Of a stretch of DNA of 64,000 bases, positions 1-64,000 are shown one piece after another. The stretch's first letter is position 1; each line of letters begins with the position of its first letter. The DNA comes from Bugula neritina (lineage: Eukaryota; Animalia; Bryozoa): assembly GCA_964035545.1 (NCBI GenBank), contig OZ037772.1, positions 1-64,000 of the forward strand. The letters run 5' to 3'. Position numbers and translations under genes: made by a program. Below the pieces are notes generated by a model. The model made no database searches and had not been told where the DNA came from. It was given only the letters and a program-made list of their open reading frames with translations.

Positions 1-142
<142 letters not shown>

Positions 143-499
143 ATAACAAGGAAGTTATGTTGTAGTATTGGCTCCTCAGAATTCACACATCAGTAATTAG
201 TTGCATTGTGCAAACTTGCAACAATAGTGAATCGTTATTGACAATATGACCTCCACTTAGTAGTTAAGTAGTAATTTGCCTTGTCATGAGTGACTATTTT
301 CCAGCATGTCAAGTACATAATATAGTCAAGTGTGTTTGTGTAAAGTTGCCTTTATACCCTTCATGATTTTCGGTTAAAAATTCAATTTGGCCAGGTTGAA
401 ATTGCATTGCATTGTAAAAGCCACTCGTTAAAATTTTTGTGCTGTGTAAACTTAATCGGCCAATTTTAGAATAGGAGTAATAACTCCTTGTAAACATCG

Positions 500-741
500 T
501 TATTCAGTTATTACTTTGGCGATTAGACAACGTACTTTTATGGTTATAATTATATAGCCTATGCATTCTCAATTATCGTTTTTATGCTGTCCGCTTCACT
601 AATTCACTACGTTTAGAAAGGGCATCAAATAGCTATTATGCGAGTCAAATTTCAATTTCAGAAAGTGAGCAACCGCATCAATATGATTTCAACGAGTTTC
701 AGTTTGACTATAAAGAGGTACCCGGACAAGCATTATTAACT
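500..741 (+). mobile_element. Interspersed repeat fragment (MITE-like), inverted copy at ~7410-7655
   Basis: Diverged reverse-complement similarity, e.g. TTTCAACGAGTTTCAGTTTGACTA vs TAGTCAAACTGAAAATCGTTGAAA. Confidence 0.55.
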
Positions 742-956
742 TAAACTCGCGGTACTCGCGGTACTTTTTTAGCAGAGGTATAAACGTAACTTGATATAGC
801 CTGTGGTCTATGTAATGAATGTGTGTTGATGAGTGATGAGTATTTATTTGAGTATTTGTCAAGGACATAGCTGTGTGTGTGGATGGAGTATCTCATTACT
901 TGAGATATACTAAACACAGCTAACACAGGTAACATACTGATGGCTATATATTGTAG

Positions 957-3900
957 AAAAGATCACCATGACATCACAGATCCCACAACACTACCAGTAG
1001 CTCAGCATGGAGACCCCTTAGAATACAAGTCTCCACCCAAACCTGCACCCATTCCTTGCGATGTGTGTAAAGGTGAAACACAAGCTGCTGTGTTTTGTAT
1101 AGAGAGTCAAAAGAAATTGTGTCAGCAGCATCAAGAAGTGAGTCTTTCTTGTATAACTTCTCAAGATTAGTTACTAAACCAGTTCTTTATTGTTTGTAGA
1201 ATATTATTGAAAAGAAATGTTGAGTCTGTGTGACTTGTTATATACTAAACACACAGTTTCACAGTGCAGTGAGTCAACTATGACAGACTTGTTGGTAAAA
1301 ATACAACCAACTAAACTGTCGACCTTTATTATACAGAATCACAGAGAGCTGATGGGAGATAGACATCAGTTGATTGACATTGAGGTCTACAGAGCTTCTC
1401 CCCAAAGATATAGTATAGCTGAATGTAAACATCATAAACATGAACAGCTGACAGAAGTGTGTTCCAAGTGTCACCAGATATTCTGTATGAGATGTGATCT
1501 GAGGACTGGCTGTAAGGATGAGACAGGTATTTACTTGCTGTTTCTATTTCTGTAGAAAGAAACTGAGAAATATTACAAGAACCTGTTATTTATTATTTTA
1601 TTATTGAAGTGAGTTATATGTAAAAGTAAAAGAGGAAGTAAGTTTGTCAGCAATAATTAAGGTTTGTGTGAGACAGAAGTGGATAGTGCAGAAGTTTATA
1701 TTCTCACTGTTATGTTGAATATTTAGTATATTTCTTCCTTCAAGTGTCTGTTTCCTTGATAAGATGGTATATAGGCATAGCCTTAACTCAATGGTGTCCC
1801 ACCTTCTTCATACCATCCCCCTTTTTATAAATGTTTTTTATTAAGTTTCCGCTTTTTTGACAAAATTGTAATTTCATTTATAAAGAAAATCTGGAACAAG
1901 TTGTTTTCCTAATAATTCATTGAGTTTAGGAAAAGGCCAGTGTGTTTGACATGAACCAGTGTCTGCCACAACTTCAGTTTAGCTGTGAAAGCATTGATGC
2001 TGCTATTGAAAGCAATGGGTTGATGATTATACTCATTCATTTTAGGTTCAGAGTTTTTAGTACAGCAAATATATAACTACTAGGTATGCAGTAAATAGTT
2101 TATGGAGATCAGTTCCACTGACTGCAAAACTTCCTGTTAGTTTTTGCTTTCAAGAAACTTTTTTACCCCCATTCGTAGTATAGGAGGGGTAGCAGCTAGG
2201 GTAGAAAAGAAAAAGGCAATTTGTGTTTGACATGGACCAGTGTCTGCCACAACTTCAGTTTAGTTATAGTTATACATATACATGTAACCTGGAAAACAAG
2301 GCACGAGCTCACAGAGCTAGTAAACTGTGTGAATTTTTTAGAATTGAAACCCCTGGAAAGCCCTAATTCTCTGCAAGGGGAATCCCCCCCCCCAAGGTTG
2401 GGAGCCACTGCTCTAACATTTTCAATTATATTATGCCAAGTGCAGTGATTAATGAACTAACCTGTGAAATATCTCTAGTCCAAGTCCAACTGTCTAGTTA
2501 TTACATAGTATGTGTATCGTGATACATCATCAACCTGTAGGTACAGGTATCGTAGGTGTAGAATAAGTACAATATCACATCTAAAAATGCTTTTATGAAT
2601 GGTGTGATTTTATGTATACAGAAAAGACAGTAACATCCCATGACTTGGCATCTTTGAGTGATTTGTCTTGCGAGTTACGAGAAAGTCTGACTGGTGGAAT
2701 AGAGACTCTGTCTGAGAAAGTTGCAGAGTTGAATGACATCTCAAAAGATGCCTGGAAAGAACTGAATAAAATAGAAGATGAAGTGAAGAGGATGGTTGCC
2801 AGAGTAAATGCGGTGGCTGATGCTCAGGTATACTGACATGGTGATGTCATCTAATGTATTTCTGTTTGTCTGAAAATTGGGTTTTGCATTTGGTCTTTGC
2901 GTTATAATCTAAAAAGAATTTGGGTCATTTTACTTAATTTAGTACACACTCGAAATCTTCAGTTTTTGGCTATTTTTCACAATTCAGCTGGTAATGAACA
3001 TGGTTTTTTGGTCAAAACTAGTAAAACACCAATAAATACACTTAAATAATCAAAGTTCTTTTTAATTTTGCTTTATTTCCCATGTTTTCCCTAATTATTC
3101 AGCTAGTTTTGGTTACGGACTGTTACGGTTTTTTCATAAAGGTCCTCACATATAGAATATTAAGTGCATATGACAATGACTTGTGCTTTAATGTTGGGGA
3201 ATCCCCTCTCAGCCTTTTCTGTTATGCGTAGTTGAAACCAGCACATAAAAATACCATGTATATAGTAAATTTCAATGGATTTTGAGCAAACTTTAATGTT
3301 AGGTCATGATTTGCTGGTGTGTACTAAATGAAGTACACTGACACATTTCCTTTGCCACTAGAATTAACTGGCCATTAAAGCTTTATCATTCTGTGCACAA
3401 GTAGCAGTAGCCATTCATCACATGATACTCAGTGCAGAGGAACCTGTCAATACAGATGACTCACTCATCCTTCTGCAACTGTCAATCACTCACACAGGGA
3501 GGTTGGCTGTGTGAGTGATTGACAGGTGTCAGGAGAAGGAGACTAGTCCCGTGATGTACTAGCTCTCTGCTGTGTATAGAGTGTCACGTGACTGAGTCAT
3601 TGTCCACTCAGTGGGTGATCTGTCACTTTCATTTTAAGTGCAGAGGTTGTGAGGTGCAGATGTGGTTACACTGTGTTACTATTTATTAGATAGCAGAGAT
3701 CAGAAAGAAAGCTACAAACCTGAGGCTAGAAATATATGGATATTTGAAGAGCTGCACACAGATAGTGGATAATTATAGAATAGAGCTGGCCTTGAGTAAG
3801 ACAATGGGCAGACAGTCTCTGCTGGACACAGTACAACATGCAGTTGATAAGTTCAATGATGCAGGGATTGTGAGAGATTACAAAGAGATGAGTGAGAAGA

Positions 3901-6228
3901 TGGAAAAGGCTACAGATATTGGTGTAATAGAGAAGTGTGTACTTCCAGACAGCTTCTTGGTACCAACATGTAGGTGGAGTCTATAAATAGTAACACCAAC
4001 TATAAATAACTTTCTGCTTGTAATTAGTTAAATTGTTTCCATTGAATATTTTAACAGAAAAATAAAGAGAAGCTCTGATAATTAGAAAAGTAGATAGAGT
4101 TTATTTATCAGAGAATTGAGTTTTGTTTTACTCTCACATCATGAGACATTTCTGCAGTGTTTCAGAGTTTATGATGTATAAGTGAGCTGGCAGCTGCTAA
4201 ACTGTGTTATGCTGACTACTTGCTGTCAGTATTTACAAGATATTCTCACTTAGACCTGTGCATCACGCAGCAACTTGTAGTAACTACAGATTGCTTGTAT
4301 TTCAAACGTATTTTTATTTAAATTTGAAAAGCTGTTTCCACCTCCTTAGGTGATAAGATTCTCAAGTTATAGAATTGTTATTTTGTTGCTGCAGACAGTG
4401 AAGACAGTTTGGGACTGAAGCTGCTGCAGCCACCATCTTCTCTACAGTCTGATGGACTTCCTGTACGTCACTCGTGTGTCACAGTAAACATCTCAGCTGA
4501 TGGACATCTGATGTGTTGGACACCAGGAGGTGTAGAAATAATAAATAGAGACACTCTGGATACTATCAGCTCAGCGAAGGACACCAACACTACAAGGTGG
4601 TGGACGGAGATAATCCAACCTGAAGGGGTGATGGTTGGCAGCTGGTATAACAAGAAGGAGAAAACAGCTGAAGTCTCACTTCTTGATCCGAACTCCTTTG
4701 AGAAGACTCGCTCTCTCTACAAGCAATCAGTAGATGAACTCTTCGCCTACTATAGAATAGCTCAGCACGACTCTCTACTCTATATTGTAGACATGAGAGA
4801 GAAACAGCTGGTAGTCTGTAACCTAGTTGACAATAAAATACAGAAGTTCCCACTTCCTGGGATGGAGTTCCCTCTACCTGTATGCATCCTCCCAGACTCA
4901 ACTCTCCTCATAGGAGACTTCACTGTAGATGGTGCAGTGAGAAGATATAAAGTGGAAAACACAACTCTCACTCTAATGTCGGAGTTTCCTCACATCTCAC
5001 AACCAACTGGTATTTCTTTTGATCCAGCATCTGAACTGATTCACATCTGTACACGGATAGGACCTCTCCTCATCCTCTCACTTGAAGGTAAATACACTGT
5101 TTATTATAGTAAGTTTAGTTATTTTATATATAATTATGTTGCAGTAAATAATATATTTTAATAATTAACAGTAAACAACTTCCACTCATAAGATATATTA
5201 TGATATTGTTAGTATTTATCAAGTCACTGATGTTATTTTTAGCTAAAAGTTATGTAACAAAGACTGTAATATGCTGATAGTAGATTTTATATTCTTCATC
5301 ACATGACTTGTAGCTAATAATAATATTAGTGAATAACACTGCCTCCCTACAATAAGTTTATTTCCAGCTGCAGTAACATGCAGGATGTAAGCACAGGTAA
5401 AAGTGTATATTATATTGTATAGGTTTAAGGTGTACTCTGTGTAGTGTGCAGTGAGCTCTTAGTAAACTCTCTATTCAGTCTTCCTTTTCAAGGGTTCACC
5501 TGGTAGTGTAGAGGATAGGGACTCCACACTGCTAAGTGAGTTGGTGCTGCAAGGGGTTCAAACTCACCTATCAGCATGTTTTATAGTTAGTATACTATGC
5601 AAGTGTGTTCCAGTAATTTTAGAGGTGCTCAGTTTAACAATTGTACAGACTGTCAGCTACATATGGGTTATGAGTTGTAGTTTGACTTCAGTCTAGTGCT
5701 GCTGTTGTTTTGGTCATCGGATAATTTAAATATAAATAATTTGATACTTTCTGACTGCCATTACCGAGACTATTGTAATTTGATGATGGCTGGTAGAGTA
5801 GTGTTTGCTGGTGGAACTCAGGTGGCTGTGGTTGGTTCTTGTCAAGTATTTAATATGTGATAATGCTGGAGTAGCTGCAGTAAAAGTAGTATTAGAAGTA
5901 GACATGTGGGTGTGTTTTTGCTAAGAGTCACAGGCTAAGTTTGTGGGTCAAGGTCAATACTGTTGTATAAGGAGATACTATTTTCTGCCTTCTTTAAATA
6001 TTTACTTCATGAATATAATCTATTTAGTTCTTTTTGTAAAGGAACCTCTCCATACACACCAACTGATACAATATGATGTTATTATTTACAGGTCAACTGG
6101 TGCTTACAGTTCCCAGGGAAAGTCTTGGTGTGAATGGCTTGGTGGGGGACATTGCTGTGTATAACAGAGACACAGTGTTTTTAGCATGTGAAGATGGCGG
6201 TCTGAGGAGATACATAATAAAATACTAA
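957..6228 (+). CDS. TRIM-like protein (B-box1, B-box2, coiled coil, NHL/beta-propeller-like C-terminus); 5' exon(s) not seen in the window
   Basis: Phase-compatible GT-AG exons: 957-1137 (CDVC...FCIESQKKLCQQH), 1337-1526 (CKHH...CSKCHQIFCMRC), 2622-2827 and 3690-3969 (helical coiled coil), 4395-5087 (NHL-like PLPVCILPDSTLLIGD, PTGISFDP), 6092-6228 (ends IIKY-TAA). AATAAA at about 6410. The first visible exon starts in phase 2, so an upstream exon (possibly RING) is missing. Confidence 0.8.
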
Positions 6229-7409
6229 ACTTAGCAGCTACAGTTTACTAATAATCAGCTCAGTGAGGTGCTGAGGGATAAAACAAATAGTATTTGTCAT
6301 CAACAAAATTATATTCATTACAATTCATCAAAACGCACACTTTAATTTTTTAGTTAGATATGATTGAGATGTTTTACTGTATCAAATATATGTTGTCATT
6401 TTACTATTTAATAAAGTTTATTTGTTAGTAAAAATATAGTCTGCTTTCATGCCTCATTAGCTTTAGTTCAAGTTGAGTTCGGTTACTAAAAATAATCTTT
6501 ACTGGAGCAGTAACTGTGAATGACTTGTCTGTGGGAGAATTTATACACTGAATTGACATGCAGGTGCAAGTAACCCCAACATGATTAAGCAAATTTATTC
6601 TAACCATTCATAATAATATACATTCCATTGCTGTGTACAACAGCAATGAGTAGCCAATCAAATTGTTTCTTGTCATGCAATCAGGAACCTGATAAATAAT
6701 ATATAAGGCAATCAACTAGCTATAAACACTGTTTTACTTTACACATGAGCTGTCTGTGATACAGCTGTTTTGTAAAATGTGTGTAATTTGATAAGTTTAG
6801 TTCAATTGGTTGCAGTTTATGACGTATTCCCCATTCACCTGGTAGAAATACCAACAGGTATAATAGAGGACAACTCCGAAGCATGTCTAAAGGCATGTAT
6901 TTAGTAAACAATGTATTGCAATGCTACCATCTGATTGGACAATTCTGTTCTCATGCAACAGCTTCAAGCTCTTGTGTAAATTGCAACCAATTACCAAAAG
7001 GTGATGGTAGGATTTACATGTAAACTCAATTCTTTTAGGTATAGGTATAATAGTAGGGAGTTTTACTGATGTGTTTGTATTATTTTAACTTGCAGGGCTG
7101 ATTCCATTACAGGTTGGAATTTGATTCTTAACTTCAACCACAGTATGCTGTGGGTGGTAACCCTCATGCACCTGACTAAAGGAACATATATGTCCTTACA
7201 ACTTACTCTATCAACATTTGGACACACGTATGTATCTGTAACTATACAAACAGTAGTGCTTGTGTTATACTTATACCTTCAGACCAAATTGCTTCAAATT
7301 TTTATAAGGGATGTGAATAATTGTTATATCGAACATTGCCAACATTAACAGTGACAATTTTAGAGTGTTAAATTGTGTTAATACTTTTGCTGAAAAAGTT
7401 TCAACTTTC

Positions 7410-7655
7410 AGTTTATAACGCTTGTCTGGGTACCCGTTTTTAGTCAAACTGAAAATCGTTGAAATCGTATTGATGCTAAAGCTTACTTTTTAAAATGAAA
7501 TCTGACTTGTGTGATCGTTCTTTGATGCCTTTTGCAAACGCCGTGAAATAATGAAGTTGCCGCAGCATAAAAGCGATAATTGAGAAGGTGTAGGGTATAT
7601 AATTATTAACATATAAGTATACATCATCTATTCGCCAAAATCAATAAAATAATAC
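7410..7655 (-). mobile_element. Interspersed repeat fragment, inverted copy of 500-741
   Basis: Same family as 500-741, opposite orientation, diverged. Confidence 0.55.
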
Positions 7656-8169
7656 ACTTTGAAGAATATAAAAGTTGGTGAGTCAGTCTCTGAATTGTAA
7701 TAAAGTTTATTTAAATCAGATAGCTTAATAACAAAATAATATCACCGTATTATTTTTAAGTTCAACTATGAAGTTGCTGGGAACATTGCTGTCACTGGCC
7801 ATAAAAATATGAATCATAGCAACAATTTGTTGATAAGTTTGATGAGTAATGTAATTACTTTACCAATTATTAAATACTATATTTATACTCTTTACATGCT
7901 GTGTTTCAACATTATAGCTTGTTACAAATAACATTGCGTTGTTATCAACCTTTCTCATAATATTGCATGTAAGTTGAGCTCTACTTTACTTTCATAAATT
8001 TATATATACATTTGTATACGGAATATATTAATATGGTCCCTGTATGTTTAAGCCAAGTTAGCTTTATAATCTAAATATAACTTTCAGATATAGTTATGCT
8101 CTACTCTTTAGAGTTGATTTCAGATCATCATGTAACTACTGCAGCTCTGAAATTATTAATACAGATGGT

Positions 8170-8450
8170 TTATGAAGGTGACACAATATGAACATGGTGT
8201 TGCTAGGTTACAATGCAATGCTGCGAGAATGATGCTATAATACAGTATATAACGCTGTTGCTATAGGATACAATATAACATTGTTGCTAGGATACAAAAA
8301 CACCCTAATACTAGTTGACAATGTAATAAGTCACTAGGATAAAAGAAGACAATATGTTGCTAGGATACAGTATAACGATGTCACTACGATCCAAGCTGAC
8401 AATTTCACTAGGATACAATATAGCAGTGTTGCTAGGATACAATATCAAAT
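8170..8450. repeat. Degenerate ~27-bp minisatellite (TTGCTAGGATACAATATA core)
   Basis: Recurring GCTAGGATACAA motif at regular spacing. Confidence 0.6.
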
Positions 8451-9347
8451 TCTTGCTAAAATATACCTGCATGGTACACATATTATTTAGAGGAGCACAC
8501 CAGCTAATACCCCTGTAACTAAACCTCAACATTTAACTATTCTATTTTAATACATATAATAGCAGTTGAGATGGACTATCAGAGAGTGGTAGCTTGTAAA
8601 GATATCATACTGCAATATTTTACATTATATCTTATAGAGTTTTAGAAGGTGGTCCTATGTATATTCTCCAATTGAATTTTTTTATTTTATGATGCAGGCT
8701 ATGTATTTTGATAGGAGCTTGTTTTGCTACGCAAATTGCAAGCCATCGCCAAATAGTATATCAAGTGTGCTACACAATTTACAATTACATAAGCTATTGA
8801 ATGGACAACCATATTCTAAAACAAATTCAAATGTTCAATTTAAATCTGTTTCTTTTTAATTTACAAAACTTATGTCATATCTTTAATCAAAAAAGTATTT
8901 GACTTTGAGTTGTTTTCTAATCAGGCTCAATCGGTAAGTAAAAATTTAGCTAGCATATAAAACTACAAAAAGCTTTAAAAATTTAACAGGGGAAGTAACT
9001 CTAAAAGTAAATGAATAGCCAATACTGTGGCAGAGAACATAGTTATCTAACAATTCAAATATCATGAGACTGCACTAATGTCTATGGCATCATTTTAAAT
9101 ACTGTTTATGTAGCATTTGACAAACTCTCGTCATGTAAACGAATGATCAAAAAATGTTGTATATATAAGCAAAAAGTTGTACTAAGTGTAGGGATTACTA
9201 GCTATATATTCATTCACTTCCACTCTTTTTATTAACATCATTCTCAGAACAAAAATACTTGCCTGCTATAGAAGTGGTTAGAGAGTAGGCCCTACAACTA
9301 TACCTCTTATATAGAGGGTATTCCAAAATTGGTATTCCCTACAATAT

Positions 9348-9623
9348 TGTAGTGAGTACGTACTACGCGCGTCCACACGTCCCCTAGTCAATGAGAAGTG
9401 CGTCATGTGATAACCCCCAGTGATGTATAAAGTAGTAGTAGAGAGAGCGTACTAGAATAAAAAATATGTAGTGTTTTAATCCGTGTGTTTTTATATCTCT
9501 TTACTTGTACTTAGTAGTAAATAAATCTCGTCTAACATTATTAAAAGCCCTATATTGATGTGGATACACAAACTATAATTACAAGCTAGGAACTCACGCA
9601 CTGTAATTGCACAAATAACTACA
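9348..9623 (+). repeat. Gypsy 5' LTR
   Basis: TGTAGT...ACTACA ends, contains TATAAA and AATAAA, direct repeat of 17223-17498. Confidence 0.96.
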
Positions 9624-9624
9624 G

Positions 9625-9644
9625 TGGTGGCAGCGGTGGGATTC
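9625..9644 (+). promoter_or_regulatory. Primer-binding site complementary to the tRNA-Leu 3' end
   Basis: TGGTGGCAGCGGTGGGATTC one base after the LTR; complement of a ...CCCACCGCTGCCACCA tRNA-Leu end. Confidence 0.88.
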
Positions 9645-9684
9645 TAGCTATTATATGGAGATGATGGAAAGGCATTAGAATATC

Positions 9685-10620
9685 ATGGCCGAAGATACAG
9701 CTTCAACTGAAGAAGGTGAGCGAGACATTATCATAAGCTCTCACGAGGCCAAAGAGGAGGCATATAAAAATACATTAGAGGCTCCCGTCTTCACGGGCCT
9801 TGAAGATGTTGAACAATTCATTCAGGAATTCCGTGGAGTTGCAGCCATTACAAGATGGCCACCGAGAGTAGCCCTGATAAAGCTACGGATGGCACTGACG
9901 GAACAAGCCAAGCCGTACGGGCGGAGACCTAGCGTAGACCGGATCATTGCTGCGCTGCGGGCCCGTTTTGGCATACCTGTCGCCGACGCCAAAGCCCGTT
10001 TGCAAGGACTGCTTCGCAAAACATGTACACCGCTCCCGGACCACGCTACTCTGGTGAAGAGACTAGCACAGATCGCGTATAGCAATCTGCCAGAAACACA
10101 CAGATGGCACTATACATTCGAGGCGTTCGTACAATCCCTCAACAGCTTGGACCTCCACCACCAGTTACAAGCAAAGGGAGTGACCACGATAGAGGCGGCA
10201 ATCCAGGAAAGCGAGGCTTATCTCGGAGCCGAGGGACTCTACCGAACGGTAGAAACTATTCCACAGACCACTAGAAGACCAAACCATCCGGTCCGAATAG
10301 CTACCGCTACCGCTAGCTCCTTCCTAGAGACAGAGGTAGACCGCTTGATGACTAAGCTGGGACAGTTGGTGGCGACCATAACATACAGGAACCCCAGGAG
10401 GTACAAGATACCAACCATAAGAACCCCCAGACCAGCTATTTAATGCTGGGGATGCGGCACCAGGGGACACCGCCGCTCGAGCTGCCCACGACTCAGGACG
10501 CAGCAGAAACCCCACGGTCTCCGGGAGCACCCAAAGCTCCGCGGGCCCAAGCAGAAAAAAAAACGGGGTGGATACCGCCAGGAGTCCGTACAGACCCAGC
10601 GGCATACCCCCCACCAGTGG
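9685..10620 (+). pseudogene. gag: Gypsy gag (capsid-like region plus CCHC knuckle), disrupted
   Basis: ORF 9685-10443 (APVFTGLEDVEQFIQEF). After an in-frame TAA the same frame gives CWGCGTRGHRRSSC (CX2CX4HX4C). Interrupted by the MITE at 10623. Confidence 0.85.
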
Positions 10621-10622
10621 CA

Positions 10623-11377
10623 CACAGGATAGTTAAGGGCATCCTCACTAAGAATATCATAAATTTCTCTCAAAATGTAGTTCGGGTTCTTGAATAATAT
10701 TGCTCTGCGGGTAGCATGCGTGTTGCCTACTTGTAATTGTTTAGCCTAAGAATAAACTACAACCAATAAGCAGCAACCTTCGTTAGGGCTGCGTTATCTA
10801 TCAACATTCCATTATTGGTGCTACATAAACAAAGTACAAAGCAAGCTGTTCATTATAGCCTGCCAGTTAGCTAGCCTGTAATTATTATGTAGGAGTCAAT
10901 ATCTTCTCATCCCTATGTGCTCAGTGAAGCGTGAAGTGCTGCGCGCTGCTAGTTTCTTATGAGAAAACATGGCATTTTCAGTGTATAAATCACCAATTTA
11001 TGAGCAATCTAGCAAAGTTATTGAAGAAAGAAAAAAACTTACACTGGAGAAATATCTCAGGATTCCAGCAGTGCAATTTTTATTCAGATATCATGCTTTG
11101 CTGCTGAGATATTTTACTGGTACTGAAAAGACAGCTTTTTAGGCAAAATTGGCCAAAATTAGGCAGTTTTTTGTCTATAACTTCGCAAAAAAAATGAAAA
11201 TTGAAATTTCCAAAAAACTTACACTGGAGAAAAAGAAGATCTACAACATATTTTTAAATTTTGACTTTAGCACAATTAGGTGAGATTTTATTTTACTGGT
11301 ACTGAATTCTTATATGATTACAATGCAAACCTCAGCAAGGCAGTTGCAGCTAAAAGGTTGCCGTTAACTATCCTGTG
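10623..11377. mobile_element. Non-autonomous CMC/EnSpm-like MITE nested in the Gypsy element
   Basis: TIRs CACAGGATAGTTAAGGGCATCCT / AGGTTGCCGTTAACTATCCTGTG, 2-bp CA TSD, AT-rich interior in GC-rich retroelement sequence. A second copy at 52322-52907 has a GA TSD. Confidence 0.85.
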
Positions 11378-14300
11378 CAAACACCTTGGCAAAGCCCCCT
11401 TCTCTCTGCCTCTCACTAACCGCTTCGGTCCGCTACCAGAAATGGAGCCGACCAGCGAGGCCCCTACGGGCATCGGAGGGGATCAATACGCCACTGCACA
11501 AGGAAAATCTCACCGGCCCCGCAAACCGTGGAACCAAGGGGCACAGCCCCGTTGGGCCGAGACCGAGCACCCTGGGGGAGTACGGGTACAGCCCCACGGA
11601 GGTAGCTACTTCTTGCCAGGGAAGGTGGCTGGCAAAGCTGTCACCTTTCTGTTAGAGTCCGGGTGTACCACTAATCTCTTCAGCCGTTGGGTCTTCGACA
11701 CCCTCCCCTCTAGGAAGAGGGGAGCCTTAGCTCCCTATACCGGGGAACCGGGCACCCTTGCTGACGGGTCGCGGATTCCATTCTACGGTATTATAGAGTT
11801 GACTGGGCGCGTCCGCGACCAGGCTATCCAGGAAACCTTCGTCATCAGCTAACTCGAAGAGGATGCTATACTGGGGATGCCGTTCTTGAAGAGACACGGT
11901 TGCCGCATTGACTTTAGCAAGTCAGCCATGCTGATGGCCGGCAAGGAACTCGCCTGTGTCGACAAGTTCAGTTGTCCCGTAGTGGGAGGTGTGCAGGTAG
12001 TACGGAACTGTACTATACCCGGCCGCTCCCGGGCTACCGTTCACTGCAGAGTGAACAATAGCCAACTCTTAGGGTTAGGGGTTGTCGAAGGTGCGCACAC
12101 AAGAATCCAACTCGCCAGCAGTCTTAACCGGCTGACTGACCGAGGAGAGATCTCGGTGCAGTGTGTCAACCCCTTCTTTGAAGCGGTACAATTATCGTCA
12201 GGATCCATGCTGGGCCGCTTCCACTCCGTCCAAGAGGAGGATATAGGGCCGTCGCTGGGAGCTGCGACGGAAGGTCCCCAACAGAGCCCGTCAGTTAGGC
12301 GGGGGACCGTCCCACCACACGTCCAAGAGCTATACCAGGCAGCGTGTGACGGCTGCGTGGGCAACGGAGAGCGCTAGGCCATGGCTCAGTTGCTACGTGA
12401 CTATAGCGACGTGTTCAGCAGTGGGGACCATGACGTCGGCCTGACCACGGCCGTCCGCCATGAGATGCCGCTGGCTGCAGGTACTGCCCCTATTCGACAG
12501 CTCACTCGGAGGCTGGGACCCGAGAAGGAAAAGGAGGTCTATACGCCTTAGCCGGCAGCAAGTAATTCAGTACGCTAGACTTGTTGATCGGTTACTGGCA
12601 GGTCCCCCTCAGTCCTGACGCCCAGGAGAAAGCGGCGTTCATCACGCGGGATGGCTTATGAAAGTGGAAAGTCCTCCCCTTTAGACTGACTTCTGCCCCC
12701 GCCACGTTCCAGAGACTCATGGAACAAGTCCTCAGTGGACTTCACTGAAAGACACTGTTGGTATACCTTGATGATGTCATCGTGATCTCCCCCGACTTTC
12801 AGACACACGTCAGTCGTCTGCGGGAGGTTTTCGAACGACTCAGAGTTGCCAACCTCAAGCTCAAACTCTCCAAATGCGCTCTTTTGCAGCCAGAGGTGAA
12901 GTACCTGGAGCACATCGTCGGCCGTCACGGTGTGGCGGCGGATCCTAAAAAGGTATGAGCTATAGAGAACTAGGTCACCCCCCAGGATTTGACCGGGCTG
13001 CGGGTTTTCCTGGGACTGGTAGGGTATTACCGGCAATACATACCAGACTTTGCGGGGGTAGCACAGCCGTTAAATCGGCTCAACGCAAAGGGGGTGACCT
13101 GGCAGTGAACTTCCATCAAACAGAGAGCGTTCGACTATCTGAAGGGCCTACTAGAAGCCCCCATCCTAGCCTACCCAGACCCTGCCCTGGAGTATATCCT
13201 AGATACTGACGCCAGTGACCAAAACATCGGCGCTGTGCTGTCCCAGGTGCAGGAGGGCCGCGAAGTAGTCGTGGCCTACTACAGCAAGTCTCTCTCACCC
13301 ACCGAACGAAATTACTGCACTACCCGAAAGGAACTACTGGCAGTAATCAAGTCAGTGAAGCATTTTATACCTTATCTATACGGCAGGAAGTTCCGCTTGC
13401 GGGCTGACCACGCCTCCTTGATTTGGTCGTGCCAGAGAGCAGAATCGTCCAGCCAAGTCGCCAGGTGGCTCGAGGTCCTGGCATAGTTCTCTTACCGGAT
13501 CGAACATCGGCCCGGTAAGAAACCTGGCAATGCTGACGGACTGAGCCGGCGGCCGGACGAGGGGTGCAAACAGTGCCTCAACATTGAGAAGAGGGACGGG
13601 GGTCCCCCAAAATCCGAGTTGAAAGCACTGGACCACCCTGGAAAAGAGTATGACTGGGAGCAGGTTCAACTCCTACAGAAGGCCGATACGCCCCCGGATA
13701 GTCTCCAATCCTGTCTTGACTGTAAACGTCAGAGAGCTACGCAGATTCCAAGAGGACCTCCCAGGGGTAGTAGCCGACATGTATCGGGCCAAGAAGGAGG
13801 GGCGACGACCCAGCGAAGAACAACTGCGGCAGGGATGCGCCGAGTTACGGCTGTACTGCCAACGTTGGGACTCCCTGCGGATCGGGCCAGATGGTCTGCT
13901 GACCATCACAGTGGCCACCTACAACAGCCAGTACAGGAGAAAGAGGGTGATCTGCCCAGCCGCCATTTGCCGGGAGTTAGTATGGGACACCCACAAACAG
14001 GCTCACGCCAGTGTCAAAAGGGTGCTCTCCAAGTTACAGCCCTGGTGGTACTGGCCCGGCATGTGGCATGACGTACGGCTTAGAGTAAAACAATGCGAAA
14101 TCTGCCAGGCCAGCAAGCATGGCTGTCTCCCTGGCAAAGCGGGACGGCGTAGGCTATATGCTGGAAGGCCGTGGCAGGTGGTAGCTGTTGACCTAGTCGG
14201 ACCCATGCCTCTCACCCCTCTGAGGAAACAGTTGGATACTAGTATTAACCGACCACTTTACCCGGTGGGCAAACGCTCTGGCTATCCCAGATGCGTCCGC

Positions 14301-15596
14301 CCCGACGGTGGCCAGGGTGCTAGACCAAAATGTATTCTGCTACCTCAGACTACCCGAGCAGATACTTTCAGACCAGGGGGCTCAATTCCAGTCTCAACTG
14401 TTGAGCGACCTCTGTCGCCTCTGGGGAGTAAACCAGAGCAGAACCACCCCATACCATCCTCAGGGCAACGGGGTGGTGGAACGCAACAACCGCATGTTGG
14501 GCGACGCACTCCGCAGTCTGCTCTTCGGCCGGGGTCAGGAGGAATGGGATACGATACTACTGCAAGTCATGCGGGCCTATCGCAGTACACCACACACCAG
14601 TACGGGAAAACCCCTAACCTTCTGATGCTTGGCCGAGAAACGCGGGTGCCCGACCACCTCACATACTACATCCCAGAGCAAGACTATACCATCCACGAGT
14701 ATGCCAGCAAATTGATAGAGGACCTGAGGGCCGCACACAAAATACTGCGAGCAAAGCAGTGGCAGGTACAGCAAGAGGACACTCAGGAACCACCCCTCTA
14801 TCAAACTGGAGACTGGGTGTGGATGATCAACTACCGTAGGCGTCGAGGACAAGCGGCTAAGCTCTAGCCTAAGTTCGTGGGACCCTACGTGGTAGTTGAG
14901 GCGATGCCCAATCATACGTACAAGTTGGAGCGCTCTGGACAGGTCTCTGTCCAGAATGAAGCCCGCTTGAAACCGTATTGAGCTAGCCCGAGAGCAGCAG
15001 GAAAAGCCTTCCCCCCCCCACCCCCCCCCACCCCGTTGTTGGAGCCCAGGAGACAGACAGCAACGCGCGGGCGGCAACGGCATGGACCAAAATACGAAGT
15101 GGTTGTGCCGCGAGAGGAAGACTTGATGAGGCAGGAAAGGCCCCTTTCATCAACAAAAGTGAGCCCATCGCCCCCAACACCAAGTCTACTCCCACCACTT
15201 CCGGATCCGCATCCGGAAGTGCAAAACCCCCCCATGGGAGGGGCTCCATCTGGAGACAATGGCGGAGAGGAAAATACCATCACCAACGACGGGCCTGAAA
15301 CACTACAGGTGGAGCAAAATAGCCCACCAGTGAGTACACTGTCCCTACCGACAACTACACTCCCTTCCACAGCTAACATGCCACCTCCCTTGGAACGGAG
15401 ACAGCGTACTAGACAACCCCCAGCATACTTAAAAGACTTCGTATGTGACCGCGTTACAAACGGTAGTTACGAAAGTTTAGCTAGGCACCGTACGGAAAGA
15501 CTGGCAGCAAAGCATGGGAGTTGTGAACACCACAGGAATACTAACTTTTGCAAAGGCGGAATAGTAAACAAAACTACCTACGCCCAGGGCAAATAG
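11378..15596 (+). pseudogene. pol: Gypsy pol (protease, RT, RNase H, integrase), many stops/frameshifts
   Basis: Protease FLLESGCT (catalytic D to E), RT YLDD at ~12764 with an apparent deletion near 12540, RNase H DTDAS and NYCTTRKELLAV, integrase H..H..C..C, VDLVGP, SDQG, YHPQGNGVVER. Confidence 0.92.
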
Positions 15597-15761
15597 TTCC
15601 AGCCGGGCTTAACAACCACGCTGCCCAGCCTTTTCGTACGCTGACGTTGTCAAAGGCAGACGCATCCAAACTCAATCCACGGACATCTAAGCTTGAACGC
15701 TGAGTATGATTACAAATGCCAGGTTCTCAGGTAAGCTTGCTTTGACCTAACATTCCCACTC

Positions 15762-16832
15762 ATGGAATCAGGTCTACCATCAGTTGGTTCTGATTTAATC
15801 GCCCTAATTGAATTACAACTACTGGGGACTGAGTCTTACGTGAAAGGCGACGAGAACATAACAATGGCCGATGATCTACTAGATCTGAAGCTTGACACTA
15901 TGTCTCTCAGTCAGTCTACACGCCACGACACAGTCCCTCGAGTGTCGTCTAAAAAGATGTATGACTCTCAGACTAGGAACAGTCGGTTGTCATCAGAATT
16001 ATGGTGTAAAGATCACACTCGATCTAACAATAATTCTGCTCTTTTAGATATCACTCTCTCTCCTCTTCCCCGTGACACACAACTATTGGAGATGGCTTGG
16101 GATGAGGAACCTGCCCCCGTCACACTCCTTGAAGTACTTTTAAACCAGTCATGCTGGGTTACCCCGGACACGGAAGCACTTATTCAAGAATATAAGGGCG
16201 ATGACCAATGCACCACCTGCCACTGGTGCCAACTCTATTTCACCACCCCTCGCAGACTCAGGGTTCACGTCCCCCAACATTATGTCACCACCTTTTGTCC
16301 CTGTGGTAAATATAGTTATTACAGGGACTACATCCTCCGTCACCAACGGACCATGATTTGTCACATTGGACATCTCTATGAAGTTGATGAACATTCTTTC
16401 CCACACTTCCTTGATCTCATCCGACCCTTCATATCAGACCCGACTCGCTATGAACGGCTGCGTCAGGAGTTCCCCACACCTAGGGCCATCACACAGGAAC
16501 CCTGCCCCAAACCCCCCCCCCGGATATAAAAGACCACCTACGCCCCATTCATCACCCCCCCCGCACGCACAGTGCCCCGTCCCGACTCCATACCCAGAGT
16601 CGTGCTGCGACGCATCGAAGTGCCCCAGCGATGGCGTCCCTCTCCTCCTGTTTCTCCAAAATCCTCCCGTAAACGACGTTGGCCATCTTCGTCTCCCAAC
16701 CGACACTCTGCCCCCGCCTGGAACTTGAGAAAAGCTGAAGAACGGATACGGGAACTAGAGAAAGAAGTGCAGAGGTTAGCGCCAAGAATATCTGCCACGC
16801 CTCCAAACTCCGGGCTCTCTCTGCCTCTGTAG
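15762..16832 (+). CDS. Extra retroelement ORF3: tandem C2H2 zinc fingers, Pro/basic region, coiled coil (frameshifted at C-runs)
   Basis: CHWC-x12-H-x3-H and CPC-x12-H motifs in ORF 15762-16529. Overlapping ORFs continue to RKRR and LRKAEERIRELEKEVQRL. Lies between integrase and the PPT. Confidence 0.65.
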
Positions 16833-17210
16833 CCCAAATGAAGGGAAGTGCTTGAGACGGAATTCCCAAACCTCTTGCCATACTCGTCTTACCCCCACTC
16901 TTGATGATACCACAGGTGGTGCCCCATCTAAAGCCTCTATCTCGTGCCCGGTGCTAGCGACCAATCTTCCAGTATGACAATCTCATAGTAACCTACAAGT
17001 GCACATTTCGTAGTCCTATGGGCCGTCGGCCTATAAGTGCCCCTCCCGTCAGTGTCATAGTGTTGTGTTTATACTGTTACATTTTTTTTACTGTATATAT
17101 TCGTGTCTTCTTTTATGTACCACACGCTCTCTCAGTTGTATATTGTTTTTGTATTTTTTTATTATCAATATTAATTGTATCTGTGTTATCAGGAAGGTGG
17201 GCTTCCTGCT

Positions 17211-17222
17211 GGGGGGGGGCGG
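17211..17222 (+). promoter_or_regulatory. Polypurine tract of the Gypsy element
   Basis: GGGGGGGGGCGG directly before the 3' LTR. Confidence 0.85.
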
Positions 17223-17498
17223 TGTGGTGAGTACGTACTACGCGAGTCTACACGTCCCCTAGCCAATGAGAAGTGCGTCATGTGATAACCCCCAGCGATG
17301 TATAAAGTAGTAGTAGAGAGAGTGTACTAGAATAAAAAAGATGTAGTGTTTTAATCCGTGTGTTTTTATATCTCTTTACTTGTACTTAGTAGTAAATAAA
17401 TCTCGTCTAACATTATTAAAAGCCCTATATTGATGTGGATACACAAACTATAATTACAAGCTAGGAACTCACGCACTGTAATTGCCCAAATTACTACA
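17223..17498 (+). repeat. Gypsy 3' LTR
   Basis: Direct repeat of 9348-9623 followed by the ATAT TSD. Confidence 0.96.
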
Positions 17499-18192
17499 AT
17501 ATATACCTCTAGAGAGAATCCCAAAGTTTGGTTTCGTTGTCTGAAAAATATTTCTAGCAGATGGAGTTATTAGAAATGGGATGTTCAGTAGACGAGACTC
17601 CTCTATTGTGGCCTCTGCTTTTTATACATAACTGCATGATACAGTTATATATGGAAACTTATATTCTCCTCTACAATGTACATGTGTTGTAGAGGATTTT
17701 TATGACTTGTGAGTGGTGAAACATCTTCCACTACACTATACATGTACATGTAGGCATTCTTGAGACAAATGTGTATAAATACTGTCTAAACAAGGATGAT
17801 TTGTCAACTACAGCATTGAATGGAGAAAACAAGAGAAGATAATTCAGTTGTTGTCATAACCTGCGCTCATTTATTACAGCCTACAATGTGCAGCTGCTTA
17901 AGTAGCTGGATGATCAGGTTAGACCAGGCGACAGCAATTGCTTTTAATAACTAATTAATTAATTGCAATCAAAAACTATACTGAAATAAACACTGCATGT
18001 ATTGTCAATTGTTAGAAAAATTATAAATTTGATGAACTATTATATTTAAATCCTCCAATTAAACTAAATAATGTGGCAGGTGAAAGTTTTACTGAGTGAT
18101 TCTAGAAGTGTTGTCAGATAATTATAAGTTACTACTGATCTATGACTATATAATGTGTATCACTCAGACAGTATATTATAGATCTTACTTAA

Positions 18193-18960
18193 AGGATTGC
18201 TCTATCTTGTCTAATAAATGGCCATTTAGGTCAAACACACATAATATTGTGTTTTTCTAAGCATGCATTGACAAAAAGCATTTGACCAAAGGTAGAAAAA
18301 GTTAGTTGAAGTTGAGGGTGTAGATTGGTAACAGCCAAAACGCCGATTTTGAAATGAGCTGGGAAATGTGACGTAACAGCGCCAGCATTCCTGCTGGTCA
18401 CGTGACTATACAAATGAATAACTATAGAAATATGACTGTGAGATGTGATCTTTCAGCTCGTAATTTGTATGTTTATAGAAGTGCAAATGTGAATTATCTC
18501 AATCTATAGTTTTTTGACATGTTAAATAACATGTATGTGATAACATTAGGCCATATTTTGCTTGTAAACATAGAAAAAAGCATTGCAAAAACATGCATTC
18601 TTTAGGATGAATGCCTGCGATCGATCTAAACTAGGTCAGATTGTGCAATATTACGGGCGCACCAAAGCTGACCTATATAGCGCACTGTAACTGCTTGAGC
18701 GTTATTGGTTGATGTTGCGCTCAGCAACCTTGAATACTAGCGTTATAATTAGCACGTGCAGCATAGTTACTGGCGTTCACACGTCACGTATTAGGCTATT
18801 CTTTTTCATGGCTGAAAATTTTACCTCCCTCAAAATTGGAATTTTGAAAAGCTGTTTTCTAGGCATATATCCCTTTGCAAAGTCACAATTGTTTGCATAC
18901 ACATTAGATTATAGTTCATAATTATAATGTGATTGTAATAAACTAAGATAGAGCAATCCT
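18193..18960. mobile_element. Kolobok-like MITE
   Basis: Perfect 16-bp TIR AGGATTGCTCTATCTT with TTAA TSD on both sides; RR...YY termini. Confidence 0.85.
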
Positions 18961-20211
18961 TTAAGCAACTTGAAAAGAATTCAATTTACTGAATATAATA
19001 TTATATAGAACAGAATGGCTAGTGTAAAAGTCTGACAACCCTGCAGCACCTTGAAACACAGAGTGTAAAGATGCAGTCAGTACACAGAGTTTGTTGATGT
19101 GAAGGTGTTATATCAAAGTTTTAATGCTATACACGGGCTGACAGTCAAGCAGCCACCTACAAATAATTATATATATGTGACCTACCACTACACAACCAGT
19201 GTATCTATACAAAATTACAGATTTATTATAACAATAAAATTATATATATAAAAGCGTTAAAATATCTTTGAGAAAATTTGCTCAAGCTTCTGTTTAATAA
19301 ACATGATTTAATTTGCGATAAATAATTTCGGAAATAGTTTTATAAAGTTTAGATTATTAATTATTAATAACATGAACAGAAATGCTGTTAACCTCTACAA
19401 AAAAATTGCAAGAGAGGCAACTGCTAATACACAAGAAGAAAACTGGAATAATATTGCTGAAACATAAGTTTATAAAACTGCAGTGTTTGAGTTATGTAAT
19501 AATATAGTATAATGTGACAGGTAGTGCCATGTGTCATTCTTACTCACTTTTCTATTTGTGTCATTATTACCTTGTCCACATTTTCCTCTAAGAGGAATTT
19601 CCTCCAGGTTGGGAACCACTGAACTAAAAGAAAACATGTAAACATGAACATTACCAACTGCATGCATCACTAGTTACAAGACTGTTGGGTTACAATATTT
19701 GTAAGCTGAAGAGCTATTAATAGAGGTGATGATAATACAGTATAAATAAGTCAGCTTATTATCATGAGTTAGTCACTGCTAATATGCTATGCTATGGATA
19801 ATAGTCAGGTATAGCCATGTATAAATAATTCTACTATTTATTACGACTATTATGACATCTACGATGATGAAGTATAAAATGTGCCTTTACATACACAACA
19901 TATTTTGTGTTTAAATACAGTTGAACTTTCGGTGTTCGAAATTTTGTTTTTCTGTTTCCAACGTTGATTTAAAATACAAATCAAAAAAGTTTTTCAACAA
20001 TTAACAGTAAAATATGCTGAAGAACTAATGTTGACTTGTAGAATAAGTTAGCAAGAGAAGTAACTCCCGATTAACATGATTAAACAGTCACAATAATATT
20101 CCTGAAAGATTCCTAGAGCCTAAAGTTTATACACTATTGTGATGCAGTAAGTATTCTATAGAGTTGGTATTTATATTGCAGAACAATTAGGTCTTTTCAC
20201 CAGGCATTTAA

Positions 20212-20904
20212 CCCTTACGCGATCAATGGACCATATATGTCCCTCAGAGCAACACCGTCCACAGATCAATGGACCATATATGGTCTTTTAGGTAAATAAA
20301 CAATAGCGCTTACTTTAAACTTCCAGTTTTCAACCGAAAAGCCAAAAAAGTTTTGTAATTGATGTTGATAGTGCAGCTTAGTAATTTTAGGATATTTATA
20401 GCCATTAAATTTGATTAAATTAATAGCTACCAAGCCAGCTATAGTTGCTTTTCAATTTAATCCCTAAATTTCAAAATTATCGGTAAATTTTAACACCACT
20501 TTCAAATGCAAGAAACTGCTGTCAAATTATAGAGAGCCAGTTTATTTTATTCAGATTACATTTAGAGGAACATCTAAATAAACAGAAATATCATAGTCAC
20601 TATGTTTTGAATCATATTATAAATTAGTTTTATCATTTTGAGTTTTCAATTTTAAAATGGCGGTTCTGAGAGGTCAAAATAAAATGACTGATTTTAGCTA
20701 GAATTAAGGTCTCCCGTCACTTTAAGAAGCTTTTTATATAAAAAAAATACTCTTAAAATTATAATACCCAGTTTAGTTAGGACCAAAATCAAGTGTAACT
20801 TTTTAATAATGAAATTGAAAGTTATGCAAAATTTGTTAGCAAATTTCACGATAAACTCAAACGAGACTTAAAATTACGTAACTTCAAAGTTGATCGCGAA
20901 AGGG
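20212..20904. mobile_element. piggyBac-like MITE
   Basis: TTAA|CCCTTACGCGATCAA ... TTGATCGCGAAAGGG|TTAA; subterminal direct repeat GATCAATGGACCATATATG. Confidence 0.88.
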
Positions 20905-21518
20905 TTAATATTAGCTTGTTGGCAAATAGATTTCATTGATGGAGTTATCTTAGGTTTTCATATAATATGGCCACTCGTAAAGTAGCCAAATCCAAAAATC
21001 TCAGTTTACAAAAATGACTTGGTACACTTTACTATGCAATGGCAAGTTATTTTCTATATACAATGCAAATTTCTTACAGAAAAGTGTCCAATTTTTGTTG
21101 AAGCAATTACTAAAATTTTTCTTCAAGATAAATGCTGTATAATATACTTAAAGATAAAATTTAAAAATTTTTGCATTAGTTTTCATTTATGTTAGAAAAC
21201 TAAATAACAGGATTGCTGTTGACATTTATAAAAGAAGCGGGGGAAGCAACTCCTAATCAACGTTGAGTTCAGAAAGAATAATATTGACTAATAAGGACCA
21301 TAAGCTAAAGATCATACATCACTGTCAGCTTGTAATAAATAATATAGTATAAGATTACTCAATATATAACGTATAAAATTTAATACGAAAATACTATAAA
21401 TATTATGTATATATTGTGATATATTATGTTGTAAATAGAAAACAAACTATTTTACAACACAATGTCAAAAGTAGGAAACACTGCAATTGAGTTTAATGAT
21501 ACTGATTAAGCATATATA

Positions 21519-21573
21519 TACCTCCCGCCACCCGCGCAGGACCACAGCGGTGAAAGGTGACCAAAGGTGACCA
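21519..21573 (+). mobile_element. 55-bp 5'-truncated non-LTR retroposon tail with 14-bp TSD
   Basis: ATTAAGCATATATA duplicated at 21505-21518 and 21574-21587; GC-rich insert ending (AAAGGTGACC)2. Confidence 0.65.
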
Positions 21574-21603
21574 ATTAAGCATATATAACCTACCTTAATA
21601 TAG

Positions 21604-22025
21604 TAGACTGTGTAAATTTGGTACATTTACTATCTTGTACCAACTCTAAAGTGCTCACCGCTATAACTTACATAAACTTCTGCAAGTTCAAATGCAAAAC
21701 TGCCAAAAACAACCAGCTAACTCACCACTATGTCAATAAACAAACCATCAAGTATGCAAGTTTGGTAATACTTTCCCAGGGTAGTTTTGCAAATACTCAA
21801 CTTTTAATTGCCTCTTTTGAGCACTTAATTTAGATAATTTAAAAAGTGAACTCAAACTCATAAATTTAAGACATGAAATAAAAGAGTCCATGCAATGAAA
21901 GTTGCACAACTGTTTTCTAGAAGTATGCATTTTGCATTTGAGATTGCAGAAGTTTATATAAGTTATAGTGGTGAGTATTTTAAAGTTGGTACAAGATAGT
22001 AAATGTACCAAATTTACATGGTCTA
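21604..22025. mobile_element. MITE with ~100-bp imperfect terminal inverted repeats
   Basis: TAGACTGTGTAAATTTGGTACATTTACTATCTTGTACCAAC... mirrored at the right end; explains the mirror ORFs 21618+ and 21748-. Confidence 0.8.
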
Positions 22026-22769
22026 TTAAATAATAATATTACAAAATTGTTGCAATTTATGTAGCTGTACACAACAAAGACAATTCACTACATAATATAT
22101 AAGTTGTCATACAAACAATGTGAATATGAGTACTTTAATTACAGCAAACTCTACCCTAAATACAACTAATGGTATTGCGGCTAATAAACATAAATAGAGA
22201 ACTTTTCAAATCCTCTGTGTATGGCACAGTAGATGGTTGTTATTCAATAGTCGATTGCTGTTACCTCAAAATGATTCTAAATATTAATATATTTACTTAT
22301 TGAATTCAACTGAACAACTGGAGTGATGGAGAAGACAATTCTAGTAAGAATAACTGACTAGGGCCGTCTGTTGTTTATGATGGAGACCAGCTCAGCAGAC
22401 ATCAGCCTCAGATAATACGAAGCACAATCACTGACATAACTCTTAATTTGAAAGAAATGTCAAATAATTGCTACTCTAATACTCAATACAATCTTTATTT
22501 TCAGTATCATACGTATTGCTAATATTATATGTATGCTATAATATTTGTGAAAACTGTTGTACATGCAGAAAGCAATTATACTGTAGATTGTATTTTTATA
22601 CTTGCGGAAATATTAACCTTTCATCATTGCCTGTAAATAGAGGTATTTTCTTTTTTTCTTGTATTATTTTATCAAATAAAGAGTTCATCATTATTATCCT
22701 ATCTCCTTTAAGATAAAGGCAGTACATATCTGGGATAGAAGATTATTTTAGTCACAAGATTACTGCTGA

Positions 22770-24020
<1,251 letters not shown>

Positions 24021-24025
24021 TTATA

Positions 24026-24337
<312 letters not shown>

Positions 24338-27300
24338 TTTAAAAACGGCTTATCAAGTATCTGACCTAACTGTTAGGCTGAATGACCTATTTCTTAAACT
24401 GACCTAGTTCTTAAGCTGAATGACCTAGTTTTTAAACGGACCTAGTTTTTAGGCTGATCTAGTTTCTAGACTGACCTAGTTTTCAGACTGACTTAGGCAT
24501 CTTTCACAAGTGTAGCTGCTAGAAACTATTTAATACAGACAAGTGGATAATTTGTATGTTTATATCTTCTGCAGGAAGTAGTTAGAAATGATCCAATCAG
24601 AGCCGTGTTGTACTGATGTGGGAAGATGACAACTCCATATTTATAAAACACCAGTTTAGCAGCTCTTTGTGATGTGACTCTTGCATGACATAAAGCAATG
24701 AGTGTTGCATGGTAGTACATGTTTGTGTGAATAATATCTTTGTGTATTCAACTCATTTGTATAATTCATATATGTTGAAAATATCTTATAATAGTGTCTT
24801 GTAGTTTAAGGAATATGATTGTAATTTGGAGTTGTCTTTTCACTTTGTTGAGAAAAGATTTTTGAAGCATTTTTGTTGCATTACGCTGATTCCTGCTTTT
24901 ACCCACAATTCTTATAAAGTTTTGTTTATCTCTTTGCTTCATGTTAAAGAAGAATGAAATATACGACTCATTTAGAGGAATAACTACAATACAATATAAT
25001 ATAATATAATAGAAAATAACATAAGATAATACAATGCAATACAATATAATATAATATAATACAATATAATTTATAAGACTGACTAATAACAATATACAAA
25101 TATACAACATAATACAACATAATACACTATAATTTATAATACTGACTAATAACAATATACAAATATACAACATAATATAACATAATACACTATAATTTAT
25201 AATACTGACTAATAACAATATACAAATATACAATATAATATAATATAATACAATTTTATATAATATTATATAACTTACTAAGGGTCATGCATATCTAAGC
25301 AGAGCAGTCGTGTTCTATAATGACCTGTCATACAAATATAGGATATAATGTTCAAGTTGTGAAATTTATAAAATAATATAGCCACTTTCAGTAAAGTATT
25401 ATTCCTCATAATAGAATATAATATTATAGCAATATGTTTATATCTCAGGTAGCTGTACACTCGTCTTATATATATAATATACATAAGTTGCCAAATGAGT
25501 GATATAGTTTAATATACAATTACTTTCTATGAAAGCATTCATGAATACCACAACATAAATTTCAGTTGAGTATAAATAACCTAATTCTACATACGCTATT
25601 ACAGGGGTTGGTAACTAGGCACCCCAGGGCCACCTGCGGCTATTTGCCCATGTTTCAGTGGCTTTTTCTACTGCATATGACATCCGAAAACTGTTATATA
25701 TGCAGACCTGATTAATACAGTTATATACGATGTTTGATGACAAATCACTCTATTATAATAAAATTTAATATGTGAACAGTGCAGTGTACATGATATAAAT
25801 TAAATAATGCATAGTAGATTATATTATTACTTTATTACGGGTTTCATTGAAGTAGCCATGTCCAAAAACTCATGTTACCAGGTAAAGCCTCAGACAATTT
25901 CAGTATGAGTGAAACCATTTTGTATGGCATGACCCAAATCCTAATGTATATGCCACACAGTTTTATACATAGATGTGTTGAAATATAGTAGACATAAATT
26001 TAGACTTTAAAATGAACATTTCATGGTGACAAAAATAGAAACTTCAACCAATGTTGAAAATATTGTTTAATGATGTCTAACTAATGCTAGTTAACAAATA
26101 TAGGAGACAGGAGAAGCAACCCTAAATAAAGTTGAATGAGTCAGAAATAATGCCCAAAGGTTATAAACTAAACTTCATGCAGCGCAGTGTTCCACTTCAA
26201 TAACATAGTGTATAGTAATGGAATATATAGCATAATAAATAATATTAAAATAATATAAATATTTATTATGATATGAAATAAAATAAATATAAACAAACAT
26301 AAATTGCATTTTTATAGAAGACTGTTTCAAAAAAATATATATGATATTGCAATTTATTCAACTATATATAACATAATAATTTCCAATTATGTATAATGTA
26401 TGGAGCCTCGTGTTTGTTTTTAATGTTGATTGTACTTTATTAGAGCCGTAAGTCTTGCCTGATGCTATAAATGACAACGAGAAAACTGATTGGCTCTACT
26501 AGTTCTATATAAATTGGCTGCACTGGTCATGACTCTGGCACTTGATCTACTGTGGCAAGGTCAAGTCTAGAACCAAGATGATGTGCAACTCACAAGTATT
26601 TATATGGCTACAGCGTTTACATGGCTACAGTTGAACTGATGAGTTTACAAGGTGTGTTGGCTAACATAACATAACATAACAGGACACAGTTATATGGAAA
26701 ATAAATATGGTCATAGCAGGTTAATGGCAGTGAGGTTGACAAGCTATATAGGTAAAAGTAGTTTATGAATACATTTTCAGTACTCGGGTTACAATTTGTA
26801 TTTGCACTAACATGATGTGCTGCCAGAGGGCCATGCTAGCAGTTACATATCACTCACCATAATGTAATTATGACAATTTTTGTAATCACATTGTTGTACA
26901 ATTATATAATAAAACAATATAACAAAATATAAGTCATAGTACTATATAATCATATTTTGCATTGAACGTTAACACAAATGTTAAGTTATTATCTTTAGAT
27001 GAAAGTTATATACTGATTGATAGATTTAATAACATAACTGTTTGTGAAGAGTCTTTGTAGATGATTTAATAGTGAATTTAAAATCTGCTTCATAGAAACT
27101 TTTACAGTTTTAATTACTTATTACCCTGAAGCTGAGTGTAAAATAAGAAACTCATCAGGTGTAACTGAGGTGTTTACTAAATGTTGAGCTAAAGGCTCAA
27201 ATTATTTATGTAGCAGCTGCTAATGAACATTGATACACTGACTGATGACAGGGTAGATTGAAAACTATAACTGCAAGTTGGAGCATTTAGAAACGATGAT

Positions 27301-28095
27301 ACTAGTTTGATATCATGCGAATTCTCGAAGACGTTATTACGGCTGTCATTACAGTTAAAGCCGCATCCAAAAACCTAATAGACGATGTAAGTTTGGGACA
27401 TTTGTAACTTGTACTATTTTAAACCACTGCTACCAGATTGACTAGTCTTTCAGTATATACTAAACAATTTTTAAATATAAAAGTGTTTAATTACATTTAG
27501 TACAAATTGTTACTTTTTTGTTTAAAGTAAACATTTTACATAATGGAAAATATAATTTTAAATTATTTTGAAAAATTTTCTGCATTAATAACTGGTTACC
27601 TAAACATAGATGTCAGTTAACAGATAAAAAGATTTACCAAGAGAAACAACTCCAAATAATATTTAGTGAGCTAGAAATTCTATTGGAATTGTTCATGCGT
27701 TAGTGTTAGATTGCATTAACATAGTATAATGCAAATGGAGTATATAGCATAATAAACTGTATTAAACTACTATAAAAGCTTATTCTGATAAAATATAAAA
27801 TCAAAACAAACAAACAAAATGATATACAATATTATAACAACATTTATTGTCAGACTATTGTGCAATATAATAAAACAATATAATATATGATGATATAAGG
27901 TGCCATATAAACCATATTATATATAATGTATACATACTAGATTCTTGTTACATATAATATAATATATAATTAGTATATGTACTAAATTCCTGTTACATAT
28001 AATATGATATACAGTATTAGTATATGTACCAAGTCACTGTTACATCCATTATAATATATATTATTAGTATATATAACAGGGATGAAGCAGCTGTG

Positions 28096-28500
<405 letters not shown>

Positions 28501-29384
28501 CACTAAGGCATTGTTACATATAATATAGTATATATAATATATATACTTAGGTACTGTTATACATACAATATAATATACACTAAGTCACTGTTACATATAA
28601 TATAGTATATAGTACTATATTATATAATATACTAAGTCACTGTTACATATAATATAGTATATATACTAAGTTACTGTTACATATAATATAGTATATATAA
28701 TAAGTCAGTGCTACAATCCATACTCTTCACTCTATTAAAATCAAATAAATCATGTAACACAGACTACACAATGGATTATCACATCCTGTTCCTGGTGTCT
28801 CATTTAACCTCCAACATGACTATACACTATGCTAACAGCATTACAGCCAACCCATGTGTTAGTAATAATAATCTATTTAAGTATATTTGCAAAAAAAGAA
28901 TGAATATTAAATGCTATAAGTAGCTTGTATTCAGGAAAACAAAGGCATTAAGTAGACACAGTAGAGTGGCCTTGCTTGTCTCTCTCAATGTTACAGATAT
29001 TCTATTAGCTAGAGTAAAGTGGAAAGTCTGGGGAAACGGTAAGAATATAAATATCAGTATACTTGTGTGCATGTATGCTATACACTCTATACAGTATATA
29101 GTGTATAGTATATATTAGCATATGCATTGTATATAGTGTATAGTGCATAGAATACAGTGTACAGCATATAACGTGGGCTATAGTACACATACAGTATATA
29201 TTATATATTGTTTACTGTATAGTATGTAGTATATATTATAGTATATTAAAATATGTAGTACACTGTGGTATACAAAGTATAGTATACAGTGTATGCTATA
29301 ATATAATAAGCGGTTTATTTTGTGTAGTATAACATCGTATACATGTAACACAGTATTATATAGCAAATGTCGTAGTAAAGAGTA

Positions 29385-29660
29385 TATAGTACATATTATA
29401 CAGTATACAGTACATATTATACAGTATACAGTACATATTATACAGTATACAGTACATATTATACAGTATACAGTACATATTATACAGTATACAGTACATA
29501 TTATACAGTACATATTATACAGTATACAGTACATATTATACAGTATACAGTACATATTATACAGTATACAGTACATATTATACAGTATACAGTACATATT
29601 ATACAGTATACAGTACATATCATACAGTATACAGTACATATTATACAGAACACAGTACAT
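29385..29660. repeat. 21-bp minisatellite (CAGTACATATTATACAGTATA)
   Basis: About 12 tandem copies. Confidence 0.92.
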
Positions 29661-29914
29661 AACATATTATTATAAATCATACAGAAATGAGTCATTATAC
29701 ACCTTAAGATGGCGTACAGTATACTGACTAGTTGAAACTGTATAAATCCTAAATCCAGTTTACAGTATTTGAGACGTACTTACACATTACTCATACATAT
29801 TTCACGTGTTAACTTGAAAAACCTGTTCAGTACCATTGCATGTTGCTATCAACTGTATTCTCTTACATAGACAACTAGTGACACAGGAGACTCCCAGTTG
29901 GTATCCAGCAGAGA

Positions 29915-30877
29915 ATGGGAAACTATAGTTCAGCATACGAGGAGATCCTGCCATGTGATAACGAGACAGTTCTCTGCTATCAGCCATTCAATGAGATTTA
30001 CGTCGGAATCAACTGCCTCTCCATACTTCTGAACATTCTCCATCTGCTCATACTGTATGATATGAAGGAGCTGAAGACTACCAAATACTTCTGGGTTCTG
30101 ATAAACATCAGTTTTACTGACATTACCACCAACATTATCCTCGTAGTATACTTAAACTGTGACATTAGACATTTAATTCTTCAACTTCCTGTCACTGCCT
30201 CTTACTGGACGTTTAAAGCAATAGGAAACTTGACTGGATATGCTATTATGTTGAGATTTAATGTGTTTCTGGTTGCCAGTGTTGAGAAGTACGTAGGTGT
30301 ATGTAGACCATACAGCTACAGTACACATGTGCTCATAGTCAACCTGAAGAGTTTCACTGTATTTCTATATGTTCTAGCTTTCTTGTTGAAAGCAATTGGC
30401 AGCTTGGTTATAGCACATCCACTGTGTCAGGCTTCACTAAAGGTTCAGATAGCTGAGAAGACTCTGACAGGCTCCTTAGTAGGTAGTCTGTATGTAGTGA
30501 CAGTCCTCACTCTCTCCATACTAATCACAGTGTTGTTGGTGAAAGTGTGGAGAAAACTTAGAGAAATGGTAAGCAGCAATGCTGCCAATAACAGGGTCCT
30601 TATGGCAGCAAGCAAATACATCATTTTGATATACGTCATCTATCAGTCCTCGCTCATCTCTACAGTCATGTTTGTAATCTGTACAATACTGAAGGTCTCT
30701 CCTCTAATAACAGACACAGTAGAAGCTGTTGGTGCTGTGCTAACCTCACTTTATAGTATTGTCAATATCCCTCTGTTTGCTTTCTTTCACCCTAAATATC
30801 TCAGTGTAGTTCGAAGTCATTTGAAACTGAAAAGATTCAACAAAGTCTCCCCAATGAATGGTGGACAGAGAGCTTGA
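29915..30877 (+). CDS. Single-exon rhodopsin-like 7TM GPCR (orphan, chemoreceptor-like)
   Basis: 320 aa with seven hydrophobic segments; TM1 N, TM2 N-I-S-x-x-D, TM3 SVEKYVGVCRP (DRY-like), TM7 NIPLFAFFHPKY. Confidence 0.85.
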   Translation: MGNYSSAYEEILPCDNETVLCYQPFNEIYVGINCLSILLNILHLLILYDMKELKTTKYFWVLINISFTDITTNIILVVYLNCDIRHLILQLPVTASYWTFKAIGNLTGYAIMLRFNVFLVASVEKYVGVCRPYSYSTHVLIVNLKSFTVFLYVLAFLLKAIGSLVIAHPLCQASLKVQIAEKTLTGSLVGSLYVVTVLTLSILITVLLVKVWRKLREMVSSNAANNRVLMAASKYIILIYVIYQSSLISTVMFVICTILKVSPLITDTVEAVGAVLTSLYSIVNIPLFAFFHPKYLSVVRSHLKLKRFNKVSPMNGGQRA

Positions 30878-31740
30878 CTAGAGAGTTGGTAGCTGATATC
30901 CAGTCTCTGTTACTACTAAAGAGAGCTATTCTATTATAGTGTACTTCATTGATACCCTTGTTGAATGTGAACTTTGGTAAACTCTCTTTGAAAGCTGGCA
31001 CTGGAATGTTTGCTAGTTTATTCTGTTAAAATGCACAAAGTACCAGATGGTTCTAGTATTAATCTTGTTAGATATATCTCATTTCAGATATTTAAAATAG
31101 AACATTGAATGCAAGTATACTAAAATATACATGTATGGGTATTTTGCTAGATAAAACTAAAGACATCACTTGGAAAGTACTCAACATACTCAGATCTGCA
31201 AAAAAGACCGACTTGAAATAGGCCATCAAAACCGTTAGTTTTTCCTGAATGACAATCCCATATAGCATTTTGCACGATGAATGAATGTAACAGAGTATCA
31301 GTTGCTTTGTGAGCTTCTAATGCATATTATGAATTCCACTTCCAAATTACTAGACCTTAATATACACTTGCATTTTTAGAACTTGCATAGAGAACAAAGA
31401 CAGTCATCAGTTCAGCTTCCCTTTTATTATTTTTGATGTAGAGAAATGAAAATGCAACTGCCATTTTGGAATAAATAAAAACAATAAAAAGCAATAATGA
31501 TTGTACAGCATATAGGAAAAAGATCACAATATTATATTTAAATCAATAGAGATCAGGCTATATTTGTTTGACCAACTTAAGTTTTGAAAGAAATAAATTT
31601 AACAAGAAGCTGGTGGCAAAAGAGAATATCAAAAATACTGTAGAGATTCTGTCACAGAATAGGTTGCATTTAAGTGGAGCTGGCAGCTTGTGTACCAACC
31701 TCCCTACACTAGAGTAGTTAGGGCCGTGTACCAGCCCCTC

Positions 31741-34700
31741 TTACAGTAGTGAACTGCATCCCAGCTCCAAATAGTTCTCATAGCCTTCCAGCTTGCACAC
31801 TGAATCCTCCACAGAAAACTTGTATTTGTGGTAAGTTCCATCCAAGCAGACAGCAAAGATTCTGTGCCTGAAATAAAATATACCAAGGCTTTACCCTGCA
31901 CAGCTGCACTATAATCACTAATATATCTGCACTGTACTCACAAATATACCTGTGCTGCACTCACAAATATACCTGCACTGTTCTCACAAATATACCTGCA
32001 CTGTTCTCACAAGTATACCTGCACTGCACTCACAAATATACCTGCACTGCACTCACAAAGATGTCCACACCATTTAACCACAAATATACCCAGGTTATAC
32101 CACTAAATATATCAACAAATATGCCTACACAATGATGACATTGCTAATAATATTACATGATTGATTGAAATCATTAGAATACTATCATGTTGACTTTGTC
32201 ACAGCTATGGTCTATCTAACTTAGTTATTCAAATAGCAAGTTCGTATGAAGCAACTAAAAATAAAAAAAAATAAAAGTTTTATCTTAGAATTAATTGAGA
32301 GATGAAGATGAATGAATTAAGAGTTACCCAACTGACGTAGATAGAAAGAAGCTGACTATTAAAGTGTGTAGCTGGTCGATATTACATCAGTACACAGAAG
32401 ACTGTTAGTAGGGGAGGCAAATCCAAAGAATTTCTTTGCGCACTCATTTAACTGAATATGGTTCCCTTTCAAAAACCCAGTAGTAGGTAAAGGATTCTAC
32501 TAGAAATGAGCATGTCCCTAGGTTGCCTAGACACTCTACGTCTCCAACTACTACTAGCACAGATAAATAGAAGATAATGCTAGAAATTAAGCCAACCTGT
32601 GGAATGGATGGAAGGTGCAGACACAGGGTTGCTCTGCTGGAACTGTGAACTTCATGGTGGACCACTCAGAGCTGCTGTATGCTCCCACAACACCTGGCAG
32701 GTAAGAGGTCTGGTTGAGACTTCTGTCCTTCAGACCAAAGATATGCACAGTCCCCTGAAACAAGAGTGAAAGGCAATCTGCTTTAGCAAGCATACTAAGT
32801 AATAGTAGGCTGTGAAATACCAGGATACATTAACAACAAGTTATTAACAACATTAACAACATTAACAACAGTCAAAATAAATTTCATAATCTATAATGTC
32901 AAGTTATAACTTGACATCATAGATTATGAAATTTATTTTGACTGTTTGCTTTCTACTGTCTTAGAGTTAGTTGACAAGTATTTTCATCAGTTGCAAGTTG
33001 CTAGAGCTTTACTGGCCATCAGTTATTAGTTGCTGATTACTAGTACTAGTTGCTGATTACTAGTACTAGTTGCCAGTTGGTAGTACTAGTTGCCATTTGC
33101 CAGTTAGCCTAGGGCCACACGGTGCGTATTTTCGCATGCGAAAATTGAAATCACAAGTAGCAAAGGTGTCTACTGTGCGCGTTGAGAAAACGTTCGCACT
33201 TGCGTTGAAAATGCTGAGCGACAAGTGCGAATCGTCTCTGTCATCGTCACCTAATTGGCTGGTAGCTATTCAGCGAGCCCAATTTTTTTAATTTAGTGCT
33301 ACATTTCAGCAAATTGCGTATTTGAGTGCGATTTAAAAATGAAAGCTTTATTTATCACGCATCACTGACGCTACAGTGGACACCTTTGCTACTTGTGATT
33401 TCAATTTTCGCATGCGAAAATACGCACCGTGTGGCCCTAGGCTTACTAGTACTAGTTGCCAGTTGGTAGTACTAGCCGTCAGTTACTAGTACTAGTTGCC
33501 AGTCGTTGACTGGGAGGGAACACTTCATGCTATGAAGTGTCAAATGTATAGCACCAAGTAATGTAAGTGGTATGAGGACACATAACTATACACCTATTTG
33601 TAGAATTATGATCAATAATACCTCATTGTGAGCATACGAGAATAAAATATGCGAAGATTTTTGAGCCTTTGGCATATACTATATGGAGTCTTGTATAAAG
33701 ATAATATTATTTTGTTGCGTGTAATAACTAAGTGGTTTCTACCAATATGTATGCATATACATTTACCATCATAATATAATGACTATAATATAATATAATG
33801 ACTATATAATATAATATAATGACTATATAATATAATATAATGACTATATAATAGATGTTTTGTTACCTTATCGCTGACAGTGGAGAGATATCTGCTGTCG
33901 ATACTGAAGCTAATGGCATAGATGCTGGCGGAGTTGTTCCCTCGTCTGAGTTCCGCCAGTTTCTGTTTGGTGGTCACATTGAAGAGTCTTATGATGGTTC
34001 CTTTAAACATTCCGGATATAGTCATAGAGAAGTATAGATACTATATAACCATATACTACTAGATAATACATAGAAATATAGACAGGAAATAGATATATTA
34101 TACTCATATATATATATATATATATATATTACTAGATAGTACATAGATGTATATCACTGGACAGTATATAGACACTAGTAAGCCAACTAACCATGCTCTG
34201 AAGCTGTGGCTACCAACGAAGCGTCCTGACTCAAAGCTATGCAGAATATTTCGTGGATATGAGCTGTGATTGCGGCAGGAGGAGTCGTGTGACAGGTGTC
34301 ATTTTTGGAAAGATCAGTGATCTACAAAACATGTCTAGTCTAAATATACTCTATTGTATGTGTGCGTGTTGTATTATATTATAACTATATATTACAATAT
34401 ACTATTGCAAATATTTATTACAGATATTTATAATACGGTAGAGCATTAATACAAGATAGTGTTGCAAGTAAGAAAATGGGGCAGTCATATACTGTTATCA
34501 TATTATTACAAATATTATACAATCTATTCTAATTTATACATGTATATATTATCGTTTAAGATAATTATATTATATTCTAGATATATTATTGATTGTTTAC
34601 TTAAGGGAAGTAAAAGCTGATTAGCTTTGTGTAGATTGTGGATTTTACTTAGAGAAAGAAGTAATAGACATTCAGCAGAGTTTGAGCCCTTTGCAGCACC

Positions 34701-36534
34701 AACTCTACACTATCAAAAGTTAGACCACAGAGAGATATAGAGTATAGAAAGAGTTAGACCACAGAGAGATATAGAGTATAGAAAGAGTTGACCATAGAGA
34801 GATATAGAGTATAGAAAGAGTTAGACCACAGAGAAATATAGAGTATAGAACTAGTTAGACCACAGAGAGGTATAAAGTATAGAAAGAGTTAGACCATAGA
34901 GAGATATAGAGTATAGAAAGAGTTAGACCATAGAGAAATATAGAGTATAGAAAGAGTTAGACCATAGAGAGATATAGAATATAGAAAGAGTTAGACCACA
35001 GAGAAATATAGAGTATAGAAAGAGTTAGACCATAGAGAGAAATTATATAGAGTATAGAAAGAGTTAGACCATAGAGAGATATAAAGTATAGAAAGAGTTA
35101 GACCATAGAGAGGTATAGAGTATAGAAAGATGTGGATTGTAGAAATAGATTTAATGGTATTCTAGAAATAGATGCACTAAAAGCAGATGAACTACATAAA
35201 GAGCTGTAGATTATCATAGAGTATAGAACTTATCATGAACCAATTAGAGAGAGTTATAGGGAGCATTTCTCACCTGTATACTACCAAGTTTACCAGTGCC
35301 CAGGTAAGCTAGTTTCTCCACTAGAGGCCCTGGGTTGACTGCTATGACACCATTCTTGTTCATTCTGGTGTCAAGGGTGGTGAGCTCTTTAAGTTCAGGA
35401 TCGTACAAGAAGACATATATTTTGGAATGGCACGCTATGATCAGCTTGTTGTCTAGGAATCTATAATTATAACACTATGTCAGTCAAACTTGGAGTAAAC
35501 TATCTACTACTTAGTTCAGCAGATTATTCTAGTTTACTTTTTTATTTAATTAAATTTTGTTGTTTGCTGCTTAGTTTAAACAATCAAATGGTAGTATTTG
35601 GTCTCATTACAACTGATCTTGCTCCTCAATGAATTCAACTGATCTATATCATATACACCAATACAATTATTGCAGTAACTTAATAGAAGACAACTCTAAA
35701 AGTATGAATTACTTTATGTTTGCGACTGGGCCTGCAGTTTTGAAGTTAATTCTCCTTCTTTCTGTTTTAGTTTTGCAGTCGAATATTACCACAGTGCACT
35801 GACAGCCAAACGATGATCCTGCTAGGGCTACAAGGTTTGACCTTCTTAGCATCTCAGCTATTCTAATTTCTCCAATACCTGCCAAGACATGTTATTCTAT
35901 AAATAACTCTTTTCAATACAAGATATTATATGAATAACTCTTTTCAATACGAAATTTGTTAATCTATAAATAACTCTAACTCTAACAAACAAGTGACTTC
36001 AACCAATGAGAAGACAACTCAGCATGCTCTATTAAACATGACAGCAAGATTTACCAACACTTTAGTTTATGGAATTCATGTAAGAAACACACTTTCAGAA
36101 AAACTACACAAAGAACTTTAAAATTTTCTTGGTTCAATAAAATATTATCTTGGAAATAAATTAAATGCTGTTTTCTACATCACTATTGTAGTCTTTGGTA
36201 ATATCGAATATTTTAAAGATTCGAGGAAATATTCGGCAGATAAAATGAGCAAAGAATAAAACACATCGTAGCGACAATCTCGAATGTTTATTGGCTCACA
36301 TCACTGGAGGGCTGAGATACCTCTATCAAACCTAAACTCTATTTTCTCAACTCTCAACATGCTACATTTAATATCTGAATGAGCTGATGAATAGTATCTC
36401 TTACCAATGTCTTTAGCTGGTATAAATAGTCCTTGCTCTAACCTATCTACATGGAACACTCGGAATCCTTCACTGCCGCAAGTTGTGAACATGGTTGACT
36501 CTCGGTTGAATCGGACATGTTTAACTTGCCTCAT
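31741..36534 (-). CDS. WDR45: WD repeat phosphoinositide-interacting protein 4 (WIPI4, ATG18 family PROPPIN)
   Basis: Phase-compatible exons 36405-36534, 35713-35878, 35274-35460, 34192-34321, 33867-34000, 32597-32754, 31741-31867. Motifs EMLRRSNLVAL, ATASEHGTIIRLF, ELRRG, SDKGTVHIFGLKD, FTVPAE, AVCLDGTYHKY recall WIPI4 more than WIPI3. Confidence 0.9.
32867..32946. repeat. 80-bp spacer-less palindrome in a WDR45 intron
   Basis: AACAGTCAAAATAAATTTCATAATCTAT...ATAGATTATGAAATTTATTTTGACTGTT, one mismatch. Confidence 0.9.
33107..33442. mobile_element. PIF/Harbinger-like MITE
   Basis: TTA TSD; ~65-bp near-perfect TIR starting GCCTAGGGCCACACGGTGCGTATTTTCGCATGCG. Confidence 0.88.
34718..35130. repeat. 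34-bp minisatellite in a WDR45 intron
   Basis: AGTTAGACCAYAGAGAGATATAGAGTATAGAAAG, about 12 copies. Confidence 0.92.
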
Positions 36535-38061
36535 GCTCTATGGAATATATAATATACAAATATAAGCTGTGTAATAGTATTATTAGTAATGTTTAAAGTG
36601 GCTCACTCATGAGGTTGGTGTTTGAGTATAGTGGATTTTACAATTTAATTATTAAATAATAATATTTATTAAATAAAAATATTCATAAAGGAAGTCATCT
36701 GCCTCTATAGATGATCATGATGAGACATGAGTGGATTGAAAATCTTTAGAAAGAACATGACTTCCTACTGCTATATTCCTAGATTTACTACGCTTGCCCT
36801 GAGTTTGAGGGTATATGAGGACACACCCAGTGTCAGAACAGCTGAGGCTATGTAATATTATCTTAATATTATAAATCGAAACTATTTGACTTGATCCTAA
36901 TAGTTTGTAGTGTAGCTAGTAGTAAAAGTTTTTATAGAAAAGGTACATTTTAATTAGTCAAAAAGCAAATATACCTAATTGATAATTAAAATAAAAGCTT
37001 CATTAGCTTTATGGGTTCAACTTCCAGCTCTACAAACTTTCTGAGGATCGAAGAAAACATCAGTTTATTATAACTTTATATACCACAATGACAGCCATGT
37101 GCTTCTGGGTAGCAACTTAGTTAATATATAAACAAAATGCTAAAATTTAAAAGTAGGAAATGTAATATTATTATATCAGTGGCACTAGCAGATATATTAA
37201 TATCGGCACATTGACTTTTATCTTAAAACCCAAAACTTTAGTCAGCCTTACCATTCTCAAGCAGGCTACTCAAACAATTATAGTGAGAATTCAGAGATCT
37301 CAGGCAATGAAACCAGAAAGAGGCTATGTACTCACCACAAATGTTGAGTTTTAGTTCTATACTAGCAATATTAGTGATGAAGTTGGAAGGCAAACTCTCT
37401 TGGAAGTTAAAAGTACACTAGCAACTGATGAGAGACTTTCACTGAGAATGTCACTGGTTATGTAACTTCACAAACACGTGTTATATAATCCTTTTATTCA
37501 CAGATGGCAGATGCAACAGCTATGTAATTTACTATTTATGGAAAGCTGAGTGCAAACAGCTTTTACTCCAAACAACAATAAGCTGGGCATTTCGTGCAAT
37601 GTTTACCTACTATTGGTGAAAAGCTATCAACAGTTCAAATGGTACCAACTTACGGCATAAATTAATGACTTGGTATTCAATAATGGAAGGGGTTTGGTTC
37701 TACTGTCAAACAAGAGAACTAAAAACCTTCCATTATCTCTAAATCCTCCACTAAGTTGCTACAAAGTCTCTTTACTATTGGAGTGGCTGAAGGCAGCTAA
37801 CTAACAGTTGGGTTAAAGAACTAATTGGCCTGTGTGCATACAGCTGGGGTGGCTAAAGGCATAAAGTTGGGATTCAACTCATACTGAGAAGACAACTACA
37901 AAAGTTACAACAAAAAATATTTTCCTGTCTCTAAAATATGGTGAGAGTGTAGGTTTATATGAAATAATATTCTACACTTTACAGATAATGGCATATGTCT
38001 ACTGTAGTATACCAATTCCTGTATTATAATCTACCCATAATATACTTCTGCACTGCATTAT

Positions 38062-38512
38062 TGTATTGGTATGCCACCCAGAAGTATTGGCAGGCAGCCA
38101 ATCATTAAAGCTTTCAAGCTTCAAAAGCTTTCACCAAAGCTACTATTAGCTGGCAGAGCTAGTTCATTCACTGTACTGCATGAGTCAGTGTATCATGATC
38201 AAACCGCCATATTTACACACTTTGTATGAACAAACTATCGGTTTCGGTATTGTGATGGCTAAGATTTTTATCCACGCATCAATATTGTAAGTTTATTAGA
38301 ATTACAATAGTTCATGTCAATTTTTTGGTTCTGTAATATTCATAGTGTTCCTCTGAATTTTGATTTATATTGTGACTACTTATTTATACAATTTCTAATG
38401 TTTCCCATTTTATAGGGTACGATTTGACAGTTAATAAACTCGAAAACCTGTTGCCAAGTTGGCTAGTAGTTAAAGCATATCTTGCAACCAAACACAAACA
38501 CAAACCGATACA
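38062..38512 (+). repeat. BEL 5' LTR containing a GT-AG intron (38287-38415)
   Basis: GTAAGT donor, CTAAT branch-like site at 38395, TTTCCCATTTTATAG acceptor, AATAAA at 38433. Confidence 0.95.
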
Positions 38513-38540
38513 GTACCAATATTGATGCGTGGATAAAAAT
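38513..38540 (+). promoter_or_regulatory. Non-tRNA primer-binding site complementary to the spliced LTR junction (putative self-primer site)
   Basis: GTACCAATATTGATGCGTGGATAAAAAT is the reverse complement of 38264-38286 joined to 38416-38420. Confidence 0.7.
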
Positions 38541-38635
38541 TAGCAATTAAGAAAGCCAATGGATTAGTTACTGATTGTACTGACAATACTCTTATCACTG
38601 AACATCTTAGGAAATGTGTAGCTCTTTCAGAAAGT

Positions 38636-41600
38636 TTGGCAGATACCATAGGTTTTTCTGATTTATTATTAGAACTAGACGAAGTTATTTTATCTTTAGA
38701 TTATTGTATGTCTAAGTTTACTCTTATGTCAAGGGCTCAGTCACAGAGCATGAATTTCGAACACCGTGAATCTGATCCGTCCGTGGTCCGGTCCGGTCTC
38801 GCGGAAAGCGGTATGAGTGGGGGTTCACCTCCAGACGGCGCGAGTCATGCACCGACTATGGTCGCGTCGAGTCGGTTGTTTCCTCCTAGATCACACCCTA
38901 GCACACATGAGGCTACTCTTGCACCAAATCCAGGTATCACAGCAAGTGGTAGTGATAGGCAGGTACTACGGGAAGATCACACATCGGGTGAAGCTTTGGC
39001 GTCAAATCCAGGTGTCATAGCAAGTACCAATGTCAGAGATGTTCGTTCTTCTACATTCTCAGTACGTGATCTACATGGTAGTCCTGATCGTGCAGCTCAT
39101 TCTGAATCTTTAATTCGCGGTGCAACTTCCTCGGTTGTCAATGCATATGATAGCTACCCTAATGGAACTAGTCAAATAAGTTATGACTCTAGACATACAG
39201 GTGGAAATAACTTCAATTCATCTATACATAAAACTCATTCACAACCCAAGCCATTTAACGGCACCAGATACCATTGGCCGGAATTTAGGTCAGTATGGCT
39301 AAGATATGCCACTATGTTTTACGATGATGTCGATAGGGCTTGTGAATTAAAAAAATTTCTCACAGGCGAAGCTCTGGAGATGGTTCAGCCAATCTTCGCA
39401 ACTCAGCCTCAAGCTTACGAGAGAATGATGTGTAGATTAGAAGAGGTCTACAATGATCCTAGCATGAGTGTGCAAGCAGTCTTCAACAATCTACAAGAAC
39501 TAAAGCCAGTAAAGGAAGGAGATGCACGAGAACTCGTCAAAATGGCCAATGCAGTGGAAAGCTCGTACAGCCAACTCGGTGAAGTGGGACTTTTGCAAAC
39601 TGTTACGCTGCCACAAGTCGATACTCTTGCAAACCTATTACCTACAAGCATTAGACGGGACTGGGATAGACACTTTCACTCACTTACTCACGAGGAGAGA
39701 ATCAAGCCATTCCCACACCTTATGAGGTTTCTAGAGCAGGAACGGCAGATAGCCCTCAGACGCATAGAAACCGTAAACCCGCAGTCCTCCAGTATGCATA
39801 AACAGAAGGTGAAAGCGTTCCACGCTGAAAGTAGTGGCCCAAAGTCTAGTAGTAACAGGTCTACTAATAATAGCAAAATCATTGATAGTGAGAATTACTG
39901 TTTTATTCATCGCAGTGAGCGCCATTGTCTTGTTGAGTGCAGAAATTTCTTGGCGTTGTCTGTAGATGAAAGATACAAGTTAATAAAAACTAATTCTCTA
40001 TGTGTTAGGTGCTTGGGTGCCCATGAGCCTAAGCGCTGTCCAAATTTCCGAACCCTTTGTTCAGTCTGTGATAAAACAACCCACCATGTATTATTGTGCA
40101 TCAAATCAGCTGAAACTAATACACATACCAATTGTAATACCAACAAGAATAAAGTAAAGGCTGATCAAATTAAGCACAAGAGTAACGAGAATTCTGAAGC
40201 GTCTGCTGTTAGCACCACGGTCCGTGTGTCTCCCAATCATGGAGCGCACAATCATCCAGGAAATGCTACAGTATTTGCCATTCAGCAGGCCCAAGTAGTG
40301 GGTACATCTCATACAGCTATTATATTCTTTGACGGCGGATCCAATGCTTCATTCATATCGGAGAGAGCCGCTAAAGCGTGGGGTGCGCGACAAATAGATA
40401 AGGTGAATTTAGAAATGAACACACTTGGTGAACATGAAGTTAGCGAAACTTCTACTATTTACGAAGTAAAGTTACAAACTCCAAAGGGAAAGACCTTTAC
40501 GATTTTAGCTTACAGTCTTCGGAAACTCACAGGGGCTATCAACAAGCCACTTGATGCAAACATCCTCGGATCTCTGTTCCCAAAAGTAGACACTAGCAAG
40601 CTATTGAAGAAGACGGGACCTATCGACCTGCTAATGGGTAACGATCTTCTTGGATTGCATCCAAGACACCAAGTTGATCAAGCAGGACCGCACCTCTATG
40701 TATATTCCGGACCCTTTGGACTGTGTGTGCAGGGATCACACCCTGCCCTTAGCAACATTTCTACACTTCCATCCTCATCTTTCCATGTACAGGCTACCAT
40801 GATGCATGCGAAGTTGGATGAGCGTCTCGAGCCTCATTGGGAATTTAATAAGAAAATTCATTCTTATCTCACCAAGACGAAAAGTAGTTCTCTTGAAAGA
40901 TTTATTCAGGGTGAGGAGTTGGGCATAGAAATTCAGCCACAATGTGGAGCTTGCCAATGTGGAAAATGTCCAGTAGTGGGACATACCTATTCATTCAAAG
41001 AGGAGCAAGAACTTCAGATGATACGTTCTAACCTAGAATATGATGAGAGCAACGAAAGGTGGATTACAGCCTATCCATGGATAAGGGATCCTTCTACTCT
41101 ACCAAATAACTACCAAGCCGCATTGTCCACTTTACGCAACACTGAACGAACTCTCCGAAAGGACCCTGAATGGAGCAAGAGATACAATAACCAGATCGAA
41201 GACATGGTGGATCGCGGAGTAGCTCATAAACTGGATGAGGAGGAGCTGAGAAGTTGGAATGGACCTATTTACTATCTCAGCCATTTAGCCGTTCAGAATC
41301 CCAAATCAACATCAACACCAGTGCGAATAGTGTTCAATTCCAGCCAAACATACAAAGGAACATCCTTGAATTCTTGTTTAGCCAAAGGTCCAGATTCCTA
41401 TCTCAATGATTTGTTAGGCATTTTGCTTCGCTGGCGAGAGGAACCTGTAGCACTAGTAGCTGACATTAAGAAGATGTACAATTCCATATTTATAAGGGAG
41501 ATTGAGCAACACACTCATCGTTTCTTGTGGCGGAATATGGAAGACAGAAAGCCAGATGTCTATACTATTCTGAGGGTCAATATGGGGGATCGACCTGCTG

Positions 41601-44308
41601 CAGCAATTAGTACAGAGGCTCTTTACAAAACAGCAGATCTGTTTCACAAGGATTTTCCAAGAGTAGCAAAACTTTTGAAGAGGTCAACATATGTAGATGA
41701 TATAGTGGACTCTTTTCCACTCAAGGATGATGCCCTGCAGGTAGCGGCAGATACCGACTCTGTACTGAAGAGATGCGGATTCAAAGTTAAAGGTTGGCTC
41801 TTCAGTGGGGATAATAACAACAGTACAGATGCTGAAAATCAATATGAAGACTACAACACCCATGTACTTGGTGTTAAATGGATGCCCCAAACAGATGTTC
41901 TCTCATTCCCGGCTAGAATAAATTTTTCTGTCAAAAAGAAAGGAGCTTACACACAGCCAGATTTAACCATAGCCCAAATACCCGAATCAATTCCAGACAT
42001 ACTCACCCGAAGGATGGTATTAGAGCAGACAATGAAAATCTACGACCCACTTGGCATTCTCTCACCATTTACTTTGAAGGCAAAACTTCTGCTGAGAGAC
42101 ACATGGGAACAAAAACTTGAGTGGGATGATCAACTGCCTACAGAGATGAGCAGGAAATGGATACAAGTCTTTAGAGATATCTTCTCCCTTACTGAGCATC
42201 AATATCCTAGATGTCTGCGTCCTAAGGATGCTGTGGGATTACCTATCCTAGTGATATTCTCTGACGCCAGCGCAATAGCCTATGGATTCAGTGCATATGT
42301 GCGATGGAAAAGGCAGGATGGAACATACTGGTGTGCATTGATTTTAGCTAAATGTCGTATAGCACCCATGAAACAACAACTAAAGATTCCTCAACTAGAA
42401 CTCAATGCGGCCGTATTGTCAAAGAGAGGCAGACGAGTTATCGAGACTGAAATGCGCTATAAGTTTGAGAAAGTTTATCAGCTTATAGATTCTGAAACAG
42501 TGCTCAAGATGCTCCAAAAGAAGTCAACAAGGTTTCATGTTTACGAGGGTGTACGCGTTGGAGAAATTCAGGGAGCAACCAATGGAGATATGAGCTGCTG
42601 GCACTGGGTAAGTGGCAAGGAAAACACAGCAGATTGGCTTACAAGAGGGAAGCCTGTCAATGACATTGGACCTGCGAGTGAATGGTGGAGAGGCCCAAAT
42701 TTTCTCTATCTGCCTGAGGATCAGTGGGATATAAAATCGCCATCTGACTCGAATGAGCTTGTCTTTGGAGAGAAGAAAATAGTTTACACCGTCACTGCTT
42801 CAACAGAAGTCCAATCATTTGTTAAATATGAAAATTTCAGCAGTCTCAAGAGTCTAACATGGACAATAGCTCGAGTTCGCAACATCTTCAAGTACAAAAG
42901 TTTTAAGGGAATCCGATCTGATCTCATCACCGTGGAAGATCTACGGCAGACCAAACTCTACTTACTGAAGCAGGTACAACATACTATAGATTCCGAGTTG
43001 AACAAGATTAAAGGGAAATATACAAGACTTCACCCCATCAAGACAGAGAGTGGATTATGGATAGTAGGCAGTAGACTCCTAAGGCATAACCCCATGACAG
43101 CGATTAAAACGCACATGCAATCAATCCTTCCCACCACTCACTACTTTACCTACTTGGCAATGCGGCAGGCACATACAGATAGCTATCACCGTGGCCGAGA
43201 TGCAACACTCGCAAGATTCCGAGAAGAGTTTTGGACTATGCAGGGATCTAAGGTTGCTAGGGGCATAGTAACATCATGCCAAATGTGTCGGCTCAAACAA
43301 CCTCGCTTTACTGATCAACTGATGGGAAGTCTACCTACAGAACGACTAACGACCGGACCGCCGTTCAACAATGTAATGATAGATCTTTTTGGTCCGTATA
43401 TTGTGAGAGGAGAAAAACAGACTAGAACTTCGAGCAAAGCTTATGGAGTAATATTCACAGACATCAGTTCACGAGCAGCACACATCGAAGCAGTTTTCGG
43501 ATATGACAGTGATTCTTTCCTGTTGGCATTAACTCGATTCGTCAACATTCGTGGCTGGCCATCCAAGATTTATTCTGATCCTGGAACACAGTTAGCTGGA
43601 GCAGAAAAAGAACTCAAAGATATGTGGAGACGCATGGACAAAGGTTCTATCAAGAAAACCAGTGCAGAAAATGGGTTGCAATGGGAATTTGGACCCGGTG
43701 ACAGCCCCTGGTATCAGGGCGCTGCTGAATCACTCATAAAGGCTGTCAAGAGATGTTTCACATTTTCAATGAGCAACCGCCGACTTTCACCTACAGAATT
43801 TCTTACAATCTGCACTGAAGCTGCAAACACGCTAAATGAAAGGCCATTGGGATTACTGCCAGATTCAGACTCCGAGATCAACATATTAACACCTAACTGC
43901 CAACTTATTGGACGACCCTTCATCAAGAATCCTGGCAGCTGGAATAAAGACTACTCCTTAAGGGGGCGACTGGCTCTGGTAAATACAGTCTCAGATGACT
44001 TCTGGCGGAAGTGGACCGAATTGTATGCACCCACACTGATTCATCACCAAAAGTGGCATACCCCAAGACGAAACTTTCAGGTGGGAGATGTTGTAGTTGT
44101 TATGGATCCAAATCAACTGCGTAATCAGTATAAACTAGCTCGAGTACATCAAGTATATCCGAGCAAGGATGGCGTAGTAAGGAAAGTAGCCCTTTCCTAC
44201 AAAAACTATAAGGTAGCGGGGAAACTGAGGGACTATGTAGGCTGTAAAGACACTATCATAACCCGCAGCGTGCATAGGTTGGCTTTATTAACCGAAGTGA
44301 ACCCATAA
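38636..44308 (+). CDS. BEL/Pao gag-pol polyprotein (Gag, Cys/His knuckles, aspartic protease, RT, RNase H, integrase)
   Basis: 1890 aa; FNGTRYHWPEF, CFIH/CVRC/CSVC knuckles, FFDGGSNASF, RIVFNSS, YVDD, YDPLG, FSDAS, IPQLELNAA, DLFGP, SDPG, ESLIK, FWRKW. Frame is open from 38537; first ATG at 38708. Confidence 0.96.
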   Translation: MADTIGFSDLLLELDEVILSLDYCMSKFTLMSRAQSQSMNFEHRESDPSVVRSGLAESGMSGGSPPDGASHAPTMVASSRLFPPRSHPSTHEATLAPNPGITASGSDRQVLREDHTSGEALASNPGVIASTNVRDVRSSTFSVRDLHGSPDRAAHSESLIRGATSSVVNAYDSYPNGTSQISYDSRHTGGNNFNSSIHKTHSQPKPFNGTRYHWPEFRSVWLRYATMFYDDVDRACELKKFLTGEALEMVQPIFATQPQAYERMMCRLEEVYNDPSMSVQAVFNNLQELKPVKEGDARELVKMANAVESSYSQLGEVGLLQTVTLPQVDTLANLLPTSIRRDWDRHFHSLTHEERIKPFPHLMRFLEQERQIALRRIETVNPQSSSMHKQKVKAFHAESSGPKSSSNRSTNNSKIIDSENYCFIHRSERHCLVECRNFLALSVDERYKLIKTNSLCVRCLGAHEPKRCPNFRTLCSVCDKTTHHVLLCIKSAETNTHTNCNTNKNKVKADQIKHKSNENSEASAVSTTVRVSPNHGAHNHPGNATVFAIQQAQVVGTSHTAIIFFDGGSNASFISERAAKAWGARQIDKVNLEMNTLGEHEVSETSTIYEVKLQTPKGKTFTILAYSLRKLTGAINKPLDANILGSLFPKVDTSKLLKKTGPIDLLMGNDLLGLHPRHQVDQAGPHLYVYSGPFGLCVQGSHPALSNISTLPSSSFHVQATMMHAKLDERLEPHWEFNKKIHSYLTKTKSSSLERFIQGEELGIEIQPQCGACQCGKCPVVGHTYSFKEEQELQMIRSNLEYDESNERWITAYPWIRDPSTLPNNYQAALSTLRNTERTLRKDPEWSKRYNNQIEDMVDRGVAHKLDEEELRSWNGPIYYLSHLAVQNPKSTSTPVRIVFNSSQTYKGTSLNSCLAKGPDSYLNDLLGILLRWREEPVALVADIKKMYNSIFIREIEQHTHRFLWRNMEDRKPDVYTILRVNMGDRPAAAISTEALYKTADLFHKDFPRVAKLLKRSTYVDDIVDSFPLKDDALQVAADTDSVLKRCGFKVKGWLFSGDNNNSTDAENQYEDYNTHVLGVKWMPQTDVLSFPARINFSVKKKGAYTQPDLTIAQIPESIPDILTRRMVLEQTMKIYDPLGILSPFTLKAKLLLRDTWEQKLEWDDQLPTEMSRKWIQVFRDIFSLTEHQYPRCLRPKDAVGLPILVIFSDASAIAYGFSAYVRWKRQDGTYWCALILAKCRIAPMKQQLKIPQLELNAAVLSKRGRRVIETEMRYKFEKVYQLIDSETVLKMLQKKSTRFHVYEGVRVGEIQGATNGDMSCWHWVSGKENTADWLTRGKPVNDIGPASEWWRGPNFLYLPEDQWDIKSPSDSNELVFGEKKIVYTVTASTEVQSFVKYENFSSLKSLTWTIARVRNIFKYKSFKGIRSDLITVEDLRQTKLYLLKQVQHTIDSELNKIKGKYTRLHPIKTESGLWIVGSRLLRHNPMTAIKTHMQSILPTTHYFTYLAMRQAHTDSYHRGRDATLARFREEFWTMQGSKVARGIVTSCQMCRLKQPRFTDQLMGSLPTERLTTGPPFNNVMIDLFGPYIVRGEKQTRTSSKAYGVIFTDISSRAAHIEAVFGYDSDSFLLALTRFVNIRGWPSKIYSDPGTQLAGAEKELKDMWRRMDKGSIKKTSAENGLQWEFGPGDSPWYQGAAESLIKAVKRCFTFSMSNRRLSPTEFLTICTEAANTLNERPLGLLPDSDSEINILTPNCQLIGRPFIKNPGSWNKDYSLRGRLALVNTVSDDFWRKWTELYAPTLIHHQKWHTPRRNFQVGDVVVVMDPNQLRNQYKLARVHQVYPSKDGVVRKVALSYKNYKVAGKLRDYVGCKDTIITRSVHRLALLTEVNP

Positions 44309-44537
44309 ATGACTGATCTACTTTCTTGGCCGCGTGTACGCTCGTGTCGCTGGAGAGGTTTGCATTCAACCGTTTTTCGGGGGACGGGCTGGTGCGCGGA
44401 GGGGTCAGCGGATTGGTGCAAGAATTTCATGGTCTGTGACTGATCCTATTTTGTTTTGTTTGTTTTGTTTGTTTTGATTTACATAATTTATCAATATTTG
44501 TCAGAATAGTATCTGCCAAACAATTCGACCCCACCGA

Positions 44538-44988
44538 TGTATTGGTATGCCACCCAGAAGTATTGGCAGGCAGCCAATCATTAAAGCTTTCAAGCTTCAA
44601 AAGCTTTCACCAAAGCTACTATTAGCTGGCAGAGCTAGTTCATTCACTGTACTGCATGAGTCAGTGTATCATGATCAAACCGCCATATTTACACACTTTG
44701 TATGAACAAACTATCGGTTTCGGTATTGTGATGGCTAAGATTTTTATCCACGCATCAATATTGTAAGTTTATTAGAATTACAATAGTTCATGTCAATTTT
44801 TTGGTTCTGTAATATTCATAGTGTTCCTCTGAATTTTGATTTATATTGTGACTACTTATTTATACAATTTCTAATGTTTCCCATTTTATAGGGTACGATT
44901 TGACAGTTAATAAACTCGAAAACCTGTTGCCAAGTTGGCTAGTAGTTAAAGCATATCTTGCAACCAAACACAAACACAAACCGATACA
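44538..44988 (+). repeat. BEL 3' LTR (intron copy 44763-44891)
   Basis: Direct repeat of 38062-38512 followed by the ATTAT TSD. Confidence 0.95.
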
Positions 44989-45556
44989 ATTATGATTCAT
45001 ATGTTACATTTTAAATAATATTATATTGGTCTATTTTTGTAAATCGGTTCTATATTCTATTTATGCTGTAATATTAATGCGATTCTTACATTACATTCTA
45101 TGTTATTATATTATGTATGCTGTAATACAATTCTTGTATTGCATTCTATATTATATTATGTATGTTGTAATGCAATGTCCATATAATACATTATATATCA
45201 TAATAAAATTCTACTGTATTATATAATGATTGCCCTACATCCAGCCCACACTGTATGCAACAATTGAACTATAGTCTAAGTTATAATAAGGGGGGATATA
45301 GCTGTATTATATAATATATTATCCTAGTATTTGACAGCATTGTTCTATAACGTAGTACCATAATTTAATTATAATTGTATCATTATTATAATATGATATT
45401 ATATTGCATCATTATTACAATATGACATTATATTGTATCATTATTATAATATGATATTATATTGTATCACTGGGCTACAGTGTCCAATATGTAAGAATAT
45501 TTTGTATTTTTATTGTAAATATGACATAGTACACTTCAGAATATCCACTAGAGTTG

Positions 45557-45833
45557 TATGTGCTGATAACTCCCTTATCTCCAATAGAGTTGATTGTGCT
45601 GATAACTCCCTTATCTCCAATAGAGTTGATTGTGCTGATAACTCCCTTATCTCCAATAGAGTTGATTGTGCTGATAACTCCCTTATCTCCAATAGAGTTG
45701 ATTGTGCTGATAACTCCCTTATCTCCAATAGAGTTGATTGTGCTGATAACTCCCTTATCTCCAATAGAGTTGATTGTGCTGATAACTCCCTTATCTCCAA
45801 TAGAGTTGATTGTGCTGATAACTTCTTTATCTC
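45557..45833. repeat. 36-bp minisatellite
   Basis: TGTGCTGATAACTCCCTTATCTCCAATAGAGTTGAT, about 7.7 head-to-tail copies, no spacers. Confidence 0.95.
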
Positions 45834-48003
45834 TAATAAAGTTGTACAAAAACAGCATGTTATATTGTGTTTGGATCAATTTAAAAACATGCAAATATAA
45901 ACTATTTTTATAACTTAATAAAAAGTCAGTAAATCTTTAACTTGGAGATTGTATTTTGGAATTTTCTAAAACTTCCAGGGGAGGTAACACACCATGGCTT
46001 TAAATTTTGATTAATCAGAGTTTTGTTCTACTAACTCCAATAATTATTCATTATACTGTAAGTGCAGTCTTACTGCAAATACATGCTTCTGTAATATAGT
46101 AGTTGTTTACCAAGCTATTTTCTTAAAATTCTGAAATTTATGAGCTGTCAAAATGTTTGAATTATTTAAATAATATTTAGAATTTAATAAGTATACGTAG
46201 GACTAGTTTATTACTAAAGAAGATGAGGTAATGCTGTATTACATACACCTTGTAGTTTCTTATTAATAGGAGTATGTTCATTGGGTGATGGCACAGAGTC
46301 TGATTGGATGAAGCTGCACTGCCTTTGATACAGATAGCTGGGTATTGTTGTATTATTATGGTGTGGGCTACTGCAGCTATTCATAAAACCAGTTTATTAT
46401 AATAATATGTCACTTTAAAGTCTCAATTATTATTAGATCTGAGTCAGTAAATAGCTATTGCGAGAGCTTTCACAAATAGCTTTCTTTACACAATGGTTTT
46501 TGGAAAGCCGCCAAAAAGCCACTGCAACAGCATGTGTATAAATAAGGCATATGGAGGGTGGTTTTTAACTTTAATTCATGCATATGTGTGAAAAATAATT
46601 TTAGGTTCAAGTCTTTGAGGGCCACATGAATGTAGGCTGGGGGGGGGCACATCTGGCCCTGGGGCCGCCTAGTGGACAGCCCTTACTTTAAAGTGTCAAT
46701 TATCATTAGATCTGAGTGAGAGATTACAACAGATAGAGACAGTATAATAGTATGGATCTTTGAAAGAGGTTCCTGTAGGCCTTTCAACATCCTTTAGTAA
46801 ACAGCCTCAGTTTTATGTTCACTTTATTATGATTATTAAATTAGATCAGCATCTTTAGATTTGTGTGGACAGTAGGCTATTTATTTTATGACCCTTAATA
46901 AACAGGACTATAGACACTATCTATTTTATGTTTCAGTAGAGGTGAGATGACTACTTTGAGTTAATCATAAACAGAGATGACAAGTAAATGATATTGACTG
47001 CTGTGTACTTTTAGCAACTCTTTGTGAATCACATAACATTTTAGTTTGAGTGCATAATATAGCTTGTTCTCTTAGTTTATATTAACTTGAGTGGGTAAGG
47101 GGCCTTTGTTACATGTTTGCTAGTTAAATAAATGTCATTTCTGTAGTTACTATTGCTAAATGTACCCATACAAGTTCTGATAGTTAAGTTTTTGCAATTT
47201 TACACTTGATTCTATATGATGAAATGAATCAATTAATATGTGCTTGCAACATTGAGTAACATCTCCGTATTGTATATCAGCAGTGCTTATGTTATTACAT
47301 AATTGACGAATAAAATGTTATAGCTGAAGACTTTTGACACTTGGCTATAATACGCTGATTGTTGTTGTTAGATTGATTTATATTGGAGTTTTCATTCAAA
47401 TCTTGTCAAGTGCAGAATCTAGCAACTTTATTGACTAACCTTTAATAACCTGTTCCCTCTATGAGTCAGAATTAGTAAAAAATTTAAAAAAATTTAAGCG
47501 AAACATACCTATGCCTATATTATTATAATTTGCACTTTTTATATACATAAATAATAAGGAATTTCTGTTTAGTTTGGTAGCCTCCTATTAGAGCTAGACT
47601 AATATTATTAATATGACATCATGCAAACTGGTTGCATGATCCTACTTATTGACTGTAATAAATCATAGATAGGGCACCTGACCAGCAGTGTCAAGTTTAG
47701 AGAATACTTGATATTCATATGACATGGAGTTGAGATATGACCTTGGCTTAGTTGCTAGGTAACAGCTAAATAACAGTTGGCCATGCATGTTATTAAGAGT
47801 ATAATACTATGACAGAGTGCATACTATGTAATACATAACTACAATTTAATTGCTTGAAATCTCAAATACTTCAATAGAGTGAGAAATAAAAAGTTGCTTC
47901 ATTTATAGTATTCAAGTGCCGTTTCCATGACGATTCAACCAGCTGACCATCATAACCCTTCAGTGTGTCTATAATTACTTGATAATAAAAGAGTGTTTAA
48001 TTA

Positions 48004-48746
48004 GAGTATTATATATGAGTATATGAGTATATGAGTATTATATATGAGTATTATATATGTGTATTATATATTAGTATTATATATGTGTAATATATACTAG
48101 TATTATATATGAGTATTATATATGTGTATTATATATGAGTATTATATATGAGTATTATATATGAATATCATATATGAGTATAATATATGAGTATTATATA
48201 TGAGTAGTATATATGAGTAATATATATGAGTATTATATATGAGTATTATATATGAGTATTATATATGAATATTATATATGAGTATAATATATGAGTATTA
48301 TATATGTGTATTATATATTAGTATTATATATGAGTATTATATATGTGTATTATATATGAGTATTATATATGAGTATTATATATGAATATTATATATGAGT
48401 ATAATATATGAGTATTATATATGAATAGTATATATGAGTAATATATATGAGTATTATATATGAGTATTATATATGAATATTATATATGTGTATTATATAT
48501 AAGTATTATATATGGGTATTATATATGAGTATTATATATGAGTAATATATATGAATATTATATATGTGTATTATATATAAGTATTATATATGGGTATTAT
48601 ATATGAGTATAATATATGGGTATTATATATGAGTATAATATATGAGTATTATATATGTGTATTATAAATGAGTATAATATATGAGTATTATATATGAGTA
48701 TTATATATATGAGTATTATATATGAGTATTATATATGAGTATTATA
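48004..48746. repeat. 13-bp minisatellite (GAGTATTATATAT)
   Basis: Direct reading. Confidence 0.95.
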
Positions 48747-49405
48747 GACTTCTGTTTCCATCACTTCCATTTATGCAAATGAATGGGATAATGAATTTAT
48801 GGCTTAATCGGTTTGCATGAACTTAGGCTGTGGTTTTATTTCATTGATCTACTCTTTTCAAGCTGCATCGGTGATAGAATCAGTGATAGTGATCATTGAT
48901 CTTATTATGTGGTGATTTTTTTACCTGCAAGTGATTCAATACTAAAATTTCGTGCTCTTGCAAGAATATTAATGTAATAGTAGACTAACAGTACACAACT
49001 TGCTACAACAATATATACACACATATATATAGGCTGTATGCATGCATGCTATGGCACTCTATTAAAACACCTCTGCATGGTCCTTCAATTTAAACTTGTA
49101 AATTTATACAGTATTGTATTAACACTTTATACAGTATTGTATTAACACTTTATACAGTATTGTATTAACACTTTATACAGTATTGTATTAACTATCGATC
49201 AAAACAGTTCCCATTTCACAACAGGAAGTTTCCCCAAGAGTGATCACAGTTGCAATTATTCAAAATTTGAAATTGACGCAAAAAATCTTATTTCACAGAC
49301 TTTTAGCCAAAAGTTCAAAGGTCAAACCCTCAAGACCTATGGAATACCACCAGAAAGGAATCGGTGAGCTTTAAGGGAGCACTGTAGTAAATATAATACT
49401 ATCAA

Positions 49406-49944
49406 CTGTTAGGTGAGATACACTGTTAGGTGAGATATACTGTTAGGTGAGACATACTGTTAGGTGGGATATACTGTTAGGTGAGATATACTGTTAGGTG
49501 AGATACACTGTTAGGTGAGACATACTGTTAGGTGAGATACACTGTTAGGTGAGATATACTTTTAGGTGGGATATACTGTTAGCTGGGATATATTGTTAGG
49601 TGGGATATACTGTTAGGTGGGATATACTGTTAGGTGAGATATATTGTTAGGTGGGATATACTGTTAGGTGGGATATACTGTTAGGTGAGATATACTGTTA
49701 GGTGGGATATACTGTTAGGTGAGATATACTGTTAGGTGAGATATACTGTTAGGTGAGATATACTGTTAGGTGAGATATACTGTTAGGTGGGATATACTGC
49801 TAGGTGAGATATACTGTTAGATGGGATATACTGTTAGGTGAGATATACTGTTAGGTGGGATATACTGCTAGGTGGGATATACTGTTAGGTGAGATATACT
49901 GTTAGGTGGGATATACTGCTAGGTGGGATATACTGTTAGGTGAG
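49406..49944. repeat. 17-bp minisatellite (CTGTTAGGTGRGATATA)
   Basis: About 31 copies. Confidence 0.95.
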
Positions 49945-50056
49945 TCATATGATGGAAGTTGTCTTCACCATAGCACTGAACAAAGTCAATTGGGTTATAT
50001 ATCTTGCCATTGGCAGCATTGACCTCATAGTTTCAGTTCAGTGGTCATAGGTTATA

Positions 50057-50319
50057 TGGTTTTATATTTTAGTCAATTTATTAGGTGAAAATTGGCACAG
50101 GTAAAAATGGCACAAATAGAAAGTAGGTACAATGACAAGCTGATGTTAAATTTTCCCAAACCCTAAACCCTTTCCCAAACCATAATACTGAAAATGTGCT
50201 ATTTTTACCTGCTTTGCCACCTACATGTGCGATTATTATAACCTGTGCCATTATTATTACCTGTGCCATTATTATTACTTGTGCCATTTTTAACTAAAAT
50301 TGACTAAATATAAAACCAT
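50057..50319. mobile_element. Small foldback/MULE-like MITE with TGGCACAGGTAA subrepeats; related fragment at ~51240-51431
   Basis: Outer inverted repeat TGGTTTTATATTTTAGTCAATTT / AAAATTGACTAAATATAAAACCA, inner GGCACAGGT / ACCTGTGCC repeats. Confidence 0.6.
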
Positions 50320-50928
50320 AGCAATACATTTCTAGGCTTGACGTGCACTGACACTTTTCATTGATGTTTGGGAACAGTTATATAAGCTCAGGCAAACTGC
50401 AAACACAAATTCATTGCAATCCTCCATCCTCGTAACGTGAAATCATGGGCAGACATTTTATGTTAATCAGTTCTACTGGTTGAAGATTTGAACTACTCAA
50501 AGCTGCTCATTCATTATTCAAGAGTTACACAATTAATATTCTAAGATATTCTCATTGCAAATATATTCCAGAATGTGTTTATATGCGACAGACAGCAGAT
50601 TACATTACATAACAGTAGGTTAAGTATGCATTTAGGGAGGATCAGTATAATTAATGCTGTATACCAGTATGTGTAAAGAATATTATCATGATACATCTGC
50701 TGGTATGGCAACCAAGTAGTGGATGAATTTGTTGATGATGACCTACATTCTAAAATTTCTAACAGTAGCCCTAAGAATATGAAGAAGATGTACAGTGTTT
50801 GGATAAATTTTGCTTTTTGGTTTAGATACAGCTGTTGTCACAATCCTAGTATATTGTTTAAAAATGTATTTGTAAATGTTGTTCGAGGCTTTAGCCTCCT
50901 CCCTGATTTAAATTTCTGTATCCACTTG

Positions 50929-51043
50929 ATTGGTTCAGTCAGCCAATCACAGACTACCCTCGCTTATAAAGTTGTTTAACTCGGCTGCTAATGCGCATTC
51001 GCACTGCAGACACGACTCGACAGGATTGGATACTCAAGTACGT
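50929..51043 (+). promoter_or_regulatory. Putative promoter and non-coding first exon of the EF-hand gene
   Basis: Inverted CCAAT pair (ATTGG 50929, CCAAT 50943), TATAAA 50965-50970, donor CAA|GTACGT at 51038; acceptor TTTTAG 10 nt before the ATG at 52018. Confidence 0.55.
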
Positions 51044-52017
51044 ATGCATTCTCTTTAATATTTACTGTAACAAGAGTGGATCTACTTTCATAATCATATT
51101 GATAGATACTCACTCTGTACTGTAATAGTGGCAGTTATTTTGTATTAATAAATTCTCAGCATGTGCGCTTCAATAACCCAATCATTTAATTATAATGTGT
51201 ACTTTGACAATAATATGGATATAATATTTTTGTTGTCTGGTAAAATGGGAAATTTTCAATATTTGGATTAGGGGTTTCAGATGAGGGCTTTGTTTTGGAG
51301 TTGTGATGGGGCTTTGGGATTTGAGTTTGAGGTTTGGGCAAATTCAACATCAGTGTGCCATTTTACCTACTAACTTTCATTCGTACCATTATTACCTGCA
51401 TGGGTCATTTTTACCTGTGTCACTTTTACCTAAAAATAATCAATATTTTCATCTTGGTATATAATTTGTGTTTGGAAGCTATAAGCAAGAAAATTCAAAG
51501 ACTGTAAATTAGTGAACTTTCAGTATAATTATATTTGAAATCAATTAAGATTGATTGTTATGACTTGCTATCAATAAGATTTATACTGCAGCGTTCAAGT
51601 TAGTCAACTGCTACTAGTAGTTGTTTCAAGTGCTGATATTTCTTTTTACTATTTACTTTGAAGCCAAATAAAAATATGTAATAGTGTAAATTAAAATAGC
51701 AATTTCTTGTAGTAATTTAAGACCATGAGCTAGTTCGGTGTAGAACTATACTGCATTAACAACTTTTTTATTTGAAATTAGATATTGAAAATATTTATAT
51801 TATAATCACAATGGTTACATATCTTCCCTTGGCTTATATTTCTGCTAACCAATTAGTTGCTTTCACTTTTCAATGTTGCCCCTTGCACACTAGTACTGTT
51901 ACTATTAAATGAAGTACGAACACATAATTATTATTGTTAGTTAAAGTACTGAATTCATCTCAACCCAACTTATTATATTGAAACTCAAAGTCAAATGCCG
52001 TTTTAGCTGACGAGAAA

Positions 52018-55000
52018 ATGGCTACTGATAGATACCAAGAATGGTTCAATGCTGTGGACACAGACGGGTCGGGCAGCCTGACGTACTCCGAACTTTATGA
52101 CTTCCTCACTCAGCAACGAGGCTACACTGACCAACAGGTTGAGGTAAGCTATGAGGGTACCTGTAGATTACTCAGACTATACATATTTCACCCGGTGACT
52201 AGTCAATATTCCGAAGGCCCATTAGTCCGAAGGCCCATTAGTCCGAAGGTCCATTGGTCCGAAGGTCCATTGGTCCGAAGGTCCATTAGTCCGAAGGTCC
52301 ATTAGTCCGAAAATTAGTAGACACATGATAGTGAAGAGCATCCTCACTGAGAATATCATTGATCATTCACTCACAATCTAGTTTAAGTTCTTGCTCTGTT
52401 AATGCTGTATGTGGGTGGCATGCGTGTTGCCTACTTGCGATTGTTTAGCCTGAGATTACACTATGACCAGAAAACAGCTGCCTCAATTAGGGCTGCATCA
52501 TCTATCAACATTCCATTATGGCTGCTTTATAAACAAAGTACACAGCAAGCCATTCACTAGCCTGTCAGCTAGCAAGCCTGTAATTAGTATGTACACATCA
52601 GTATCTTCTCATCTCTAAGTGTTCACTGAAGCATGAAGTGCTGCGCAGTGATGATAACTTAGGAAAAAAAATCATATTTGCAGTGTATAAATCACTTATA
52701 TTTTATAGAAAATCTATGAAAGCTATTGAAAATTTCAAAAAAGTTGCTTTGAGGAACAGAAAGATCTACAACATGGTTTTTAAATTTCGATTCTATAGCA
52801 CAATTAGGTGAGGTTTTATTTGGCTGGACTGAATTCTTATATACCAATAGTGTGGCCCCAGCCAGGGAGTTAAAGCTAGAAGGTTGCCCTTATCGACATA
52901 TCTTGTGGATTTGTTTGGTTTGGTATATTATGGTGTGCAGCTTTGTTTATTTGATTTTAGAGTAGTGTCCAGGATGTTTATAATTTTTAGTCTTCAATGC
53001 ATTTTTACAGATATCCCTAATTAAAGATATTTTTAATTACAAAGAGATATTTTTAATTGAAATAGATATATGCATAATTTAATTAGTATAATAATGCAGC
53101 TTAGCAGCTTACAGATAATTAAAGAGATTTCAACATTAAGGGCCTATATAAGCTGACTGACTGTAGCTAGAATAGAATTGCAGTCCCCTGTCATTTTTAC
53201 ACTAACTGTAAAATAAGTAATGCTTGTAATTTTTTTTCATAAGTTATCATTATTGCGCAGCACTTCATGCTTCAGTGAACACTTAGAGATGAGAAGATAC
53301 TGATGTGTACATACTAATTACAGGCTTGCTAGCTGACAGGCTAGTGAATGGCTTGCTGTGTACTTTGTTTATAAAGCAGCCATAATGGAATGTTGATAGA
53401 TGATGCAGCCCTAATTGAGGCAGCTGTTTTCTGGTCATAGTGTAATCTCAGGCTAAACAATCACAAGTAGGCAACACGCATGCCACCCACATACAGCATT
53501 AACAGAGCAAAAACTTAAACTAGATTGTGAGTGAAATCAATGATATTCTCAGTGAGGATGCTCTTTACTATCATGTGTCTACTAATTTTCGGACTAATGG
53601 ACCTTCGGACTAATGGACCTTCGGACTAATGGGCCTTCGGAATACTGCTCCGTCCCCATTTCACCCAGACTATAAGTTAACGCCTTTAAATCTATTAGTC
53701 AACCTGCATTACTCAGACTATATATAGGCCACTCAGACTACGCACAGGTCTCTCTGACTATACATGCGCCCCTCAAACCTTATATAGGTCACTCTGACTA
53801 TATTAGAGATGTGAGGCAAGTGTTGCTTTAACAAGTTATGGTCAATCATCTCCGCTATAGTCTGATAAAGGAATGTTCTAGTCTGAGAAGTAGACTGGCA
53901 ACAGGATACCCAGCTATGCTATGCAAACAGACACTAAGTTTCATATTTCACTGGTAATGGCTGAGAGGTGCTTTGTAGAATAAGATGCTGTTACATGACC
54001 CACACACCTATGTGGGCTGAGCAGCTTATAAAGGAGAACACAATACAAACATTAGGAGAATGTAATCATCGTATTCAATCATTCATGATAACAACACTTG
54101 ACTGAGCAAATCCTTTTGTACCGAATTGCTTGTTAGTCATGACCTACTGGCCCACTATAAAGGGTAATTTGATAGCCTCCCAACCTGTTCACAAGTTCTC
54201 TGCCTATTTTTATGAGGCCATCGCACAGCTATGCCAGTAAAGGAAATGTTTTGTTTATTAAGTTAAGTTTTTAAATACCATGGCAACCATTTTATAACAT
54301 CAAATGTTTCCTGACACACACATGTGTGAGTCAGCAAAGGTGTTGGGCAATCCAATGATGGGGTGCATATACCTGACCCCACCCTGTTTGAGTGAGAGAG
54401 CATAAGGAACTTTGGCTATGTTTTTTCAAGCAGGATAATAATCAATGAGCCAAGAAAACATTATGATTGTCAATATTAGGGTTAATTATAGTCATATAAT
54501 TAGTTTGATAACAACTTCATATATCTAATACTAACAGTCAGTGTCCAGTAAATAAGCTAAGAGGGACCAGCTTAGGATGTGTGATACTGTGTGATATATA
54601 CTAGTGTGTAATACTCAGTGTGCTATAGTGTTGTGTCGGTATGCTGTAGCACATTATGTCATTTGCTATATTATACTCTCAGTATGCTATAGCACATTAT
54701 GTCATTTGCTATATTATACTCTCAGTATGCTATAGCACATTATGTCATTTGCTAATTATTATACTCTCAGTGTGCTATAACACATTATGTCAGGTGCCCT
54801 ACCCACCTTGGCAGCCATCATAGTAACTAGTTTTTGACATTTGGCTGCAATAAATATGACATAACCAAGTAAAGCTGACAGTTCAGCTGTCCTTAACATT
54901 GTAAGCATTAGATGGCAACCAATTTCTAAAACATGGTTTAAGGAAACTAAAGGACATCTCTATGGCAACATGTAAACAGGATATGCCTGTTTCTAATGAG

Positions 55001-57466
55001 CAAAAACATGACATGTGATCTGGCACCTGTTATTGGTGTCTAAAATTAACTTTTAGAATCAGTGCAATTGTACTGACGGTTTCCTGGTGCTGACAAGTAG
55101 CTCTGCGTCATATAATAATATTATACTACATATGTATTTAGTTATATATAATAATAATATTATACTACATATGTATTTAGTTATATATAATAATAATATT
55201 ATATTACATATGTATTTAGTTATATATAATAGTAAGTTATTAGTTTACATGTGTGTGTTTAGTCATATATAATAGTAAGTTATTAGTATACATGTGTGTG
55301 TTTAGTAATATATTGTAGTACTCACAGAATAATGAGTTTTGAAATACTAGTTTTGGCCAATGAGTACAAATCTATAATTATAGCAAAACCAAAACTAAGA
55401 GTAGTAAAATATTTAATTATTTAAAACAGTAAATAAAAACAGTCACAAACTCCATGGTTTAAAACTAAAAAATAAAAATACTCGCAGAGTTAAAAGAAAT
55501 AAGAAAATTGTAACGTTTCAGCGAGTGTTTGACATCGGCGACAAGGATTCCGATGGTCAACTGAGTTTTGATGAGTTCCTGGAGGTTATGAACAGGTTTC
55601 CTGCGGAGGCTCACTGGTAATCAACCAGCTCAATGCATGCTGATTGCTAAAATAACATGAACCTAGAATAGCAGCATTGGTGTTGGGTGCAACTAAATAT
55701 GCTCTGGGTTGTCAAGGAAAAATAACTCCAAAATTAATAATTCACCTTATAGATATGTATACCCACTCGACATCTACATGCTATATAAAGCATTCCACTG
55801 TTGTGAATTATGAGTGAAGAGTATTAAACTGCTGCTGGTAGTTGACCTAGTTTGCAGGTGATGCCAGCATATAGATGAGTCATCGCTAGCCCTGGTCTGC
55901 TGGATGACACACTCTAACACAGGGGTGTCCAACCTTTTCAAACCGAGGGCCACGTAAATGAAATATTTTATGGAGAAGGCCACATTGTAAGCTTCAGCTT
56001 GTGCTGGGGGGCCACAGCATCAGTATTTTTCAAACTACTTTATTCCAAAACTTTATGAATCATTACACAATTAAGTCTTAATAGTTACTGCCAGCTGCAT
56101 TTTTTGTGTTATTTGTATAAATAAGGCACTTAAAATGTGGTTTTTCACTCTAACTCCTGTATACGTGTGATAACTAAACTTAGCTTTATGCCTTGGAAGA
56201 CCACATAAATGTAGGCTGGAGACTACATCAGGCCCACCCCCCCCCCTGCCTGTTGGACAGCCCTGCTATAGACTATAATGTTGAGCATGGAGTTTAATAG
56301 AGAGTGTAGCTCTATTATAGACTATATGGTATAATGCAGAGTTATATAGGTTGTGATATAGAGTATACTATAGACTACAATACAAAGCAAATGTATAGAT
56401 TACAGACTATAATAGATTGTAGACTATAGAGTAGAATGTAGAGTGTAGATTGTAGATTTCAAAACCCAGCAAAAAATCGAGAGCACAAAATAAAACAATA
56501 AACAAATTCATGTGTAGTTTAATTGCTAAATTAATTTACTGATAAAGTGAAGGAAAATATATTGACTATCTTTTAATTTAAGGTTGAATCGGCCTGTTAT
56601 ACTGATTCAGCAGAGAATAGGAATTTAGAGAAGTGAAATTATTATTATAGTGTGTTTCATCAACCCCTGAATGGTGGACTCCATCCACTCCTACTTGGTA
56701 GACTCCATCAACCCCTGTATGATGGGCTTTATCCACTCCTACATGATTAACACTCATTAACCTCCCTGCATGGCAGACACACTGGTAACATTTTGCTATT
56801 AACCACAAACTAACATATCTTCTTGCAGAAGATGTTTGACGCTGCAGATACGTCTGGTGATGAGAAAATAAGTTTTGAGGAATACAAAAACATAATGACT
56901 TCCACTCCCAGTACCACGCATTCGTAAGATTCTCCGAGCAATCATTTCTGGATGTCTGTTAAACTTTCTTACATTCTCAATATAAATTGAAGTCATAGAA
57001 ATACCCGTTCTATAAACTTATTTATCTTACTAAAAACTTATCTGTTGAATTCGGTGTTTATGGTGAACACGGCAGAACTATATAACTGTTTGTAGGGAGT
57101 CGGCACTGAGAAGTGTCTGTAGAAGTTTTGACAAGAACGGGGATGGTGTGATTGACAAGTCGGAGATGACGGCTGTATTTGACGAGCTGAAGCGAGATCT
57201 GTCAGGATCTGTGAGTCAATACTTCCTGTATAGAATACTACTACTTCCTGTATAGAATATTACTACTTCCTGTATAGAATCCTACTACTTCCTGTATAGA
57301 ATACCACTACTTCCCATATAGAATATTACTACTTCCTGTATAGAATATTACTACTTCCTGTTTCCAGGATATCGACAGAATCATGAAAATGACAGACTCA
57401 GACGGAGATGGGAAAATAGACTACAATGAGCTCTGCATGAAGGTCTTTGGCCAGTCATGTGATTAG
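52018..57466 (+). CDS. Calmodulin-like four-EF-hand Ca2+-binding protein (144 aa)
   Basis: Exons 52018-52143 (DTDGSGSLTYSE), 55522-55616 (DKDSDGQLSFDE) or 56829-56923, 57096-57210 (DKNGDGVIDKSE), 57368-57466 (DSDGDGKIDYNE, ends TAG); phases compatible. Confidence 0.92.
52194..53657. mobile_element. Foldback/MULE-like element with ~430-480-bp TIRs and 9-bp TSD
   Basis: ATTTCACCC at 52185-52193 and 53658-53666; 16-bp subrepeats CCGAAGGTCCATTAGT in both arms; arms ~52194-52672 and ~53229-53657. Confidence 0.9.
52322..52907. mobile_element. CMC/EnSpm-like MITE nested in the foldback element (same family as 10623-11377)
   Basis: CACATGATAG...AGGTTGCCCTTA...TATCTTGTG ends with GA TSD; interior aligns by eye to 10623-11377. 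Confidence 0.82.
55920..56265. mobile_element. hAT (Charlie-like) MITE
   Basis: CAGGGGTGTCCAAC ... GTTGGACAGCCCTG termini; 8-bp flanks only partly alike; related fragment near 46600-46682. Confidence 0.7.
56829..56923 (+). CDS. Alternative (mutually exclusive) EF-hand-2 exon
   Basis: TTGCAG|...|GTAAGA, 95 nt, phase 0 to 2 like 55522-55616; encodes KMFDAADTSGDEKISFEEYKNIMTSTPSTTH. Confidence 0.85.
57220..57361. repeat. 22-bp minisatellite filling the last EF-hand intron
   Basis: TACTACTTCCTGTATAGAATA(Y), about 6.5 copies. Confidence 0.9.
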
Positions 57467-57861
57467 TCATTAGAAGTCAGAGTTATGCACTGAATTTTCC
57501 TTCTTCTATTGAATCAGACTGCTATGAATAATATTTATACCAGATGAATCTTTAGTTTATTGAGCGCATTCAATTCATTGAGAGGACAACTTAATATGTA
57601 CTTGTTTGTAGTTATAAACTAATGAAATTAGTAGTCTTGATTTTATGTCAGATGTTTATTTTGCACGTTTTACTCTTAATTATGGAAAGGGTTTTATTTC
57701 TATGCTGGCTTATATAACATTGTTGAGAGCGCTGTTTTCCTTACTCAAATCTGTAATAATAAGATAACTCCATAGTTTAGAGTTGATGTTACGCAACTGT
57801 GATAGCTTAGAAAACAATAAAGACTCATCTTAACTACAGTGGAACCTTTGTGATAAGTCTT

Positions 57862-58346
57862 TACTATTCTGTATACTCACTACTCTGTATACTCACTACT
57901 CTGTCTACTCACTACTCTGTCTACTCTCTACTCTGTCTACTCACTACTCTGTATACTCACTACTCTGTATACTCACTACTCTGTATACTCTCTACTCTGT
58001 CTACTCACTACTCTGTCTACTCACTACTCTGTTACTCACTACTCTGTGTACTCACTACTCTGTGTACTCTCTACTCTGTATACTCACTACTCTGTCTACT
58101 CACTACTCTGTGTACTCTGTATTCTCACTACTCTGTCTACTCACTACTCTGTATACTCACTACTCTGTATACTCACTACTCTGTATACTCACTACTCTGT
58201 CTACTCACTACTCTGTCTACTCACTACTCTGTATACTCACTACTCTGTATACTCACTACTCTGTCTACTCACTACTCTGTCTACTCACTACTCTGTATAC
58301 TCACTACTCTGTGTACTCTGTATTCTCACTACTCTGTCTACTCACT
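57862..58346. repeat. 16-bp minisatellite (TACTCACTACTCTGTM)
   Basis: About 30 copies between the convergent 3' ends of two genes. Confidence 0.93.
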
Positions 58347-58891
58347 ATACCAGAGAGGAAAGACTGAAAGCAGCAACTAGTCTTTTGAAAGGATTTTATT
58401 GATTTTAGAATTCCCAATAAATTACAGATATTGGTATAAAAATATGAGGGTAGCCACTGCATGGCATAACTGCTAATGCCATACAGTGCAGGCAAATAAA
58501 TACAACCAATACTAAACCTAATAAACCACAAAATTATAGTTTGCCAAGGAGCACAAATACCAGAAGGTAGAGAATGGATTGAGAAGAAATGTTGCGAGTC
58601 AAACAGCTAATTATCATTGGCGTTGCAAGGAAGATTATTACTTCTAATTAGAACTTATTGGCCAATGATACGATTATATAAAATATATTGAATGGCATAA
58701 CACACTTGCTAATCACAATTACATGATGAATACAAATTCCATACACAGTCATGGCAACCATGTTGAGTCATAGTTGAGTGATGAGGCATCTAGAATATAT
58801 AAAGTGTAGGTAAGATCAGTGAGTAGCTGTAAGTTAGCAGTATTCTCATTGGCTACATGACACCCTCTGACCAATCACAAGCCTGTACAGA

Positions 58892-60460
58892 TCAAGACTC
58901 AGCTCGAGGTCGATCGCTGGCTGCCACTTCCTGTAGCCACATCTTGATGAAAGCGACGGCAGTGTTGAGTTGAGTCCAGTTGTATGCCTCTTCGCCCTCC
59001 ATGCGGGATCCATAGAGACTGTCTACGTACTGCAACAGATAGTAGAGAGTAACTCACCTGTATTGTATAGAGTATAGAGTAACTCACCTGTATTGTATAG
59101 AGTAGAGAGTAACTCACCTGTATTGTATAGAGTAGAGAGTAACTCACCTGTATTGTATAGAGTAGAGAGTAACTCACCTGTATTGTATAGAGTAGAGAGT
59201 GACTCACCTGTATTGTATAGAGTAGAGAGTAACTCACCTGTATTGTATAGAGTAGAGAGTAACTCACCTGTATTGTATAGAGTAGAGAGTAACTCACCTG
59301 TATTGTAGAGAGTAGAGAGTAACTCACCTGTATTGTAGAGAGCAGGTAAGACGGGTTCGCCATGATCAACACGTATATGAAGACGGGCAGGAAGTCGTCT
59401 GCTCCTGGAACAGACTTGGTGTGAGCCATCTTCAATAGGCCCATTATTGTATCCACACACTGGGAGACACACTACAACATACAAAGAGAGGCGATAAGGT
59501 TAGAGTTGCAGAGGTACACACATGGTGAGTCTAGAGTTGCAGAGGTACACACATGGTAAGGTTAGAGTTGCAGAGGTACACACATGGTAAGGTTAGAGTT
59601 GCAGAGGTACACACATGGTAAGGTTAGAGTTGCAGAGGTACACACATGGTAAGGTTAGAGTTGCAGAGGTACAGACATGGTGAGGTTAGAGTTACAGAGG
59701 TACACACATGGTAAGGTTAGAGTTGCAGAGGTACACACATGGTAAGGTTAGAGTTGCAGAGGTACACACATGGTGAGTCTAGAGTTGCAGAGGTACACAC
59801 ATGGTAAGGTTAGAGTTACAGAGGTACACACATGGTAAGGTTAGAGTTACAGAGGTACACACATGGTAAGGTTAGAGTTACAGAGGTACACACATGGTAA
59901 GGTTAGAGTTACAGAGGTACACACATGGTAAGGTTAGAGTTGCAGAGGTACACACATGGTAAGGTTAGAGTTGCAGAGGTACACACATGGTAAGGTTAGA
60001 GTTACAGAGGTACACACATGGTAAGGTTAGAGTTGCAGAGGTACACACATGGTAAGGTTAGAGTTACAGAGGTGCACACATGGTAAGGTTAGAGTTACAG
60101 AGGTACACACATAGTAAGGTTAGAGTTACAGAGGTACACACATGGTAAGGTTAGAGTTACAGAGGTACACACATGGTAAGGTTAGAGTTGCAGAGGTACA
60201 CACATGGTAAGGTTAGAGTTACAGAGGTACACACATGGTAAGGTTAGAGTTACAGAGGTACACACATAGTAAGGTTAGAGTTACAGAGGTACACACATGG
60301 TAAGGTTAGAGTTGCAGAGGTACAGACATGGTGTATGGAATGGCAGATATATACCTGAACTTTATCATGGGGCGTCTTAAAAGCGTTGATTTTGATGAGG
60401 TGGGCCTGGGCAGAGCTCCAGGGCGCCTCCAGGTGATAGACGGCCGGAATCTTCAACTTC
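58892..60460 (-). CDS. GAPVD1: GTPase-activating protein and VPS9 domain-containing protein 1, last three exons (VPS9 domain)
   Basis: Exons 60355-~60460 (LKIPAVYHLEAPWSSAQ...AFKTPHDKVQ), 59328-59471 (CVSQCVDTIMGLL...PGADDFLPVFIYVLIMANPSYLLSTIQ), 58892-59029 (YVDSLY...GEEAYNWTQLNTAVAFIK...TGA); matches the GAPVD1 C-terminus as I recall it. Confidence 0.9.
59041..59342 (-). repeat. 30-bp tandem repeat of an exon-end/splice-donor unit
   Basis: Ten copies of CTCTAYAATACAG|GTGAGTTACTCTCTACT on the minus strand. Confidence 0.95.
59496..60332. repeat. 31-bp minisatellite filling a GAPVD1 intron
   Basis: ATGGTAAGGTTAGAGTTRCAGAGGTACACAC, about 27 copies. Confidence 0.96.
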
Positions 60461-60483
60461 CTGTAAGATGCAATCATCATTAA

Positions 60484-63400
60484 ATAACATTATATTACTA
60501 CATTTATATACTAGTAACATTATATTACTACATTTATATACTAATAACATTATATTACTACAATTATATACTAATAACATTATATTACTACATTTATATA
60601 CTAATAACATTACATTACTACATTTATATACTAATAACATTATATTACCACATTTATATACTAGTAACATTATATTACTACATTTATATACTAATAACAT
60701 TATATTACTACATTTATATACTAGTAACATTATATTACTACATTTATATACTAATAACGTTATATTACTACATTTATATACTAGTAACATTATATTACTA
60801 CATTTATATACTAGTAACGTTATATTACTACATTTATATACTAATAACGTTATATTACTACATTTATATACTAATAACATTATATTACTACATTTATATA
60901 CTAATAACATTATATTACTACATTTATATACTAGTAACATTATATTACTACATTTATATACTAATAACATTATATTACTACATTTATATACTAGTAACAT
61001 TATATTACTACATTTATATACTAATAACATTATATTACTACATTTATATACTAGTAACATTATATTACTACATTTATATACTAATAACGTTATATTACTA
61101 CATTTATATACTAATAACATTATATTACTACATTTATATACTAGTAACATTATATTACTACATTTATATACTAGTAACATTATATTACTACATTTATATA
61201 CTAATAACGTTATATTACTACATTTATATACTAATAACATTATATTACTACATTTATATACTAATAACGTTATATTACTACATTTATATACTAATAACAT
61301 TATATTACTACATTTATATACTAGTAACATTATATTACTACATTTATATACTAGTAACATTATATTACTACATTTATATACTAATAACATTATATTACTA
61401 CATTTATATACTAATAACATTATATTACTACATTTATATACTAGTAACATTATATTACTACATTTATATACTAGTAACATTATATTACTACATTTATATA
61501 CTAGTAACATTATATTACTACATTTATATACTAATAACGTTATATTACTACATTTATATACTAATAACATTATATTACTACATTTATATACTAATAACAT
61601 TATATTACTACATTTATATACTAGTAACATTATATTACTACATTTATATACTAGTAACATTATATTACTACATTTATATACTAATAACGTTATATTACTA
61701 CATTTATATACTAGTAACATTACATTACTACATTTATATACTAATAACATTATATTACTACATTTATATACTAATAACGTTATATTACTACATTTATATA
61801 CTAATAACATTATATTACTACATTTATATACTAGTAACATTATATTACTACATTTATATACTAATAACGTTATATTACTACATTTATATACTAGTAACAT
61901 TATATTACTACATTTATATACTAATAACGTTATATTACTACATTTATATACTAATAACATTATATTACTACATTTATATACTAATAACATTATATTACTA
62001 CATTTATATACTAGTAACATTATATTACTACATTTATATACTAGTAACATTATATTACTACATTTATATATTAGTAACATTATATTACTACATTTATATA
62101 CTAATAACATTATATTACTACATTTATATACTAATAACATTATATTACTACATTTATATACTAGTAACATTATATTACTACATTTATATACTAGTAACAT
62201 TATATTACTACATTTATATACTAATAACGTTATATTACTACATTTATATACTAGTAACATTATATTACTACATTTATATACTAGTAACATTATATTACTA
62301 CATTTATATACTAATAACATTATATTACTACATTTATATACTAATAACATTATATTACTACATTTATATACTAATAACATTATATTACTACATTTATATA
62401 CTAGTAACATTATATTACTACATTTATATACTAGTAACATTATATTACTACATTTATATACTAGTAACATTATATTACTACATTTATATACTAGTAACAT
62501 TATATTACTACATTTATATACTAATAACATTATATTACTACATTTATATACTAATAACATTATATTACTACATTTATATACTAGTAACATTATATTACTA
62601 CATTTATATACTAGTAACATTATATTACTACATTTATATACTAGTAACATTATATTACTACATTTATATACTAGTAACATTATATTACTACATTTATATA
62701 CTAGTAACATTATATTACTACATTTATATACTAGTAACATTATATTACTACATTTATATACTAATAACATTATATTACTACATTTATATACTAATAACAT
62801 TATATTACTACATTTATATACTAATAGCGTTATATTACTACATTTATATACTAATAACATTATATTACTACATTTATATACTAGTAACATTATATTACTA
62901 CATTTATATACTAGTAACATTATATTACTACATTTATATACTAGTAACATTATATTACTACATTTATATACTAATAACATTATATTACTACATTTATATA
63001 CTAATAACATTATATTACTACATTTATATACTAATAACATTATATTACTACATTTATATACTAGTAACATTATATTACTACATTTATATACTAATAACAT
63101 TATATTACTACATTTATATACTAGTAACATTATATTACTACATATATATACTAGTAACATTATATTACTACATTTATATACTAATAACATTATATTACTA
63201 CATTTATATACTAATAACATTATATTACTACATTTATATACTAGTAACATTATATTACTACATTTATATACAAATAACATTATATTACTACATTTATATA
63301 CTAATAACATTATATTACTACATTTATATACTAGTAACATTATATTACTACATTTATATACTAATAACATTATATTACTACATTTATATACTAATAACAT

Positions 63401-64000
63401 TATATTACTACATATATATACTAATAACATTATATTACTACATTTATATACTAGTAACATTATATTACTACATTTATATACTAATAACATTATATTACTA
63501 CATTTATATACTAGTAACATTATATTACTACATTTATATACTAGTAACATTATATTACTACATTTATATACTAATAACATTATATTACTACATTTATATA
63601 CTAATAACATTATATTACTACATTTATATACTAGTAACATTATATTACTACATTTATATACTAATAGCATTATATTACTACATTTATATACTAGTAACAT
63701 TATATTACTACATTTATATACTAATAACATTACATTACTACATTTACATACTAATAACATTACATTACTACATTTATATACTAATAGCATTATATTACTA
63801 CATTTATATACTAATAGCATTATATTACTACATTTATATACTAATAGCATTATATTACTACATTTATATACTAATAACATTATATTACTACATTTATATA
63901 CTAATAACATTATATTACTACATTTATATACTAATAACATTATATTACTACATTTATATACTAATAACATTATATTACTACATTTATATACTAGTAACAT
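60484..64000. repeat. 30-bp satellite array filling a GAPVD1 intron (runs off the window)
   Basis: CTARTAACATTATATTACTACATTTATATA, at least ~117 very homogeneous copies. Confidence 0.98.

Follow-up and report, generated by a model that had tools for sequence, protein, structure and literature searches.

A large group of BEL/Pao LTR retrotransposons, among them an element of the bryozoan Bugula neritina found in the window (the whole stretch of 64,000 nucleotides that was analyzed), carries next to its 5' LTR a primer-binding site (PBS) complementary to the junction that splicing of its own LTR would create. The anatomy of this arrangement, its conservation, the covariation of both halves of the complement with the PBS and the exact register at the LTR edge are shown by the sequences compared below. 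The reading that we consider likely makes the spliced LTR segment the minus-strand primer, i.e., a self-priming of the Tf1 type with a primer assembled by the spliceosome, where splicing, cut and priming are all inferred and there are no RNA data. The original prediction, that a PBS complementary to the element's own spliced LTR junction points to self-priming, is thus supported by comparative evidence and extended to a large clade, while splicing, the start site, the cut and the priming event remain inferences.

The element in the window

The element (Table 1) is a member of BEL/Pao (Belpaoviridae), as shown by its domain set together with the LTR and target-site duplication structure. Pfam matches along the gag-pol frame were Peptidase_A17 (PF05380, 4e-44), DUF5641 (PF18701, 3.5e-19), the gag domain DUF1759 (PF03564, 1.1e-8) and Integrase_H2C2 (PF17921, 6e-6). 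Membership of Ty3/gypsy (Tf1/sushi) was not met, the domains being BEL/Pao-specific and every homologue BEL/Pao. That the LTRs are identical and the ORF intact had been noted before and held (451 bp at 100% and a 1890-codon frame), and an intact, recently inserted BEL/Pao element is part of the best explanation. Neither further copies of the element nor solo LTRs were found in the 64-kb window, and the tRNA and Rfam scans detected no tRNA genes or Rfam families in it.

Table 1. Position of the element, its parts and the satellite arrays within the window.
Feature	Position	Strand	Details
Satellite	34718-35130		34-mer x12
Target-site duplication ATTAT, left copy	38057-38061	+	5 bp
BEL/Pao LTR retrotransposon	38062-44988	+	paired LTRs, target-site duplication, gag-pol frame
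5' LTR	38062-38512	+	451 bp; TG...CA ends; identical to 3' LTR
Exon-1 half of proposed primer	38264-38286	+	23 nt; complementary to 38518-38540
Spliceosomal-type intron within LTR	38287-38415	+	129 nt; GTAAGT donor; CTAAT; pyrimidine tract and TAG
Exon-2 half of proposed primer, GGTAC	38416-38420	+	proposed primer 3' end and cut site
Poly(A) signal AATAAA	38433-38438	+	17 nt after exon-2 start
U5 motif TGTTGCCAA	38449-38457	+	conserved across families; pairs with 38481-38489 in the predicted fold
Primer-binding site	38513-38540	+	28 nt from first internal base; exact complement of spliced junction
gag-pol single open frame	38636-44308	+	1890 codons; first ATG 38708; YVDD motif
C-rich tract GACCCCACCGA	44527-44537	+	adjoins 3' LTR where polypurine tract is expected
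3' LTR	44538-44988	+	451 bp; 100% identity to 5' LTR
Exon-1 half, 3' LTR copy	44740-44762
Intron, 3' LTR copy	44763-44891
GGTAC, 3' LTR copy	44892-44896
AATAAA, 3' LTR copy	44909-44914
Target-site duplication, right copy	44989-44993	+	5 bp
Satellite	45544-45844		36-mer x8; directly 3' of the element
Satellite	48004-48746		13-mer x57
Satellite	49405-49944		17-mer x32
Satellite	59495-60332		31-mer x27
Satellite	60483-64000		30-mer x117; runs off the window end

The primer-binding site and its split complement

The reverse complement of positions 38513-38540 equals LTR positions 38264-38286 plus 38416-38420, with no mismatch. The last base of GGTAC is the partner of the first post-LTR base, and it is therefore the proposed 3' end of the primer and the proposed cut site. 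In the unspliced sequence the contiguous complement is 24 nt long (38264-38287 vs. 38517-38540). This 24-mer is confined to these sites in the window and none of 100 shuffles contained a match, even at 3 mismatches; a pyrimidine tract and AG directly before GGTAC, downstream of the donor, turned up in 35 of 20,000 dinucleotide shuffles. The spliced junction and the PBS are predicted to fold into a 28-bp stem closing a 92-nt loop (-51.6 kcal/mol).

According to the ICTV (2021, PMC8742986), the PBS of BEL/Pao elements has 18 nt and is complementary to tRNA-Arg or tRNA-Gly of the host, and their polypurine tract measures ~10 nt. The PBS criterion is unmet here, with no TGG-type site adjoining the LTR either in the window or in the related families, the host tRNAs themselves being outside the search. 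In the window copy the first TGG is located 17 nt in, inside the self-complement. What had been claimed for this copy, i.e., the absence of a TGG-type tRNA PBS after the 5' LTR, the exact 28-nt complement of the junction, the 129-nt intron and the 24 contiguous nucleotides, held in full, with every coordinate. In the window copy 24 of the 28 nt pair unspliced, and the case for a dependence on splicing therefore rests mainly on the relatives.

The same layout in related families

The protein search returned 605 BEL/Pao homologues with the same domain set (best 67% identity), and we analyzed DNA from about 85-88 related loci (Logan and ENA contigs, 80 metagenome contigs, Watersipora subatra and two other eukaryote assemblies). 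The nearest relatives of the window element came from invertebrate-associated assemblies and a bryozoan genome; the W. subatra copy (L084) lies in the chromosome assembly GCA_963576615.1 (OY755162.1, ~20.44-20.47 Mb). The layout is shared by at least 17 distinct families, with 30-67% protein identity to the window element. Donor and acceptor are located in the LTR, the donor directly after the exon-1 complement and a pyrimidine tract with YAG (AAG in L023) directly before the exon-2 complement, with a poly(A) signal just past the acceptor in most families and a PBS that starts at the first post-LTR base. Many families have ACA at the LTR end followed directly by GTACCAA, and these first 7 nt are conserved and the tail is variable. 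Loci of this GTACCAA group for which LTR sequence was available have a single GGTAC per LTR, placed after a pyrimidine tract and AG, and upstream of it a GTAAGT donor; the bases before this donor complement the variable PBS tail.

An unbiased scan that asked only for a donor and an acceptor, with the complement of their junction farther downstream, found clean Watson-Crick duplexes at the LTR edge in many families and few false hits in ~450 kb of other sequence. Wherever two LTRs or target-site duplications fix the edge (the window, L021, L034, L069, L070 and L085-L088) the duplex begins at the first post-LTR base. The complement of the PBS measures 28 nt in the window and 9-16 nt in the relatives, mostly only after removal of the intron. 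Related families with a normal tRNA PBS and no conserved complementarity would have spoken against the original prediction; the opposite was found, the complementarity to the junction being kept.

Differing PBS tails coexist in a single sample (ERZ1740052: L004, L007, L009 and L012), which makes a shared host RNA primer a poor explanation. In one of these, L012, the LTRs (407-975 vs. 7596-8135) are only ~86% identical and the donor, acceptor, GGTAC and PBS are unchanged. The divergence of its LTRs may correspond to an old copy or to two variants assembled as one.

Covariation of both halves with the primer-binding site

Compensatory changes between PBS and junction in related BEL families had been put forward as a check, and they were found on both the exon-1 and the exon-2 sides (Table 2). 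On the exon-1 side, the ends TCAATATT, TCAATTTT, CAGTATTTT, TAATT and AATGA are matched by the PBS tails AATATTGA, AAAATTGA, AAAATACTG, AATTA and TCATT. On the exon-2 side the combinations with the PBS are GGTAC/GTACC, GGTTAC/GTAACC, GTTAC/GTAAC, GTCAC/GTGAC, GTTTTAC/GTAAAAC and ATCGAAT/ATTCGAT, to which TTTCAGAT/ATCTGAAA and CTTCAGAT/ATCTGAAG are added by L051 and L054, a pair that shows two compensatory changes. G:U pairs are present in L017, L019 and L023, and fit the expectation for RNA-RNA pairing.

Table 2. Junction halves and PBS in the window element and its relatives.
Family	Exon-1 end	Donor	Exon-2 start	PBS start
Window	TCAATATT	GTAAGT	GGTAC	GTACCAATATTGA
L003	TCAATTTT	GTAAGT	GGTAC	GTACCAAAATTGA
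L005	CAGTATTTT	GTAAGT	GGTAC	GTACCAAAATACTG
L009	TAATT	GTGAGT	GGTTAC	GTAACCAATTA
L019	AATAATT	GTAAGA	GTTAC	GTAACAATTATT
L057	AATGA	GTAAGT	GTTAC	GTAACTCATT
L021	TGTTTT	GTAAGT	GTCAC	GTGACAAAACA
L034	AAC	GTATGT	GTTTTAC	GTAAAACGTT
L051 (~30% identity)	AAGT		TTTCAGAT	ATCTGAAAACTT
L054 (~30% identity)	AAAT		CTTCAGAT	ATCTGAAGATTT
L055, L062	AGAA, AAGAA		ATCGAAT	ATTCGATTTCT(T)
L084 (predicted spliced junction)	...AAAATCTTGT		TACGAC
L085 (LTR 310 nt)	contiguous CAGTGTTTTAC			GTAAAACACTG, adjoining LTR
L070	contiguous CGGATTTCGAA			TTCGAAATCCG

The W. subatra copy is informative in a different way. Its exon-2 boundary lies between ...CTTGT and TAC, not before GTTAC, and yet splicing would still yield a sequence that complements the PBS (GTAACAAGATTTTG) over 14 nt without a mismatch. 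With the boundary shifted and the spliced complement intact, it is the spliced sequence that is conserved, not the arrangement of the DNA.

Anchored at the first post-LTR base, the duplexes between junction and PBS of the same family had a mean length of 12.4 nt vs. 2.9 nt across families, and in a permutation test 0 of 100,000 permutations reached the observed duplex sum. These figures are slightly conservative, because the L084 duplex entered the statistics as 13 nt, not 14 (its PBS start was set one base late). Without splicing, the best complement anchored at the LTR edge in the split families has only 5-8 nt. The exon-2 share of L086-L088 is 7 nt long and covaries (GTTGAGA, GTTTCAC and GTTCTAC vs. 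TCTCAAC, GTGAAAC and GTAGAAC), but with the best donors their exon-1 share amounts to only ~2 nt, which counts against the primer model.

A separate observation concerns L087 (positions 1540-1560), where exon 1 ends in ...GGTGAAACAG, followed by GTAAGA, and includes GTGAAAC, as the PBS does, so that it could pair with the exon-2 start GTTTCAC. A competing helix or one that bridges the splice sites are both possible.

The LTR intron and its signals

By their signals, A+T content and folding the intervening sequences look like ordinary spliceosomal introns, although their removal from the RNA is inferred. Across the 16 families scanned, the donor was GTAAGT in 13, GTGAGT in two and GTAAGA in one (L034, read separately, has GTATGT), and the acceptor was CAG or TAG with the exception of AAG in L023. 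In 12 of these 16 families a YTRAY motif precedes the 3' splice site by 8-45 nt; in the window the match is CTAAT (38395-38399), 17 nt before the 3' splice site. Intron lengths in the same 16 families go from 76 to 304 nt, and their A+T content is 66-78% vs. 55-65% in the adjoining exon-2/U5 sequence. Folding z-scores between -1.8 and +2.5 indicate no excess of structure, and the window intron (76% A+T) has nothing unusual in this respect (z = 0.1). A structured loop-out of the intron was considered as well and is unsupported, there being no closing stems or excess structure.

AATAAA or ATTAAA appears 5-45 nt past the exon-2 start in nearly all families, so early that the part of R downstream of the proposed cut must be short (~25-65 nt). 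From the position of AATAAA in the window the R/U5 boundary can be placed at ~38450-38465. Among the fetched loci we found no spliced plus-strand LTR contigs, and all strings matching a junction were the PBS on the opposite strand.

Relatives without the intron

Three nested families carry a PBS self-complement without an intron. In L085 and L070 (Table 2) it consists of 11 contiguous nucleotides matching a PBS that adjoins the LTR, and in L070 a TATA-like motif precedes the complement by 26 nt. A quick maximum-likelihood tree built from the RT-RNase H part of pol (41 rows, with broken frames as gaps or X) has split families on both sides of its deepest split, with the contiguous families (L085 with L069, and L070) nested among them. 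This placement indicates that the split state is old and that loss (or gain) of the intron has been recurrent.

Proposed mechanism

In the model that we propose, splicing of the 5' LTR intron would join ...CAUCAAUAUU to GGUAC, and the joined segment would pair with the PBS starting at the first base past U5. The RNA would then be cut after ...GGUAC, presumably by the RNase H of the element, by analogy with Tf1. From the new 3'-OH, synthesis would run through U5 and the little of R that lies between cut and poly(A) site, and the short strong-stop DNA made in this way would be transferred to the 3' R. The PBS adjoins the LTR, and for this reason ...ACA would be the exact end of the linear cDNA.

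For the intron to be inherited, one of two arrangements is needed, and they cannot be separated from sequence alone. In cis, the 5' intron would be spliced and the unspliced 3' LTR copy of R would be the template, copied after strand transfer. In trans, a spliced RNA would donate the primer to an unspliced genomic RNA. The requirement in cis, that of the two copies of the intron only the 5' one be spliced, is plausible but unsupported; its plausibility comes from the 3' donor not being cap-proximal and lying after a 6-kb exon, and from splicing past the stop codon, which should trigger nonsense-mediated decay.

The start site of the transcript had been predicted to lie upstream of 38264, and here the evidence is divided. 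The 23-nt exon-1 complement of the window suggests, by inference, a start at or upstream of 38264, and L003 retains a decayed remnant of a longer exon-1 complement. TATA-like motifs elsewhere suggest otherwise: in several split families they are found 30-42 nt upstream of the donor, inconsistently, and would imply a very short first exon. Inspection of TATA and Inr motifs gave predictions that were inconsistent between families. The 5' ends of contigs were rejected as a proxy for the start site; judging from where they begin (~55 nt before the LTR end), they fit breaks of the assembly graph at the repeated LTR.

A bolder version goes further, and we lean toward it by a modest margin. It holds that throughout a large and old BEL/Pao clade the primer would be assembled by the spliceosome, the intron in R acting as a switch such that only spliced RNA could form the duplex, and that the intron would be inherited through an unspliced R (the 3' R in cis or that of a partner RNA in trans). 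With the non-purine tract at the 3' LTR added, this version would mean that both priming steps of the clade depart from the textbook scheme for LTR elements.

The tract before the 3' LTR and the U5 motif

No polypurine tract was found upstream of the 3' LTR of the window element; in its place there is a C-rich motif conserved across the clade. This motif (CCCTCCGR) adjoins the 3' LTR in the window, L003, L008, L009, L013, L017, L021 and L084-L088, in the forms ...CCCTCCGG, ...CCCCTCCGA and, in the window, GACCCCACCGA, each immediately before the TG of the LTR and often preceded by GTCAA. It is not repeated elsewhere in the element. Perhaps plus-strand priming is also unusual in this clade.

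The U5 motif has the form TGTTGCC(A/G) in L003, L005, L006, L010/L035, L011, L041 and L054, and L010 and L035 have, directly ahead of the gag ATG, a GGCAACA with which it can pair. It might form a U5 stem, like the one that Tf1 needs, or serve as a downstream element of the poly(A) site. The leaders of L014, L015 and L016 (~100-300 nt upstream of gag) contain 2-3 tandem-like copies of CAAGTTGCCAGCCA, which share the core GTTGCCA of the U5 motif.

Surroundings of the element

The element is surrounded by repeat-rich, A+T-rich DNA with dense satellite arrays (Table 1). A second, degenerate retroelement lies in an island of 55% G+C at 9685-16529; among its several ORFs, the one at 13650-14867 has an integrase zinc-binding domain. 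At 29915-30877 there is an intron-less ORF of 320 codons, GPCR-like, with a weak match to 7tm_1; a 94% identical protein exists in a Logan assembly and others at 40-45% in JGI metagenomes, and it is probably a real host gene. Other ORFs of the window gave at most weak domain matches against Pfam, and the searches made with them returned no human sequence; mammals are not known to have BEL/Pao elements.

Comparison with known systems

The closest parallel is the self-priming of Tf1 and Tf2 of Schizosaccharomyces pombe and the Tf1/sushi group (Lin and Levin, 1998, cited in PMC5443660). Tf1/Tf2, Maggy, Skippy, Cft-1 and sushi-ichi are self-primed Ty3/gypsy elements, and in Tf1 the primer cut is made by RNase H. 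As in that group, the elements described here have no tRNA PBS, their own R segment complements the PBS next to the 5' LTR and the 3' end of the primer must come from a cut at the end of the duplex; the contiguous complement of L085 and L070 even has the same length as that of Tf1. The differences are that the clade belongs to BEL/Pao, not to the chromovirus branch of Ty3/gypsy, that in most of its families a spliceosomal intron splits the primer sequence, so that the full complement exists only in spliced RNA, and that location of the complement at the 5' end of the transcript, as in Tf1, has not been shown.

With canonical BEL/Pao elements the clade shares the gag-pol organization, Pfam domains, LTRs, the 5-bp target-site duplication and metazoan hosts; it differs in lacking both the tRNA PBS and the polypurine tract and in having a PBS that complements its own LTR junction. 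Splice donors inside R are known in HTLV-1, BLV and foamy viruses, which likewise have a functional 5' splice site in an LTR-derived leader. Their acceptor is outside the LTR, however; splicing gives them subgenomic mRNAs and plays no part in priming, for which a tRNA is used. Copia is primed by an internal fragment of the initiator tRNA. There, too, the 3' end of the primer is made by processing a longer RNA, but that RNA is a host tRNA.

The main survey of BEL/Pao (PMC3118150) does not mention primer sites. The original prediction, made from the sequence alone, named no described equivalent, and in the full-text literature searched (older subscription-only papers were outside its scope) we found no description of self-priming in BEL/Pao or of a primer split by an intron.

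Alternative explanations

The first alternative is self-priming without splicing, by pairing of the unspliced leader with the PBS. The 24 nt of the window would then leave a gap of 4 nt to the LTR, and in the other families the two halves would both be paired around a looped-out intron, forming a three-way junction. In its favor are the 24 contiguous nucleotides of the window and the presence of both halves in the unspliced RNA of every family. Against it, there would be no reason for a donor, a pyrimidine tract and YAG to be exactly at the edges of the complement in at least 17 families, and the introns lack the closing stems or excess structure of a loop-out. Moreover, the unspliced halves in the relatives are short, 2-11 nt for exon 1 and 3-8 nt for exon 2, and in L084 the position of the junction has moved and the spliced product has been kept. 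We regard this alternative as improbable.

Unlikely as well is that the duplex is real but not a primer, i.e., that it is a leader structure for translation, packaging, dimerization or choice of the poly(A) site and that a host RNA such as a tRNA fragment primes. Long-range pairings between U5 and leader are known in retroviral leaders, BEL/Pao is described by the ICTV as tRNA-primed (PMC8742986) and a host RNA primer is not excluded. Against this, the complement always starts at the very first post-LTR base, the position that defines the 3' end of the minus-strand primer, TGG-type sites next to the LTR are absent from all of these families, one sample contains families with different PBS tails and the intron-less relatives repeat the proven layout of Tf1.

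A chance match, or an artifact of assembly or duplication of one copy, could be argued from the pattern having been spotted by eye after the fact in a single copy in the window, but the shuffles given above for the 24-mer (0/100) and for the acceptor with GGTAC (35/20,000), and the fact that independent assemblies, one of them a bryozoan genome at chromosome level, show the pattern again and with covariation, all but exclude it.

Implications

What is new, on an interpretation that is likely and remains inferred, is self-priming in another superfamily with a primer assembled by splicing. So far, self-priming of the Tf1 type has been regarded as peculiar to a single branch of Ty3/gypsy. If our reading is true, there would be a large self-priming clade inside a third of the LTR-retrotransposon world, and annotation software for LTR elements that demands a tRNA PBS will mis-score its members. 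The replication of the clade would depend on host pre-mRNA splicing, with an exon-exon junction as the primer, a new link between RNA processing and reverse transcription. This would explain the persistence of an intron in a retroelement that is copied through RNA, and the efficiency of splicing would be predicted to control the rate of transposition.
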